Shown here: piece after piece, positions 1 through 61,576 of the stretch | How positions within the stretch are numbered: position 1 is the first letter of the stretch | Layout: the number at the start of each line of letters is the position of its first letter | Source of the DNA: a virus | Lineage: Duplodnaviria; Caudoviricetes | Strand: one strand, 5' to 3' | Virus record (IMG/VR): IMGVR_UViG_3300025289_000029 | Location: 1 to 61,576 of that record | Length of the DNA stretch: 61,576 nt | Notes under the pieces: model-generated | The model's database searches: none | What the model was told of the DNA's origin: nothing | What the model saw: only the letters and a program-made list of their open reading frames with translations | Translations under genes and position numbers: made by a program

Positions 1-2
1 TG

Positions 3-119
3 CTCAATCGGGATGCCTACTCAATCTATCAGGCCGCGCTCGACGCCCAGGAGATCGTCGTGGAGGAGAAGACGAGCGCCCCGACCAGAGCCGCGAAGCG
101 AAGGGCGAAGAAGGCGTAA
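3..119 (+). CDS. 3' end of a hypothetical protein (partial at window edge)
   Basis: Open frame LNRDAYSIYQAALDAQEIVVEEK...KKA* whose TAA overlaps the ATG at 119. Confidence 0.5.
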   Translation, partial: LNRDAYSIYQAALDAQEIVVEEKTSAPTRAAKRRAKKA

Positions 120-547
120 TGAAAAGGCTCGTCGCTTCTGCTGCTGCCACCTTGATAATGTTCGGCTTCGTGCTGTTCAGGTTCGCGGACGGCGGCGGCG
201 GCTCACCATGCCCCGACGACCCCCTGCGCGGCGTCTGGGGGCCGCAGCGACTAGAGGTGTTGGGTGAGTGCGTCAGCGTGTCCGGCATCGCCCACAGCAT
301 CAAGGAAGGCGGCGACATTGAGGCCGACCAATCGGCGGACGGGGACGTGACGTTCAACCTGACCGTGGACGACGAGCACCGGGAGAAGTTCGGGCCGGTG
401 CTGCACGTCGAGATAGTCCCCGTAGATCAAGCGCGAGTCCACGCGCCGGAAGAGGGCGAGCATGTGTGCATTGTAGGCACGTGGGCCTGGGACAAGACGC
501 ACGGGATCGCGGAGATACACCCCGCGTTCTCTGTAGAAGCGTGTTAG
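119..547 (+). CDS. Hypothetical exported/membrane-anchored protein, possibly OB-fold-like
   Basis: N-terminal hydrophobic segment; DGD-x-TFNL, LHVEIVP, GTWAWDKTHGIAEIHP. Confidence 0.6.
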   Translation: MKRLVASAAATLIMFGFVLFRFADGGGGSPCPDDPLRGVWGPQRLEVLGECVSVSGIAHSIKEGGDIEADQSADGDVTFNLTVDDEHREKFGPVLHVEIVPVDQARVHAPEEGEHVCIVGTWAWDKTHGIAEIHPAFSVEAC

Positions 548-548
548 G

Positions 549-806
549 ATGTTAAATATGGTGGGAACGCTGGCGATGACGGCCCTCTGGGTGAGCATAA
601 TATCAGCCTGGCTCTCCTATCGGCGGCTGACTCCAATCCCCGTACAAGGGATCGTTGAGACGCTGTTGACAATGATGGGTCTCATCGTCGTTCTACGTTA
701 CCTGCGCCCTCCGTTCCTCGCTCTGCTTGTGCTCGAAGATGCGCAGGTTATCAACAGCGTCGCTGCTATGGGTCTACTGGTTGTATTCTGGCTCAGGTGG
801 CGATAG
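549..806 (+). CDS. Small membrane protein (about 3 TM)
   Basis: Three hydrophobic stretches; tightly packed in operon. Confidence 0.55.
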   Translation: MLNMVGTLAMTALWVSIISAWLSYRRLTPIPVQGIVETLLTMMGLIVVLRYLRPPFLALLVLEDAQVINSVAAMGLLVVFWLRWR

Positions 807-1139
807 ATGGCACTACCGGAGGGAGCAGTTCTAGGTGGGGTCGCAGGCTTGGTCGTTGCGAGCGTCCCTACTCTCTTGCAATGGCTGTCACAGCGAGGCA
901 AGACGAGAGTAGATATCGCCCAAACGTATCAGGACGTGGCGCAGGAGGCGCTTGTTGAGGCACAGGCGGCGCGGGCAGAGGCAACGAGCCTGCGTCTTCA
1001 GCTTCGCACCCACGAGCGGCGCTGGGCGCTGGCCGTGCCGATTCTAGAGCAGGCTGCCGATAAAGACCCAGACCTACGCCAGAAGATAGGTGAACTCAAG
1101 CTGTTAAACGGTCTGGCAAAGATAGATGGGGCAACCTAG
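807..1139 (+). CDS. Membrane-anchored coiled-coil protein (holin/lysis-accessory-like)
   Basis: One N-terminal TM followed by a coiled coil. Confidence 0.5.
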   Translation: MALPEGAVLGGVAGLVVASVPTLLQWLSQRGKTRVDIAQTYQDVAQEALVEAQAARAEATSLRLQLRTHERRWALAVPILEQAADKDPDLRQKIGELKLLNGLAKIDGAT

Positions 1140-1432
1140 TGGCACGTCCATTTAGAGTTCGCGGCCTCGACCGACAATCACGGCTCAAAGGAGGCAACAC
1201 CCTTCGCGGTCGTCTGGGTGTTATCATCGAAGCCACCCTTAGACTGTTCTCACCTGTTAGTAACCTCCAGAGTCTGTTCTCACCCATTAGTAACCTCCAG
1301 CTTGACAGTGCTCCCAGTGCTAACATTGGTTTAACGAAAACATCTGCTATACTAAATACGGCAACCACGAGTACGACTGTGTACCAAACACCTGTCGTGC
1401 TCGACTTATCGCTGAAAAATGAGGAGGTCTGA
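1139..1432 (+). CDS. Hypothetical protein with internal 10-aa repeat
   Basis: Coupled to both neighbours; LFSPVSNLQS/LFSPISNLQL. Confidence 0.5.
   Translation: MARPFRVRGLDRQSRLKGGNTLRGRLGVIIEATLRLFSPVSNLQSLFSPISNLQLDSAPSANIGLTKTSAILNTATTSTTVYQTPVVLDLSLKNEEV
1244..1300 (+). repeat. 30-bp-period tandem repeat, 2 near-identical copies
   Basis: ctgttctcacc(tg/ca)ttagtaacctccag at 1244 and 1274. Confidence 0.85.
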
Positions 1433-1755
1433 TGTCGTTTGGGCCGTTCTTCGCTGGAGAAGTTTACACTCTTACACTTACCATCAAAGACAAAGATACT
1501 GGCGCTGCTGTTAATCTCACCGGACAGGCCGTAAAGGTTCTCCTACGTAAACGCGGTGCGACAACTAATCGGCACGCAGACCCCGATGACGATGCAGTCA
1601 TCAGTGACGGCGTGAACGGGATTATCACCTATCTGCTTCCCTCCGCTTGGCTGGCTGCTGAGGTTGCCGCTTGGACTCTCCAAGTACAAATGACCGTCGG
1701 TGGCACGGTGCGGAAAACGGAGAAGATCAGTTTTGCTGTGGAGAGTGCTCTCTGA
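1432..1755 (+). CDS. BppU-like Ig-fold virion protein
   Basis: LTLTIKD..GAAVNLTG..V...NGIITY...W.LQVQ pattern typical of BppU N-terminal domains. Confidence 0.55.
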   Translation: MSFGPFFAGEVYTLTLTIKDKDTGAAVNLTGQAVKVLLRKRGATTNRHADPDDDAVISDGVNGIITYLLPSAWLAAEVAAWTLQVQMTVGGTVRKTEKISFAVESAL

Positions 1756-4235
1756 TGTCTGAGCTGCGCTTCCATTTCCTGTCAACCGGACAACAGCCTT
1801 CGATGCTTGTTGAGCACCCTAATAAGACCATTCTGTTTGACATTCCTACTGATTTGCCTGTCGAGCCCGATGTCCTTTTTCTCACTCAACGTAGTGAAGA
1901 GATCATCAAGAAGGCTCAAGAGTTCGCTGAGGTGTTTAACATCCCCGTCATGGGCGCAGGCAAACTGTCCACAGAAGGCTTCGAGATTGAGCCGTTTCAG
2001 GTGGCAAAGAAGGCCCATAATGAGTATGAGAAAGCCTACGGCTACATGATAAAGAGCTGTGGCATCAACGTCGGCTACGTCCCCTTTGCCACTGACTTTC
2101 CACGTGAGCTTTTAGGTGCTGATGTTGTCATCATGTCCGGTGACAACTCTAACCACACTGTTGCGATGGCTAAGAGCGCAGGTATCTCCCGAATCTACCT
2201 GATAGGACTGACTGACGAGATGCGTAAGTCTTCCTTCCCCACGGGTGTCACCAAGCTCTCTGATGGTCAGGTTCTCTCGTTGGTTGAGAAGACACATCAG
2301 GTACATAAGGAATCTGTTAATTACCGTGAGCCGCAGGGTGAAGAAGAAGGTGACTGTGGTTCCTGTCGGTTTTTTGTTCCCTCTTCGACTGTTTCTGAAG
2401 CAGCGTTCTCCAAGACTAATACCACACTGGCGGCGATTGCCGAAGCTCGGATACATCGAGCGTATACCGAAGCGATGGACGATCTTCGTGAGATGGGACA
2501 CCTAAGTAGAGATGAACGCATTGGATTATCAAAGGCGATAACAGACGCACTTGAAGCGTTTACTGCAAGGATCGCTGAGATGGGTTTGGACAGTCGAGTT
2601 GTGCCAGCAGAAGACGTTGCTGTGATGTCTAAGTCTGTCGATGTCAAACCCAACGAGATACGTGTCAGAGTCCGCCCCGTTGATGATTTCCAAGCTGACT
2701 CTTTCCGAACGATTAGTATCAGCGCGTCAAAAGGTATCCGTGCTGTAATTGGTCGTCCTAGAGGCCAAGAGACGACCCGTGTTCAATCCTACAGGTTCGA
2801 CAAGGGTAAGTGGGACTCCACTTCTGCTGCCGCTTGGGTACGAAGTAAGGGTGAGACGCCGAAATCGGCTATAGGTACTTGTAAATTGGTTATAGGTGAT
2901 ATTGATTCAGAGTATACCTGTGACCTGTTCGAGCCACGAACACTTGCGCCTTTCTCTAAATCTACACAGCAGGCGTTTGGTAGTCCAGGTGGTAAGCGAG
3001 CTATTGCTAAGAAGATTGCGGCGATGATTCCGCAACACTCTACCTTTGTCGAATGCTACGCAGGCGGTGCCGCTGTCTTCTTCGCCAAAGACCCCAGTGA
3101 GCGTGAGGTCTTGAACGATCTGGACGTTGATATCGCTCAGACGTATAAAGACCTACAGACTGTTGATGATGGTGAAGTCCGTAAGATACAACGGATGGAC
3201 TGGACTATCAGCAAAGACCGCTTCAACCAATTGAAGAAGAGTACAGCAGCAGGTAGGACAGGCCGTTTATACCGCTTCCTGTATATGCGAGGCTCTGCTT
3301 ACGGCAACTACACGCAGCCTTCAGCCAGTCACGAGGGCAAGGTGATGAAAGTTGCGTCTCGGCTACCTCAGATACGAGATCGGCTGAAGGGTGTTGTCAT
3401 CGCCAACCGAGACGCAGTTGACATCATTCAGAAGTTCGATGGCCCAGAGACGTTTTTCTACCTCGACCCACCGTACCCGACGGAGTGGAAATGGGATGAA
3501 GGTGGTCATGGCGGTCGCGCCTCAAGCGATGAGTGGGGAGGCAAAGACCTCCACAGACTTCTTGAGGTTCTGAAGACCATCAAAGGCAAGTTTATCCTAT
3601 CACTGGAAGGTGAAATAGCTAAGGTTATTCCAAAGGACTTCCAGGTTACAAAGATAGCCGTTCCCCGACAGATGGCATTAGGCCCAACTGGAAAATTGCG
3701 AGATGATCCTGAGATTTTGGTCTCCAACTTCGACCTTAATCATGTTGAAAAGAGCCAACCAGACTCTGCTGATATACACGTTGACAAGTTGCTCAGTGAA
3801 GAGAACGTTGTTGACGACGATGAGCGGCTTTTCGTCATGGCCAAAAGCGAAGACCAACATCTCGTCTGGTCAGTAAATATGATCCCGAACACCGTTGACG
3901 GTGAGGGCCACTGGCAGACGCCTGAGACGATTATGAAAGTCGCCCACAACTTCTTGCTCAAGGATGTTCCGATTTGGTCTGAGCATCAGAAGGCCATCCC
4001 AGGTGTCTTTCCTGTGCAGTCTTACGTTTTGCCCTACGACTGGGACTTTGTTGACCACCAGGGCAATCAGCGTTCTCTCCCTGAGGGCACATGGGTAACA
4101 GTTTTGTGGGTTCAAAATGATAAAGTGTGGAAGAAGATAAAAAGTGGTGAATATGTAGGAACCAGCGTTAGAGGTTTCGCTCGAAAGAAGGTTGGACGAC
4201 CTCCTCCTGGCGAGCGTAAGGAAGTTGGCCAATAG
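1755..4235 (+). CDS. Multidomain prohead protease: degenerate MBL fold + split HiPIP-like motif + D12/Dam-class adenine MTase + XkdF-like serine protease
   Basis: ATG 1755 coupled to upstream TGA; GSPGGK...FVECYAGGAAVFF...LNDLD...FFYLDPPY; C-terminal VWSVNMIPNTVDGEG...AHNFL...GTW...WKKIKSGEYVGTSVRG. Confidence 0.8.
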   Translation: MSELRFHFLSTGQQPSMLVEHPNKTILFDIPTDLPVEPDVLFLTQRSEEIIKKAQEFAEVFNIPVMGAGKLSTEGFEIEPFQVAKKAHNEYEKAYGYMIKSCGINVGYVPFATDFPRELLGADVVIMSGDNSNHTVAMAKSAGISRIYLIGLTDEMRKSSFPTGVTKLSDGQVLSLVEKTHQVHKESVNYREPQGEEEGDCGSCRFFVPSSTVSEAAFSKTNTTLAAIAEARIHRAYTEAMDDLREMGHLSRDERIGLSKAITDALEAFTARIAEMGLDSRVVPAEDVAVMSKSVDVKPNEIRVRVRPVDDFQADSFRTISISASKGIRAVIGRPRGQETTRVQSYRFDKGKWDSTSAAAWVRSKGETPKSAIGTCKLVIGDIDSEYTCDLFEPRTLAPFSKSTQQAFGSPGGKRAIAKKIAAMIPQHSTFVECYAGGAAVFFAKDPSEREVLNDLDVDIAQTYKDLQTVDDGEVRKIQRMDWTISKDRFNQLKKSTAAGRTGRLYRFLYMRGSAYGNYTQPSASHEGKVMKVASRLPQIRDRLKGVVIANRDAVDIIQKFDGPETFFYLDPPYPTEWKWDEGGHGGRASSDEWGGKDLHRLLEVLKTIKGKFILSLEGEIAKVIPKDFQVTKIAVPRQMALGPTGKLRDDPEILVSNFDLNHVEKSQPDSADIHVDKLLSEENVVDDDERLFVMAKSEDQHLVWSVNMIPNTVDGEGHWQTPETIMKVAHNFLLKDVPIWSEHQKAIPGVFPVQSYVLPYDWDFVDHQGNQRSLPEGTWVTVLWVQNDKVWKKIKSGEYVGTSVRGFARKKVGRPPPGERKEVGQ

Positions 4236-4285
4236 GTCTTGACAACATCAGAAAATTGTGTGTCACTTGAATCGCGGGTGCAGGT

Positions 4286-5452
4286 TTGATGGATGTTGAG
4301 CTTCAGGACATTGACGAGATTGAGCTGTCTCTTACTGTCGCTCCTGCTATAAAAGAAAAGTTCATCATGGTCAAAAAGGAGTTTGAGGAGGCTGAGTGGA
4401 CGGCGGCGTTCATCAATGACCTACCAGATAGCTCGTTCGCCTATATCGAGCCAGGTGGAACAAAAGATGGAGAAGGAAAAACAACCCCAAGAAGTCTCAG
4501 ACACCTTCCCTATAAGGACGGAAGTGGTAAAGTAGATGCGCCACATGTTCGGAACGCGCTATCAAGGCTACCGCAGACGAACATCTCTGCGGCTGCCAAG
4601 GAAACAGCAAGGAGGAAACTAATGGCTGCTGCAAGTGCTGCTGGCGTCAAGGCAGCTTCCGAAGAGGAGCTAAAGGCTGAGTTCGAGAAGCTGGATGAGG
4701 ACGCACGCTACGCGATGTTCCTGAAGGCAAAGGATGCCGAGGCCAAGGCTCAACACATGATGGACGATGAGAATTTGGATGAGGAGGGTAAGCCGAAGAA
4801 AAAGGCTCCCCCAGAGTTCAACTTCGACAAGGCCGACGAGCCTACCAAAACTGCTCTTCGCGCAATCGGTGAGGCGTTGACCAACATCGCCGGAGTGCCT
4901 GAGCCGGTGGCTGAGTTCGCCAAATCCATCAAGACCAAACTGCCTTCCGGTCAGAAGTCCGGCGACGAGCTGGTCGCGTTTGCCAAGAGCGCCTTCCCAG
5001 GTCTGGTGGAGGCCATCCAACAGCCACTACAGGAGCGACTCTCTGTGGTCGAGAAGACTGCCGAGGAGCTTCAGGGCGAGAAGGAGCTGGCAGAGATGCG
5101 AGCCCTTGCCGCCGACCTTCCTGGTGATGTCGAAATCGTCGCCAAGCGGCTTGTCGGCTTCAAGAAGAGCATGACGCCGGAGGACTTCGAGGCTTATATT
5201 ACAGAGCAGAAGGGTCTGAAGGAGCAGGTGTCCAAGAGCGAGCTGTTCGGTCGCGTCTCATCCGGTCAGCCTGGGGCGGGCTCTGCTGAGGCCATCGTGA
5301 TGAGCAAGGCTCAGGCTATCGTCGCCAAGAGTGAGTTCGGTATCAAGGACATGGCTGCGGCCATTGAGCACGTCGGCAAGAGCGATCCTATTCTCTGGGG
5401 TCAGTACCAAGAGGAAGTTCGCAATCGGCCCTCCAGTTTGCGGGCCGCGTAA
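4286..5452 (+). CDS. Capsid scaffolding-like protein with inserted NDLPDSSFAYI...RHLPY domain
   Basis: Lies between protease and capsid genes; charged, helical composition. Confidence 0.65.
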   Translation: MMDVELQDIDEIELSLTVAPAIKEKFIMVKKEFEEAEWTAAFINDLPDSSFAYIEPGGTKDGEGKTTPRSLRHLPYKDGSGKVDAPHVRNALSRLPQTNISAAAKETARRKLMAAASAAGVKAASEEELKAEFEKLDEDARYAMFLKAKDAEAKAQHMMDDENLDEEGKPKKKAPPEFNFDKADEPTKTALRAIGEALTNIAGVPEPVAEFAKSIKTKLPSGQKSGDELVAFAKSAFPGLVEAIQQPLQERLSVVEKTAEELQGEKELAEMRALAADLPGDVEIVAKRLVGFKKSMTPEDFEAYITEQKGLKEQVSKSELFGRVSSGQPGAGSAEAIVMSKAQAIVAKSEFGIKDMAAAIEHVGKSDPILWGQYQEEVRNRPSSLRAA

Positions 5453-5476
5453 CTGAGTTGAACAAGGAGGAATAAA

Positions 5477-5866
5477 ATGGCTGGAGCAGTGTCTTTTTCG
5501 GGGGATGGGTTTAGCGCCAAGGCCGCTGGCGATCTGTCTGCACTTCAGTTTCGATTTATGAAGATGTCAGCCGCCAATACAGTTGACAAGGCTACCGCTG
5601 CCACCGATACGCTTATAGGCGTCCTTCAGAACAAGCCGAATGCGGCAGGTAAGGCCGCAAGTGTCAAGGTTATAGGCGGCTCGAAGCTTCAGGTGGATGC
5701 GACCACTGATATCGCCGCTGGTGACAAGCTAACTTCGGATGCCAACGGTAAGGGTATCAAGACGACCACGGATACTCACCATGTAGGTGCAATCGCTCTT
5801 GAGGCTGCAACCAACGACGGCGAGATCATCTCTGTTATGCTTGTCAACTACAAGTTCGCAGGATAG
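5477..5866 (+). CDS. Capsid decoration/cement protein (DUF2190-like)
   Basis: IGVLQNKP...AGDKLTSDANGK...GAIALEAA; strong RBS; directly upstream of MCP. Confidence 0.75.
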   Translation: MAGAVSFSGDGFSAKAAGDLSALQFRFMKMSAANTVDKATAATDTLIGVLQNKPNAAGKAASVKVIGGSKLQVDATTDIAAGDKLTSDANGKGIKTTTDTHHVGAIALEAATNDGEIISVMLVNYKFAG

Positions 5867-5893
5867 TGGAAACGGTTATAGGAGGTATCTGAT

Positions 5894-6847
5894 ATGCCTG
5901 GGTTTCAGCCGGACATCGTTGATGTCCATGTAGACAAACTCCTGACACAGATTTCAATCGGTTACACCAACCCCGATTACGTTGCGGCTCAGGTGGCTCC
6001 GATTGTCATCGTGGAGAAGGAGTCCGATATCATTCCTCAGTACGTTCAGGATTTCTGGTTCCGCGATGTAGCACGCCCTATCGCCCCTGGTGAGAAGGCA
6101 CCTCGGTCTGGCTTCACCACCCTCAACACTCTGAAGTACGCAGTGATCGAGCACGCTATCGCCAAGGAAATCCCTGACCGTCTGCGACAGAACACAGACG
6201 CGCCCTACGATTTGGACGCGGATGGAGCCAAGTGGGTCGCGGAGATGATTCAGCTTCGTCAGGAAGTTGACTTTGCGATCAACAAGTTCAAGGCTGGCGT
6301 GTGGGCCACTGACCGCGTTGGCACAACCGACTTTACCAAGTGGAGCGACTACGGTCTCTCCGACCCCATCGTTGATCTTCGCAAAGACCGCCGAACGGTT
6401 AGGACGAAGATCGGCAGGGCGGCTAACACCCTACTTCTTGGTGAGTTCGTCATGGATGTTCTGATCGACCACCCGTTGCTGGTGGAGCGTGTTAAGTACC
6501 AAGGCAACGACGTTTCCGAAGACCTGCTGAAGCGGCTGCTTCGGCTGGACAAGGTTATCGTCGCTGCGTCCATGCAGGCGACCAACCTTGAGGGCGCAAC
6601 GCTGGCGCTGGCCGATCTGTTCGATGACGACGCTCTTCTTCTCTACCTGCCGAAGTCCATTGGACGGTTCCAGCCTTCAGCTATCTACACTTTCGTTCAG
6701 CGTCCCTTCACAGGCGGCGACCGCATGGTCACACGCCGAATCAGGGATGATGAGCGCATGGTGGACATCATCGAGGGCCGGACGGCATACGACCAGAAGG
6801 TTATCGACAACCGCGCTGGTGTGTTCTTTTCAGACGCTGTAGATTAG
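5894..6847 (+). CDS. Major capsid protein (lambda gpE-like)
   Basis: VDKLLTQISIGYTN, WSDY..SDPI.D, ANTLLLG; size and position. Confidence 0.85.
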   Translation: MPGFQPDIVDVHVDKLLTQISIGYTNPDYVAAQVAPIVIVEKESDIIPQYVQDFWFRDVARPIAPGEKAPRSGFTTLNTLKYAVIEHAIAKEIPDRLRQNTDAPYDLDADGAKWVAEMIQLRQEVDFAINKFKAGVWATDRVGTTDFTKWSDYGLSDPIVDLRKDRRTVRTKIGRAANTLLLGEFVMDVLIDHPLLVERVKYQGNDVSEDLLKRLLRLDKVIVAASMQATNLEGATLALADLFDDDALLLYLPKSIGRFQPSAIYTFVQRPFTGGDRMVTRRIRDDERMVDIIEGRTAYDQKVIDNRAGVFFSDAVD

Positions 6848-6869
6848 TGGACGATTGGAGTCGTAACAG

Positions 6870-7163
6870 ATGACTACAGCAACTGAGACGCGCAAAGCTG
6901 GCCCTGGTTTGTACTGCTGGCAGCAGATGAACCGCACCTACGGCGGCAAGCCTATCCACAAGGGACAGGTGATCGCCCTTCGGGGTCTCCCGCTCGACGA
7001 GAAACTGAAGAGTCTTGGGTATTTCGAGAAGGTCAAGAAGGACACTCCCCTTGACCAGTGTCTGAGGTGTGGGGCTGAGTTCATCGGCCCCGAATACCTT
7101 GCACGCCATGAAGAGGCGTGCCCAGAGGCTGAGATCGAGATACCTGGGTTGGAGGTTAACTAA
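6870..7163 (+). CDS. Small protein with C2H2-like zinc finger
   Basis: CLRCGAEF....LARHEEAC. Confidence 0.65.
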   Translation: MTTATETRKAGPGLYCWQQMNRTYGGKPIHKGQVIALRGLPLDEKLKSLGYFEKVKKDTPLDQCLRCGAEFIGPEYLARHEEACPEAEIEIPGLEVN

Positions 7164-7666
7164 TGGCCACCAAGGGTGTAGCAGGACGGACACAGGGGCT
7201 CAAGGCGTTCAAAGACCTGTTGGTTGATGGCAAGTCACCAGTCGTTGTCCAAGAGGTCTTGTTTACCGAAACCACTGGTGCGGGTGTGTACACAGGCTCG
7301 GTTGACATACCTGCGGGCGCGACGATTCTCAACGTTCGCGTTCGTAACACCGTAGCGTGGACGGCAACTACTTCGGCAACGCTGATCGTTGGTGACAACG
7401 CAGACCCCAACGGCTTCTACGATGCCATCAACCTGAAAGCCACCGACCTTGTTGTTGGCGAAGAGCTTAACTTCGATAATCTAGGCGGTAAGCCAGGTCT
7501 GTATTTGGTTGCCGCCACCGGACATCGTGATGCGTACCGTGCCACCGCTACAAAGGTTACGGGCGAGGTTACTACTGTCGGTGCCGCTGGCAACGCGGGC
7601 CGCACACGCATGATCGTTGAATACTGTCTCCCGACGGCGAGCGTTAAGAACGCTACCAAGGTGTAG
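7163..7666 (+). CDS. Virion structural protein
   Basis: IPAGATILNVRV...ATLIVGD; beta-rich; in head-neck block. Confidence 0.6.
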   Translation: MATKGVAGRTQGLKAFKDLLVDGKSPVVVQEVLFTETTGAGVYTGSVDIPAGATILNVRVRNTVAWTATTSATLIVGDNADPNGFYDAINLKATDLVVGEELNFDNLGGKPGLYLVAATGHRDAYRATATKVTGEVTTVGAAGNAGRTRMIVEYCLPTASVKNATKV

Positions 7667-7675
7667 GAGGACTAG

Positions 7676-8119
7676 TTGGTTGTAGCAGTTGCTCCTCCCA
7701 ACATCGTTCAACAGACCGACGAGGCGCTGAACGACTCTGACAAGACTTTTACTGTCCCAGTGGGACAAGTCTGGGCGCTGAGTTTTCTCATCGTCAACTT
7801 TGTGACTACTGCCACACCAGGCAACCGTCAAATGCGGGTTGAGTTGGGCGATGGGACTCGTGTTATCTGGTTCAAAGACTTCGGTGCTGTTCAGGCTGCC
7901 TCTCTGACTCGGAACTACTACGCCTCTGCCGAGATGCCCAACGATGCGGCCTTCGATGCCGCCGGTCGCATTAGAATTGAACTAGAAGAGCATGTTCTTC
8001 CTGCTGGGTACACAGTCAGGGTGTTCGATTCAGCGGCGATAGATGCCGCCGCTGACGACATGAAAGTCTATCTGATCGTGAACGCGCGACGTAAGCCAGC
8101 GCCTTCACCTGCTGTATAG
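7676..8119 (+). CDS. Virion structural protein
   Basis: FTVPVGQVW...LPAGYTVRV; RBS aggagg. Confidence 0.55.
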   Translation: MVVAVAPPNIVQQTDEALNDSDKTFTVPVGQVWALSFLIVNFVTTATPGNRQMRVELGDGTRVIWFKDFGAVQAASLTRNYYASAEMPNDAAFDAAGRIRIELEEHVLPAGYTVRVFDSAAIDAAADDMKVYLIVNARRKPAPSPAV

Positions 8120-8130
8120 GATGTAATGGT

Positions 8131-8691
8131 GTGGCTCTTGAAGAGAACACAGGCGACGTTGAGCGGTGGGTCACAGGCTACATCCAGCATCTTACCTCAG
8201 CCGACTCAGGCGACTTCAAGTCTTTCACATCCCCCAGTGCAGAAGACGTAGAAGAAGCTATCGACACCGCTGAGGCCGAGATTGTATCTTGGCTTGCTGA
8301 AGCGGGTTACTCTACAGACACCACGACCTACTCTTCCTTAGCCAAACGCTACCTGTCTTGGTACAACGGTGTTGGTGCAGCTTACCGCCTTGAGATGTTC
8401 CATCCTGGTTTGCAATTCAGCAACGCTAACAACACCCGCTTTGACCGCCTCCACGATATCCTGATGGAGCTGAAGAACCGCATCGACGCGGGCGCGATTA
8501 CAGGTCTAGGTATTCCAATTGTTACTGATGCCAGTCTTCGCGCTCGTTTTACCGCTGTAACACACTCTGAAAAGGAACCGCTGGAGACTGACACTGATAA
8601 AGTCCAGCCCTTCTTCCGCAGACGCACCATGCGTCACCCACAGGTTGCGGATAGCATAGGGGCACCACGAGACCCATCAGCAAGAACATGA
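8131..8691 (+). CDS. Head-tail adaptor (putative)
   Basis: Position; helical PSAEDVEEAIDTAEAEI..L...GY motif. Confidence 0.55.
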   Translation: MALEENTGDVERWVTGYIQHLTSADSGDFKSFTSPSAEDVEEAIDTAEAEIVSWLAEAGYSTDTTTYSSLAKRYLSWYNGVGAAYRLEMFHPGLQFSNANNTRFDRLHDILMELKNRIDAGAITGLGIPIVTDASLRARFTAVTHSEKEPLETDTDKVQPFFRRRTMRHPQVADSIGAPRDPSART

Positions 8692-9143
8692 GCGTTAAGA
8701 GTGTCTTAGTCCAAGTCAAAACTCTGCTTGAGACAAAGACTGAGTTCAAGCAACGGGTGTCTGTCTGGGACTACAGCATCCTTGACCTCGCTATACCTCA
8801 TGCTCTCGTTCTGCGACCAGGGTCGGTTACGCAGGCGATGGAAGCCTACGGTAATCAGTGGTTGAGGCAGGTTAGTGTCATAATTGAGGCATATGCTTTC
8901 TATGAGCCCGCCACATCAACCAATAGCATCAACCGTCTGTTGGATGTCATCGATCTTATTGATACACTACTTATCGAGAATTATCATCTGGGTTTGACAG
9001 TTGACACGGTGCGGTCGGCTCAGATAAGTGGTATCGGTGTGGCAGACATCATCAGCCGCGACACCTCTGGCAACAAGTGGTTCCATGTTACAATAACGCT
9101 GGCTGTGACAGAGCCTGAAGTTGGAAGTGGGAGTGCCCAGTAA
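8688..9143 (+). CDS. Tail terminator/neck protein (putative)
   Basis: Position and size. Confidence 0.5.
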   Translation: MSVKSVLVQVKTLLETKTEFKQRVSVWDYSILDLAIPHALVLRPGSVTQAMEAYGNQWLRQVSVIIEAYAFYEPATSTNSINRLLDVIDLIDTLLIENYHLGLTVDTVRSAQISGIGVADIISRDTSGNKWFHVTITLAVTEPEVGSGSAQ

Positions 9144-9688
9144 TGCCTGACTCGCTGTTGGTTATAACACTTGAGAGCAGAGGTCTTGTGGAGGCAGTTA
9201 CCACGCTGGACAGAATGGATGCCAGTCTTAGGGATATGCACGATCTGAAGGGTCAGTTTGATACACTGCTTGCTGAGCGTCTGGCTCAGCTATCTGAGGC
9301 CACTCCTGTAGACACTGGCGTCATGCAAGGTTCCTGGGACGCCTCCAGTGAAGTAGCTGCTTACGAGTATATGGGTAGGATAACGAACTCGGCCCCGCAC
9401 GCAGCTTTCGTCGCTGAAGGCACGGGAATCTACGGCCCTCCAGCGAAGGGTAGCGGTGAGATGATCGTCGCTAAACAAGGTAAGCCATTTGTGTTTTGGA
9501 GTAAGAAGTTTCAAAAGAAGAGAGTTCTGACTCAACACAAAGGTCAGCCTGCTAACCCCAGGCTCAACGATCTCATACGTGACTCTGAGACGACGCTGCG
9601 AGCAGCGGAACGCAGGTTGCGCGGTGACATTCTGGCGAAGTTCCAAGCTCGGACTACCCCTGGGATTATCGTACAAGGGGGAGAGTAA
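9143..9688 (+). CDS. HK97 gp10-like tail completion protein
   Basis: TPVDTG.M..SW...NSAPHAAFVAEGTG...GQPANP. Confidence 0.75.
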   Translation: MPDSLLVITLESRGLVEAVTTLDRMDASLRDMHDLKGQFDTLLAERLAQLSEATPVDTGVMQGSWDASSEVAAYEYMGRITNSAPHAAFVAEGTGIYGPPAKGSGEMIVAKQGKPFVFWSKKFQKKRVLTQHKGQPANPRLNDLIRDSETTLRAAERRLRGDILAKFQARTTPGIIVQGGE

Positions 9689-10456
9689 ATGCCAAGTCGA
9701 ATCGTAGGAAAAGATGCACGGCTCTATCTCGATGAGTTCCAACTGTTCCTTCGTCTGTTCGAGATGGAGGAGTCCTTCGAGGTTAACACAGAAGAGTCAA
9801 CTGTCTACAGTGACAACTTCAAAACCTTCGAGCCGATTGACGCCAACGGGAGCTTCTCGCTGACTGGGCGTATGGACGATGCTGGGCTGGCGTCGGAACA
9901 GGATGCTACGGTCTCTCTCGACAAAGCGATGTTTGATAACCTCTTCGTCGATCCTGTCGTTGCGACGATGCTTATAGAGGGGGCATCGCCTGTTGCTGGT
10001 AGGCAGGCTCACTACGCCAAGCTGCTACACGGGTCGATAGCGTTGCAACTGCCCAGAGGTGGTCTGGGCAGTCTCCGGCTGAATGGTAGCACGAAAGAGC
10101 GCATCTCTGATGGCTTCCTGCTGGCGCTTGCTGATGTGTCTCTGTCCGCAGGTGTGGACACGTTTCTTCCCGCAGGCGGAATCAATGTCGGCGGAGGCTT
10201 CACCAAGGGCGTTCACGCTGTCTATCATATCTGGAAGCGAACAGGCGCAGGAACGTTGACTATAGCCATCCAAGGTTCTGTGCTCACAGGTGGCCCCTAT
10301 ACGAACAGGTTGACCTTTCCTACGACAACGGGTGTCGGCGCGAAAGCTCAGGAGCAGGCTGAAACTACTGACACCGAAGTCTTCCAACGTGTTCGGTTGA
10401 ACAGCACTACCACAGAGACGGTGAGCATTCTGGTGGCGAGCAGAAGGTTCTCGTAG
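9689..10456 (+). CDS. Tail tube-like protein 1
   Basis: GKDARL...EESTVYSDNFKTFE...PRGG, similar to the next gene. Confidence 0.6.
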   Translation: MPSRIVGKDARLYLDEFQLFLRLFEMEESFEVNTEESTVYSDNFKTFEPIDANGSFSLTGRMDDAGLASEQDATVSLDKAMFDNLFVDPVVATMLIEGASPVAGRQAHYAKLLHGSIALQLPRGGLGSLRLNGSTKERISDGFLLALADVSLSAGVDTFLPAGGINVGGGFTKGVHAVYHIWKRTGAGTLTIAIQGSVLTGGPYTNRLTFPTTTGVGAKAQEQAETTDTEVFQRVRLNSTTTETVSILVASRRFS

Positions 10457-10480
10457 TATACTTACAGCTAGGAGGCTGAT

Positions 10481-10954
10481 ATGGCCAAGATTATAGGAAA
10501 GAATGCGGACTTCGCAATCGGTGATGTCAACGTGACTCCAGGGTTCGCCTATCTGTATGCGTCCGCCGGTATGAAACGGGTGGAGACGCTGGGCAACGAC
10601 ATCACCCTGAACATCGATCAGAACACTGATGAGACCACCGCCTACGGTGACGACTTTAAGACGCACGAGATCATCGATGCTCAGTGGTCAGTGGACATGA
10701 CTCTCTACTACTCCACAGGTACAGACGAGGTAGATACATTATTCGTGGCAGCTATTATAGCCACTCCCTTTGTCAAGAAGGGGTTCGTCTTCTCTCCCGC
10801 AGGTAAGCCTGCTGGTGAGGCGTCGGCTACGCAACCCAGGTACTACGGTGACGTTATCATCACCAGTGTGGTGCCCAACCCGCCAAGAGGAGGAGTAGCA
10901 AGTGTCCGAGTCCGACTCCAAGGATCAGGCTCTCTCGGTCGCGCAGTTGCCTAG
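10481..10954 (+). CDS. Major tail tube protein
   Basis: GKNADF...DETTAYGDDFKT...YYGDVIITS...LQGSGSL. Confidence 0.75.
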   Translation: MAKIIGKNADFAIGDVNVTPGFAYLYASAGMKRVETLGNDITLNIDQNTDETTAYGDDFKTHEIIDAQWSVDMTLYYSTGTDEVDTLFVAAIIATPFVKKGFVFSPAGKPAGEASATQPRYYGDVIITSVVPNPPRGGVASVRVRLQGSGSLGRAVA

Positions 10955-11363
10955 TAAGCCACTGAAGGCTGAGCTGGACGGTGTTCTCTACGAACTCCGT
11001 AGAGAGACTATAGGTGAAGAGTATCTGTTAGTCAGGGAGATGTCTGTCGCTGTCAAGGATGGCGTCTCCCGTCTAGACCCCAATCGCTACGAGCACGCTA
11101 ACCTTTTTGTCCGTCTCCTGTGTAATGGAGAGAAGCTGGTTGAGGAGGAGCTTCTGAAGCTCCCTCGTACTCATTATCAGACCTTGGCGACGTTGGCTAT
11201 CCAGTTGGACAATGAGGAGAGTGGCATCGTCAGCGATTTTTTATCACCGCTCTTGACGGACTTTCCGGCTTATCGTTCAGCCTTGGCGAAGCTCTCAGGC
11301 TCCCCTCGAAGTGGCTCAGGACGTACATCGAAGTCAACAACCGACGGGAAGAACGACTCCTGA
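10947..11363 (+). CDS. Tail assembly chaperone (gpG-like); -1 frameshift product extends to 11422
   Basis: Lies between tube and tape measure genes; contains slippery T TTT TTA; TTG start is a guess. Confidence 0.75.
   Translation: MPSKPLKAELDGVLYELRRETIGEEYLLVREMSVAVKDGVSRLDPNRYEHANLFVRLLCNGEKLVEEELLKLPRTHYQTLATLAIQLDNEESGIVSDFLSPLLTDFPAYRSALAKLSGSPRSGSGRTSKSTTDGKNDS
11237..11243 (+). promoter_or_regulatory. -1 programmed ribosomal frameshift heptamer TTTTTTA
   Basis: In frame GAT TTT TTA; the -1 frame stays open to TGA 11420-11422, just before the TMP ATG. Confidence 0.8.
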
Positions 11364-11423
11364 CCGCTCAACAGCTACGAGAGGCAGCCGAGGCTGAGCC
11401 TGACAAAGAAGTAGCATGGTGAT

Positions 11424-14063
11424 ATGGCTCTTGGAGGCGCATTCGCACAACAGATTCTAGAGCTTCAACTGCGTGTCACCGCGCAGAGCCAGGCTGCCTT
11501 CCAACAGCTCACAGCGGGCTTCAAGACGGTTGATGAGCAGGCCGTTAGAACCGCTGCCAATCTTAACCGTGCTTTCAGTCCTCGTCTCGTTCAAAATATG
11601 GGACAGGTGCGAGGGAAGCTGGTTGAACAAGGCACAGCTCTTTCAGCTTTCGGTGCTGGTCTGGGCCAGCTTGATCCCCGTTTACAGAGTCTTGGGGTGC
11701 ATTTAGAAGAGCTGGGTGTTCAACAGGCTAAAGCTGGTCAGTCAGGCAAAGTCCAAACCGCTGTATTGGCGCAGCACGCTACTACGCTTGCTAATGCGGC
11801 CTCGTGGACGGAGAAGCTCATTGCAGAGGAGCAAAAGCTGGTCGCAGTTAGGATGAACCAGATGCGACCGCTTATGACCGTCGTTCGGGCGAGCGGAACG
11901 CTCACTGCACAGCAGCAGGCTGAGTTGAACTCCAAGCTCGCGTTGAATCAGGCGTCACAGGTGAGAATGGCCACTCTTGCGGCTGAGGTGCAGGCGCTGA
12001 GAGGGGCTGCGGCTGGAACGACAGCGTTGGCAACTCAAACAAAGGCCGCTGCCCTCATCGCAGGAACCTTTGGTGGCGAAGCCAACTTCGTTGCTAAAGC
12101 CGGTCAGGGTATGATTCTTTCTTTCTCCGCAGCTCAGGCTGCTGCTGGCAACTTTGAGCAAGCTATCTTCGGTCTCGGTTTCTCATTACTTTTCGTAAAT
12201 CAGGCACTGTTAGGTTGGCCATTGGTGATAGGCGCTGTGACCACTGCTTTAACGTTAGGTGTTCCCGCGCTGATAAAGTGGGTTTCAGCAGCCAAAGATG
12301 TCGAAACGCCAACAGAGAGAGGTGCTCGTCTTACCGAGGAATTCGCCGCCGCCCTTAAAGATGTAAAGGGGCCGTTGGCTGATGTAGCTGAAGAGATGCT
12401 TCGATTGGAGGAGGGAGGGCCTCCATCTACTATAGCAGTCCTCGCGCAACAAGTGCTAAATGCCAGCCCTCCTCTAGAGAAGTATATTCAGATTCAAAAG
12501 GCTGCTGAGAGTGCCCTTAAAGGCTGGGACGCTAGAGTATTGGAGGCTGCTGAAGACACACGATCATTACACGGTAACATACTAACGCTGCACAGTGCCT
12601 ATCTACAAGATCAGAACACGCTTGAGGATTTGGTGGCGGTGCAGGATGAGTTTAACAAAGCTATAGATGAGACTATCGCGGCGTCGCGGGCAGAGCTGAC
12701 TCTTGTCGTTCTAAAGATGGAGGCTGCCCGCCAAGAGATAGCAGATGATCAGGCTCGTGAGGCTGCTCTAGAGGCGCTTGACGCTGCTTATCAGGCGAGC
12801 GCCGACGCTGCTAACGCTGCCTACGACGCCGCCGTTGAGGGAGCCCGTAATGCTGCTGAGGCTGAGGTTGATGCGCTTCGAGAGAATCTAGAGGAGCAGG
12901 TACAGGCAAGACGTGACGCCTTACAGGAACAGACTGACGCTATCCGTGACGCCCTTGCCGACCGTATCGACGCTATCAACGACGAGCGCGACGCAGAGCT
13001 AGAGGTTAGCCGCGAGCGGATTGATGAACTCAAAACTCTTGAGCAGGAACTAACCACTGCGATACGCGATCTCGCATCCCAACGCGGCAAGGCGATACAG
13101 GACATACTAACCACGGAGGCTGAAATTGCCGAACTGGAGATGCTCATTAAGAAGTTCGGGCCTGACGAGTATTTGGAGTCTGAGCTGGCTCTGCGTAAGG
13201 CGCGTCAGGCGGCTCTTGAGCAAAGTGTTGCGGGTGCTAACGCTGAGATTGCTGCGAAGGAAGAGGCGCGGGATGCCATTGACGCTCAGATAGACGCTGA
13301 AGGGGAACGTCAGGATGCGATACGTGACACGGCGGAAGTAGCTGTTGATGCCGCTCGTAAGGCCGCTGATGTCCAAATCCGAGAGGCGGAACGCTCCACC
13401 CGTGCTCAGATCAACCTCATGCAGCAAAACGTTGACGCGCAGATAAATGGTATTAACAACGCCAGAGACGCCTTTATAAAAAGTGAAGACGCTAGACGCG
13501 ACGCAGCCATCAAAACTGCTGACCGCATCCGCGATGCAGGTCGAGCCCTGCAAGAGCAGGCAGGGCCTGAGCGCGAGCTTCTCAACCTGGAGGCTCAGCG
13601 GTTGGCCATTTTGGAGCGGATATCCTTCGAGCAGGAGCGAAATATTGGTAAGATGGCTTCCCTCGCACGGGCGGTTGCTATAATCAATGAACTTCTAGGA
13701 AGAGGTTTCTCAGCGGCTCAGACGGCATTGGCAGTCTGGATGTTTCTAATAACACAAGGTATCTCAAGAGAAGCGGCCCAGGCATTCATCGCCGGTCAGG
13801 GGTTGCCTACCAGTGGGTTGCCAAAGTTCCAAGGTGGGGGTATTGTCCCAGGTGCAATAGGCAGCCCACAGCTTGTCGTCGCCCACGGCGGCGAAGAGAT
13901 ACGTAAGCCTGCCGGTAACGGTATGCGCGGTGGGAATACATACAATTTGACCGTCTACGTCCGCAGTGAGTCTGACATAATGAAGATAAGCAAGCTGCTC
14001 AACCAAGACCTCGGCTCAAGGCTTGCTACGTCGCTACGGACGCGGAGAGGGACTGGGCGTTGA
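11424..14063 (+). CDS. Tape measure protein
   Basis: 879 aa, Ala-rich coiled coil, hydrophobic segments, C-terminal FQGGGIVPG...AHGGE. Confidence 0.9.
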   Translation: MALGGAFAQQILELQLRVTAQSQAAFQQLTAGFKTVDEQAVRTAANLNRAFSPRLVQNMGQVRGKLVEQGTALSAFGAGLGQLDPRLQSLGVHLEELGVQQAKAGQSGKVQTAVLAQHATTLANAASWTEKLIAEEQKLVAVRMNQMRPLMTVVRASGTLTAQQQAELNSKLALNQASQVRMATLAAEVQALRGAAAGTTALATQTKAAALIAGTFGGEANFVAKAGQGMILSFSAAQAAAGNFEQAIFGLGFSLLFVNQALLGWPLVIGAVTTALTLGVPALIKWVSAAKDVETPTERGARLTEEFAAALKDVKGPLADVAEEMLRLEEGGPPSTIAVLAQQVLNASPPLEKYIQIQKAAESALKGWDARVLEAAEDTRSLHGNILTLHSAYLQDQNTLEDLVAVQDEFNKAIDETIAASRAELTLVVLKMEAARQEIADDQAREAALEALDAAYQASADAANAAYDAAVEGARNAAEAEVDALRENLEEQVQARRDALQEQTDAIRDALADRIDAINDERDAELEVSRERIDELKTLEQELTTAIRDLASQRGKAIQDILTTEAEIAELEMLIKKFGPDEYLESELALRKARQAALEQSVAGANAEIAAKEEARDAIDAQIDAEGERQDAIRDTAEVAVDAARKAADVQIREAERSTRAQINLMQQNVDAQINGINNARDAFIKSEDARRDAAIKTADRIRDAGRALQEQAGPERELLNLEAQRLAILERISFEQERNIGKMASLARAVAIINELLGRGFSAAQTALAVWMFLITQGISREAAQAFIAGQGLPTSGLPKFQGGGIVPGAIGSPQLVVAHGGEEIRKPAGNGMRGGNTYNLTVYVRSESDIMKISKLLNQDLGSRLATSLRTRRGTGR

Positions 14064-14064
14064 T

Positions 14065-16803
14065 ATGGCTGCTGTATTGAAGCTCTCTGATGGTACGAAC
14101 ACTGTTGACTTCGTTAGCGGCGGTTCAGAGTACAAACTGCGGCAGAACGGTCTCAATATGCCCCATCCCGAAACTAACCGCGTCCTCGGCGGTGATCCCA
14201 TGTTGGCCGAGGGTGCGCGACTGATTGACCGGCAGCTTTCCAATCGTGAAATCAGTATCACATTTAACATTGACGCAGCGACCCATAACGGCCTTGTATC
14301 TAATATGCGAACGCTGCGAAGACTTCTGGATACGGCGAAGAAGTCCAACAAAGACGGACTCGGCCCCAAAGTTGTCTTATCTTACAAATTCGATGACGCC
14401 TCCGAACAAGTCGCTTTCGATGTCATAGATGGTGAGTTTCAGCCAGGACAGCTTGCCGACCCAACCGTTCGACGTGCTTCGTTGTTACGAGACAGCGAGT
14501 TGACGTTGATCTGTGAGCCGTATGCCAGACTTGATCAGACCACGGGGATTGAAATCCGCAACCTGCTTCTCAACCCTAGCTTCGATTGGAACCCTGAGCA
14601 GGGCGGACGCGACGGTCACTACGAGTTGGATTTGGGAGCTGCGGGCGTTCGTCTCGAAAGAGCATCAGGTGTGGGTCTGTCCGACGATATACTCTCGGTG
14701 GTGTTTTGGTTTAAGCGAGACGCTCTTAGTGGCACACGGACAATTATCATCTGCGGTACAACGACTAAGGCGTGGCGCGTCTTCTTTGACACTGGGAATA
14801 AGCTAAACTTTGAGTGGTATGACGCAGGTGGCACACAACGCCTCTTGACTGCTGCTGACGTAATTACCGATACGACCACCTGGCATTGCGCGGCGATGAC
14901 AGTGTTCCCCGACCCTCTTGGTGCTATTAACACCTTCTCCGTGCTGATGGTTGATGGTGTTGTTCAGGCGACCAACATACTGGCGAATGTAGGTATAAGA
15001 GCCCCTGTTGGAGCTTTTGTTGTCGGCTCAGTAGATCAGGCGGACGGAGAGCGTTTCGACGGTCGCATATCGGGGCTTGCTATACTCGTGAACAAGCCAG
15101 TTCATCCGCATCAGCTTCGATATCTCTATATGTATGGACTCCGTGGGTTGTGGCTCACACCAAGCGGCACCGCTGGTCATATCCTCCCCAAGAACTATAT
15201 GGGTCTGTCGGCTGCTGATGTCGGAGGTATTTGGTCATTTAGCGCGACGGACTCACCTGCGGACACAGGTAGCACCATCCAAGATCGAAGCGGTAATGGG
15301 CGGCATATAACAATAACCGGCTCGCCAGCAAATACGGCACACATAAGAACACCTTCGGGTTGGGTTCGAGGCTCAGGTCTGACCGCCTCCAGCGGTCTCC
15401 AGGCGGCGTCGGATAATGTCAAGTTTGGCGCTTTCTCTTTCGTTCTCAGCGAGAGCGGTGCCGCCAATAAGACTCTACGACAGACTGTTGTTGTACCAGA
15501 AGGCGTTACAACTGCCACTGTTTACCTGTGGATAAAGGGCGGTGGTGGTGCAAACCAGGTAGTCATCGACATCGACGGTGTAACGGAGACAATTACTGCC
15601 ACTAATGGCGTTTGGAAGCAGTTTATCAAAACAGTGACCGTCGGCGCATCGAGTATATTGACGATTCAGTGGCTCTCCGGTGGGGCTACAACGGTTTATA
15701 TAGATGGTGTCGTGTTCACACCTGGACAACCTTTTGGCTCTTTCGCATCCTTCACAGAAGTTACAGGCGACCCTAAGCCTACCATTGGCTCGTCTTTCCT
15801 GCGGGCGTACCCTGATAGCACTAGGGTCTTCTGGTTGCCGATTTACGATATACCTGGAGACGCTCCGGCTACCTGCCGTGTCTACTTGAAGAACACCGCT
15901 GGGGCCGCCCTTGGCCCTGTTCGATTGGGAGCGGCTTACGGCCAAGACCCAGGTAAGGCAGTGTTCTACTGGGCGGCCTCGCAGTTCATACCAAACATGG
16001 GGGCGTCTGGAGATTGGGTCACAGGAGCGGACGGAGGTGTCGCAGGTGGTGGTGCTGCGAACGTCCTAGCGGACATCGCTGCGATAAATCTGGGAACCCT
16101 GTTCCCGTTTCCTGACTCGCAATTCGGCAGCTTCAAGGGCTACATAGGTGTTGCCTCAGCCCTGAACCGAACATCGTTCTTACGGCTGGCGTCGTCAATC
16201 TACACTGTCGCCTTAACCGGAGACCCTATCAAAGACACAAACCCTGCCTCGGCGCTCATTCACATGGTAGATGGCGGGCTGTTATCATGGCCGCCTGCGT
16301 TTGGTGCCTCCCAGTTTAGAGCAGCGACCAAGGTAACTGGCTCCCCCCGTACCGTCGATGATCTGATGTACCCTCGGCTGTTGATCTCAGCTATCGATCC
16401 CGTGCAGGTTGACCGCACATACAAGTATCTGTATCTTCTGCCGATTGAGAACTTTTTCACACTCCAACCTGACAAGATTCACAGTGCAGATTCCTCACTC
16501 CAGGCGAACGAGATTTTGGTAGTTGACACGATAGACGAGGAAGCGCCATCGATAGCGTATTTGATGTTGGACGTCAACAGCATCCCTGCCGCCGTAAGTA
16601 TTCTAGACCGTCTGGTGTCATTGAGGTCGGCTAACGTTTCCATGTTTGGAGATGGTTTTTACCTTGAGCCAGGTAAACCAGGGGCAATTGTGGCCTTGTA
16701 CTCACGGTCTACAGACGACGCTGATAAACCGTTTGGCTCCTTTACTGTTGGTACGACGACCGAGATGTGGATTGAATATATGCCCCGCTTCCTTTATGTC
16801 TAA
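14065..16803 (+). CDS. Distal tail protein with LamG/concanavalin-like and carbohydrate-binding insertions
   Basis: Dit-like N-terminus (REISITFNI, LICEPY); NLLLNPSFD; WHC...MVDGV...FDGRI; DRSGNGRH. Confidence 0.7.
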   Translation: MAAVLKLSDGTNTVDFVSGGSEYKLRQNGLNMPHPETNRVLGGDPMLAEGARLIDRQLSNREISITFNIDAATHNGLVSNMRTLRRLLDTAKKSNKDGLGPKVVLSYKFDDASEQVAFDVIDGEFQPGQLADPTVRRASLLRDSELTLICEPYARLDQTTGIEIRNLLLNPSFDWNPEQGGRDGHYELDLGAAGVRLERASGVGLSDDILSVVFWFKRDALSGTRTIIICGTTTKAWRVFFDTGNKLNFEWYDAGGTQRLLTAADVITDTTTWHCAAMTVFPDPLGAINTFSVLMVDGVVQATNILANVGIRAPVGAFVVGSVDQADGERFDGRISGLAILVNKPVHPHQLRYLYMYGLRGLWLTPSGTAGHILPKNYMGLSAADVGGIWSFSATDSPADTGSTIQDRSGNGRHITITGSPANTAHIRTPSGWVRGSGLTASSGLQAASDNVKFGAFSFVLSESGAANKTLRQTVVVPEGVTTATVYLWIKGGGGANQVVIDIDGVTETITATNGVWKQFIKTVTVGASSILTIQWLSGGATTVYIDGVVFTPGQPFGSFASFTEVTGDPKPTIGSSFLRAYPDSTRVFWLPIYDIPGDAPATCRVYLKNTAGAALGPVRLGAAYGQDPGKAVFYWAASQFIPNMGASGDWVTGADGGVAGGGAANVLADIAAINLGTLFPFPDSQFGSFKGYIGVASALNRTSFLRLASSIYTVALTGDPIKDTNPASALIHMVDGGLLSWPPAFGASQFRAATKVTGSPRTVDDLMYPRLLISAIDPVQVDRTYKYLYLLPIENFFTLQPDKIHSADSSLQANEILVVDTIDEEAPSIAYLMLDVNSIPAAVSILDRLVSLRSANVSMFGDGFYLEPGKPGAIVALYSRSTDDADKPFGSFTVGTTTEMWIEYMPRFLYV

Positions 16804-18554
16804 TGCAGAGTTTGGTAGTAGTTCTCACGGATAAAGCCGACCGGACGAGCCAGATCACTCCGGTTATCACTGATCTCACACGACGAGTTGTAAACATTAA
16901 GTTCTCCACAAGTCTGCCAGGAGGGTTCAACAGTTGTACACTCTCAATTCTGATGACCAGAAGTCAGGCGTATGAGTGGTATGAACGTTTTCTGTTCTAC
17001 GGAGTGACGATCTTTGAGGCTGACGAAGCGATTTGGGATGGCCGGATAAGTGCCATTGCCATCACCAACTCTGGGATTGACCTAACCTGCGAAGGCTACT
17101 GGTCAAGTATGGCAGACCAGACTCTTTATGCGTGGTTTAACGATAACGATATGGGGAAATGGCTGATACCATCTGCGGGCGCTGGTGGCATCGCAAATGA
17201 GATTAGTTTGGCGGGTGCGGGGGCCGCCGATAAGTATATTGTAGAAAAAGGTCTGGGGATGTTCCGTTTTGGTAGTAAGAAAAATCAGACTTACGTAATT
17301 GGTGATAAAGGGGTAATCTATTATCGTCTTCCGCGAGTTGGGGTACTAACGGATAGGCGGCTTTTTCAGCCGATGACAATACACTCTATTCAGTATTCAG
17401 CAGATGTTGCAGGCCCTGGCTTCGCTGGGTTCCTGAAAGTCTACACAGCCGACCATCCATTAGGCACGTGGACACATAGGTTGGACATTAATATTTATCC
17501 ATCTGCTGCCGTTGTTAATTTAGAGGCTAACGGTGCTGATGTGGAGGCCGTAGCAGTGGCTTTAGACTGTACCACCGAATTCACGGAAGATGATGATGAT
17601 GGTGTCAACAGGTTTCTGATGAAAGAGGTTACGATTTATGCTGAGCGTGACCCAACGACAACGAACAAGACTACAGCCAAAAAGATTGTTACCAATCTAC
17701 TCTATGGCGACTCGGATATAGATGTAACCTCCCACGCAACCCAAATTAGTGATGATCAAACCTTTATTGAGGACTCCGAGCTAGAGATATCCCCCGCTGT
17801 CTATGAGCACCAGTCTCTGCAAGATATTATTGCAGCGTTGTCTTCGTATGGGTTTGATCAGAGTGGTGTTACTAAAACTGTTGTTGCGGGTGTCTATGGT
17901 CGTCGTCGTTTACATATGAGAGCCAGAGATGAAACCAATGTTCGTTGGATAGTCTCACTCAAGAATATGGGAGAGGGAGGTCTGCGCTTTGAACGCACTA
18001 TTCAAGATTTCTGGGTGCGTACCTGGGTGCGATATCAAGAGGCGTTCTCAAGTCTGACAAAACTGACCGACGTGGCGCAGAATATTCTGGAGCAGACGAT
18101 CTTTTATGATGAACGAGACATTGTTATAGAGGCAGGCGAGATGACGGCTACCTTTGCGGACAAGGTGCGAGACTCCGCTCTAGCTGATGCAACACGCCCA
18201 CGTCAGAGTACGGAGATTACTATTAGCGGGTATATCACCAACATCGTCGGCGCTAGGGAACCTCTCTGGCGCGTCCGATCTGGGGATATGATACTGATTC
18301 AGGATTTGAGTCCGATGCCACAGATAATCGTGGGAGCGACGGCAGACAAACTACGAACGTTTGTCATCAAAGAGACTGACTACAATTCAACAGCGCGAGA
18401 ACTGTCAATCACACTTGATCTTCCTACTACCCGATTAGACCTGCTTCTGGCTAGGCTACAGAACACTCCAACTATTTCCTCGCCTGGAAGTCTGTCGGCA
18501 GGTGGTGGTACGATGGGCGGATGGGGAGGCGGATGGGGTAGTTGGAAAGGGTAG
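16803..18554 (+). CDS. Tail tip/hub protein
   Basis: Follows Dit; FST.LPGGF..C...IWDGRI; VRSGDMILIQD. Confidence 0.7.
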   Translation: MQSLVVVLTDKADRTSQITPVITDLTRRVVNIKFSTSLPGGFNSCTLSILMTRSQAYEWYERFLFYGVTIFEADEAIWDGRISAIAITNSGIDLTCEGYWSSMADQTLYAWFNDNDMGKWLIPSAGAGGIANEISLAGAGAADKYIVEKGLGMFRFGSKKNQTYVIGDKGVIYYRLPRVGVLTDRRLFQPMTIHSIQYSADVAGPGFAGFLKVYTADHPLGTWTHRLDINIYPSAAVVNLEANGADVEAVAVALDCTTEFTEDDDDGVNRFLMKEVTIYAERDPTTTNKTTAKKIVTNLLYGDSDIDVTSHATQISDDQTFIEDSELEISPAVYEHQSLQDIIAALSSYGFDQSGVTKTVVAGVYGRRRLHMRARDETNVRWIVSLKNMGEGGLRFERTIQDFWVRTWVRYQEAFSSLTKLTDVAQNILEQTIFYDERDIVIEAGEMTATFADKVRDSALADATRPRQSTEITISGYITNIVGAREPLWRVRSGDMILIQDLSPMPQIIVGATADKLRTFVIKETDYNSTARELSITLDLPTTRLDLLLARLQNTPTISSPGSLSAGGGTMGGWGGGWGSWKG

Positions 18555-18557
18555 TGC

Positions 18558-20645
18558 TCAGATAACCCAACAGGGTGCTATCTTCGCAGTCACCTTCAAC
18601 GGTATAGAGAACTTAACCGCTTCCATCATCGGCACGATCTCATCTCTCAAATCGTGCACGGTTGTTGATAAGCACTCAACCAATATCTCATCGTGAATCT
18701 GGTTGATAAGTAGAGCTTTGTAGCGTCGGATGACCGGCATCACGGCGATCATCGCCAAGAAGACCAGCTCAACCGCTGAGCCTTGTATGATGTGACTGAA
18801 CCCCTCGCGCTCAACTGCGTCAATGGGTACAAAGTCTCCGAACGTACGCTCCCGACCGTAGAGAGTTGTGGCCTTCCGCTCTAAACGTATCCGCTCCCTC
18901 TCAGAGTGTATGAAGTCAAATTCGTCGGGGAAGGCTACCTCAAGCTGCTGAAGTATATACCTTGCTTCGTCGAAGGAGCAGCCGAACATCTCCATGACCT
19001 TGCGTTCCATAGCGCCATAGACGATAGCGAAGTTACCCCGCTTGCCGTCCATGTACTCAGGACTGTCTTTTATCACCTGAGACACAGGTATCCCGTGTAT
19101 GATAGAGGCTGTGTGCGCGTGTATATTGGCACCCGATTCGAAAATCCGACGCATACTACTGCCCCCACTCATTCCAGCAAGCCCACGTAGCTCCAGTTGG
19201 TCGAAGTCGATTTTCAATAAGGAATTGGTGTCGTCTGCTATTACCACTGAACGATAGGTCGGAGTCTTCGGGATGTTCTGACCGTTAGGGTTTTTGCACG
19301 ACAGCCTACCAGAGCTGGCTACGGCTGGGTTGAACTCAGGGTGGACTCGTCCGGTCAGGGGGTGAGCTTTCTCAAGTAGAGGTTTGGTGTAGGTAGACCA
19401 GAGCTTATGCTGCTCCCTGTAGGCCAATATTGCTTTGGCTATAGGGTGCGACATCTCCTGCAATGCTATCTCAGCGGTACTGGCCTGCTTCTTGGCAAAC
19501 CGCTTTCTGGGGATGCCCAGCTCGTCGTACAGAACTTTGCCGACTTGCACGGGAGAGTTGAGGTCAAGCCGATGTCCGGCCTGACGGTATATCTCTCGTC
19601 GGATGTTGACGATAGACCGCACCTGTGTACGTCTGAGCGCCCTGAGTGCCGTCCTGTCAGTCAACAGGCCGTTCTGTTCCATCTCGGCAAGGATAGGTGA
19701 CAGACGGCGTTGTATGGTGTAGATTTTCAACTTGTCTCCGGTCAGGCGAGGTCTCAGTTGCAGAGTGAGTCTGCGAACCCAATCTGCATCCTCACAGGAG
19801 TAGAAAACGAGCCTCTTGTGGTCAATGCTGGCGATGGATTCTCCTTTGGGGACGATATCATCAAACTCGACCATCTGGTAGGCAAATTCTTTCTTCACCA
19901 TCTGACCGAGGCTGCGCTGCCCAAGAGGTACTTCTAACAGGCTGGCCATGAGCAAAGTGTCATCACCTATTTCATCTGGATAGGTGTCTAGGCATCTCAT
20001 GTCGTATTTGAGGTTAGCTCCGGTGACTCGCTTCCAGTTCACATGAAGGAGAATACGCGGTATCAGTTCAGCGGGGATGTAATACGCTTGACCATGCGCC
20101 AACGAGAGAGTCATGCAGACATTTCCAGAGTACGGGTCTAGAGCATTTGTCTCCACGTCCAAGGCATAAAGGTCGCACACTTTCATCTCATCGATAACCT
20201 GTTGCAGATGCCCTAGATCAACTTCTGTGTAGTTGATGTCCTCGATAGGTTCTGGTTGGGTATGTTCAGCAACGTAAGCAGAAATTCGTAGCTTCCGTGC
20301 CGTACTCTTTTTCTTGTGTCGAGGAATCGTGTCAACGGTCAAAGTGTGTTGGTAAGCTCGCCACGTTGGTAGGTCTAAACCAGTCAACTTTTTACAAACG
20401 AGATCGTCAACAAACAGTGGCTCTGAAAGCATGTCAGCACGGACAAAGTAGGTAGGGATGTCGTAAACGAAACTCTCCGGTCGGTCTGTGACAAGGATTT
20501 CGCGGATGAAACTTGACGGTTGAGAACCGTTGCCTGGGCCAACGAGAGTGGAAGTATGTGTCGGACGGAAGTAGCGGTGTAGGCCCTCTTTGATGATAAA
20601 ATGGAACTCTTTTTCTGTTGTCAAATCGAGGATAAGATGTATCAA
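18558..20645 (-). CDS. polA: Family A DNA polymerase with 3'-5' exonuclease
   Basis: LDVET, NLKYD, YSCEDA; SGRLS..NPN.QNIP; DFDQLELR; K..NFAIVYG; QIHDE. Confidence 0.93.
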   Translation of the reverse strand: MIHLILDLTTEKEFHFIIKEGLHRYFRPTHTSTLVGPGNGSQPSSFIREILVTDRPESFVYDIPTYFVRADMLSEPLFVDDLVCKKLTGLDLPTWRAYQHTLTVDTIPRHKKKSTARKLRISAYVAEHTQPEPIEDINYTEVDLGHLQQVIDEMKVCDLYALDVETNALDPYSGNVCMTLSLAHGQAYYIPAELIPRILLHVNWKRVTGANLKYDMRCLDTYPDEIGDDTLLMASLLEVPLGQRSLGQMVKKEFAYQMVEFDDIVPKGESIASIDHKRLVFYSCEDADWVRRLTLQLRPRLTGDKLKIYTIQRRLSPILAEMEQNGLLTDRTALRALRRTQVRSIVNIRREIYRQAGHRLDLNSPVQVGKVLYDELGIPRKRFAKKQASTAEIALQEMSHPIAKAILAYREQHKLWSTYTKPLLEKAHPLTGRVHPEFNPAVASSGRLSCKNPNGQNIPKTPTYRSVVIADDTNSLLKIDFDQLELRGLAGMSGGSSMRRIFESGANIHAHTASIIHGIPVSQVIKDSPEYMDGKRGNFAIVYGAMERKVMEMFGCSFDEARYILQQLEVAFPDEFDFIHSERERIRLERKATTLYGRERTFGDFVPIDAVEREGFSHIIQGSAVELVFLAMIAVMPVIRRYKALLINQIHDEILVECLSTTVHDLRDEIVPMMEAVKFSIPLKVTAKIAPCWVI

Positions 20646-20737
20646 TGTCCTGCCTTACGCCAGTGCCTAATCAGCGCACGCTGATTTTTGAACACACGGA
20701 GACAAGCTCCGACCCAACAGCGAACTCCACTTTTCAT
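20642..20737 (-). CDS. 31-aa C2H2 zinc-finger microprotein (not in ORF track)
   Basis: MKSGVRCWVGACLRVFKNQRALIRHWRKAGH*; TGA overlaps the pol TTG start. Confidence 0.5.
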   Translation of the reverse strand: MKSGVRCWVGACLRVFKNQRALIRHWRKAGH

Positions 20738-20821
20738 CCGACAAACCAGAGAACGATGCCAGCTTGATAACAGGTCAGCGGCTTCTGCCGAAGGTGCATT
20801 GCGGCTAAATGGCCTTGTATT

Positions 20822-21301
20822 TTAAGGCAGCCGTGGAGTTTTAGATATAGGGAGAGGTTCACCATTGTAATTAAGCACCAAGAAGCGGTCGTCCAAATAC
20901 CATGCAAGTATATGCCTTACATCTGCCCAAGCCAAACCTCCATTGCCGCAGCCTGGACGTGGTAACACGACAACCTCAAACCCTTCTTTATCTACGACAT
21001 CGACAAGGAGTTGGAGACTCTTCTCAATCAAAGCGAGATCGGCTTTTTGATACCATTCGTGCTTGACCGGAAGCGTAATAATTGGAATGGTGTTGTCTAA
21101 GTGGCGGAAGACGGTGGGCACATTGCCAACGCTTTTAAGCATGTCCCCCAGTGCGTAGGGCAAAATGGGATACTTAACGCTCGCCTGCTTCGCTACACCG
21201 CGCCCCATAACAGCAGCGCCGTTCTTTTTGATAGTGCCGTTGGTTGTAATGACGCGGGCGTCGGCTTCAACTTCCCAAAGGTCTCCAACTACTTCACGCA
21301 T
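20822..21301 (-). CDS. Macrodomain (ADP-ribose binding/hydrolase) protein
   Basis: GDLW...ITTNG...AVMGRGVA...LPRPGCGNGGL.W. Confidence 0.85.
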   Translation of the reverse strand: MREVVGDLWEVEADARVITTNGTIKKNGAAVMGRGVAKQASVKYPILPYALGDMLKSVGNVPTVFRHLDNTIPIITLPVKHEWYQKADLALIEKSLQLLVDVVDKEGFEVVVLPRPGCGNGGLAWADVRHILAWYLDDRFLVLNYNGEPLPISKTPRLP

Positions 21302-21626
21302 TTTTAATCTTCCTTGTTAAGCAGGATTCTAATGTATCTGTTATCCTCTTTAAGCATTCGGCTCTGTGGGCGTTGACGGACATCCTGGCGCTTGCCGTAT
21401 AAAATCCACCAGCAACTACGTTATGGGAGCCTAATGGCCGTTTGAAGAACCGAATCAGTTTCACGGTAACGTGTGCGCGTTTAGCCAGCATGAGGTCTGT
21501 CAACCCTAGCGCGTCCTGAGCCTCTGAGATAGCATCAGCGATCTCATTCCGACCTACTATGTCTGGCTGTCCACCCCAATAAGAGTCCTTGCCGGTTTGA
21601 AGACGGCGGCTCTTAGCTTTTGGCAA
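21294..21626 (-). CDS. Hypothetical protein, possible HTH
   Basis: LGLTDLMLAKRAHVT; coupled within operon. Confidence 0.5.
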   Translation of the reverse strand: MPKAKSRRLQTGKDSYWGGQPDIVGRNEIADAISEAQDALGLTDLMLAKRAHVTVKLIRFFKRPLGSHNVVAGGFYTASARMSVNAHRAECLKRITDTLESCLTRKIKNA

Positions 21627-22155
21627 GTTCTAATCCCTCCCTGATACCTGCCAAAATCTGTTGTCGTATCGCCGGACGGCGGGCGCGGAGGAAGAACGCT
21701 GGGTGGTAGACACTGACAACGATGGTCTTATCCGGCAGGACTCTGAACGAGCCTATTTTGGCCTTGTTGGGGAAGAACCGGCTGGCGGCGAACAGCCCTA
21801 GACAGACTATCAGTTTGGGTTTGACTATCTCTAACTCCAAATCCAACCACCTCTTGCAGATGGCGATCTCATCGGGCAAGGGGTCGCGGTTCCCTTCAGG
21901 CCAGTGTTTCACGATGTTGGTGATGTAAGCGTCCTTACGCTTGATCCCAAGGTCTCGCAGGATGCTGTCAAGGACGTTACCAGCCCTACCTACAAACGGT
22001 CGCCCCAGTCGGTCTTCATTATATCCAGGAGCCTCTCCTAGAAACAGTATCTTCGCACCCAGAGACCCCTCACCAGGGACAACCTGCGTCGCCTTCTCAT
22101 GCAAACGGCAGTCCTTACAGATCGTAAGCTCAGGCGGGCAGGTTGACACAGACAT
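21613..22155 (-). CDS. udg: Uracil-DNA glycosylase family 4
   Basis: CKDCRL; GEAPG..ED..GRPFVGRAG; YITN.VK..P; YHPA. Confidence 0.92.
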   Translation of the reverse strand: MSVSTCPPELTICKDCRLHEKATQVVPGEGSLGAKILFLGEAPGYNEDRLGRPFVGRAGNVLDSILRDLGIKRKDAYITNIVKHWPEGNRDPLPDEIAICKRWLDLELEIVKPKLIVCLGLFAASRFFPNKAKIGSFRVLPDKTIVVSVYHPAFFLRARRPAIRQQILAGIREGLELAKS

Positions 22156-22204
22156 TCGACTTATCCTATACTCAGAGTATAGGCGAAACTTTCGCTCAAG
22201 TCAA
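22143..22204. promoter_or_regulatory. Overlapping oppositely oriented sigma70 promoters with palindromic operator GCGAAACTTTCGC
   Basis: + TTGACA-18-TATACT from 22143; - TTGACT-17-TATACT from 22204; operator at 22183-22195. Confidence 0.65.
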
Positions 22205-22211
22205 TAGGGGT

Positions 22212-22448
22212 ATGATACTGATAACAACGAAGCAGAAGAGGCGACGGCTGACTGACCTAGAACGAAGGGTCGTCGAGCTTGCTCTGTTGAGCGGCCTCTC
22301 GAACAGAGAGATTGCGGAGACAATGGATATATCTTACTCCGCTGTTGCCTGTTCACTACACCGTGCTCAGAGAGTAGTCAACGCTCGCTCATCCAGACAA
22401 GGTTACGCGCTTCTCACCAAACTGCTCAATGGCAAGTTTAGAAGTTGA
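22212..22448 (+). CDS. LuxR/sigma-region-4 type HTH regulator
   Basis: LTDLERRVVEL...GLSNREIAETMDIS...V...LHRA. Confidence 0.75.
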   Translation: MILITTKQKRRRLTDLERRVVELALLSGLSNREIAETMDISYSAVACSLHRAQRVVNARSSRQGYALLTKLLNGKFRS

Positions 22449-22623
22449 CAGTAAAAACGGTTGATGAGTGGTGTAATCTACAGTCTCGTGGGTGAGAACG
22501 GTGAGCTTCGTTATGTGGGACAAACTGCCAGATGCGTATGGCGCGTTTGGGTAAAACACACTCAGTCGAGACGCGCATGAAAATAGCGGCAAGCCGTCGT
22601 CGTTGGTGGGCGCTTAAACAGTA

Positions 22624-23313
22624 ATGTTGGAATTGGATGTACTGACTGCGGACACTCGTGACCCCAAACGAATAGCGGATGACATTGGTAAGCTAGGGGT
22701 CAAGGTCGTCCGAGAGAAGATGAACTCTGGGGACTACGGTTCGCTATCTAAACGAGGCAAGACTTGGTTGATGGAGCGGAAAGAGGCCAATGACTTCCTG
22801 AGCTGTCTTGCTGATGGCTCGCTGTATGATCAGATGCTTCGGCTGACTCAGGATGCAGATGTGGCCTTCTTGCTTCCAGAGGGGCGCTTGATACCAAGTG
22901 AAAGCGGGAAGATGGTTCGCACGCACAGAGGCAAGCGTCAGTGGAACTATATGGCCACCTACCACGCCTTCATCGAGTTAGCCTGCTTAGGTGCCATCAT
23001 CCTTCCCTTCGTCCCACCGCAGTTTACAGCCGCCGCCATTGTACAGGTTATGCGGACGATGAACGGTAATCTCAAGTACATTGTAGAGAAGAACCGAAGA
23101 CCGTTAACACTGACAAATAAGGTCAGCCCAGCGCGTCGGTTTATGGAACCGATGATAGGTAAGGTTGTGCTCGATAATCTATCCTCTGCTTACCCGAATC
23201 TGTGGATGATATTCCGTCGCTGTATGGAAGACCCTGATGAGGTTCAAACTATACCTCATGTTGGGCCTACGACGGTTAAGAGGATTCAGGACTTAATGGT
23301 CAGGAAGATATAG
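22624..23313 (+). CDS. ERCC4/XPF-family nuclease with C-terminal HhH
   Basis: DTRD, GDY, ERK..DF, EG, IPHVGP. Confidence 0.8.
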   Translation: MLELDVLTADTRDPKRIADDIGKLGVKVVREKMNSGDYGSLSKRGKTWLMERKEANDFLSCLADGSLYDQMLRLTQDADVAFLLPEGRLIPSESGKMVRTHRGKRQWNYMATYHAFIELACLGAIILPFVPPQFTAAAIVQVMRTMNGNLKYIVEKNRRPLTLTNKVSPARRFMEPMIGKVVLDNLSSAYPNLWMIFRRCMEDPDEVQTIPHVGPTTVKRIQDLMVRKI

Positions 23314-23672
23314 TGGCGTACATCGCCTGCGAAGACGAGTACGGACATACATGGATAGTGCAAGAAGGAGACCCCGCTTGGGCAGCCGCGAACTACGCCA
23401 AGACGAAGATGCTTCTGCCGCAGCCGACTCTGCCCTTGAAGCTGATTCTGACGGGCTGGCCGGATTTGGAGATACACACAGTCCGTCAGGAGATGCAGGA
23501 TTACATGGAGGTCAGGAAGACAGTACCGTCAGAGACTTTGGGGAGAGTGTGGGTGAACTTGAGCAGAAGATTCCGCGCCTGGAAGACGCAGCTAAGCGCG
23601 TGTGGGGGGCGGGAAATCTCGGAGCAAAGAACAATGTTCTCTACGGAACCCGACGGCCTCTCGTCAAACTAG
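23313..23672 (+). CDS. Hypothetical protein
   Basis: Coupled to ERCC4 stop. Confidence 0.45.
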   Translation: MAYIACEDEYGHTWIVQEGDPAWAAANYAKTKMLLPQPTLPLKLILTGWPDLEIHTVRQEMQDYMEVRKTVPSETLGRVWVNLSRRFRAWKTQLSACGGREISEQRTMFSTEPDGLSSN

Positions 23673-23813
23673 CCAGCTTACTTGCTGACGGACACTACTT
23701 TCTTGTTCACAAACGACTGAGAACCCCCCGATTGGATTACATCAGGAGGTCTCTGATCGCCTCGTTAAGAGTGAGTTATGGACTGGCGCGGGAGCTAGAG
23801 CGTCAGATCGACA

Positions 23814-24191
23814 TCACTCGGAAGGACTCGCATCGCTTCGACCGCGCCGACGACGTGGTTCGGCCACGGGCTCGGTCGTATCGGGCGGTGCGTCCGCCTC
23901 CGTCGTCTCTGCCGTTTCCGGAGCAGGTTCGTCAGGCTCAGGCTCGGCAGGCGGCTCGGCATCCCCCTCAGCCTCCGACTCCGTAGGCCCCTCTTCGGAC
24001 TCGTCTTCCGACTCGCTCTGAGCCTCTTCGTCCTGAGCCCCCGGAGCGGCTTCAGAGATACGCTCATGGACGCCCCAACACCTGCCATCTTCATCGGTGT
24101 GTGCTGGACAGATGTGATTGTTGCAGTCAGGGTCGGCGCAGACTGTCGATACGCCGACGTTGCAAAAGGTGCAGTCTACTGGCATCGTCAA
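23814..24191 (-). CDS. Cys/His zinc-binding protein with acidic tail
   Basis: CTFC..CADPDC..ICPAH..C; RBS aaggag. Confidence 0.6.
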   Translation of the reverse strand: MTMPVDCTFCNVGVSTVCADPDCNNHICPAHTDEDGRCWGVHERISEAAPGAQDEEAQSESEDESEEGPTESEAEGDAEPPAEPEPDEPAPETAETTEADAPPDTTEPVAEPRRRRGRSDASPSE

Positions 24192-24199
24192 CTCCTTAC

Positions 24200-24448
24200 T
24201 TAACTTAGAATTCCTACTGACTCCATACTTTCGATCTCAGTGGGTGTGTAGAAGTCTACGACTACGTTGCCGCAGCCGCCGCACTCGGATTCGATGCGAA
24301 CGTGGCCCTTCCAGAATTTAACATCGACTTCGTTCGGCTCATCCTGTTCAACAATCTTGCGGGGAGATGAAGCGACGCAGAATGAGCACCAGCGAGTGAG
24401 TAGTTTGTACACTCTCGGCTCTGTCTCAGTCTTGGTAGGCATCACCAT
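24200..24448 (-). CDS. Small zinc-ribbon protein
   Basis: CSFC...CGGC; RBS aggagg. Confidence 0.55.
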   Translation of the reverse strand: MVMPTKTETEPRVYKLLTRWCSFCVASSPRKIVEQDEPNEVDVKFWKGHVRIESECGGCGNVVVDFYTPTEIESMESVGILS

Positions 24449-24476
24449 ATCCTCCTGAAAGGACTGTAACAGGTAT

Positions 24477-25415
24477 CTATAGTGATGTCAATAGATTCTG
24501 CAACGCCGTCTTCGCATTTGCAATTTTCGTCTGGAGATGTTGGATAAGGGTGTCTCTCTCCACAATCTTTGTCTGTAGCAACTGAACCTGCTGTTGGGCT
24601 TCGGCAAGTTCAGCTTTGACACTGGCACAGGGATCAACAGGTATTGGAGCTGGCGGTGCAGGCGCAACGGTGGCAGACACAGCGAAGCCGTTAGGTATCT
24701 TGTTGTCGAAAGACCAAGCTGTCAGATAGTGAGTGCCTTTCCAGAGACCCTTGACCTGTAAAACCGTTCCCTTCACTAACGGTTTTACAACTATACCTTC
24801 TGGTAGTTTGACGAGGTTGGTATCTGTGTACAGGGTGACGTTGAGACTCACCTGTTGCACATCAGGCCATATCCCTGTAGGTGCTGGAGCAGGAGCAGGC
24901 GCGGGAACTCTGGTGCCAGCTTCTATCTCTGCCCACGGGATTCGACCACTGGGACAAGATGTCGCCATGAACTGATTATGCTCGAATCCGGTCTGGTTCC
25001 GAATCACCGCGACCCAACCTCTGAAGCGGGCAATCTCAGACTGAACCTGTATCGTCGCCGCCTTCTGCGCTGGCGTTAACGCTTCACCAGCCAACCCTTC
25101 GTGTTCGATACCGATGTAGCGATAGTTGGCCTTCGTTCCAGCGTGCCAGCATATACCCTCAAGGGGAAAGTGTTGCTGCTTCCGACCATCCTTGAAGATG
25201 GTGATATGCCATGAGTTACCCCTGGCTGTCATCACTGCGATAGGCAAGTTAGTGGTAGAGAAGTTACCCTCAGCCGAGTGGTTGACAATAGCCAACATCT
25301 CGTTGCTATAGGGTTGGTCGCCATGAGGCACACCCCAGCTCGCGGGGTAGCCAAGTCTGGTAAGAGGGTTTGGGAAGGGAACTTTGACACAACTACTGAG
25401 CCATGTCTCAGCCAT
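24477..25415 (-). CDS. Endolysin, N-acetylmuramoyl-L-alanine amidase (Amidase_2)
   Basis: IVNHSAEG, SWH, CWHAG..N...IGIEHEG, H...TSCP; PAPA linkers. Confidence 0.85.
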   Translation of the reverse strand: MAETWLSSCVKVPFPNPLTRLGYPASWGVPHGDQPYSNEMLAIVNHSAEGNFSTTNLPIAVMTARGNSWHITIFKDGRKQQHFPLEGICWHAGTKANYRYIGIEHEGLAGEALTPAQKAATIQVQSEIARFRGWVAVIRNQTGFEHNQFMATSCPSGRIPWAEIEAGTRVPAPAPAPAPTGIWPDVQQVSLNVTLYTDTNLVKLPEGIVVKPLVKGTVLQVKGLWKGTHYLTAWSFDNKIPNGFAVSATVAPAPPAPIPVDPCASVKAELAEAQQQVQLLQTKIVERDTLIQHLQTKIANAKTALQNLLTSL

Positions 25416-25581
25416 GACTGCCCCCCTCACAAGGGCTACAGATACGGCTATCAGGCCCGCCTGCGGTACAGGTTGGACAGTACGACTCACCACATTTGGC
25501 GCAGCCGACAAATTGACTGGGACGGATACGTTTGTTGCAGCCTTTGCACCGCACACCGAAGACTGAATCTATGAGACCCAA
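25408..25581 (-). CDS. 57-aa 8-Cys zinc-finger protein (not in ORF track)
   Basis: CKGC...CAKC...CPTC...CSPC; RBS ggaggg; overlaps the amidase start. Confidence 0.65.
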   Translation of the reverse strand: MGLIDSVFGVRCKGCNKRIRPSQFVGCAKCGESYCPTCTAGGPDSRICSPCEGGSHG

Positions 25582-25717
25582 TTACTCCCTCCTTTTCTCC
25601 TTAACAAGAGGGTGCGGAGCCGACTGCGCTTAAAAACAGGACAGGCTACGAAACCCCGTTGCTAATTGTCTGCTCCGCACGCTGTTATTATACCACCTGT
25701 CAAACCAGTTGTCGAAG

Positions 25718-26188
25718 TCAATAGCAGTTCCAGTGGTGGAATGACCTCTTTAACACGTTGCTGCCGTCCAGCCAAATCGCATAGGCCATTGCGATGTTTC
25801 TCTCTGGCAGCATCCACTCACTCTCGAAGACGAACCCCCGCTTGTTCAGCCACCATTCCCACGTGACTCTGTTGATCTGGGTGATTCCGTAGTCTCCGGT
25901 GTATGAGATGGCGTATGGGTCAACCGAAGGATTCTCGCAGCCTAGAAAGACTCGGACGGCGGTGTCGCTGTCCCAGTCGTAGGAGCGGATGAGTGTTTCA
26001 ACCGTCGTCGGTGTAGCCAGTGGCGTAGGTGTCTCATCTAGACTTTCTTCCCGCAAGAACAGTGGGTCGCGTTCCACGGTACGCCATATCCACATCTCGG
26101 ACAGAACTGGCAGATGTGAATCTCTTTCGGTTTGTTCTTCACGCTGCCTCGCGTCCGCTCCTACCCCTAACCCAACCGCCACACACAA
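25718..26188 (-). CDS. Lytic transglycosylase (SLT-like) with N-terminal hydrophobic segment
   Basis: CEN....P.A....DYGITQIN...NIAMAYAIW...W.CY. Confidence 0.7.
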   Translation of the reverse strand: MCVAVGLGVGADARQREEQTERDSHLPVLSEMWIWRTVERDPLFLREESLDETPTPLATPTTVETLIRSYDWDSDTAVRVFLGCENPSVDPYAISYTGDYGITQINRVTWEWWLNKRGFVFESEWMLPERNIAMAYAIWLDGSNVLKRSFHHWNCY

Positions 26189-26214
26189 CGACAGTAGGAG
26201 CGGTACTATCCATC

Positions 26215-26592
26215 TTATGCTGGTATCCTACCGCTAAGCTGTTCGATAGGACGAGGCAGGAAGAACGTCACCGTTTCGTCTTGTACACGCACGGCCAGTG
26301 TGGTAACAAGCTCACCACCGAGCCTCCAGCGCAGAGACGTGCCGTTCTCTGCCGCCTCCACGACCGCAGCGCGGATCGCCTCGCGGTCGTCCCTGGACAT
26401 ATCAGCCCAGACGTGTGCTGCCATCTCCGGCCCGATACTGGCCCAGAGCTGGCACTCGCAGAGCGTCATGTCGTCGAAGTGGCCCGACTTCTTGACCTCC
26501 GCGTAGTGTGGGTGTTCCTTTAGCCAACTCAGGTCTTCACAGACCTTGTTGAGCCGATAAAGGATTCGCGTCGTACTACTTCCAGCAGGCAT
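26215..26592 (-). CDS. Hypothetical protein
   Basis: RBS aggagg; within operon. Confidence 0.5.
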   Translation of the reverse strand: MPAGSSTTRILYRLNKVCEDLSWLKEHPHYAEVKKSGHFDDMTLCECQLWASIGPEMAAHVWADMSRDDREAIRAAVVEAAENGTSLRWRLGGELVTTLAVRVQDETVTFFLPRPIEQLSGRIPA

Positions 26593-26593
26593 T

Positions 26594-27073
26594 TCAGCCT
26601 CCTTTCTTGCTGTCAATAATAACATCTTTTTGCAACGTTCTCAAGTACTCCTCGAACGTCCTATGTCGCTCAAGGTGTTCTCCAAGCTGAAACCCTAACT
26701 CGTGTGCAAGAGTGATAAGGTGCTTGGTCACAAAGCCACGGAGAGTCCTCTCGAACTTTCTGGCACAGCTAGGGCAGACAGACTCCAAGCTGAACAGGCC
26801 ACGCTCCTTATCCCAGCGGACTTTAAGATTGGCAACACCTTCAACGGTGATACTGTGGGTAGAAGGACGTTCGACAGCGCGAATTTCTTCTTCCTCTTCC
26901 ATCTCCACATCTTTCACGAGAAGTCGATCAGGAATTATAACCTCCAACGTTATACAAGATGATAAAGCCGATACATCATAAGTGGCCTCGCAATGTTGTA
27001 TGAGCCCTTCGTCAATCGCCGTTTTGACTATCGTCGCTATGTGATTGTAGGCGGTGTAGTTGTGTTCTAGCAT
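26594..27073 (-). CDS. Hypothetical protein
   Basis: Coupled ORF with CPSC motif. Confidence 0.5.
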   Translation of the reverse strand: MLEHNYTAYNHIATIVKTAIDEGLIQHCEATYDVSALSSCITLEVIIPDRLLVKDVEMEEEEEIRAVERPSTHSITVEGVANLKVRWDKERGLFSLESVCPSCARKFERTLRGFVTKHLITLAHELGFQLGEHLERHRTFEEYLRTLQKDVIIDSKKGG

Positions 27074-27549
27074 TTGCTATACCCGCAAGCGTGACACTTG
27101 AGACAGCCTTCTTCAAAGACTAAAGGAGCACCGCAGCCCTCTTCGGGGCAGATGTCCCCGCTGACGCTTGCTACGGGGGCGCTGAGACAGGTTCTGACGA
27201 GAAACCTGAACACGTAATCAACTATCGACTGTGCGTAAGGGATGTCATCGTTCATCGTCCTACCGAGGGGCTCGAAGCGTTGACCTATCATCTTTCTGGC
27301 AATGTCTTCGAGCGGAACACCATATTGCAATAGCATACTGGTCTGAATTCCGATTGCATCCAGCAAGCCGGAGATAGTCGAGCCTTGCTTGTTGGCGACG
27401 ATGAAGACCTCGCCAGGTTGGTCATCATCATAGAAGCCAATTGTGACATAGCCCTCAAACTCTGGTAGGTCAATTTTATGGGTAAGCGACCGACGTGTTC
27501 TTGGTAATTTCTTACGACCATTTCGCACATGGTCTTCTACGTTACCCAT
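27067..27549 (-). CDS. nrdJb: Class II RNR C-terminal subunit (TSCPD/NrdJb-like)
   Basis: RKKLP..R..THK; GEVFI...KQGST; LQYGVPLE; RFEP.G; SIVDY; C-terminal EGCLKC..CGYSKC. Confidence 0.85.
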   Translation of the reverse strand: MGNVEDHVRNGRKKLPRTRRSLTHKIDLPEFEGYVTIGFYDDDQPGEVFIVANKQGSTISGLLDAIGIQTSMLLQYGVPLEDIARKMIGQRFEPLGRTMNDDIPYAQSIVDYVFRFLVRTCLSAPVASVSGDICPEEGCGAPLVFEEGCLKCHACGYSKC

Positions 27550-27739
27550 TGTGTGTCTCTTTTAGGTAACTCAGAACCTCATGCAACGTTTTGAAATCTT
27601 TGCAGTTGGGGCTACATCCGAAGTCATCACACATACCTGTGGTCAAGTGAATGTCAGGGTGGTCGTCATCCCAGTGAACAAACAGAACGTAGTCTTCCAT
27701 TCGCATAAGCCTGTCGAGTTCAGCTAGATCGTTATCCAT
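27542..27739 (-). CDS. Hypothetical protein between the RNR parts
   Basis: Overlaps both neighbours. Confidence 0.5.
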   Translation of the reverse strand: MDNDLAELDRLMRMEDYVLFVHWDDDHPDIHLTTGMCDDFGCSPNCKDFKTLHEVLSYLKETHNG

Positions 27740-29297
27740 TCAACACCTGTACGCTTCTGCTCTTATCACGATAAACGGTGACACCTTTGCAGCCTAACTT
27801 CCACGCCTGCGCATAGGCTTCACGTATTGTCTGCCAAGTAGCACTCTGAGGGAGATTAATCGTCTTGCTGACAGCAAGATCGGTGCAATCTTGGAACGCC
27901 GCTTGATGCGCTAGATGCCATCCCCAGTCGATGTCTAAAGCAGTCTTCGGTGTGAAGTCAGACCCTGCTGCACGGAGTTTGGCAATGATAGGCTCCTCAA
28001 CATTGATAGGTGTTCGCTCATAACCCTCAGAGCCCATGTAGCGTGTGTAGCTCAACATGAAGTGTGGCTCAATACCTGAACTCGCACCTGCGATGATTGC
28101 GATGCTGCCTGTCGGTGCGATACAGGTGACGGTAGCGTTACGGCGTATGCCTCCTGTTATATCAGGTGACTCGAACGCAGGGAACGCACCTCTTTCCTCA
28201 GCAATTTTCTCACTCGTCTCGTGTGCTTTCTCTTGAATGGCAGACATGATTTCTCGACCAAGATCAACTGCCTCTTGGCAGTCATAGGGAATACTCAGAA
28301 GAGCCAGCGCATCGGCCCAGCCCATGACGCCTAAGCCTATCTTTCTCGTCCGACGGACGGCTTCGGTTATCAATTGGTCTGGGAAGCGGTTGACTTCGAC
28401 AACATCTTCGAGCATTCGTGTCATCGTGGAGACTATTCGGCAGAGCCTGTCCCAATCAAAACCATATGGAACATATGGAGGTGTTACGAAGTTACCTAGG
28501 TTCACGCTTCCCAGATTACATGCTTCTCCATGCAGAAGTGGAACTTCGCCGCACGGATTTGTCGCTTCGAGCTTCCCTAGCTTTGGGGTTGGATTATCAC
28601 GCTCTGCGCGGTCGATAAAATAGCAACCAGGATCGCCACTCTTCCAGGCTGATTGGGCCATCTCATCCAACAAAGGATTGCTATCAGCCGCGCGCATAAA
28701 CTCGTCGGTCAGCGCAACAGAGATGTTAAACGTGTTCAGCTTCTCTGGGTGGTCGTCTTTACAGTGGATGAACTTGTAGATATCAGGATGGTCACAGTGT
28801 AGAACCGCCATCTGAGCGCCATGACGCTTGCCGCCTTGAGTGATAACATCCGCTACGGACTGATACAACGCCATGAAGCCAACAGGCCCACTTGATTTTC
28901 CGCCGGTCGAATGAACTAGAGAGCCCTCTGGCCGCAGATGTGATAGTCCATAACCGACACCACCTCCCCACTGTTGAACCTTGGCAGCTAGGCGAGCTAC
29001 CTCCATGATGCTGTCCAACGTGTCCTGAACATGAAAAGTGAAACAGGCACTTAACATCCCAACGTCGGTGCCCGCGTTGAACAGCGTTGGACTATTAGGT
29101 AGACCATCAAGGTCAACCAGCATATCGAAGAACTTGTCGGCCCACTCCTGCTGTTTTTCAGGAGGTTCCGCTTTAGCCACATGCTCCGCGACCCGTCGGA
29201 ACATTTCTCCGGCGGTTTCCTGTCTGCCGTTTCTCTCTAACAGATAGCGTTTCTTGAGGACGACCTTAGCCGGTTCCGTCAGGTTCGGCTCCCGCAT
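27732..29297 (-). CDS. nrdJ: Adenosylcobalamin-dependent (class II) ribonucleotide reductase catalytic subunit
   Basis: PNSPTLFNAG, LSACF, TNPCGE, CNLGS.NL, IAPTG, SSGIEP, KGVTVYRD. Confidence 0.93.
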   Translation of the reverse strand: MREPNLTEPAKVVLKKRYLLERNGRQETAGEMFRRVAEHVAKAEPPEKQQEWADKFFDMLVDLDGLPNSPTLFNAGTDVGMLSACFTFHVQDTLDSIMEVARLAAKVQQWGGGVGYGLSHLRPEGSLVHSTGGKSSGPVGFMALYQSVADVITQGGKRHGAQMAVLHCDHPDIYKFIHCKDDHPEKLNTFNISVALTDEFMRAADSNPLLDEMAQSAWKSGDPGCYFIDRAERDNPTPKLGKLEATNPCGEVPLLHGEACNLGSVNLGNFVTPPYVPYGFDWDRLCRIVSTMTRMLEDVVEVNRFPDQLITEAVRRTRKIGLGVMGWADALALLSIPYDCQEAVDLGREIMSAIQEKAHETSEKIAEERGAFPAFESPDITGGIRRNATVTCIAPTGSIAIIAGASSGIEPHFMLSYTRYMGSEGYERTPINVEEPIIAKLRAAGSDFTPKTALDIDWGWHLAHQAAFQDCTDLAVSKTINLPQSATWQTIREAYAQAWKLGCKGVTVYRDKSRSVQVLNG

Positions 29298-30102
29298 CTT
29301 CCTTCTCCCCTTTCAGCGCGTTCTCCAGTGTGGCAAGAAACGGTCGGTTCGTCCAGCGGACTTCCGAAGGCCGCACGCCCGTCCCTGTGCGGTTTTTGGC
29401 TATCGAGAACAAGTAGATACCGCCGTTCATACCCAGACAAACGGCGAGATCGAAACGTTTGACATCGGACTTCTCCCCTTCAGGGGCTATGCCTATGTCA
29501 CCGAAGATTCCCTTGATGAATGGGTTTACGTTGAATTTCTCACCTTGGCTGTCAAGGGCCACGATTTTCTTTGCAGAACAAGTTGCAACAACGTCCCAAG
29601 GACAAGCGGTTGTAAGAGGAACCAGTACGTTGTTCTTCCAGAGCTTGCGGATGCTAGGCCAGTCTCTAGCGTTGTCATAGCTCACAGGGGCCTGCAAGCG
29701 GGTCTGTGCGACGGCGCTGGCACGCAGAGACTGCAAGTGCTCGCCAGAGGACTTACCGAACACGGCTTCGGTAAAGGTGTCCTGCGCCAACTCCCAGCCG
29801 CGTTCGAGACCTTCGATGATGAGCACACCGCCCTTTGCCAGAACCTGTTGAGCTTTGGTGACAGCCGTCATCAACCCCTCATAATCGGCAATCTTGTACC
29901 AGTTCTGAGGGAGACCCTTGTCGTTGGTCAGCTTGGCTTTCACATCAGGAAACTTATCGATCTCGTAGTCCATAGAATCGTCGAGGTCGATAACGAAAAC
30001 TGGTAGGTCAGGCTCTTTCAGAAGTCTCTCACTGGCGAACGACAACGCTGCGTGGGTTTTCCCACAGCCTGAGTCGGCTGCAATCATAATACGTGTACGC
30101 AT
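29266..30102 (-). CDS. P-loop ATPase (AAA_24/Sak4-like)
   Basis: ADSGCGKT, VIDLD; adjacent to PD-(D/E)XK nuclease. Confidence 0.65.
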   Translation of the reverse strand: MRTRIMIAADSGCGKTHAALSFASERLLKEPDLPVFVIDLDDSMDYEIDKFPDVKAKLTNDKGLPQNWYKIADYEGLMTAVTKAQQVLAKGGVLIIEGLERGWELAQDTFTEAVFGKSSGEHLQSLRASAVAQTRLQAPVSYDNARDWPSIRKLWKNNVLVPLTTACPWDVVATCSAKKIVALDSQGEKFNVNPFIKGIFGDIGIAPEGEKSDVKRFDLAVCLGMNGGIYLFSIAKNRTGTGVRPSEVRWTNRPFLATLENALKGEKEDAGAEPDGTG

Positions 30103-30260
30103 GATTTATCTCCTCTTCGATAAACACACAGTAGGAGCGACAGAGGGGGGTTTGGTGCCGTCTCCAGAGCTTTCCCGTCGGGAGGCTGTCTACTTCACCT
30201 GCTACCAAGGCTACTAGCAGACTATTCAGTTGTAAGGACTCTATCGCTCCTGCTCTGTAT

Positions 30261-30551
30261 TTATCGGTTTTGGCTTTGGGCACACGTCCCTTTGCACTCT
30301 CCGATATGGGTGAAAGTGGTGAGGTCTCTCTGACAACCAAGTTCTCCCGCACTCGGTTCTATGCTCATCGGCTTTCGGACGAGCGGCCCCTGAAACTCAA
30401 ACGTTACGTCTCCCACTCTCAGCCGGAACGCTTTGTGATAATGGCCTTCTACGGACGAGTGAGTAGTTTCCATGCTTTTGTAGTTGGACAACTGTTCCTC
30501 AAGTTCTTTGTAACCGTCGTAGTCAAGCTGAACGTAGAGGTTGGTTCTCAT
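30261..30551 (-). CDS. Hypothetical protein
   Basis: METTH...GHYHKAFRL...FEFQGPLV. Confidence 0.55.
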   Translation of the reverse strand: MRTNLYVQLDYDGYKELEEQLSNYKSMETTHSSVEGHYHKAFRLRVGDVTFEFQGPLVRKPMSIEPSAGELGCQRDLTTFTHIGECKGTCAQSQNR

Positions 30552-30557
30552 TTAGAT

Positions 30558-30717
30558 AGGCTCCAGATCGCGGTCGGTGGGGAAGCCGCTTAGCTGAGCA
30601 GTGTCAGTAATCTGACAACGATGCGTTGGCCGAGCGCAGGCTCCAGATCGCGGTCGGTGGGGAAGCCGCTTAGCTGAGCAGTGTCAGTAATCTGACAACG
30701 ATGCGTTGGCCGAGCGC
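30558..30717. repeat. Perfect 80-bp tandem duplication
   Basis: aggctccagatcg...ttggccgagcgc at 30558-30637 and 30638-30717. Confidence 0.95.
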
Positions 30718-30853
30718 CATACTCTTTCTCGAACTCGTTGTCGTCTATATCCTCAGAGTCAAGGATGACGACAAACTCCCTCTCTTCCCCTTCGATAGTC
30801 TGTTCGTATCTGAGCAGCCATGCCATTAGTAATCTCCTTCCCTTACTCATCAA
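30590..30853 (-). CDS. Hypothetical protein with C-terminus altered by the duplication
   Basis: Without the duplication it would end ...DLEPI* next to the ATG at 30551. Confidence 0.55.
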   Translation of the reverse strand: MMSKGRRLLMAWLLRYEQTIEGEEREFVVILDSEDIDDNEFEKEYGARPTHRCQITDTAQLSGFPTDRDLEPALGQRIVVRLLTLLS

Positions 30854-31697
30854 CTGTCACGTAGTCTGTCTCCGCTCTACCTGACTGGACGCTTTCCCAG
30901 TGTCCACAGTGCTCCCGTACCGGACACCAGGCACAGTGAGTGCCAGGGTTGGCAGGAAACGCTTTTGACTGCTTCATCGCAATCAGTCGCGGAATGAATA
31001 CCTCATCCATCCACTCGTAGTTGATAAGGTTCCGCCGCGACTCGACAATTGTCAGCTTGTAGGGCTCTGGGTTAACCTTGCCGTTCTTACCCACACGCTG
31101 ATGTCTGACAACGCTGTGCAAGGCGACAGTCTCGTCCTGCGGTTGCCAGATTCCCAGCTTGCGAAGACCCCAAGCGTAGACACTAAGTTGAATCGATACA
31201 TCAGCGTCTAACTGCGACTTCGTTCGCCGTCCTGTTTTCAGATCGATAAGGTGATTGTTCGCAGTCAGCAGGTCGATGTGGAATACAATGGGCTCACCCA
31301 GAACTTCTATCTTCCCGCCGAACTCAACCTGCGCCGGTTCAATGGTTGAAGCCACAGGGAGATACAGTTTCAGCATCCCAATGCCGTCTTCGTAGCTACT
31401 CTCTTCAGTAGTATTTGGGTATAGCTTATCAGCCCAAACAACGTTAGCTTTGGTCAGACCGTCAGAGAGAGGCTGTCCGCTGTCCCACGCTTCCGTGAAC
31501 GCACCGATAACATCATCCTCAAAGGGTGTGCCGCCTTGGAGACGTTCGCGGAAGTAGAACTCCATCGCTCTGTGGAAACAGGAGCCTAGATACATCGCGC
31601 CTGGATACTCAGTACGAGCGGACGGGGTAACAGACTCCGCAAGCTCATACTGGTGAGCGCAGACGGACAACCTCTCTAGACCGACGGTGGTACGCAT
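30843..31697 (-). CDS. PD-(D/E)XK (RecB/Cas4-like) exonuclease
   Basis: GSCFHRAME; IDLL...IDLKTG; QLSVY; C.WC.VREHC. Confidence 0.85.
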   Translation of the reverse strand: MRTTVGLERLSVCAHQYELAESVTPSARTEYPGAMYLGSCFHRAMEFYFRERLQGGTPFEDDVIGAFTEAWDSGQPLSDGLTKANVVWADKLYPNTTEESSYEDGIGMLKLYLPVASTIEPAQVEFGGKIEVLGEPIVFHIDLLTANNHLIDLKTGRRTKSQLDADVSIQLSVYAWGLRKLGIWQPQDETVALHSVVRHQRVGKNGKVNPEPYKLTIVESRRNLINYEWMDEVFIPRLIAMKQSKAFPANPGTHCAWCPVREHCGHWESVQSGRAETDYVTVDE

Positions 31698-31916
31698 TTA
31701 GTCGAGACGCTGGCGCTTGAGCCAGAAGTTCGCGTGAGCGACTGAGCAGAACTGGTGGTTGATAGTGGGCTCTGAGACCCCGTTGACCTCGAAGGAGAGT
31801 GAGATCATAACGGGCTCATCGCCAACGCTCTTGCGACAGGGAATCGGCTGCTTCGCCTTCTCTCCCACGTAGATGTCCTCGATCTTGTCGCAGATGTAAA
31901 CCTGCTGTTCTGGCAT
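31698..31916 (-). CDS. Small zinc-binding hypothetical protein
   Basis: ICD...C...HQFCSVAH; RBS. Confidence 0.55.
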   Translation of the reverse strand: MPEQQVYICDKIEDIYVGEKAKQPIPCRKSVGDEPVMISLSFEVNGVSEPTINHQFCSVAHANFWLKRQRLD

Positions 31917-32013
31917 TTGGATGTTTCCCCTTTCTGTGTTGCGGAATGACTTTAACGGAGAGAGGTCGGCCGGTCAGCCTACCTACGAGTACGGTGTACC
32001 AAACATATTACCA

Positions 32014-32045
32014 AGTCTTCTGTCAACCTAGTCTTCTGTCAACCT
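32014..32045. repeat. 16-bp tandem duplication containing TTGACA on the minus strand
   Basis: agtcttctgtcaacct x2. Confidence 0.85.
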
Positions 32046-32102
32046 AACTCGCCCACTTCCCCACCCTCGACTAAACCGGCTCGACCTCAGTGTCTGGTTG
32101 GA

Positions 32103-32843
32103 TTAGGGCTCAGGGGTCGCCTCGACAGCGGCAGCGGCCTCGGCAACAGCCTCGCCAGCGACGAACTTCCCGTCTGCGTCGGTGTGGAAATGACCGTTGC
32201 TCTTGAGCCACTCTGTCAGCTTGCCAGTCTGAGCGTTCTCGAAGATCACGTCGGCCTGGGGGTGCCTACTGACGGTTGCGATGCTCGCCAACTGAGTGAA
32301 CAGCGCCTTCTCCGGCAGGCCCTCGATGCCACCCTCGCCCTGCAAAGAAGGCAAGATGGCCTCAAAGAGTTCAGTCGGGTCGGTCTGCTGAGTGATACCA
32401 GTTGCCTGCTTCGCCTTGGCACCGCCGAAGTGCTGAGCGATCTCATCTGGCTTGAGAGCCCTGATGGGGAACCGCTTGTCGGTGTCGGCACCTGTCCGGC
32501 GGTTCTTGCGTGGGAAGACTTCGACTTCGACGTAAAGATTGCGAACGGGCTCGTAGTCGTTCATGCCGAAGTCGCTGATGCCCATCTTGGCGAAGTAGTT
32601 GATGAGCTTGCCGAGGTCACTACGAGTGGTGATCTGTTGGTTCTCATCCTCTGGGATGCGATACCATTCCAGCTCGTACTTGCCATCGGGCCGCTCGAAG
32701 CGGAACGACAGTTGGGTCGTTGGGCGCTCTTCACCAGTCTCGTCGTCAGTGAAGGTCTTGTGCTGTTCCTCGACTTCCGTAATCTGGGCGAAGAACTTGC
32801 GGCCTCCCGTCGTTACGCGGGATGCAGCGAAACGAGTTGTCAT
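32103..32843 (-). CDS. Putative ssDNA-binding/recombination protein
   Basis: First gene of the leftward recombination operon; acidic C-terminus; function inferred from context. Confidence 0.5.
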   Translation of the reverse strand: MTTRFAASRVTTGGRKFFAQITEVEEQHKTFTDDETGEERPTTQLSFRFERPDGKYELEWYRIPEDENQQITTRSDLGKLINYFAKMGISDFGMNDYEPVRNLYVEVEVFPRKNRRTGADTDKRFPIRALKPDEIAQHFGGAKAKQATGITQQTDPTELFEAILPSLQGEGGIEGLPEKALFTQLASIATVSRHPQADVIFENAQTGKLTEWLKSNGHFHTDADGKFVAGEAVAEAAAAVEATPEP

Positions 32844-32888
32844 ACAACCCTCCTCTGAAAAGCGGCTCCTGTTTCACACACTGAGCAC

Positions 32889-32977
32889 GCGAAACTTTTG
32901 CTTCTATATGTTAGTCCCGCCCGACCCCTTTGTCAAGCCTTTGAGGGGTTGACAGACGAGAAACTTTCGCTTAGTAT
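32889..32977. promoter_or_regulatory. Divergent sigma70 promoters, each with a GCGAAACTTTCGC-like operator
   Basis: - TTGACA-17-TAACAT (32936-32908); + TTGACA-17-TAGTAT (32949-32977); operators at 32889 and 32958. Confidence 0.7.
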
Positions 32978-33031
32978 TATAGAAGGCGACGGTCTCCGCA
33001 GCCGCCGTCTTTCCTTTAAAGAGGGAGTCCT

Positions 33032-34408
33032 ATGCTCGACGCCTACGACGAGTACAAGCAACAGGGCCTCAGACCAGTTAAGTGCTTTCCCAATTCCGTA
33101 CAGCCTCTCTGGTCTGAGTTACAGAGCGATGATGTAACAGATGAGGATATGTCCGGTTGGGAGGACTACAACGTCGGTGTCCGCGCCCACAAGAATATGT
33201 CTGCTTTAGTCTTTCCCAATTACTCTACTTATACCAAGTTCGCGCAGGCAAACTTCGTCGGAACGCCAATGGACACCGCCCCTGTCATCATGCACCCAGA
33301 TGCGTCTGTTGCCGTGTGGTTCAAAAACACAGCTTGGAAGCAGAAGAACGAGTCAATCGGAGACGCCCTGTTGGTGAACATAGGCGTCTTGCCTGCGCCG
33401 CCGACGGAGATCGGTGGCATCACCACTGAGTTTTTGCAGCAGAGTCCGGCGACGGTACTACCGTCACATAAGTTCAAATCAGGTGTCCCAATTAAAGAAT
33501 ATGTCTACGGGGATGCCGTCATCCCCCTCAAAGGCTATCTGTCGTTCGGCTTCATGGAACCGCGTCCGCTACTCGCCGGAGGGGTTCTCGACGACAAAAG
33601 CAAGCTGGCGATCACAGGGGAGCCTAAAATCGGTAAGTCTCGATTCGCTCTCAACCTTGCCTACTGTCTAGCAACGGGACAGCCTTTCTTAGATGTAGAA
33701 GTGACACAACCTGTAAGAGTCCTGTTCGCACAGTTTGAGGTCAGCAACGCCCGCTTTCATCAGCGCGTTATCGGCCTCGCACGAGCTTATAATCTCCCCA
33801 CTGATACCAACATTCCGCTTTACTTCGTAACGATGCCTTGGCTACATCTCGACGACACAGATGGGTTGAGACGTTTCGACCGTTTGGTACAGACCTGTCA
33901 GCCGGATGTTGTCTTCTTAGACCCGATGTACAAGATACATGGGTCAGAGGAGAACTCCGCGAGCGATATGCAACAGGGGCTTTATGACCACCTAGACGAC
34001 CTGATTAAAGAGCACGACATCAGCCTCATTATCACCCACCACGTTAACAAACGTTCAGATGCTAAAGGTTGGCTGCGTGTACGAGGTACAGGACAACTTC
34101 CTGCGTGGGTAGACGGTCTTATTACTCTCGACCGGCCTGGGCGTAGCAGCGATATAGAAGCTACCGCGTTGCTCAGGTCAGGCGAGGGGTTCGTAAAGAC
34201 GGTGGCGTTCAACGACCAACACCTGCTGATTTGCAAAGGCGATCAGGCTGCCATCGAAATCTTCTGTGCGGAGATGGCGCTTTCGCAACCCAGCATGACC
34301 CGTAGACAGTTGGCAGCGCGAGTCGCCAAAGAGTTCTCGATGACTACTTCTGAAGTCTACGACGTGTTCAAACATCTAGAGGACATCGGCTTCGTGCTTC
34401 CTCAGTGA
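33032..34408 (+). CDS. Primase-like domain + AAA_25/RepA-type helicase
   Basis: GEPKIGKS, VVFLDP, EENSASDM, ITHHVNK, RGTG; N-terminal YNVGV..., PAPPT. Confidence 0.8.
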   Translation: MLDAYDEYKQQGLRPVKCFPNSVQPLWSELQSDDVTDEDMSGWEDYNVGVRAHKNMSALVFPNYSTYTKFAQANFVGTPMDTAPVIMHPDASVAVWFKNTAWKQKNESIGDALLVNIGVLPAPPTEIGGITTEFLQQSPATVLPSHKFKSGVPIKEYVYGDAVIPLKGYLSFGFMEPRPLLAGGVLDDKSKLAITGEPKIGKSRFALNLAYCLATGQPFLDVEVTQPVRVLFAQFEVSNARFHQRVIGLARAYNLPTDTNIPLYFVTMPWLHLDDTDGLRRFDRLVQTCQPDVVFLDPMYKIHGSEENSASDMQQGLYDHLDDLIKEHDISLIITHHVNKRSDAKGWLRVRGTGQLPAWVDGLITLDRPGRSSDIEATALLRSGEGFVKTVAFNDQHLLICKGDQAAIEIFCAEMALSQPSMTRRQLAARVAKEFSMTTSEVYDVFKHLEDIGFVLPQ

Positions 34409-34857
34409 TGGAGCTTTGCGAACACACCTGTTTGAACGACCCGCACACTCAAGCGGCTTATGGTGGGTCAAAGTTAAGCTGTTGCAATCAATGTCCATCC
34501 TGCAAAAGACCTATCAGATATGGAGAGCTTAATGCCCACCTCCGAACCTGCCATGCGAGTTCTAATTTGCGGCTCAAGATTATGATAAGTTCTCTGACTT
34601 GGAAGTTGGCCGATGTGCTACAATCGGCAAGTTTTGAGATTGTAATCGCAGAGGCGTTATTCTGGCCCTACAGGGTTGATGTTCTTCTCGCGGAAGAGTG
34701 GCTTGGATTTGAGGCAGATGGGGCCTATCATTTTACACCGGAGCGGAAGAGGTATGACAAAGAGAGAGACCGAAAGCTGGTTGAGCGGTTCGATCTTCCA
34801 ATAGCTCGATTAACTGGATATGAGGTGGAGAGATTGTACGAAAGTCTTAGCCAATGA
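34405..34857 (+). CDS. DUF559/Vsr-like endonuclease with N-terminal zinc finger
   Basis: YRVDV......FEADGAYH......DKERDRKL. Confidence 0.7.
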   Translation: MMELCEHTCLNDPHTQAAYGGSKLSCCNQCPSCKRPIRYGELNAHLRTCHASSNLRLKIMISSLTWKLADVLQSASFEIVIAEALFWPYRVDVLLAEEWLGFEADGAYHFTPERKRYDKERDRKLVERFDLPIARLTGYEVERLYESLSQ

Positions 34858-35201
34858 GAATACTGATATGTGGTTCACGTATGTGGACAGATGTTGAGCC
34901 TATCAGAGCGTACTTGAAAACACTTCCTGCCAACGCTACCATCATTACCGGAGCTTCCGCCGGAGCTGACAGAATCGCTGCTCAGGTCGCTCGTGAGCTA
35001 GGTTTGAATGTTGAAGAATATCCTGCTGATTGGAAGAGGTTTGGCAGAGCCGCAGGGCCAATCAGGAACACGCAAATGCTAGACGAAGGTGAGCCAATTA
35101 AGGTCAGAGCTTTTACTCGAACACCCATTACACCTGGGACGGCGAACATGATAGCGCAGGCCCGCAGAAAAGGGTTAGAAGTGGAGGTAACATATGCGTG
35201 A
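34854..35201 (+). CDS. YspA/DUF2493 SLOG-family protein
   Basis: ILICGSR, GASAGAD, ADW..GRAAGPIRN, GTANMI. Confidence 0.85.
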   Translation: MRILICGSRMWTDVEPIRAYLKTLPANATIITGASAGADRIAAQVARELGLNVEEYPADWKRFGRAAGPIRNTQMLDEGEPIKVRAFTRTPITPGTANMIAQARRKGLEVEVTYA

Positions 35202-35460
35202 CTCTGGTGTCTACGTACGTGTCGCAGGTCGTGGTACGGTAGACCTCATCTACGAGACCACTGACGACGAGTTCCTCAATTGGGTAGGTGAGAAGGTTGC
35301 CAACTGCGGAGGGATAGTCATAGCGGAGACAGGTGTCAGATGTGACCCCGAAATACGTTTTTCTATACTCCTTCGTCTGCATGAGCATGGTATCGAAGTA
35401 GTCCGTGCGAAAGGGAGTGAATACGCTCGAATAATCAAAGCCCAAGAGCGGGTTAACTGA
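35194..35460 (+). CDS. Hypothetical protein
   Basis: Coupled ORF with RBS. Confidence 0.5.
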   Translation: MRDSGVYVRVAGRGTVDLIYETTDDEFLNWVGEKVANCGGIVIAETGVRCDPEIRFSILLRLHEHGIEVVRAKGSEYARIIKAQERVN

Positions 35461-35563
35461 TGGCTGACTCAGATAGCTGCCCTGTTGAATCTGGACTGCT
35501 GGGACGCGCTCAGGCTGGGTGAAGAACGCTACATGGAAGCGATGTCGATTAAGGAGACAAGAC

Positions 35564-35809
35564 GTGACGGATACACCCGAAACGAATGACTGTGTTCATC
35601 ACTGGATAATAGAGACACCCGCTGGTGGCCCAACAAGCGACGCTCGATGTAGAAAATGCGGCACAGAAAGAGCCTTCTCTAACTTCGATGAGAAGTTCTC
35701 TGGTAGCTATAAAACTGATCCAGAGTTGAAGAAGGTAAAGCACGCAAGGGCGGCGAAGTCCACAGGGAACGCTCTTGGAGAATACTGGCGCGGAGACCTA
35801 GATAAGTAG
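35564..35809 (+). CDS. Small zinc-ribbon protein (CxHHWIIE...CxxC)
   Basis: RBS aaggag with GTG start at 35564. Confidence 0.6.
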   Translation: MTDTPETNDCVHHWIIETPAGGPTSDARCRKCGTERAFSNFDEKFSGSYKTDPELKKVKHARAAKSTGNALGEYWRGDLDK

Positions 35810-36325
35810 CGACCAATCTTTAGGCACCCTACCACGGTCTGTGTGACGCAGAACAAGACGTATAGCGCCACCTCCTAAAAGAACATCTCGCAAAGCGTCG
35901 TTCGGTAGAGCTATCTCAAATGCCAGCTCCAGACGTGGGTACAGTCGAAGGAGCAGTAAGTTACCGTCTCGGCTCACGAGCGTCTTAGGTATCAACGCGA
36001 TCTGGCGATGCGCTACCGGAGACCACTTGCGGTTACAGAAGCCTTTGAACCACGCCTGCGCGAAGGCAATGGAGTGTATCTTTCTTTTGTCAGCGAGACT
36101 TTGTTTGACATCGGCCAAGATTGGATTCCTATATCTTCGCCAGTAGTCCTCAACGCTTTGGCAGGCGGGCTCGTGGTCACAGCGAAACTGGTGAATACGA
36201 AACCAGAGACGGCCTTGTCTCTTGGAAGTTCTGTCTATTCTCAGGGCAACGTTGGCCGCTATTGAGTACGTCCGTCGCCATTCTTCCACATACTGAAGGA
36301 GGAGCGTCTCCTTTTCGGAGGTCAT
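35798..36325 (-). CDS. Hypothetical protein
   Basis: 175-aa ORF; function unclear. Confidence 0.4.
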   Translation of the reverse strand: MTSEKETLLLQYVEEWRRTYSIAANVALRIDRTSKRQGRLWFRIHQFRCDHEPACQSVEDYWRRYRNPILADVKQSLADKRKIHSIAFAQAWFKGFCNRKWSPVAHRQIALIPKTLVSRDGNLLLLRLYPRLELAFEIALPNDALRDVLLGGGAIRLVLRHTDRGRVPKDWSLLI

Positions 36326-36428
36326 AGGGTTAAGAGTTATCGCTTGCAGGTGGCCTCACCTCCAGACGCGTCAGCATGCCTTCATCTCCAGCCGCTTCCG
36401 CATATCGGCTTCGGTGAGGGCGAGGCTC

Positions 36429-36701
36429 TTATGAGCAACAATACAACTGTGCGCCTCGCAGAAGCCACCGCCCGAAAGAGCCAATATGCTTCGCCACAGG
36501 TACGCGTTCATGAGCGCGACGAGCCACGTCTTCGAGCGCCGCGTCCTTCTCCTTCACCAGCGCCCGCGAGGCGTCCCGCTCTCGCTCCATCGCGTCGCGC
36601 TCCATCCTCATCGTTGCGGCCCATTGGTCTGCTGATTCCCGTTGAGCCTCGGCCTCCAACCGCATCTCTCGTTCTATTACCAGTTCGTCGTCGGTCATCA
36701 C
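36429..36701 (-). CDS. Hypothetical coiled-coil protein
   Basis: Coupled to the upstream ORF. Confidence 0.45.
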   Translation of the reverse strand: MMTDDELVIEREMRLEAEAQRESADQWAATMRMERDAMERERDASRALVKEKDAALEDVARRAHERVPVAKHIGSFGRWLLRGAQLYCCS

Positions 36702-37171
36702 TTCTCCTCCAGATGCTCCAGCATGTCGGATTCCTTGAGGGCAAGAGCAGCATCAAGACGCTCCCCAACTTCTTCCCAGACGCCGTGGAAAAGCGAGTCC
36801 TCCTTAATGTCGTCGGTCTTCTGGCGCTGCTCACGCACCCAATCTCTAACTTGAGCTATCTCCTCCACCAGCGCCCGCAAAACAGCGATTGTAAGGAGTA
36901 GTGCAGGGACGGCTTCGCGGGCGGCGGCAATGAAGGCAGCATTGGCTTGGTGCTGACGTGGTGAGAGGTCATTGCCCTGATGTCGCGGGTTGACTGCTAT
37001 CAACTTGCCCATTGGGGCGGCCATGCCTCCTGATATTATCCAACGTTCAGGCTTGTCACTGTGGTTCAGTTTTCGCCACGGCCCCTCGGTCGCGGCATCC
37101 ACCAGCGCCTTGAGAGCCTGTTCTGCCTTGTTCAAGTGCGTCGTCCAGTCTTCTGCTTGTTCTTTGATCAA
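36698..37171 (-). CDS. Ead/Ea22-like protein
   Basis: AATEGPW...ANAAFIAAAREAVPALL. Confidence 0.6.
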   Translation of the reverse strand: MIKEQAEDWTTHLNKAEQALKALVDAATEGPWRKLNHSDKPERWIISGGMAAPMGKLIAVNPRHQGNDLSPRQHQANAAFIAAAREAVPALLLTIAVLRALVEEIAQVRDWVREQRQKTDDIKEDSLFHGVWEEVGERLDAALALKESDMLEHLEEK

Positions 37172-37189
37172 TTGCTAAGTCTCCTTAAT

Positions 37190-37798
37190 ATCAAGATCGA
37201 CACTTATATCTTACAGATAAAGCACAGCGAAGCTAAAACTTCGCCTGTGCCCCTGTCCTATTAGGGGGCCTCGCGGGAGTAGTGTAGTCAACGTGCCTTA
37301 CCTGTCTATCATCTTAGCAGATGTTATATACATCTGTCAATACTATCTGAACGCTAAAAGGGAAAAAGCTGAGGGGCAGACCTCCCGCAAAATCTGCCCC
37401 TCTTGAGAGCGCCCACGACTTTGACGCGCACACAACACCCCAGCCAGCGTGGTCGCCTACTGTGATTATACCATATTTGGCAACGCTGTCGATCAGCAAA
37501 CTTGTTGGCAGCAGCAAAGTGTGGTATAACTTGGGTGCATCGACCCTCCCTGTTGATGCGGGCTGAAGAGACAGACTCCCTCCGTGGGAGTCTTCTCTTT
37601 TTGTCCAATCGTCCAATCATCCCAACGTGGGCCAGCTTAGCAGGTTATCTCAAAAGAACCTTTCAGGTTCTTTTCTGATAAGTGTCCATGTTGATGATAA
37701 GTCTCTTTAGCATTTGATTTCAACAAAGGGGCACGGGATAGATAGAAACATAGCCTTCGCTATGTTTTATCCTTTAGGATATAAGTGTCAATATTGAT
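37190..37798. repeat. Non-coding region bounded by ~50-bp imperfect inverted repeats (GACACTTAT core)
   Basis: 37190-37244 (+), 37751-37798 (-), partial copy at 37677-37700 (-). Confidence 0.7.
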
Positions 37799-37911
37799 GC
37801 TAACTCTTCTTAACAGTTGTTTACAGTTCAGACCAGGCGATCTTTTTCGATCAGTTGGAACTGGCTGTCTGGGTGAGCTGGGTAGATTATCAAACTTCGC
37901 TGTCTGAGCTA

Positions 37912-37941
37912 TTGACAATTGCCCCCTTCCTTCTATATAAT
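37912..37941 (+). promoter_or_regulatory. Consensus sigma70 promoter
   Basis: TTGACA-18-TATAAT. Confidence 0.75.
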
Positions 37942-37971
37942 AAAGAGGCACACGAGAGGAGTCACAACAGG

Positions 37972-38253
37972 ATGATAGAGCTAAGCGAATCCGCAGTCGA
38001 AAGCCTCGCAGCAGCCGCGTTAGGTGTAGAGTCCACCTTCGACGTAACACCGTTGCCGGAGGGCGAGCGGTACACAACGCTGAAAGGCCAGGGCTATGCC
38101 ACACTGCTTGAGATTCTTAGGGCTATAGACGTGCCCACGAGTGATCTAAGAGAAGCAGCAGAACAGGGGATATATGAGTTCCTGCGGGGACAGTCAGCTT
38201 ACCTGCGGCGTCGTATTCAAGAGTGGTTGAAAGAGCCAGAGCAGATTAAGTGA
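37972..38253 (+). CDS. Hypothetical protein
   Basis: First gene after the promoter. Confidence 0.55.
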   Translation: MIELSESAVESLAAAALGVESTFDVTPLPEGERYTTLKGQGYATLLEILRAIDVPTSDLREAAEQGIYEFLRGQSAYLRRRIQEWLKEPEQIK

Positions 38254-38453
38254 GATGTCCAAACTGTGAGTCGGTCATGGAACGTGAGGATCATGTTGAC
38301 ACCTCTGGTTTCCCAGAGCTTATCATCCACGCTATCTACGTCTGTGAGGACTGTGGCGCGGAGTACATCTGGAGACGGGCAACCGGCAGACTAGAATCGC
38401 TGTTTGACCCTCGTGATAACGTGCCCAAAGAGTACACAGATGCCACGTCCTAG
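38250..38453 (+). CDS. Zinc-ribbon protein
   Basis: CPNC...CEDC. Confidence 0.6.
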   Translation: MRCPNCESVMEREDHVDTSGFPELIIHAIYVCEDCGAEYIWRRATGRLESLFDPRDNVPKEYTDATS

Positions 38454-38772
38454 AGTCAGCTCCGGCCAGCGTTTGCTGAGGAACATCTTGGTCGATAACG
38501 GCTTCGGGCCTATCCAGATGGAGTACGGCGTCGCTGGTTACTCGGTAGACCTCTATCTGCCTGAGCATCACATTGGGATCGAGTACGACGGCCCACTTCA
38601 CCACCTGACGCATCAGGAAGACGCCGTTCGCTGTGCGAACATAACGAAGGCAGGTCTGCCGTTGCTGCACGTGACAAGTGCAGAAGTCAAAGTTGCAAAG
38701 TCGAACCCGAAGGCACTTGTGAAAAAGGTTGCGGCTTTTGTTCGACTGAGAGGTACGCAATGCAAGGGTTAA
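38440..38772 (+). CDS. DUF559/Vsr-like endonuclease
   Basis: EY.V.GYSVDLY......IEYDGPLHH....D..R. Confidence 0.7.
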   Translation: MPRPRVSSGQRLLRNILVDNGFGPIQMEYGVAGYSVDLYLPEHHIGIEYDGPLHHLTHQEDAVRCANITKAGLPLLHVTSAEVKVAKSNPKALVKKVAAFVRLRGTQCKG

Positions 38773-38948
38773 CCCTAGCTAGCAGTCTCCACGATAAGGT
38801 TCTAGAACGTCTGGAGAAGTTTGACGTTCCACGTAGTTACACGAAGCCGTGGGTGCTGTACCTTGTCTGCTTGCTGGCTGTTGACACACTAGACACAGAT
38901 GAGGAGTTAAAGCAGAAGATGTTGGAGTATCTAGGTGACAAAGATTAG
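38760..38948 (+). CDS. Hypothetical protein
   Basis: Coupled ORF with RBS. Confidence 0.45.
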   Translation: MQGLTLASSLHDKVLERLEKFDVPRSYTKPWVLYLVCLLAVDTLDTDEELKQKMLEYLGDKD

Positions 38949-39180
38949 AGTGCAGACAACTTCGGGCTGTTACACCGTCCCCGACCCTGATGATGAGTGC
39001 GCTTGGTGTGGCGACGCCAGACGGCAGCACACTGAGACAGGTTGCAGGTTGTGTGGAAGATACCCGTGGGAGCGCGGCATCTACGCCTGCACAGGATTTG
39101 TCGAACGGGACAAGGCAGCAGCCCGTAGGAGAAAGTTTATGAAGGCCGCAGGTCTCCTCGATGCCAACAGTTCTAGCTGA
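38935..39180 (+). CDS. Cys-rich hypothetical protein
   Basis: CAWC...H...CRLC...CTGF. Confidence 0.5.
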   Translation: MTKIRVQTTSGCYTVPDPDDECAWCGDARRQHTETGCRLCGRYPWERGIYACTGFVERDKAAARRRKFMKAAGLLDANSSS

Positions 39181-39847
39181 CGCACGTCAAACAAGCTTGG
39201 CCGAGGAGTCTGTTAACCTCATCATCAGCGATCCGCCTTGGGACGCTCTGGACAAGTGGCGTAGCGTTGGTACGACCACTCGACTCGGTGGGCACCACCG
39301 CCCTGAGCTAAGAACGGGCTGGTTCGAGACACTGAGCACACAAGAGATTATTGAGATTCTGCGCCATGCTCACAGCTACCTGAAACCCAACAGCCATCTC
39401 TACTGGTTCGTACATCCCGAAGCGGCTGGCGAAGTTCTTATCGCAGCCAAAAAACTTTTCGACTACGCGAAGCTGTTGGTGTGGGATAAGGTTAACATGG
39501 GAATGGGTTATCACTACCGCGCTCGGCACGAGTTCGTCCTCTTTGCTGAGAAGGGTAAAAGGCGATTGAACAGCCTCAGCATACCCGACGTTCTGGAGTT
39601 CAAAGCGGTCACGAAGCGCCAACAGCTATACCCGACCCAAAAGCCACTTGAGCTAGTCGAAGTGTTCATCAAACAAAGCAGCGTCGCAGGTGAACTCGTG
39701 TTCGATATGTTCACTGGCAGTGGCACGACTGCTGTTGCTGCGGTCAGGAACAACCGTAGCTTTGTCGGATGGGACTTAAACGAAGAGGCAGTATGTATCG
39801 CCAACGAGCGAGAAAGGAGTGCCCGAAATGGAATGTCCGTTGTGTGA
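39161..39847 (+). CDS. DNA N4-cytosine/N6-adenine methyltransferase (beta class)
   Basis: SDPPW; YPTQKP..L; DMFTGSGTT. Confidence 0.9.
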   Translation: MPTVLADARQTSLAEESVNLIISDPPWDALDKWRSVGTTTRLGGHHRPELRTGWFETLSTQEIIEILRHAHSYLKPNSHLYWFVHPEAAGEVLIAAKKLFDYAKLLVWDKVNMGMGYHYRARHEFVLFAEKGKRRLNSLSIPDVLEFKAVTKRQQLYPTQKPLELVEVFIKQSSVAGELVFDMFTGSGTTAVAAVRNNRSFVGWDLNEEAVCIANERERSARNGMSVV

Positions 39848-39943
39848 GGAGACGCTGAGTCCACGCAGGAACGCAAAGCGCGTGACCTGCAAAGAGTGTG
39901 GCTCCGTCTATGTTATAGAGGAGCTGGCGGATAGGCTGGCAAT

Positions 39944-40132
39944 ATGAAGTACTACTACATTGTTGGCACCGCTCGTATTCGGGGAACGATAGTGGCTGAG
40001 AACGCTGAGCAAGCAGAAGCAGTTGTCAAAAGCCATCTGAACCGTGTCTACGGTGGTGCTGGGTCTCGTTTGGAGGTCAAGGTTATAGACATATATGCCC
40101 ACTCAAAAGGGAAGGTAGGAGAGACGGAATGA
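39944..40132 (+). CDS. Hypothetical protein
   Basis: Small ORF within operon. Confidence 0.45.
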   Translation: MKYYYIVGTARIRGTIVAENAEQAEAVVKSHLNRVYGGAGSRLEVKVIDIYAHSKGKVGETE

Positions 40133-40434
40133 GCAAGCACGCAGCGGGGCCGTGGTCTTACGCGGCCAGGCTATCAGCCTCCGAGAACCATAAGGGCTTT
40201 GCGCTCTGGCCCGCCACCGGAGGCTCCATCGCTGAGATATACCCTCTTGACCAAGACGGGCGGCAAGGCGAGGCCAACGCCCGCCTGATAGCCGCCGCGC
40301 CTGACCTGCTGGCGGCGCTCAGGGACGCTGTTGATGTTATGGAGCGTAGTCAGCCCCACGAGGGCGGCTACACGTGGCAGCGACTAGAGCGCGCCCGCGC
40401 CGCTATCGCCAGCGTGGAAGGAAGCGACAAATGA
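40129..40434 (+). CDS. Conserved phage hypothetical protein
   Basis: GPW...ANARLIAAAPDLLAAL. Confidence 0.65.
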   Translation: MSKHAAGPWSYAARLSASENHKGFALWPATGGSIAEIYPLDQDGRQGEANARLIAAAPDLLAALRDAVDVMERSQPHEGGYTWQRLERARAAIASVEGSDK

Positions 40435-41171
40435 GACTTCTAGTAGTTGACTTCGATTACTTCGTGCCTGTTATAGAGCGTCCACAGGACGGTGACACTT
40501 GGCCTCTCTATGACTGGGGCCACTCTGAAGCATACGGCAACGGTCTTCAAAGTGCTCTCTGGGACATACGCGCTATGGGGTTTCTCAGGCACGGTTATAA
40601 CCTGCCAACGACCAGCGGTGAAGAGGTCAACTTCTGGTCGCGGTTCGACATCAAGCCCAACGCTCCGTTCTACGTGGCTGATAGTAATGTTCACGCTTAC
40701 GCTCCGAGGGTGCGTAGAGGCGTTACGGACGTGTGGCTGTACGACGCACACCACGACTGTGGCTACAAACAGAAACTCTCTGACATTTTCATGTCAGGCA
40801 AGCTGAGTTGCGAAGACTGGATGATCGGCTACTGGCTGGCCGGTGCAAAGCTGCATGTCCGCTATCCTAAGTGGCGGCGGTATGCTATGACGTTGGAGCC
40901 CAAGCCCAACCTTCAGTATAAGCTCGACCGCAAGGTCGATAACGGCGACGACCTGCCACTACGCTTCGACAAGGTTTTCGTCTGCCGCTCAGGTGCCTGG
41001 GTTCCACCTTGGCTGGATATGGACTTTGTGAAGTTCATCCTGCGGTCAGGACTGCCGATGCCGAAGAAGCTCGATGAGGTGAAGATGCGTAAGTGGAGCT
41101 TGGATAGCGTTTTAGAGTTAATGGAGACTGAGGCGAAGATGCTCCAGAAGGCGAATGAGCTACAAAAATGA
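40431..41171 (+). CDS. Putative metallohydrolase (arginase/UPF0489-like motifs)
   Basis: LVVDFDYF, YDAHHD, FVCRSGAWVPPWLD. Confidence 0.55.
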   Translation: MRLLVVDFDYFVPVIERPQDGDTWPLYDWGHSEAYGNGLQSALWDIRAMGFLRHGYNLPTTSGEEVNFWSRFDIKPNAPFYVADSNVHAYAPRVRRGVTDVWLYDAHHDCGYKQKLSDIFMSGKLSCEDWMIGYWLAGAKLHVRYPKWRRYAMTLEPKPNLQYKLDRKVDNGDDLPLRFDKVFVCRSGAWVPPWLDMDFVKFILRSGLPMPKKLDEVKMRKWSLDSVLELMETEAKMLQKANELQK

Positions 41172-41413
41172 AAACCAAAGAACTTCTAAGGGTACTGGAG
41201 AGGCTTGAGTGGAGCACCCATGCAGACTGTGAAGGGACGGGATTCATGGGAAGTGGGCCTCCGATGCACCCGTATGCTCACCCTGCCTGCCCGCTTTGCG
41301 GAGGACTGAACCCACAGCAGAAGTACCCTAACTGTTTCAACAAGTCCGCCTTGGGGCACCGCCCTGGGTGTTCTCTTTATGATGCCATTGTCACCCTAAA
41401 AGGAAATGCGTAA
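41168..41413 (+). CDS. Hypothetical zinc-binding protein
   Basis: LEWS...CPLCGG...GH..GC.L. Confidence 0.55.
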   Translation: MKTKELLRVLERLEWSTHADCEGTGFMGSGPPMHPYAHPACPLCGGLNPQQKYPNCFNKSALGHRPGCSLYDAIVTLKGNA

Positions 41414-42035
41414 GTATAGAATAGGTGATGTCGTCTTCTGGTGGAGTGGTCAGCGCCGTGTTGTCCAGCGCATCCGCGAGACGAAGCACGGTGGGCATTG
41501 TTACTATGGGCTAAGAATACTCAAGTCTGTAGCGCGCAGTCTGCCGGTCAGGTACACCAACGTCGGCTTCGACGGTCGAGCAGACAAGACACGTATCTAC
41601 TGGGTGCGTTCGGACAGGTTGGCGGCGTTCGACGGCGCAGCAAATAGAACAGGTGAAGCGGGGAGGCCAAAGTTGATAGCAAACAAGGGTCGGCGGCGTA
41701 GCAGTCGAATGGACACCTGTCCGTTCTGCGGTGGGCCTAAATATAAAGTCAGCAAGACTTGTAACGGATGTAGATGGAGACTCCTACCAACGAGGGTTTG
41801 TTCTTCTTGCGGTAAGCGTAAGAGCAGACGAGCAGATATCTGTGCAACCTGTTACGCTGCCCAATCGCGTGTCAGCCCGCAGACTTTGGCGATACTCGAA
41901 GCCCTAGAGCGTGACGCCAAATACGGACGATACGCTCGCGTTGCCAGACAGTTCGGTTTGACCAGAGCTAGGGTTAGTGCTATCGCTGGAGCGCACCGCG
42001 AAGGGTGGAAGGATGCAGAGGAAAAAAGTGGCTGA
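41406..42035 (+). CDS. Zinc-finger/HTH hypothetical protein
   Basis: Four CxxC motifs; VARQFGLTRARVSAI. Confidence 0.55.
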   Translation: MRKYRIGDVVFWWSGQRRVVQRIRETKHGGHCYYGLRILKSVARSLPVRYTNVGFDGRADKTRIYWVRSDRLAAFDGAANRTGEAGRPKLIANKGRRRSSRMDTCPFCGGPKYKVSKTCNGCRWRLLPTRVCSSCGKRKSRRADICATCYAAQSRVSPQTLAILEALERDAKYGRYARVARQFGLTRARVSAIAGAHREGWKDAEEKSG

Positions 42036-42239
42036 AGGGACACATTCATATATCTGCTCAGAGTGCGGTACTTGGTGCAACGACACACCCCTGACGTATG
42101 AGTACCCTGATAGACATCCACACCCTAAAAAGGTGTGCTTGGATATTCTGCGCGCGAGGATGGCCAGAGAGCTTGAACTACTTGGGCGTGGAGTGAGAGA
42201 AACATATGCGTCTATTCAGAAAGTGGAGAGGAGAACGAT

Positions 42240-42587
42240 ATGAGTTTCGTTGCCGACTTAGAGCGCATGCCGTCAATACTTAACCGGCGTCCGCTCACTG
42301 ATGGCGAGAGGGCTGCGATTCTGAGAAAGCAAGCGGAAGCACTTATCCGCCATCTCTACAACCCACATCCCGAATATGGTTGGCGGGTGAGTAGCCGCGC
42401 TGATCAGTTTAAGGGCGAAACTATCAACTGGGGGGACTTACACGTCGTTCTTGTTGAACCAATGGAGGACGGGTCGTTCATTGTTACCATTGAAGAGGCC
42501 AGCCATGATTGCCCTCTATTCACTGCCTGGATGGAGAAATGGTTACTAGACTGGGGTTGGAAGTGTGAGGTTAGGACGGAGTGGTGA
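42240..42587 (+). CDS. Hypothetical protein
   Basis: INWGDL...IEEAS..C; RBS. Confidence 0.55.
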   Translation: MSFVADLERMPSILNRRPLTDGERAAILRKQAEALIRHLYNPHPEYGWRVSSRADQFKGETINWGDLHVVLVEPMEDGSFIVTIEEASHDCPLFTAWMEKWLLDWGWKCEVRTEW

Positions 42588-43264
42588 TTGCACTGTTTCT
42601 ACTCTCCCATCGTCAAATCCGACTGCTCTATCGAAACCCTACCGTTGCTGTCTGGTATATAGTCTTACCCATCCTTCTCATTGTCATTGTGATGCCGGTA
42701 ATGAAGGTCGTCGTAGTGGACAGTCCGGCCCAAGTCATACCAGGGTTCACGCTGATGTTTTCCGCTTTTCTGTCTACAACGCTCGCTGGCCGAATCGTGC
42801 GCGACAGGCAAAGTGGTGTCTGGCGGTGGTTTATGACAACGCCTACGTCTCCGTTTATTATCATCACCGCGCCCGCTCTAGCCGTGCTCAGTTTGGGTGT
42901 TCTACAAACTGGGACTGCGTTGGCGTTCGGGAGTATGTTCTACGGTCTGCACGGAGTTCGTATTGGTCTGTTTGCTTTCCTTGCGATACCGATAGGCGCA
43001 GGGCTGTTACTTGCCAGCCTGACCGATGACCTAGCGTTGCAGGCAAACGTCCTTAACCCGTTGGCCCTTGTGTCGTCTGTGCTCGGCGGTGCTGTGATAC
43101 CTTTATCCACACAACCGAGCTGGCTACAGTTTGCAGCGCGGTTCAGTCCTCACTACTACGGAATGGATTCAAGTTTTCTGAGTATGGTGGTCTTGCTCGG
43201 AGGCGGCGCATCACTCTCACTATTTGCCGCATTTAGACTCAGGAAACTGACTTGGCCCGTTTAA
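42581..43264 (+). CDS. ABC-2 type transporter permease (orphan)
   Basis: About 6 TM; IPGF..MF; IVRDRQSG...TP; LGG...P....PSWLQ..A..SP..Y. Confidence 0.75.
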   Translation: MVIALFLLSHRQIRLLYRNPTVAVWYIVLPILLIVIVMPVMKVVVVDSPAQVIPGFTLMFSAFLSTTLAGRIVRDRQSGVWRWFMTTPTSPFIIITAPALAVLSLGVLQTGTALAFGSMFYGLHGVRIGLFAFLAIPIGAGLLLASLTDDLALQANVLNPLALVSSVLGGAVIPLSTQPSWLQFAARFSPHYYGMDSSFLSMVVLLGGGASLSLFAAFRLRKLTWPV

Positions 43265-43575
43265 AATTAGCCTCCTGCAAACTGCCAATCTTTCGGTTAA
43301 TGGGTGCGTCAACGTTGGAAAAGGGTCGGTTTGGTAGTTATATCAACCAACCGCCAACTGCTCACTGTTGTCGAAATCAAAGCTGGCAGAGCCTCGCGCT
43401 GGCTCAGGCGCTGTGCCAGACGAGAACAACGGTGGCAGCACCAACGTTGGCACAGCGCCGACCGGCGTGGCCGCCGTCGCCAATGTTGTCGGCCCCACCC
43501 GCCAGCGTGAACCGTCAGCCACCTTTGACACAGCCATGTTCGTATCGCTGGGAGGGTAGGGTTAATTGCTAACTG
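43255..43575. repeat. Non-coding region with CCAACGTTGG-like motifs
   Basis: CCAACGTTGG 43441, CCAATGTTG 43480, TCAACGTTGG 43309. Confidence 0.55.
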
Positions 43576-43589
43576 GACAGCCTGGACTA

Positions 43590-43618
43590 TTGACATTCGA
43601 CCCCGGCTGTGCTAAACT
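43590..43618 (+). promoter_or_regulatory. Sigma70 promoter
   Basis: TTGACA-17-TAAACT with a TG upstream of the -10. Confidence 0.65.
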
Positions 43619-43997
43619 ATCCATAGTTCAAGAGAGAGGAGGAGGCCCAAGCTAGAGGGCCAACAACAGGATAGGGAGTGGCAACGGGAACCGACGAGAA
43701 GGCCCAAGAAGAGCCGAACCCGCGCCTGCGAAGCGACGACCACAACTCATGTGACGGCTGCCAGCGGCGGTAGTAGGAAAACCCACTGACAGCAAAGGCC
43801 GACTCAGAACCCACCCTGACCTGCGCTCGATCCCACATAGACCTGACAACGGCCCGCAGGCAGGCCGAGGCGAATGGGATGCTCGCCCGTCGGGAAGCGG
43901 TTATAGCTACACCAAAAGCTGAAGGACAGAAACAGAACGCCAGCGTCCGTCTGCGCTGGGAAACACACAAGCGAATCTTAATAGAAAGGAGTCCAAC

Positions 43998-44369
43998 ATG
44001 ACAGATAATGGAACCGTCCACGTCACGGGCGAAGTCGTCAGTGTCAAGCCGAAGTGGGATCGCTTTGACAAGAACGCTGTTGGCGTCGTCGTCAAGGCTG
44101 ACAACAAGCCGTTCTGGTTCAGGTGGTCTCCGCAACGGGGAGCGTTGAACCAGGGTGATACCGTCGAGCTAACTGGCAACGTCACCGGACAGGGTGAGCC
44201 CAAGAAGAAAGGCGACCCACCGATGACGTTCCTGAGTGGAGTCCAGATAGTCGGGACAGAGTGCGGCCACGCAGTCGTCACGAACCAAGGTGGTGTCTAC
44301 TACTGTGACTCGTGTGGGACACCGATGACGGTCGCGCCTACCGCCAGCCTCGAAGCACCCCGACCGTAA
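43998..44369 (+). CDS. OB-fold-like + zinc-ribbon protein
   Basis: VTGEVVSVK...GDTVELTGNV...CGH...CDSCG; strong RBS. Confidence 0.6.
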   Translation: MTDNGTVHVTGEVVSVKPKWDRFDKNAVGVVVKADNKPFWFRWSPQRGALNQGDTVELTGNVTGQGEPKKKGDPPMTFLSGVQIVGTECGHAVVTNQGGVYYCDSCGTPMTVAPTASLEAPRP

Positions 44370-44403
44370 CCAACGTCTGTAACCAACAGAAAGGGAAACT
44401 CCA

Positions 44404-44556
44404 ATGCCGAACAAGCTCAGTGCCGAGTCCACTATGTTCGCTGACCTCCGCGACTTCTTCTCCACACCGGAGAGGCCGCTGACCATCCAAGAGGTCAACG
44501 AGCTAACCGCCACTGAACTCAAGGAGCTTCTCACCGCCATTCGCGCGGCGAAGTAG
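44404..44556 (+). CDS. 50-aa hypothetical protein (not in ORF track)
   Basis: MPNKLSAESTMFADLRDFF...IRAAK*; RBS gaaaggga. Confidence 0.6.
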   Translation: MPNKLSAESTMFADLRDFFSTPERPLTIQEVNELTATELKELLTAIRAAK

Positions 44557-44598
44557 CCTTCGAGCCAACACAGTCTAACAACAGAAAGGGAACCAACA

Positions 44599-45630
44599 AT
44601 GAACGAGTACCCATGCGAGAACGACTGCGGGGTCAACCCGTTTCCGAACCAGTCCCTACTCGACCTCCATATGCGGGACTTCTGCCCGAAGCGTTACGCT
44701 GACCAGCCCGCTACTGGGGAGGTAGTCGTGCCGCTGCAACAGTCTCACCTGGATGTCGAGACCAGCGCACAGTTCCTCTACCCGAAGCCAGTCGCAGGTC
44801 TACGGATAGAGGCTCCTGTCAAGGCCAAGATAGAGCGCATCCTCAAGGCCGCCGAGCAGACTGGTGAGCCGCAGAACCTGCTACTCATCGGGCCGTCGGG
44901 CTGCGCCAAGACGACGCTCGCATTCCACATCGCAGGGATGCTAGGCCGACCGCTGGCGAAAATCAACATGCAGATGATAACCGAGGCCAGTCAGGTCTAC
45001 GGTTTCCGCGAGGCCAACGCTGTCGAGGGAACGACCTACAAGCTCGGTCAGTTTCCCATCGCTGTCAGCACCGAAGGCTGTATCGTCCTTCTGGATGACG
45101 TAGCGCACGTTCACGACAGAACGATTACCAACGGTCTACTGCCTGCGCTGGACTTCACCCGTGTCGTCTGGATCGACTACCTCGGTGAGTTCATAAAGGT
45201 CGCTCCCAAGGTCATCATCATCGGCACGGGCAACCAGGGCTATCAGTACGGTGGCGCGACGAAGCTCGACCGCGCAGTGGTCAGCCGTTTCGAGAACCGT
45301 ATCTACATGAGCCACCCACCGGAAGATGTCGTGGTTGATATCCTGACCGAGCGGACAGGCATCAACGCCAGCGACGCTCAGAGGTTGGCTCGGTTCGCCA
45401 AGCTGCTGCGCGACGCCCGTGCTCCAGTCGAGGTCGATATGCGTGGTCTGCTCGCCGCCGCGAAGGATATGGCTTACGGCGCAAGCTACTTCGATGCCGT
45501 GACCTACACGCTTCTGGGCGATCTCGATGAGCAGAAGATGGAGGACATCAAGTTCAAGATTTCCGACAGTATGACCGAAGCGGAGAACGCGGCAGCCAGC
45601 AAGGACATTCGGTGGGAGGTGTGGCGTTGA
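44599..45630 (+). CDS. MoxR/CbbQ/CobS-like AAA+ ATPase with N-terminal C2HC finger
   Basis: GPSGCAKT, LLDDV, GTGN.G..Y.G...LDRA..SRF. Confidence 0.85.
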   Translation: MNEYPCENDCGVNPFPNQSLLDLHMRDFCPKRYADQPATGEVVVPLQQSHLDVETSAQFLYPKPVAGLRIEAPVKAKIERILKAAEQTGEPQNLLLIGPSGCAKTTLAFHIAGMLGRPLAKINMQMITEASQVYGFREANAVEGTTYKLGQFPIAVSTEGCIVLLDDVAHVHDRTITNGLLPALDFTRVVWIDYLGEFIKVAPKVIIIGTGNQGYQYGGATKLDRAVVSRFENRIYMSHPPEDVVVDILTERTGINASDAQRLARFAKLLRDARAPVEVDMRGLLAAAKDMAYGASYFDAVTYTLLGDLDEQKMEDIKFKISDSMTEAENAAASKDIRWEVWR

Positions 45631-45718
45631 GCACCGACGAGCGCATCGTGGCGGTAGCGGTCTTGCTGGTGGTAATCGCGTTCACCGTCATCAGTCTGGT
45701 AGAAAGGTGGTGATATAG

Positions 45719-47731
45719 ATGACAACAGAAGACGCCAAGAAGTACATGGCAGGTGAGGCAATCAGCCGTGTCTGGCGAGTACGCTCTAGCAGTGACGAAG
45801 TAGTGGAACTCAAGTACCTGCTGGAGAATATGCAGGACGCCGCTGAGCTTCTGGGCCGGTCGCAGGACTTCCGTATCATCTGGTCAGGGATGGAGAACCT
45901 TCCTGGCTACACAGACTACGGCAAGAAGGTCGTGGGGATGAGCTACGGCTTCGTCAAGAACGAGCCGTTCCCACTGGAGCCTAAGCTCGTGGATGTCCTG
46001 ATAGGTGTCCTACAGCACGAGATGGGACACGTCCGGCAGGGAAACATCTGGGCCTACGAGCCTATCCGTGGCCGTCGGGCTCGCGGACGCCGGATGGGAA
46101 ATAAGGTCTACGAGACGGTCGTCAGCCGTCATCAGGTCTACCCACCTGTTCAGTTAAACCAGTACGAGCGTCGGGCTCACGGCATTCTGGCTGACGTGAA
46201 TATCGACACTGCCATGATTCGAGAGCACACGTTGCGTGGCGCTTACATCATGCGTGGCCGTCAGTATTTCGCGTCTGACCCGCGACACGCTCAGGTGTTG
46301 AACGACCTCATCAACCAGCCGGAGCCGCTTGATTGGTTTGCCGTTACGGTTCTCTGGTCGGCGTTGCAGGTCTACTACGACAACACGGTCGTTGGCAAAC
46401 TCACAAGCCGACCGGACTTCCTGGCCCTAGCCGACATTCTGGGGAAGCTCAACGAGCTAAGCATCGCCGCTGGTCAGTTGACTATCGACGACCTGATGGA
46501 CAACGAGACGCTGAAGAAGCTGATACTGGATGCAGGTCGCATCCTTGAGGACTATGACAGTCAGCAGCGGCAGGGTCAGCAACCACAGCAAGGCCAGTCT
46601 CAACAGCCGTCGCTTATCAGCAGTGGTGGCACTCAGGCTCAGAGCCAGAAAGGAGAGGACGATGACCAAAAGCAGGAAAGCGAAACAGCAGACCAGGAGA
46701 GTGCGTCGGGCAGTGGTGAGGGCGAGGACGAGGCGGACGCAGATGGAGACGACGGTGGAGAAGAAGAAGGTGGCGAAGACCAAGCAGTCGGAGAAGATGG
46801 CTCGCAGACAGGCACGACGGGAGAAGATGGCGACGCCACCGGAAGTGATGACTCCCACGGTCACGGCCACGGATGCCTGATGCAGCTTGACGCTGGAGAT
46901 GTGCCGATGCCGGAGGACTTGGCAGAGGCCGTGTTCCAGGCTGTCGAACAGGAAGTCGAGGACGTGTCAGAGCTGGTCGGCTGTGGTTTCAAGAGCCGCC
47001 GTCCAGGTGTTGACCACGAGCGGGTGAAGTCCATCACCGAGGGTAAGGTTGGCGAGCTACAAGAGTCCATCGACATCCTGACTGAGATAGCGACACAGCG
47101 GACGTTGGGGACTAACCACGGCAATCTCTCCGAAGAGTTACTGTGGAAGCTGGGCACCGGAGAGGACAACGTGTTTGAGCGCCAGAACGTCGTTAGCGAA
47201 GTGAGTCTGCGTCTAGGTCTCGTGGTCGATATCTCAGGCTCCATCTACGACGCTCAGTGGGTGATTATGCAGGACACCATCGACGCCTTCATCGAGGCGT
47301 TTGGGCATCGGCATGACATAGACCTACTGGTGTCGGCGTATCACTCCAACGAAGCGTGTCGCATCTGGGAACCTGGGTTCGACTTCCCTTGCTTGCAGGA
47401 CGTTCGGCCCAGCGGGAGCACTCCGACGCTGCCAGCTCTAAAGCTGATGCTGGAGCGCATGAACGAAGTCTGTCAGGAGAGACAGCGAACCATCATCCTG
47501 TCTGTCACCGACGGCGAACCTAATACTGGTGGCAGCGAGCCCTACGTTCGTCAGTGGGTAACGGAAGTGCAGCATGAGCATGATGGGTTGCTACAGGTCA
47601 TCGGTGTTGGCGTAGGCGTGGCAGAGTCCACGCTCAGCAATCAGTACGACCGTTGGTTGTGCGTCAAGTCCTTCAGTGAGCTACCCGCCAAGCTGAAGGA
47701 ACTGATGCTACAGATTCTATTGGAGGGTTGA
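45719..47731 (+). CDS. CobT-like VWA protein with HExxH domain and acidic linker
   Basis: HEMGH; D/E/G-rich linker; MIDAS DISGS, GSTPT, TDGEP. Confidence 0.85.
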   Translation: MTTEDAKKYMAGEAISRVWRVRSSSDEVVELKYLLENMQDAAELLGRSQDFRIIWSGMENLPGYTDYGKKVVGMSYGFVKNEPFPLEPKLVDVLIGVLQHEMGHVRQGNIWAYEPIRGRRARGRRMGNKVYETVVSRHQVYPPVQLNQYERRAHGILADVNIDTAMIREHTLRGAYIMRGRQYFASDPRHAQVLNDLINQPEPLDWFAVTVLWSALQVYYDNTVVGKLTSRPDFLALADILGKLNELSIAAGQLTIDDLMDNETLKKLILDAGRILEDYDSQQRQGQQPQQGQSQQPSLISSGGTQAQSQKGEDDDQKQESETADQESASGSGEGEDEADADGDDGGEEEGGEDQAVGEDGSQTGTTGEDGDATGSDDSHGHGHGCLMQLDAGDVPMPEDLAEAVFQAVEQEVEDVSELVGCGFKSRRPGVDHERVKSITEGKVGELQESIDILTEIATQRTLGTNHGNLSEELLWKLGTGEDNVFERQNVVSEVSLRLGLVVDISGSIYDAQWVIMQDTIDAFIEAFGHRHDIDLLVSAYHSNEACRIWEPGFDFPCLQDVRPSGSTPTLPALKLMLERMNEVCQERQRTIILSVTDGEPNTGGSEPYVRQWVTEVQHEHDGLLQVIGVGVGVAESTLSNQYDRWLCVKSFSELPAKLKELMLQILLEG

Positions 47732-47734
47732 AAC

Positions 47735-47959
47735 ATGAAAAAGACAATCGTGGTCAGTCCGTTCGACAACATCACAGTAATGGGGCCAGACGGCGCTAGA
47801 ACCTTCTTGATAGTGGTCAAGTTGAAGAAGGGGGGTTTGCGATGGGGGGCGGTCGTTGACAGGGAAAAACTGGTTGAGCTTCGGGATGCTCTGACGGAGG
47901 TGTTGGATAGCAGCGACGAGTCGCGCTACCACAACCTCGTCGCACTACTGGAAGGATAG
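47735..47959 (+). CDS. Hypothetical protein
   Basis: RBS ggagg. Confidence 0.5.
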   Translation: MKKTIVVSPFDNITVMGPDGARTFLIVVKLKKGGLRWGAVVDREKLVELRDALTEVLDSSDESRYHNLVALLEG

Positions 47960-47967
47960 GTGAAAAC

Positions 47968-48213
47968 ATGAAAGCACCAAGCGAAATGACCGACCAGGAG
48001 TTCATCGAGGCCGACGTGGGCTGGCTACATTACCCAATGTGTCCTGTCAAGAAGCGCGACGGCAAAACCGTCGGCGTCATTATGACGGGTCTCAAGACCA
48101 GAGTTTACTTAGTCAACATCTGGGATCACCTGACGCTGGCGAAGGACGATATCCCATTCAAGGACTACGCCTCCATCGAGGCGTTGGTCGCAGACGGGTG
48201 GGTGGTGGACTGA
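47968..48213 (+). CDS. Hypothetical protein
   Basis: W..YP.CPVK...DGWVVD. Confidence 0.55.
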   Translation: MKAPSEMTDQEFIEADVGWLHYPMCPVKKRDGKTVGVIMTGLKTRVYLVNIWDHLTLAKDDIPFKDYASIEALVADGWVVD

Positions 48214-48214
48214 G

Positions 48215-48457
48215 ATGGCCAAGAGCGGTGAGTGGCAGTTAGATAAACCACAGCCTGAGCCTATGCGACCAGTTGACGCGCTTCATGCGTATCTGCTGGA
48301 CTTCTTCGGCATCCCGCGTCTGGAGCTGTCAGAGGTGGCAGGGCCGCCGCCTGATGTTGACCTGACTCTGGCCGAGCACGATGAGGCTGAGGAGACCCGA
48401 CCGTTCTGGAACGCGGGCTCTAACGTCGCACAGCCTGGGGACGAGCCTCTGACGTAA
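48215..48457 (+). CDS. Hypothetical protein
   Basis: Coupled ORF. Confidence 0.45.
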   Translation: MAKSGEWQLDKPQPEPMRPVDALHAYLLDFFGIPRLELSEVAGPPPDVDLTLAEHDEAEETRPFWNAGSNVAQPGDEPLT

Positions 48458-48506
48458 ACCTCAGTGGCCGAAACCGATTTTCAATCTGAACTGGTAGTAG
48501 GAGGTA

Positions 48507-48740
48507 TTGACAATGATAACATCCCAAGAATGTCTGTTCGCAGAATGTAACGTTCAGCCAGCCTACGGGCCGTTCTGTAAGATAACCTGGGAAGTGCCTT
48601 ACTGTGACGGCTGTAAGCGCCACGCCGCCGAGCTTTGGGCGGTTCAAGGCTGGCTGTTCTGCATAAAGTGCTTCCCTCTCTGGATCGTTGGGGGAGATAT
48701 CCCCCCGTTTCTACCCAGATATCCGCAGAGGGCTACGTAG
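48507..48740 (+). CDS. Cys-rich hypothetical protein
   Basis: CDGC...FCIKC; RBS aggagg. Confidence 0.5.
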   Translation: MTMITSQECLFAECNVQPAYGPFCKITWEVPYCDGCKRHAAELWAVQGWLFCIKCFPLWIVGGDIPPFLPRYPQRAT

Positions 48741-48893
48741 ATGTGGACACTACTGATAGCGGCGCTCATCACTGGCATCTGGTCAGCCGAGCAGAGCCTC
48801 ATCGCCGCGTTCTTCCCAGAACGCAGGCCGCACGGTCAGGACTTCTGGGGAGCAATCACAGTGGGTCTCCTGTTCGCAGCGGCGGTAGTGTGA
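48741..48893 (+). CDS. 50-aa membrane protein (not in ORF track)
   Basis: MWTLLIAALITGIW...VGLLFAAAVV*; abuts both neighbours. Confidence 0.5.
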   Translation: MWTLLIAALITGIWSAEQSLIAAFFPERRPHGQDFWGAITVGLLFAAAVV

Positions 48894-49270
48894 TGTCTAA
48901 GTCCTACGTGTCTCTGGAACAGAAGGTCTGTCTGGTCTGCGCCAAAGCCTTTGACTCCGGCGCTGTCCTTCTGGACACCAGGCTCAAGGACAGCATGGAA
49001 CGGTTTACCGTCACCGGCTGGGACTTGTGTCCCGACGACAAGGCGCGGTATGACGATGGATACATCGCGCTCGTGGAAGCGCGACCACCTACCGAGGGTG
49101 ACACTCTCAAGCCAGACGAGGCGTACCGGCTGAGGCGCATCGTACACATTCGGGAGGCGGTGTTCACCACCATCTTTAACATCCCGCCAAGGCTTGAAGA
49201 TGGGACGATGCTTGCGGTGACGTTCGCTGAGCCAGCAGTTATGGATATGCTGGAGGAGATGTCGAAGTGA
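48893..49270 (+). CDS. Conserved mobile-element hypothetical protein
   Basis: KSYVSLEQKVCLVC...TGWDLCP....DDGYIALVE. Confidence 0.65.
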   Translation: MSKSYVSLEQKVCLVCAKAFDSGAVLLDTRLKDSMERFTVTGWDLCPDDKARYDDGYIALVEARPPTEGDTLKPDEAYRLRRIVHIREAVFTTIFNIPPRLEDGTMLAVTFAEPAVMDMLEEMSK

Positions 49271-49455
49271 GCGCGTTTGGAGGAGGCTTCGTGATGAGAC
49301 GTAAGCCACCTCTACGCATCCGCCTACGCTTCTGGCTCTCACGCCTGCGACACCAACGCGGACACACGTCGTACTGCGACAAGTGTGCCAAGAGGACGAT
49401 GGTGAGCTACAACAAACGCATCGGTAACTGGCCGTTGAAAAGAGTAGTCAAATGA
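49267..49455 (+). CDS. Hypothetical protein
   Basis: Coupled ORF; YCDKC. Confidence 0.45.
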   Translation: MSAFGGGFVMRRKPPLRIRLRFWLSRLRHQRGHTSYCDKCAKRTMVSYNKRIGNWPLKRVVK

Positions 49456-49670
49456 AAAGTTTCTGGAGGGTCTTCTTCGTGGCCACAGACGTTGGCGCGC
49501 TCGGCTTGTTCCTGTTCTGGGAAAACTGGTTCGCAATGGTCTGGGTCGTGATAGCGGCGTTCTGGATGGTGTCGGCGTGGACGTGGAAGGATATTGCAGA
49601 TAAGTGGCGTCGGCGGTCTAAGGTGCTGCTGGAGAAGATGCACGCCGAGCACGACCAAGCCCGACCCTGA
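49452..49670 (+). CDS. Small membrane protein
   Basis: Two Trp-rich hydrophobic segments. Confidence 0.5.
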   Translation: MKSFWRVFFVATDVGALGLFLFWENWFAMVWVVIAAFWMVSAWTWKDIADKWRRRSKVLLEKMHAEHDQARP

Positions 49671-49680
49671 CCTATTAGAT

Positions 49681-50635
49681 TGACTAACCCCAAGGGAGGC
49701 GTTGGCGGTTGAGCTAAGCCGGAGGTAATTGGTGACGCCATCTGGCTTTTAACTGTCAACGTCTCCCTATTTCTCCACTTAATACCTATTAAAACGTTTA
49801 CAATGTTGGCAGTTAACCTTTTTGGTTGGCTGCCGACTTTTTTTTGGGGAGATAGGGTTGGTAGTCAATTGAGACTAAGTATCAATAAGACAAAGTAGCC
49901 ATCAAAGTGACGTTGGAAGTGTCAAAATTGGCACTGAGTGGATAAAGTAAGTGGAGACTTGCTTCATAATTGGTCAAGTAGGTCGTTGGGGGGGTCAATG
50001 TTGGGGCTGAGAGGGATTTAGACAGTGTAGAGTTTGTCAATGTAGAGTTTGTCAATGGTGGCATACCGGAGTTCGGATTCTAGAACAGGGATAATCAAAT
50101 GTTGCAGCAAAGTTGGAAGTGGCAGCCGCTGAGCCTATTCACGTTTGGCGCTGCCAATGTTGGCAGCCCGTTTAAATTAGACGTGCGCGGAGACGCTCAG
50201 CGTTGGGAGTGTCAATGCTGACAGCCAACGTTGGCGTTGAGTGTGGGAGAGGGTTCCCTACAGGCTATCAGTTTTGACATTTTCAACAGTGGTTGGCCTT
50301 TTAAACTTATCACTCCAGAGCCTCACAGTGTTGGCGGTGTCAATAGTGACCGCCAATGTTGGGAGTTGATTTGGATAGCAGGTCGCTGAGGTGTGCTCAC
50401 CGTTGGTGCTACCAATGTTGGCCGAGGCCCATAACCATATCACACCAGAGTCTCTCAGCGGTGGACGTGCCAAAGGTGGCAGAAGCACACGCAAGCCCAT
50501 AATTTAATCACAACAGAGCCTCGGCACGTTTGGCGCTGCCAATGTTGGCGGGTCGCGGCCTGCGCCCGGTAGAACCCCTACTCTAACCCTAACGTCAACG
50601 TTCCGTGTTATGTCAACCTAAGCCTGCCCTTGGCT
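49681..50635. repeat. Non-coding array of degenerate CCAA(T/C)GTTGG and TTGG motifs
   Basis: CCAATGTTGG at 50154, 50353, 50412, 50539; CCAACGTTGG at 50225; 25-bp direct repeat at 50140 and 50525. Confidence 0.8.
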
Positions 50636-50636
50636 G

Positions 50637-50650
50637 CGAACGCACGTTCT
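50637..50650. promoter_or_regulatory. LexA/DinR (Cheo) box
   Basis: CGAAC-gcac-GTTCT. Confidence 0.6.
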
Positions 50651-51078
50651 GAAGAGACAAAATTGACCGTCTTCAGATACAAAAGATTCACAACTTTGAC
50701 GGTTGACACCATTGACAGTTGCTCTACTTATATGAGACAATTGTCGCAGATAACGACAGCCCCCTCCCCCGACAGCAGGCGCGCAGACCGACACGGCAGG
50801 CGCTAGGCCGAGGGGCGAGAGGGGCCGAATAGGGGAGAAGCCGGGAAGACGGGACACACACTCGCGCCCACCGGAGCCCCTGCGACAGACCGACAACCTG
50901 TTAGAGAGAGAACGGCGGTAAACGCCGTTGAACCGTGTAATGAGAGGTTGACGCTAACCCTCGCCGGTAGGGAGTAGAGCCTATCTAGCCTACGGCAAAA
51001 TGAGCGGCGAGATTGAATAGGGGGAGAACGTGATAGGCAAGCGCTTCTCCCCTCTCTCGTTACACGGTTCAGCGGTAT

Positions 51079-51092
51079 CGAACATTTGTTCT
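51079..51092. promoter_or_regulatory. LexA/DinR (Cheo) box
   Basis: CGAAC-attt-GTTCT just upstream of the RBS of the 51116 gene. Confidence 0.65.
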
Positions 51093-51115
51093 AGTGAACA
51101 AGGAGTTGACATAAC

Positions 51116-52051
51116 ATGAGCAAGAAGCGAAACCGCCGACCGATGCCGACGCCGCCGACAGCGCCGGAAGCGGTAACACCCGACGCCGCCGCCGTTGTAG
51201 CCGACGCGCAATCGCTCGTCTCTGACGAGCCGGAAGCGCAGACGCCCGACGCGGCGAAGGCAGTTGCCGAAACCGTCCCGACGCGAGCCTACGTCAAGAG
51301 CCTGCGAGCCTTGTCAGTCAAGGCAGTCAAGGCAGGCGACACGGCAACCGCCGACACCCTGACAGCGGCAGCTAACCTAGCCGAGCAGCAGGTAGAACAG
51401 CAGGAGCAGGAACGCAAGGCGAAGACAGCGCACAGCAGCGCCCTTCTCGCGTTCCTTCAGAAGCTGTTGCCTATCTGCTACGCAGGCGACATCAGCGACC
51501 GCGAGCGCATAGCGAAAGCGCTCGGAGTCACCGCCGACGACATCCCGAACGCGCCGCCTAACTCCCCCTTCACGGCGCGATTCAGCCTTGAACCGCCGTT
51601 TGTCGAGAACGCGACACGCGGGCGGAAGCAAGGCGACACCGCCCCCCGTGCGACAATCAATGCGAGCGACCTAAAGGCTGCAAGCGTTGAAGCATTCTTG
51701 ATGCCCGACGGTAGCGAGATGCCGCCGACGACCGTACACGGCAAGCCTGTCAAGGCACACCCTGTTGCCTACCTTGACGCGCTAGGCGTCTGCCGGTATG
51801 ACCGCGACTGCACGAACGCAGAGCACACAGCCGCAGCGGAGCGCGGCGATAAGGAAATCGCCGGACGGACGTTCACAGATGCGCAGCGGCAGAAATTCGC
51901 CGCAGGTGACGGGCTCAGGCACGGCGACAGCGCAAGCCGAGAGTTTGCGTCACACGGCGCTACCGACACCGTTCACAACGCCCGCATGACCGACGGAAGC
52001 ATTCAGCCCGTCAAGGACATCGTAGCGCAGATACTCGCAACCGCGAGTTAG
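51116..52051 (+). CDS. Hypothetical Trp-free protein (candidate pre-early/anti-defence)
   Basis: RBS aaggag; 311 aa; inside the CCA/TGG-free segment. Confidence 0.7.
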   Translation: MSKKRNRRPMPTPPTAPEAVTPDAAAVVADAQSLVSDEPEAQTPDAAKAVAETVPTRAYVKSLRALSVKAVKAGDTATADTLTAAANLAEQQVEQQEQERKAKTAHSSALLAFLQKLLPICYAGDISDRERIAKALGVTADDIPNAPPNSPFTARFSLEPPFVENATRGRKQGDTAPRATINASDLKAASVEAFLMPDGSEMPPTTVHGKPVKAHPVAYLDALGVCRYDRDCTNAEHTAAAERGDKEIAGRTFTDAQRQKFAAGDGLRHGDSASREFASHGATDTVHNARMTDGSIQPVKDIVAQILATAS

Positions 52052-52119
52052 TCACAGCGCCGCCGTTCTCTCTCTCTCACTTCTACCTGAACGAACGTAA
52101 CAGACAAGGAGAAGAACCG

Positions 52120-52329
52120 ATGAGCAGATACGCAAGGATGCGCATCCCCCGCTCCGAATACCTCCGAGTAGCGAACTACGGAGCGACGCCGGAGCGACTC
52201 GTCAACGCGAAGTGCAGCGCATGCGGCAGGAAGATAACGAGCGTCAGCCGCGACCGTGCTTTCCGCTTCCTACGCGAGCATGAAACGCTACACTTCCTAG
52301 AGCACGACCGAGAGGGGCGAAACCGATGA
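52120..52329 (+). CDS. Small C2H2-like protein
   Basis: CSAC...HETLH; RBS aaggag. Confidence 0.6.
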   Translation: MSRYARMRIPRSEYLRVANYGATPERLVNAKCSACGRKITSVSRDRAFRFLREHETLHFLEHDREGRNR

Positions 52330-52568
52330 TAGACATAGAGACAACCGACGCAGCAATCGCAGCCGCCCTTGACGAGATAGGCCGCAGCCGCCGCGAACTT
52401 GCGTTGCAAATCGACGGCGAGATGCAACGTATTTTCATTCGCGCCGTCACCCGTGCGGTAGTCACCGCCTTGACGCCGCCGGAGATGCGGCCCTATCTGC
52501 CGAGCAAACGCCTAACAAGCGAACCCCGCTACGACGACAACGGCAGGCGAGTCAAGGCGCGACGGTAG
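52326..52568 (+). CDS. Hypothetical protein
   Basis: ATGA coupling. Confidence 0.55.
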   Translation: MIDIETTDAAIAAALDEIGRSRRELALQIDGEMQRIFIRAVTRAVVTALTPPEMRPYLPSKRLTSEPRYDDNGRRVKARR

Positions 52569-52583
52569 TCAGTGACAGCCGCA

Positions 52584-52640
52584 GGTAGAGGGGCGAGGCG
52601 ACGACGACTTTAAAGAACACGCCGACGCCCGCCCCCTACC
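52584..52640 (+). terminator. Long GC-rich hairpin after the operon
   Basis: ggtagaggggcgaggcg...cgcccgccccctacc; no clear U-tract. Confidence 0.45.
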
Positions 52641-52782
52641 GCAGACCGACCCCGACCGCGTGGAAATTGCGCGGATCGGCAGAGCCACGAAGGGTCAGGA
52701 CATCTCTCATACGTACCAACTTTTAGGTTTAGAGAAGAACATATGTGCGACTACATTAGCACACATATGCTTGCTTCAGCAG

Positions 52783-53499
52783 CTAAGCTGAGCACTCAGG
52801 ATGCCAACTGCGCTCACCTGTTGCCATATCTATCAACCACCAAGCGCCCTGCTTATCTTGGGCGAAGTCAACGCTCCAGAAGTTGTAATGGACACAGACC
52901 GCACCGGCTTCTTCTGCCCGCGTTGCCAGCTCAGGCGGCGGCTCATACTGTTCTAGCTCTGTCAACGCTTCCTTCCATTTGGGCGGCTCAGCGCCGTGGA
53001 AGCGCATCGCGTCCTCTGTCCAATAGAAGTGTCGGCAGACAACTTTGCCATCACGGACAAAGTATCTCCATTCGCGGGCGATAGGATGCCCACCGAAGGC
53101 TTCAAACCCACTCTGTAGATCAAGGAACTGACGTAGCATAAAGGCCGCAGGCTGTGCGCGTTCTAACCAGAACTTGACTTCGTTGTCTTCAACCGTTGCC
53201 CACAGTACCTGTCTGATCCCCTCTGGGTCGCGGATTAGATAGCTATCGGGGCCTTGATGCTTTGCGCTCGCCAAGTCACTTCGCACGAACAGCGGATAGC
53301 CGAGTTCGTCAGCCACAGACGCAACCTTTTCAACCGTTGCCGCGAGCACTTTGTCAAACTCAGGTAGACGCTTTCTCGACTCCATTACACTGACCCAGAC
53401 AGCGTGGTCATATTGGACGAACCTAGTCTCCGGCACGCGCAAGTGAGCTATGCGTGGGAACCAGTAAAGAGCACTGTTCAACGCGGGTGCAGTTTCCAT
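52783..53499 (-). CDS. ATP-grasp (R2K-like) protein
   Basis: YPLFVRSD..SAKH; REWRYFV; WSVDF......WWLIDM. Confidence 0.7.
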   Translation of the reverse strand: METAPALNSALYWFPRIAHLRVPETRFVQYDHAVWVSVMESRKRLPEFDKVLAATVEKVASVADELGYPLFVRSDLASAKHQGPDSYLIRDPEGIRQVLWATVEDNEVKFWLERAQPAAFMLRQFLDLQSGFEAFGGHPIAREWRYFVRDGKVVCRHFYWTEDAMRFHGAEPPKWKEALTELEQYEPPPELATRAEEAGAVCVHYNFWSVDFAQDKQGAWWLIDMATGERSWHPECSA

Positions 53500-53502
53500 C
53501 TT

Positions 53503-53754
53503 CTACCACTTATCAATGATATCAAGGAGCCTATGGGTTATCTTGAGGTCTTCGGCTCTCAACCTCACATCCAGTCGTGGAACTATCCATCCAGCTTCAT
53601 CCAACGCGGCAATTAGCTGACGCACCGCTTCTCCATTGATTATGAGCGAGGGCTCTGCTGCGACACCCTCTTCGTAGTACCCTGCTGGAGAGTAGTTCCA
53701 AGACCCACGAGGTACGTCCAGCCACCAGTGACCAGGGCGATAAATTTTAGTCAT
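53503..53754 (-). CDS. Hypothetical protein
   Basis: Coupled ORF. Confidence 0.5.
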   Translation of the reverse strand: MTKIYRPGHWWLDVPRGSWNYSPAGYYEEGVAAEPSLIINGEAVRQLIAALDEAGWIVPRLDVRLRAEDLKITHRLLDIIDKW

Positions 53755-54001
53755 CTAGCATCTCCACTAGAACGTCTCCATGACACGGTAGGGGGGCACA
53801 CCAGCACCCTAAACGCCTACCACGAAGCTCATCGAGCGCGGCCATCAACTCTGGTGTTGCTTGTATCCACGTTCTGTATAGGTCAATCACCTTCCTGCGG
53901 CTGCCGTCCCTGCCGATCTTAAACGGATTCCCCCATTTCGACGGTCTGCCGATGTAGACATCGAACTCACTGTCACGTCTGTTGACAACAGTGGTATTCA
54001 T
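53747..54001 (-). CDS. DUF4326 family protein
   Basis: DVYIGRPSKWGNPF; L.GRRLGCWCAP.PCHGDVL. Confidence 0.9.
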   Translation of the reverse strand: MNTTVVNRRDSEFDVYIGRPSKWGNPFKIGRDGSRRKVIDLYRTWIQATPELMAALDELRGRRLGCWCAPLPCHGDVLVEMLDD

Positions 54002-54089
54002 TTCGTGTTTATAGAGGTGGCGTCGAGTTCATCATTTATCTTTTGTAAGTAAGCTGTCCATCCAAGGCATCAGCGCGAAAGGTGGGTAA

Positions 54090-54320
54090 TCACTGCGATT
54101 GTGATAACCGTCGTGCGTTCTCTTTAGAACCTCTTTGAAGTCTGCCATTCTCTGCCTCCATCAATCTCTCACGTCTTTCGTGTCTCAACTCACTGACGAT
54201 TTCGTCCCCAAATGTGATGATACCGTCCAATGGTGGAACACGCTCTGCCCCCACCTTGCTGCCACACTTGCAGAACCAACCCAGAAGTCTACCTGCACAG
54301 TTAACACAGTAAAGAGGCAT
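54090..54320 (-). CDS. Zinc-ribbon hypothetical protein
   Basis: CVNC...CKCG. Confidence 0.45.
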   Translation of the reverse strand: MPLYCVNCAGRLLGWFCKCGSKVGAERVPPLDGIITFGDEIVSELRHERRERLMEAENGRLQRGSKENARRLSQSQ

Positions 54321-54797
54321 CTACAGTTTGATTGACGCCCAGGTTATCACACGAGGCACATGGACGTAACGATTTCTGACAACTACCACCAGAGCGAATT
54401 TGTAGGGTACAACACGCAAACTGGCTCCTGTTGTTACCACGTCATCGATGACAACTATCGGCTCCTGACCAGCGGGTAATCTGTCAGGTGTTCCCCAAGC
54501 GTTGCCGGTGCGCTCAGCGAGAGCCTCTGCCCATACTATCCCTCCGGTCGGTATAGCGACCAATCGTACTTTTCTGTCTCCTAGCTTTTCCTGCCAATAG
54601 TCAAGCACGCTCTCCCGTATATGTTCATCGTTGAACATTGCTGCGCCGTCTACAAACCAATGACTCTTACTGCCGCTGTGCAGCGTGATAAGATTAGGGC
54701 TCCAACGTAGCCAACCACTCAAGGTGTGTAGCCACACAGACGTTGAACGTTGAGGGAGGCGTATATCTTGGGGTCGCCGTTGCGGGCGAACTCCCAT
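54321..54797 (-). CDS. Type I phosphoribosyltransferase (PyrE-like, short); start uncertain
   Basis: TLHSG.KS.WFVD; IPTGG; VVIDDVVTTGASL. Confidence 0.8.
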   Translation of the reverse strand: MGVRPQRRPQDIRLPQRSTSVWLHTLSGWLRWSPNLITLHSGSKSHWFVDGAAMFNDEHIRESVLDYWQEKLGDRKVRLVAIPTGGIVWAEALAERTGNAWGTPDRLPAGQEPIVVIDDVVTTGASLRVVPYKFALVVVVRNRYVHVPRVITWASIKL

Positions 54798-54916
54798 CTG
54801 ACCTCAGCTACTCTACAGGCGTCTGATTTATTATCAGACCCGCCCGTAGCGTTGAAGACAGCTACGACTATCGCCAGTGCTATCACTACGGCGCAGACCG
54901 TGAGAACGATTTTCAT
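54719..54916 (-). CDS. Small exported/membrane protein
   Basis: Signal-like N-terminus; ATGA coupling. Confidence 0.5.
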   Translation of the reverse strand: MKIVLTVCAVVIALAIVVAVFNATGGSDNKSDACRVAEVRWEFARNGDPKIYASLNVQRLCGYTP

Positions 54917-55224
54917 TTCAAACCTCTCAGTAGCTCCAACAACGACCGCTGTTTGTCAAAAGACATCTTGCTGATGTCTGTGGCCAGTTCGGGCAGAACG
55001 TCGATCTTTACGTATTTTGCACCCATGAGTGTATACACATCGGTTGCCAACGCTTCCGCAAGCCTGACCGCGACCCCAATCGATACGTTCTTCACCTGTC
55101 CGCACTCGACCTGTGATAGATACCCCTGGCTCATTCCAGCGGCCAGGGCCAATTCTTTTTGGGATAGCCCAAGCTCTCCTCTGATCGTTTTGACTCTCTG
55201 GCCGAGTTCTAACCCTGTAAGCAC
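54913..55224 (-). CDS. XRE-family HTH regulator
   Basis: LSQKELA..AGMSQGYLSQVE.G. Confidence 0.9.
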   Translation of the reverse strand: MLTGLELGQRVKTIRGELGLSQKELALAAGMSQGYLSQVECGQVKNVSIGVAVRLAEALATDVYTLMGAKYVKIDVLPELATDISKMSFDKQRSLLELLRGLK

Positions 55225-55285
55225 TACTTCTCTCCTAATTGAACATCTTCACCGTCGTTATATATGATAGAGTATCATCACGTCG

Positions 55286-55663
55286 ATGTCAATGCGTGAC
55301 CCTTCTCTACGAGGACTGCGAAGCGACCCTTCGATGCGGTTTCCCCGCCCCGATAAGCGCGACCCTGTTGATAGGGCCGAAGCTGCTAAGTCCTACTATC
55401 GCCGTAACGCCGATAAGGTCAACACACGTGTTGGCAGGTGGCGCGAAGAGAACCCCCGTAAGCGCGTCGCTCACATGGCTGTCAAGCGGGCGCTGTACAG
55501 TGGCGAACTGATAAAACTTGCCAACTGCCAACGGTGTCCTCGGAAGAAGATTGACGCTCACCATGACGACTATGACAGGCAGTTGGATATCATCTGGCTG
55601 TGTCGGAGCTGCCACCGTCTTCGCCATCGTCAGTTGAAATTGGAAGGACGTGACCCTGATTGA
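55286..55663 (+). CDS. HNH-type endonuclease
   Basis: CQRC...DAHHDDY.......WLCRSCH...H. Confidence 0.75.
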   Translation: MSMRDPSLRGLRSDPSMRFPRPDKRDPVDRAEAAKSYYRRNADKVNTRVGRWREENPRKRVAHMAVKRALYSGELIKLANCQRCPRKKIDAHHDDYDRQLDIIWLCRSCHRLRHRQLKLEGRDPD

Positions 55664-55765
55664 TGCTATAATAGTCATCGATGCTTGATGCGGTCTTAAC
55701 TGCCATCGCCATCGCGGTGATGTTCCTGGGAACCTACCTGGCGGCGTTCCCAAGAAAGGAGACTG

Positions 55766-56065
55766 ATGAACGAGATAGGTCTTGGAGTAGCGATGGGAGC
55801 ATTCCTTCCACCCGTGGTCAGCTTCCTGAAGCGGAGCCGTTGGCCGACATGGGCAACGATGGCGCTGACCGTTGCGGTCTGCCTCGTCGCAGGCACCGCA
55901 AACGGCGCTATCAACGGGACGGTGACGCTCAACGGTGATATCATCCAAGACACTGAGGGGCTGTTGGCGGCGTCAGCGGCGTCATTCACCAGTGCCACTG
56001 TTGTCTACAAGACGTTCTTTCAGAACACCGCTGTCAACGACACGTTGACAGGTGTGGACAGGTAA
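55766..56065 (+). CDS. Holin (putative)
   Basis: About 3 hydrophobic segments; PPVVSFLK..W; RBS aaggag. Confidence 0.6.
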   Translation: MNEIGLGVAMGAFLPPVVSFLKRSRWPTWATMALTVAVCLVAGTANGAINGTVTLNGDIIQDTEGLLAASAASFTSATVVYKTFFQNTAVNDTLTGVDR

Positions 56066-56096
56066 CGAGGCTAGGTACAGAAAGGAGGTGATCTAG

Positions 56097-56360
56097 TTGG
56101 TAGAACCAGTTGGCGTAGGTGACGCGGTGCGCTTCGTCGACGCCATCGGCAACCCACACGTTGCTGTCGTTACAGCCGTGTGGGGAACCTTTGAGCACGG
56201 CGACCCGTCTCACGGCACCGCCGTTCCCAGTCTGAACGTGGTCTACGTCTCCGATGACGAGACCAAGTACGACACCTATGGGCGGCAAATCCTCCGCGAG
56301 ACCAGCGTCGTTCACCGCTCCGCACAGGCGGCACACGGTATGTTCTGGGACAACCTGTAG
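56097..56360 (+). CDS. Conserved hypothetical protein
   Basis: GDAVRFVD..G.PH.A.VTAVWG; RBS aggagg. Confidence 0.6.
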   Translation: MVEPVGVGDAVRFVDAIGNPHVAVVTAVWGTFEHGDPSHGTAVPSLNVVYVSDDETKYDTYGRQILRETSVVHRSAQAAHGMFWDNL

Positions 56361-56455
56361 CCGCCCTCTCCGAGACGCTGGCACCGATGAGGCACCGGTT
56401 GATTGGAGACGCTGGTTCAACTGGAGGTAAATGGTCTTTAATAGGTACAGTTCGA

Positions 56456-56515
56456 GCGAAGCTTTAGCTTCGTCGTGCTTTACACCTTAAGGGTATAAGT
56501 GTCTATATAGGTGAT
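56456..56515 (-). repeat. Dispersed copy of the ~50-bp GACACTTAT element upstream of terS
   Basis: Reverse complement gacacttatacccttaaggtgtaaagcacgacgaagctaaagcttcgc resembles 37199-37244. Confidence 0.7.
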
Positions 56516-56564
56516 AACGATCCTAAGCATTTAAAGTAATCCAAAGCAGGTAAAGCAGGTAACG

Positions 56565-57230
56565 ATGTCAAAGACCTCTCAGAGCTATAAACAGATAGAC
56601 TCTAAAGTACAAAATATGGACTCTAACTGTCCTAAATGCTGGGCTATAAATAAGACCCGTAAAGTCCATGAAGGCTATCCCTACTGTTGGAGCCATTTAG
56701 GACGTGCTCAACGTTCAATAATCCGAAAGCAGAAACAGCTTGTAGTAGCTGACAGATTCGGGTTTTACACTCGGTCACTCTCTGACAGTATTAAACTCCT
56801 GCGACTGAAGGCAGAGCAGTCCAAGGATATAGGTGCGCTCTCTAATCCAGATGTTACTGAAGAACTTATTCTGGCTCGCTTACTGGTAGCAGACTTCTTT
56901 GAGAAGAACAAAGACGCGGCCCAATTACCTCTTAAAGATCTCACTGATGTCCTTAACACTATCTCCAAGATCGCTCGAACAGCTCAGACTATAACTGAAT
57001 CAGACAAACACGCTTTATCCCAGGAGATGTTGCGTGCTATAATCAATGCGATAAGCCATGCCTTCCATAAAGCGAACCTCCACTCCACACCAGAAGAGCG
57101 GGCCACTGTCTTTGCATCCGAAATCGCAAGAGTATTTGCGGGAGACCCTATCGAAGAGTATCCTGCGTCCATACCAGCAAGAACAGACAATAGACCTTCT
57201 TACGTGGACGGCGAAGTACAGACGGTTTAA
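56565..57230 (+). CDS. terS: Terminase small subunit (putative)
   Basis: Upstream of TerL; C.A...C..H.G...GFY...EEL.LAR. Confidence 0.6.
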   Translation: MSKTSQSYKQIDSKVQNMDSNCPKCWAINKTRKVHEGYPYCWSHLGRAQRSIIRKQKQLVVADRFGFYTRSLSDSIKLLRLKAEQSKDIGALSNPDVTEELILARLLVADFFEKNKDAAQLPLKDLTDVLNTISKIARTAQTITESDKHALSQEMLRAIINAISHAFHKANLHSTPEERATVFASEIARVFAGDPIEEYPASIPARTDNRPSYVDGEVQTV

Positions 57231-58761
57231 CGATCAGCCTCCTCAAATTCTCCCCGCACTCAGAGAAGTCTACCGAGACAACCATCCTGATATTGTCATC
57301 CTCAAAGCTGCACAGGTCTTCATCTCCGAATGGCTTATCAATTGTTGCCTCTGGGTGACTGAAACAGGCTACGCTGGCAGAGGTAACGGACTCTATGTGA
57401 TGCCTAATCAGGTTCACATGGATGACTTCAGCCAGGGTCGCATAGGTGAGGCCATCCAACAGTCTCCTTATCTTTCAAAGCGCGTTACCAGTAACCGTAC
57501 CCGACTGCGTAAGATCGCAGGTAGAGCACTCTATCTTCGAGGCTCAGAGACAGTTATCCAGACCCGTTCTATCGATGCCGACATCGTTGTCAACGATGAA
57601 GTCGACCTCTTCCAAGAAGGAGCCGTAGAAAAGTCCAAAGAACGCTTAGGCTCCTCCGTCTCCCCGCTTTATCGCGCTGCCAGCCAGCCTACTTACCCCG
57701 AAGTTGGCATCGATGTGATGTACGAAGAAAGTGACAAACGTAAATGGTTCATCCCCTGTGGTCGTTGTGGTTACGATCAAACACTTACCTGGGATGACAA
57801 CATCGAGTTCACCACTGACCTTCAAAATGTTCGTATCGTTTGCATGAAGTGTAAGAAGCCTTTGGACATCTCCGCTGAAGGTCATTGGGTTGCTGGATAT
57901 CCAGGTAGAGATGTGCACGGTTATCACGTTAATAAACTGCTCTCTCCGCGTGCAAATCTGAAACAGATGCTTGCCCGCTTCTCAGCCGTTGAAGATGTTC
58001 AAAAACTCCAGTCTTTCTACAATGCCGACTTAGGTATTCCCTACCGTCCTCGTGGTGCTAAACCAAGCATTACCGACTTCGTTCGTGAGAACTATATCTG
58101 GAAAGAACCAGCAGGTAGGGACTCTTACATGGGCGTTGATGTTGGAACTCGTTTACATATCAGCATCATCGGACGTGAAGACTCTCTGACACCCTATCGT
58201 CTGATTGAACAGGTCTACGTTTCAGAGTTCGATGAACTTGACGCTATCTTTCGCAGATACGACCCCAAGTTGACAGTTATCGACGCTCGTGGAGACCCTC
58301 GAAAGACTCTTGAATGGGCTCAGAGATACCCCTACAAGGTCTATCGCTGGCAACACCACCCAAGCAAGACAGAGCCAGCCTGGAACGATGACACTCAAGA
58401 GGTCATGTTCGACCGCACTGCCATGCTCGATCTAATGTATGCATGGCTCAGAGCCCAACCTCCCAGATGTATCCTCCATTCACACATCTCTCCAGACTTC
58501 ACCGCTCAGCTAACGGCGCTTGTCAGAGAGCTTGTAAGAAAAGGTGGTGACGAAGGTCGCTTAGTCCCTCGATACACGTCTGCACGTCCAGACCACTACG
58601 CTTTTGCACTGGCGTTTGCTATAATGGCGGCAGCAGAGTTTGGGTCTAGAAGTACAGCTCAGGTGCAGACTGTACACAAAGACGAGCTGGTTCGGACATC
58701 TGTTGGACGGATACTCCCACGTTGGACGGGCTCTGAGATAGCGAGGAGATCATGGCGCTAA
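57058..58761 (+). CDS. terL: Terminase large subunit, lambda gpA family; start uncertain
   Basis: KAAQVFISE, DEVD, SQPT, CGRCG/CMKC, LGIPY, MGVDVG, DHY. Confidence 0.88.
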   Translation: MPSIKRTSTPHQKSGPLSLHPKSQEYLRETLSKSILRPYQQEQTIDLLTWTAKYRRFNDQPPQILPALREVYRDNHPDIVILKAAQVFISEWLINCCLWVTETGYAGRGNGLYVMPNQVHMDDFSQGRIGEAIQQSPYLSKRVTSNRTRLRKIAGRALYLRGSETVIQTRSIDADIVVNDEVDLFQEGAVEKSKERLGSSVSPLYRAASQPTYPEVGIDVMYEESDKRKWFIPCGRCGYDQTLTWDDNIEFTTDLQNVRIVCMKCKKPLDISAEGHWVAGYPGRDVHGYHVNKLLSPRANLKQMLARFSAVEDVQKLQSFYNADLGIPYRPRGAKPSITDFVRENYIWKEPAGRDSYMGVDVGTRLHISIIGREDSLTPYRLIEQVYVSEFDELDAIFRRYDPKLTVIDARGDPRKTLEWAQRYPYKVYRWQHHPSKTEPAWNDDTQEVMFDRTAMLDLMYAWLRAQPPRCILHSHISPDFTAQLTALVRELVRKGGDEGRLVPRYTSARPDHYAFALAFAIMAAAEFGSRSTAQVQTVHKDELVRTSVGRILPRWTGSEIARRSWR

Positions 58762-58970
58762 TGTGTGTCTGTAAGGACGTTGGGCTGTTCAAACTCTTCT
58801 GGACTATACAGGTTGCTGAAGGTATCACTGCTGTCTATCTATTCTTGATGCCGTGTGCGCGTTGTAACCTCTCCGCGTATTCTACCTGGCTCGTAAGAAC
58901 TCACCCGAAGCTGTCTCAGCTCATCTCGAACTTGGTTAAACAGGAGACGGTCGTTGCCGCGACAGCCTAA
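58752..58970 (+). CDS. Small Cys-containing hypothetical protein
   Basis: Overlaps TerL and portal. Confidence 0.4.
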   Translation: MALMCVCKDVGLFKLFWTIQVAEGITAVYLFLMPCARCNLSAYSTWLVRTHPKLSQLISNLVKQETVVAATA

Positions 58971-60342
58971 GTCCACACCAAAACCTCATGTGCGGATCAG
59001 CTCAACCGGACTCAAGCGTCTCGGTGGGAGAATCTTTGAAGAGTTCCTTGCTGAGCTTAGGTTCCCACAGGGTCTTCGGGCCTATGATGAGATGCGCAAG
59101 AACTCCGGCGTCGTTGGAGGCTTCTTACGCGCTATCGAAGCCAGCTTCAGGTCAGTCCGCTGGTTTACTGTTCCCGCAGATGACTCGCCCCGCGCTACAG
59201 CTCATGCTGCATTTGCAGAGTCCTGTCGTCGTGATATGCGCCTGTCTTGGGCATCTTACGTCTCCGACTCGATCACTTTCCTGCCGTTTGGATTCTCAGC
59301 AATGGAGATGGTTTTCAAGAGACGTGAAGGTCGGCAAGGTAAACCGCCTTCAATGTTCAGCGATGGGATGATCGGTTTCGATGAAATCCCGCTGATAGGC
59401 CACGACTCGATTATCGACTGGGCGTGGGATGAGCAAGACGTTAACCGTCTATCAGGCATCTGGCAGATAGCGCCTCCCACCTACCAGCGGGTGATGATCC
59501 CACGTGAGAAGTTCATGCTCTTTCGCACCAAGGCTGAAAAGGATAACCCCGAAGGCGAAAGTATTCTGCGCCAAGCCTACTACGACTACTATTCTATGCT
59601 GAGGCTCGAAGCCGTAGAGTCGATCTCTCTTGAACGTACTGGCGCTGGTATACCTGTTGTGACACTGCCAAAAGGTGCTACGACCAAAGCTGATGTAACC
59701 TCCGGTAGCGACGAAGAAGCTGCTGAAGAACTCGTTCGCTCTGTCCGTGTTGACGAACAAGGTGGTGTTATCGAACCTGAAGGTTGGAAGTTCAGGTTAG
59801 AGCGGCCTAATGGACGTGTAGACCCACAGCTTTTTGACTTAGCTATCAAACGCCACCGCTCCAGTATGCTGATGTCTGTTCTTGCTGTCTTCCTTGAGCT
59901 TGGTACAGCCAGGGTAGGCTCCTTCGCTCTTGCCAGCCAAGGTCAAAACTTCTTTGAAGCAGCCTTCGAGGGCTACGTAATGTCCTTTGAGGAGACCTAC
60001 AACGAAGAGGCCCTTCCACTGTTGTTCGCTCTCAACGGCGTAACCGATCTCCTGCCTAAGCTGACTCACGTCACTGTCGCAGGCGCAGATATCTCAGCTA
60101 TCGTTGAGGCCGTCCAGCGGTTGACACAGGAAGGCTATCTTGACTCCACCGACCCGATGATTCAGAACTACCTGAAAGACCTTATTAGACTTCCGCGTGG
60201 TGACACTGCCAAGGAACTTGAGGATATCACCAGGCCCAACCAGCCCTCATCTAACGGTGCGAGCCCTGGTGGAATTAAGCGTGACGAAGACGAAGACGAA
60301 GAAGACGATAACGGCATCGCTGAAGACGAGCTTGTCCGATGA
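58954..60342 (+). CDS. Portal protein (DUF935/Mu gp29-like)
   Basis: FGFSAME.V.K; IPREKF..FR....NPEG.SILR; ERTGAGIP; GSFAL. Confidence 0.85.
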   Translation: MPRQPKSTPKPHVRISSTGLKRLGGRIFEEFLAELRFPQGLRAYDEMRKNSGVVGGFLRAIEASFRSVRWFTVPADDSPRATAHAAFAESCRRDMRLSWASYVSDSITFLPFGFSAMEMVFKRREGRQGKPPSMFSDGMIGFDEIPLIGHDSIIDWAWDEQDVNRLSGIWQIAPPTYQRVMIPREKFMLFRTKAEKDNPEGESILRQAYYDYYSMLRLEAVESISLERTGAGIPVVTLPKGATTKADVTSGSDEEAAEELVRSVRVDEQGGVIEPEGWKFRLERPNGRVDPQLFDLAIKRHRSSMLMSVLAVFLELGTARVGSFALASQGQNFFEAAFEGYVMSFEETYNEEALPLLFALNGVTDLLPKLTHVTVAGADISAIVEAVQRLTQEGYLDSTDPMIQNYLKDLIRLPRGDTAKELEDITRPNQPSSNGASPGGIKRDEDEDEEDDNGIAEDELVR

Positions 60343-60578
60343 GGTTGATTCTCAAGCCCAATGTTGTTCTTGCTGAACCCGTAGAGCTTCCCAGTTTGGT
60401 CTTCCTGCCTGACACAGTTCAAAGAACCGTTGTCTACGTTATACGGCAATCAGCGTATGCGGACGTGTCTATAGGTGATAAAGTCCTCTGCACACCGCAG
60501 GCTGGCCTGAAGATCAGGTCAAATGGGAGTCGCTTCGTTCTGTTAGACGCTGGTGACATCCTTGCGAGGTTGGAGTAA
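60339..60578 (+). CDS. GroES/Cpn10-like co-chaperonin
   Basis: LKPNVVLAEP...VSIGDKVL....G......FVLL...DILA.LE. Confidence 0.6.
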   Translation: MRLILKPNVVLAEPVELPSLVFLPDTVQRTVVYVIRQSAYADVSIGDKVLCTPQAGLKIRSNGSRFVLLDAGDILARLE

Positions 60579-61576
60579 GTGCCGTTCACGATACCTAACG
60601 AGCAAGACGCCCCTTTTATAGACCAGTCTGAGATCGACAAGGTTGATGTAGACATCCTCGTTGCGGCTCTCAAAGGCGACGGCGTTTTAACAGGTTGCGC
60701 CGTCGCCGCTCAAGGTGTCCCTGATATGACCGTTGCGGTAGCCTCCGGTACAGTCCAAATCGCAGGTGCGACTGTAACTGTTGCCGCAGGCAATGTCACC
60801 ATTACTGCTGCTGACCCAACCAACCGACGTTTTGACCTGATTGTAGTCGATAGCAGCGGTGTAAAGTCTGCTGTTGCAGGGCCTGTTGCTGCGACTGCGC
60901 TTCTACCTGCTATCTTCCCTTCTGTTCCAGCGGACAGTGTTGTGTTGGCCGCTATCTTTATACCAGCGGCGGACGCAGCGATTCAGAGCAACCAGATTAT
61001 AGGTAAGCAAGTGATCATCAGTGGTGCTCCCAGTGGTGCTCCCACGACGGCGGACTACCTTGTGGGTAGTGTGCAGGGTGGGCTTAGCGCGGAGATTGTT
61101 GTCGGCACGACCCCTGGCGGCGAGCTGGGCGGGACGTGGGGTGCGCCGACGGTGGATGCGGTTCACTCCGGCTCGGCGCACGTCTTGGCCCATAGCGGCT
61201 TGACCGGCCTCGACGCGCCCGCCGACGACCACACGCAGCACCCTCTCCTCGTGGGCCGCGATCCCCCGCAAGACCTCTCCGGTGGCACACTGACGGGGCA
61301 GCAGTTCATCCTCCACGCCAACGCCTTTGACGCTACCGGCGTCCTGACGCTCGACCCCACTACGAGCACTCTCTCTAGCAGCCTGACCCTGGCCGTGGCT
61401 ACAGGGCTGCTGACGGCTGGCGTGCTTGGTGTCAAGACCAACATCATCATCGAGAGGACAGCGGCGGCGGGTGTCACCATCGACACCGCGCTCATCAAGG
61501 ACGGCTCGTTCCAGATTCCCGCAGGCATAAACGTAGGTCTCAAGGATAGTAATGGAAACCTGGTTCTTGACATCAG
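60579..61576 (+). CDS. Tail fibre/minor tail-like protein (runs off window; not in ORF track)
   Basis: GTG 60579: PFTIPNE...GVLTGCAV...DMTVAVASG...ADPTNRRFDLIVVD; no stop before 61576. Confidence 0.7.
   Translation, partial: MPFTIPNEQDAPFIDQSEIDKVDVDILVAALKGDGVLTGCAVAAQGVPDMTVAVASGTVQIAGATVTVAAGNVTITAADPTNRRFDLIVVDSSGVKSAVAGPVAATALLPAIFPSVPADSVVLAAIFIPAADAAIQSNQIIGKQVIISGAPSGAPTTADYLVGSVQGGLSAEIVVGTTPGGELGGTWGAPTVDAVHSGSAHVLAHSGLTGLDAPADDHTQHPLLVGRDPPQDLSGGTLTGQQFILHANAFDATGVLTLDPTTSTLSSSLTLAVATGLLTAGVLGVKTNIIIERTAAAGVTIDTALIKDGSFQIPAGINVGLKDSNGNLVLDI

Follow-up and report, generated by a model that had tools for sequence, protein, structure and literature searches.

A 1792-nt stretch free of CCA/TGG covers a predicted transcription unit of three orphan genes in an uncultured phage

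The first-acting DNA of phage T7 is site-free. Local absence of a defence target from the phage DNA that acts first is known for restriction sites of 4-7 bp. The first-step-transfer DNA of T5 and BF23, for example, is described as restriction-site-free (PMC10644984). For Murciavirus confronted with the Type I restriction-modification system Mme2I, absence of the motif from the first-injected region is reported to decide escape on its own (PMC12455610). Shorter words are also read. The phosphorothioate (PT) defence SspABCD-SspE/SspFGH has the motif 5'-CpsCA-3' (PMC9646914, PMC8092258), RNA phages are reported to avoid ACA (PMC12151602) and MazF-resistant transcripts to avoid UGG targets (PMC6186784). 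The leading regions of conjugative plasmids, in turn, are described as GC-rich and codon-adapted and carry anti-defence genes (PMC13478746, PMC11541004).

The locus considered here belongs to an uncultured phage from soil/groundwater, whose IMG/VR record is labelled 'linear' and 96% complete and is less than the whole genome. The window, i.e. the whole stretch of DNA that was analysed (61,576 nt), holds 2164 CCA/TGG sites (CCA 1005, TGG 1159), and none of them lies on either DNA strand between positions 50869 and 52660 (0 sites in 1792 nt). This void is flanked by CCA at 50868 and TGG at 52661, which leaves a gap of 1793 nt. The second-longest CCA/TGG gap in the window measures 323 nt and the mean spacing outside the void is about 28 bases.

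The void resembles the Murciavirus and T5 cases, as far as these are described in the sources, in the local avoidance of a target, in the small unit with its own promoter and orphan genes, and in the motif being kept elsewhere. The pattern of a target motif absent locally and present elsewhere applies to it (0/1792 nt versus 2164), its status as a defence target being assumed. However, the word of the void has 3 bp where the motifs described for Murciavirus and T5 have 6-7 specified bases, and its purge reaches amino acids and is conserved in a protein family. Similarly, the RNA-phage ACA and MazF cases share with the void a bare trinucleotide as target and immunity by having none. As described, they concern one RNA strand, whereas the void lacks the word together with its reverse complement, untranslated DNA included. 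Plasmid leading regions share with the void, taken as first-acting DNA, a high GC content and distinctive codon usage; as a difference, their short palindromes are reported as not consistently depleted, and the available text of the source describes no trinucleotide void (PMC13478746). A full-text search of the open-access literature, which is no proof of absence, found no paper on a trinucleotide-free phage operon.

The void covers what appears, from its sequence features, to be a self-contained unit with its own predicted promoter. Its parts, with neighbouring elements, are as follows.

49790-50546, no strand: non-coding repeat array, CGTTGG-N5-GTCAATGTTGG / CCAAYGTTGG, of repeat families D1-D4 (D1 and D2 in 7 copies each)
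50637-50649, no strand: LexA-like box CGAAC-N4-GTTC upstream of the promoter, exact match
50712-50741, plus strand: predicted sigma-70-type promoter, TTGACA, 18 nt, TG-extended GACAAT (10/12 matches, from a consensus scan only)
50748-51115, plus strand: leader of about 370 nt, T-poor (14% T), with one CCA at 50868, defined by composition and folding
50869-52660, no strand: CCA/TGG-free stretch, from word counts
50877-50894, plus strand: 18-nt direct repeat (CCCCTGCGACAGACCGAC), left copy, at the void's left edge (D10, 83% identity to the copy at 52633)
50903-50918, no strand: left arm of a perfect 16-nt inverted repeat (I6, 100% complementary, 1141 nt to its partner)
51079-51091, no strand: second LexA-like box CGAAC-N4-GTTC, exact match, just before the ORF1 ribosome-binding site
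51116-52051, plus strand: ORF1, 311 aa, 0 Trp, AAGGAG 8-9 nt before the ATG
52060-52075, no strand: right arm of the 16-nt inverted repeat (I6)
52120-52329, plus strand: ORF2, 69 aa, basic (pI 10.8), CxxC...HxxxH pattern, 0 Trp, AAGGAG before the ATG
52326-52568, plus strand: ORF3, 80 aa, basic (pI 9.95), 0 Trp, one long helix predicted; its start overlaps the ORF2 stop (ATGA)
52633-52650, plus strand: 18-nt direct repeat, right copy, at the void's right edge (D10)
52740-52769, no strand: hairpin (CATATGTGC...GCACACATATG) between convergent units, read by eye, a possible two-way terminator

The 16-nt inverted repeat brackets the leader and ORF1. Exact matches to CGAAC-N4-GTTC, which we take to be a LexA (Cheo) box, number 4 in the window, 2 of them in the control region of this unit. 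A T-poor domain sets in directly after the promoter -10, where T content falls to 2-8%, and ends at about 52660. The void segment itself has a GC content of 62% versus 53.6%, 13.5% T, and 8% versus 26% T at third codon positions. The leader has a folding energy of -156.9 kcal/mol (z=-5.1), and 0 of 100 shuffles fold as well. The hairpin was missed by the terminator scan because it lacks a T run. An earlier note on this DNA had placed a change of both composition and gene direction at the right edge of the void. The composition shift is indeed found there, but the direction switches only about 120 nt further on, at a minus-strand gene whose stop lies at 52783. No tRNA genes were found; Rfam gave nothing at gathering score and one chance miRNA match (E=0.1), and RNA was represented in 0/20 of the runs holding the stretch.

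The same note had proposed that CCA and TGG are missing from 50871-52660, where 55-65 would be expected by chance. The computed count bears this out, and the expectation was a fair one: base composition predicts 67.3 sites in the void, its own dinucleotides 40.4 and the genome-average density about 63. When the 32 strand-symmetric trinucleotide pairs were scanned, the Poisson-expected number of gaps as long as the CCA/TGG void was 9e-25, and that of the runner-up, a 391-nt gap of CGC/GCG, was 6e-4. CCA and TGG are the sole trinucleotides among the 64 with a zero count in the void, all others occurring at least 4 times, and no comparable void was found among 2-, 4- and 5-mers without CCA/TGG. 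Avoidance of the word is local. Its density is normal in the remaining genome: the genes flanking the void hold 39-47 sites per kb and the genome-wide total of 2164 slightly exceeds the roughly 2050 expected from base counts. GATC, whose absence from the void had also been noted earlier, is missing from 48684 to 52673, and with 135 GATC sites in the window this gap of 3991 is marginal (about 0.02 gaps of such length expected from window counts). CCWGG (99 in the window) falls to 0 in the void, so that these sites are lost with the word, again as noted earlier.

An assembly artefact is excluded by two other metagenome contigs, which are 100% identical to the void and its flanks over 18113 and 20461 nt and continue through both void edges, and by the presence of the stretch in 20/21 listed sequencing runs. 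Evidence on genome ends comes from Logan contigs of low coverage, whose depth and ends cannot reveal an end or a terminal repeat. In 4 runs these contigs match the window exactly and show no variant inside the void. At low coverage, run X16 gave a 2894-nt contig (49762-52655) of depth 9.1, the adjoining bins having 4-5 and those at 54-61 kb 7-8.3, and one contig of run X18 begins at 50864; both places are spanned by contigs of runs X18 and X20. Run X16 also has loose ends at 53921-53966, which suggest strains that differ left of that point. A variant contig (L004, 4 mismatches in 674 nt), which is short and joined to unrelated sequence, has TGG inside the void, and the ban may therefore not be absolute.

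The void is maintained by selection at the nucleic-acid level. When synonymous codons of the three ORFs are reshuffled, 21.4+-3.8 sites result under the codon usage of the void itself (never fewer than 9 in 2000 reshufflings) and 33.1+-4.6 under that of 12 other genes, versus 0 observed in both cases. Codon choice in the void depends on the neighbouring codon. His or Gln codons never follow a C-ending codon (0/25 versus 98/414 elsewhere), although 43% of void codons end in C; nor do Gly codons follow a T-ending codon (0/21 versus 158/509), codons starting with A follow xCC (0/118 versus 144/1657) or G follow xTG codons (0/19 versus 156/483). The 405 nt of non-coding DNA in the void likewise hold 0 CCA/TGG. 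The purge thus extends to codon choice, codon junctions, non-coding DNA and amino acids, the encoded proteins having no Trp, as the earlier note had observed, and no Met followed by G/A/V/D/E. Since 607 of the 5370 possible single substitutions in the void would recreate CCA/TGG, the word must be excluded continuously. Depletion of tRNA-Trp was ruled out as a cause, since out-of-frame and non-coding positions are also without the word. Deamination hypermutation was rejected as well: CTA, TAG, TCA and TGA are mildly raised (99 versus about 72 expected), T is scarce on this strand and the ORFs are unbroken.

The footprint of this purge is conserved in relatives at the protein level. ORF1 and 7 distant homologues (27-42% identity) have 0 Trp among 2558 residues. 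Met followed by G/A/V/D/E, which forces TGG, accounts, as Met-Asp and Met-Val, for 2 of 36 Met in the family versus 15.9 expected (binomial 3e-7, for proteins that are not phylogenetically independent). This small family shares the motifs AHPxAYLD, CYYERxCP and HGDAAxR. Otherwise the three proteins are orphans. ORF1-3 gave no match in Pfam, PHROGs or PADLOC, a PDB sequence search gave none and the protein atlas no usable one. The ORF1 model (mean pLDDT 62.7) matches no fold in PDB or BFVD at E<=0.001, and that of ORF3 (pLDDT 85.6) consists of a helix at 4-49. Thus family, fold and structure searches recognised no anti-defence family or fold in ORF1-3.

Among 50,697 phage records, neither tblastn of ORF1 and its homologue P0008 nor blastn of 50500-53000 gave a match. 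No relative was found in viral contigs scanned with ORF1, TerL, homologue P0004 and alignment A2 (alignment A1 of the ORF1 family being too variable for such a scan), and none in genome contigs scanned with A2. Degenerate-pattern scans of viral contigs gave 2, 5 and 40 loci, with 0/7 and 0/40 family members by tblastn. The family gained no members from profile searches with A1 and A2, and the 3190-aa protein P0011 was discarded as a spurious Kelch-repeat match.

Site avoidance is also a property of the genome as a whole. Palindromic 6-mers number 275 versus a naive expectation of about 960. Outside 50547-52660, 16 of the 64 are absent, GGWCC occurs 0 times versus 119 expected and CCSGG 3 versus 99. 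Such heavy reliance on site avoidance makes a defence-evasion logic plausible. The genome's forbidden words are rare inside the void too (3 versus 45.3 expected), which indicates long residence in the same host range and speaks against the recently acquired foreign element that the earlier note had considered. Nevertheless the unit is not in all respects the cleaner part of the genome: of the 30 forbidden-word sites of the window (reduced list, 34 words), 5 fall within 50565-52219, among them both sites of AGCGCT.

Taken together, the void suggests that some factor reads the short word CCA/TGG on the phage DNA. We prefer, tentatively, to explain the void as local avoidance of the word in an early operon which has to evade a reader acting on DNA. 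The segment would form one transcription unit, made up of a sigma-70-type promoter close to consensus, a U-poor leader with marked structure and three orphan genes linked in translation, and selection would have cleared the duplex word from the DNA of this unit. As the word stands at normal density elsewhere, the reader would matter for the void unit only. The early operon could in this way remain undamaged and functional for as long as an activity that reads the word on DNA persists in the cell. This activity may be a defence of the host or, with lower probability, a function of the phage. We infer that the void unit may be early, that the reader may be a defence and that the three proteins may neutralise it. 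The logic would be the one by which T5-like and T7-like phages keep their first-acting DNA free of sites, here carried down to a 3-bp word. It is more doubtful that a factor reads a bare 3-bp word early in infection and that trinucleotide-free early operons are a recurrent, undescribed phage counter-measure with a footprint in proteins and with the three orphans as inhibitors.

Several observations weigh against the early-operon reading. The earlier note had suggested that a genome end near 52660 enters first; contigs of other assemblies run through both void edges. The array beside the void has 43 CCA/TGG in 757 nt (56.8 per kb) and would be exposed too if it entered together with the void, which is awkward for the word as a simple cutting site on entering DNA. 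Moreover, the genes for DNA polymerase, primase-helicase and other presumably early functions have normal word density. No system cutting or binding bare CCA/TGG was found in the literature searched. The nearest is Ssp, whose modification motif CCA is the void's word (PMC9646914) and which is the only system found there that reads CCA itself as a three-letter DNA site. In the account available, however, SspE senses PT on host DNA and acts as a PT-sensing nickase; CCA-specific nicking was presumed and is not borne out (PMC9646914), so that loss of CCA is not known to protect a phage. Of the defence-evading purge proposed in the earlier note, the void, its selection and its own unit with orphan genes stand, while the link to Ssp is weak.

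Control by a phage protein would give the void another, unlikely origin: the operon may have been cleared of half-sites so that a protein binding the TTGG/CCAA-rich arrays, such as the HTH_3 regulator encoded nearby (54913-55224), neither binds nor spreads there. Depletion begins upstream of the void, with 3 sites (50631, 50709 and 50868) in 50547-50868 versus 11.7 expected (Poisson P=0.003), and its onset coincides exactly with the last array repeat (50546/50547), as such a reading would have it. The same holds for CAAYGTTGG, which occurs 12 times in the window versus 0.9 expected, 8 of them in the array, and is found in two control regions (49.8-50.5 kb and 43.3-43.5 kb) and at one more site. 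However, all NTGG and TGGN are absent, beyond TTGG/CCAA, and a 3-bp ban far exceeds the need of a 10-bp operator. Moreover, the word has a normal density of 37-47 sites per kb in a second unit (43.3-49.7 kb), which is likewise arranged as array, promoter and leader.

Rather unlikely is the proposal that the phage carries a mark on CCA/TGG elsewhere, and that the unit enters unmarked, either evading modification-dependent restriction or for reading by host enzymes. The mark would perhaps be placed by one of the two DNA methyltransferases encoded, of the N6_N4 type (39161-39847) and of the D12 type, fused into a head protein (1671-4235). The slight excess of CCA/TGG elsewhere agrees with it. A dense protective mark should nevertheless make extreme palindrome avoidance needless. 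The 62 palindromes not holding CCA/TGG total 252 versus 850.5 expected, and those holding the word are split (CCATGG 0 versus 12.6, TGGCCA 13 versus 14.7). Nor are the sites spaced more evenly than by chance (CV 0.953 versus 0.905+-0.019 simulated).

We consider it very unlikely that the operon, perhaps encoding an inhibitor, escapes targeting and spacer sampling by a host type I CRISPR-Cas system with a strict CCA PAM. Such a PAM predicts a duplex 3-bp word missing in both orientations, and CCA is reported to be functional with the type I-B system of C. difficile, where CCN/YCN all work (PMC8406132). PAMs of the CCN/YCN type do not fit the void, which holds 81 CCG, 36 CCC and 31 CCT, and the 2164 sites elsewhere in the genome remain targetable. 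An NGG-type PAM was rejected separately, AGG and CGG being present in the void. Two other candidates were also set aside: a primase recognition triplet, for which a priming-free operon has no reason, and Chi or RecA-preferred GT-rich words, which a phage would gain by having.

A constraint on RNA has as little probability. Here the transcript would resist a UGG-cutting toxin of the MazF type, one specific for UGG being reported (PMC6186784), together with RNases that prefer U-rich sites. The onset of the T-poor domain at the predicted transcription start would fit, as would the footprint in the relatives' proteins, which concerns sense-strand TGG. However, the reverse complement CCA is equally absent, needlessly for a UGG reader, and void and transcript do not match, the void starting about 120 nt inside the transcript and ending about 80 nt before the hairpin. 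Furthermore, CCA/TGG occurs at a normal density of 37.5 per kb in the other U-poor leader (43625-43997). Finally, an origin of the void by chance, as a by-product of composition or through recent import of a foreign cassette, to which the deviant composition and the imperfect direct repeats at both void edges might point, is close to refuted by the 40 sites that the void's own dinucleotides and the 21 that its own codon usage still predict, by the forbidden-word list that it has in common with the genome, by the protein-level footprint in diverged homologues and by the lack of a match to any of the phage records searched.

Avoidance of a bare word thus goes further here than local freedom from restriction sites. 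The complete ban on 3 bp differs in being kept against some 600 recreating mutations, in dictating amino acids and in being traceable at 27-42% identity. A reader of very low specificity is implied, one whose action is confined to the void unit and spares the remaining 60 kb, and the ban is explained by none of the defence, modification and RNase systems checked. Should the reading be done by machinery of the phage itself, the void would mark an undescribed cis-acting requirement. If the reader is a defence, the three orphan genes would be candidate inhibitors of a new kind, and the footprint of no Trp and no Met followed by G/A/V/D/E would offer a simple handle for finding such operons and proteins in metagenomes.

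The stretch from 50869 to 52660, hereafter the void, contains no start of the trinucleotide CCA or of its reverse complement TGG (together, the word), and the absence noticed in an earlier note proves to be far beyond chance. The flanking sites lie 1793 nt apart, the second-longest CCA/TGG gap in the window being 323 nt, and the void would be expected to hold 67 occurrences from base composition or 40 from dinucleotides. Each of the remaining 62 trinucleotides occurs there at least 4 times. In a comparison of all 32 strand-symmetric trinucleotide pairs, chance would yield 9e-25 gaps of this length for CCA/TGG, the value for the runner-up (CGC/GCG, 391 nt) being 6e-4, and a k-mer gap scan of the window revealed no similar void for 2-, 4- or 5-mers unrelated to CCA/TGG. 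Outside the void the word is not depleted (2164 occurrences in the window against about 2050 calculated from the window base counts), and its spacing elsewhere is no more even than chance. The accompanying claim that GATC is also absent stands in so far as none occurs between 48684 and 52673, but this gap is only marginal because GATC is rare throughout the window (135 sites).

The void belongs to one unit, composed as follows.

Features of the void unit (repeats at the void edges and around ORF1 from a repeat scan)
49790-50546, non-coding array of CGTTGG-N5-GTCAATGTTGG / CCAAYGTTGG repeats (757 nt, 43 copies of CCA/TGG)
50637-50649 and 51079-51091, exact CGAAC-N4-GTTC boxes flanking promoter and leader
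50712-50741, plus strand, promoter-like TTGACA-18-TG-GACAAT (consensus match)
50748-51115, plus strand, leader
51116-52051, plus strand, ORF1 (311 aa)
52120-52329, plus strand, ORF2 (69 aa)
52326-52568, plus strand, ORF3 (80 aa)
Both void edges, imperfect direct repeats
Bracketing leader and ORF1, perfect 16-nt inverted repeat

Depletion of CCA/TGG starts at 50547, right behind the last repeat of the array, with only 3 starts in the first 322 nt against 11.7 expected. T content drops to 2-8% straight after the -10 of the promoter-like site, and the leader (about 370 nt) has a much more stable predicted fold than its shuffled versions (z = -5.1). Shine-Dalgarno sequences are found at ORF1-3, and ORF2 and ORF3 overlap via ATGA. 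The window holds four exact CGAAC-N4-GTTC boxes, the other two being at 39692 and 47369. We take these to be possibly LexA-type boxes, which, if correct, would hint at SOS control of the void unit and at a Gram-positive or Chloroflexota-type host. A second unit at 43.25-49.7 kb has the same layout of array, TTGACA promoter, T-poor leader and plus-strand operon. Its non-coding array (43250-43590) is built on CCAAYGTTGG / GTCAATGTTGG, and the leaders of both units are about 370 nt long with 10-14% T. Of the two, only this second unit has a normal CCA/TGG density (37-47 per kb), so the void is no general property of such control regions or of U-poor leaders. Two much weaker anomalies lie in its MoxR-VWA operon: 429 nt without the dinucleotide TA (46615-47044; expected number 5e-5) and 2273 nt without CAAA/TTTG (44064-46337; expected number 3e-5).

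The void reflects selection, not composition. Synonymous redrawing of ORF1-3 with their own codon usage gave 21.4 ± 3.8 sites with a minimum of 9 (2000 draws), and redrawing with codon frequencies taken from 12 other genes gave 33.1 ± 4.6, against 0 observed. Codon choice in ORF1-3 depends on the neighbouring codon. His/Gln codons after a C-ending codon number 0/25, despite 43% C-ending codons (98/414 in the 12 other genes), and the same holds for Gly codons after a T-ending codon (0/21; 158/509), A-starting codons after xCC (0/118; 144/1657) and xTG codons before G (0/19; 156/483). The 405 non-coding nt within the void are likewise without CCA/TGG. Of the 5370 single substitutions possible in the void, 607 would create the word, so its removal must be continuous. 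A hint that individual sites can occur in the population comes from L004, a short metagenome contig (1312 nt) that is 99.4% identical to window positions 51821-52494 (4 mismatches in 674 nt), one mismatch, C-to-T, making a TGG inside the void. L004:1-638 is unrelated GC-rich, bacterial-like sequence joined to the void copy inside ORF1, and the contig may be either an assembly chimera or a genuine alternative context.

ORF1 has two near-identical and seven distant relatives, the latter of 27-42% identity and 269-353 aa, all on short contigs; the motifs common to the family include AHPxAYLD, CYYERxCP and HGDAAxR. ORF1 and its seven distant relatives, eight diverged proteins in all, contain no Trp in 2558 residues, compared with 1.5% in the 12 other phage genes. 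Of the 36 Met in these eight, only 2 precede a residue that makes ATG-G unavoidable (Gly, Ala, Val, Asp or Glu), against 15.9 expected, although the binomial value of 3e-7 overstates independence because the proteins are related. Judged from these proteins, the TGG footprint has plainly been kept at 27-42% identity.

IMG/VR rates the record as 96% complete and 'linear'. The window is not the complete genome, since two metagenome contigs (L002/L003), 100% identical to it over 18,113 and 20,461 nt, run on at least 472 nt past its end at 61576, where the record breaks off within a gene. One of them reaches 68,267 nt, a contig of 65,193 nt carries a close homologue, and the full genome probably exceeds the window by several kb.

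Gene map from protein family scans of the window
1671-4235, head protein, D12 methyltransferase fused to XkdF-type protease
5894-6847, major capsid protein
Up to 18.5 kb, tail genes
Minus strand, replication block (DNA polymerase, UDG, ribonucleotide reductase, PD-(D/E)XK nuclease)
33032-34408, primase-helicase-like ATPase
39161-39847, N6_N4 methyltransferase
44.6-47.7 kb, MoxR-VWA pair
Right of the void, minus-strand block (R2K ATP-grasp protein, DUF4326, HTH_3 regulator)
57058-58761, large terminase
58954-60342, portal

The closest terminases from cultured phages, those of SPO1-like Bacillus phages, are only 27-29% identical; SPO1-like phages package long terminal repeats. The metagenomes place the phage in soil, sediment and groundwater, and the void stretch is present in 20 of the 21 runs listed. 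The head protein is a single 854-aa ORF combining a D12-class adenine methyltransferase domain with an XkdF-type prohead protease domain, an arrangement suggesting that the methyltransferase may be carried in the capsid or processed with it. Contigs of four runs show six variable positions in 40 nt (61085-61124), inside the ORF running off the window end, the remainder of the 17.5 kb compared being invariant. In run X16, clustered contig ends with unrelated continuations (53921-53966, inside the DUF4326 gene) suggest strains alike to the right and differing to the left, towards the void.

Avoidance of restriction-type words is unusually strong in this phage, indeed extreme. The window contains 275 palindromic 6-mers against a naive expectation of about 960, or about 890 when an order-1 simulation of the first 20 kb (there 93 against 297) is extrapolated. 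Outside 50547-52660, 16 of the 64 palindromic 6-mers are wholly missing, GGWCC occurs 0 times (119 expected) and CCSGG 3 times (99 expected). Such a spectrum indicates a host range rich in restriction systems. The void shares the avoided-word list of the genome (the 48 strongly avoided words occur 3 times in it, where its own composition predicts 45.3), which argues against recent import from another host background. Its palindromic 4-mers number 78 against 148 ± 13, and its 6-mers 7 against 39.9 ± 6.7. Compared with the remaining genome, the void is not cleaner across the board: both AGCGCT sites found in the window lie in it (51040 and 51517; elsewhere 0 against 20 expected), as do 2 TGCGCA sites (the other 3 lie elsewhere in the window, where 19.2 are expected). 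On a reduced list of 34 words, the window has 30 forbidden-word sites, 5 of them in 50565-52219.

Because coding and non-coding DNA alike lack CCA as well as TGG, its exact reverse complement, the simplest reader is one recognising DNA as a duplex or as either single strand. The earlier note had proposed a first-entering genome end purged of a site recognised by host defence, naming SspABCD-SspE/SspFGH phosphorothioate defence. This proposal finds partial support, in that selective, local avoidance in one promoter-led unit is borne out. In the literature searched, no system other than Ssp emerged for which CCA by itself is the three-letter site recognised on DNA, but the passages of PMC9646914 consulted do not show cutting by SspE at CCA. 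The word-rich neighbouring array is a problem for a simple model of cutting at CCA and keeps alive the possible involvement of an array-binding protein of the phage itself. A UGG-specific RNase exists (PMC6186784), but as reader of the word it leaves the absence of CCA unexplained. The extreme palindrome avoidance, and the fact that CCATGG is avoided totally, sit badly with a protective mark at CCA/TGG. With CCG, CCC and CCT plentiful in the void, the pattern is not that of a CCN-type PAM.

The logic of site-free first-acting DNA is tentatively favoured for the void unit, with somewhat less than even confidence, because the word is missing from a single promoter-led unit only, in a phage whose survival otherwise depends on site avoidance. 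T5 and T7 are precedents for site-free first-acting DNA. Murciavirus offers another (PMC12455610). A 3-bp word would be too frequent for genome-wide removal, and may thus have been removed only from the unit needed while its reader is still active.
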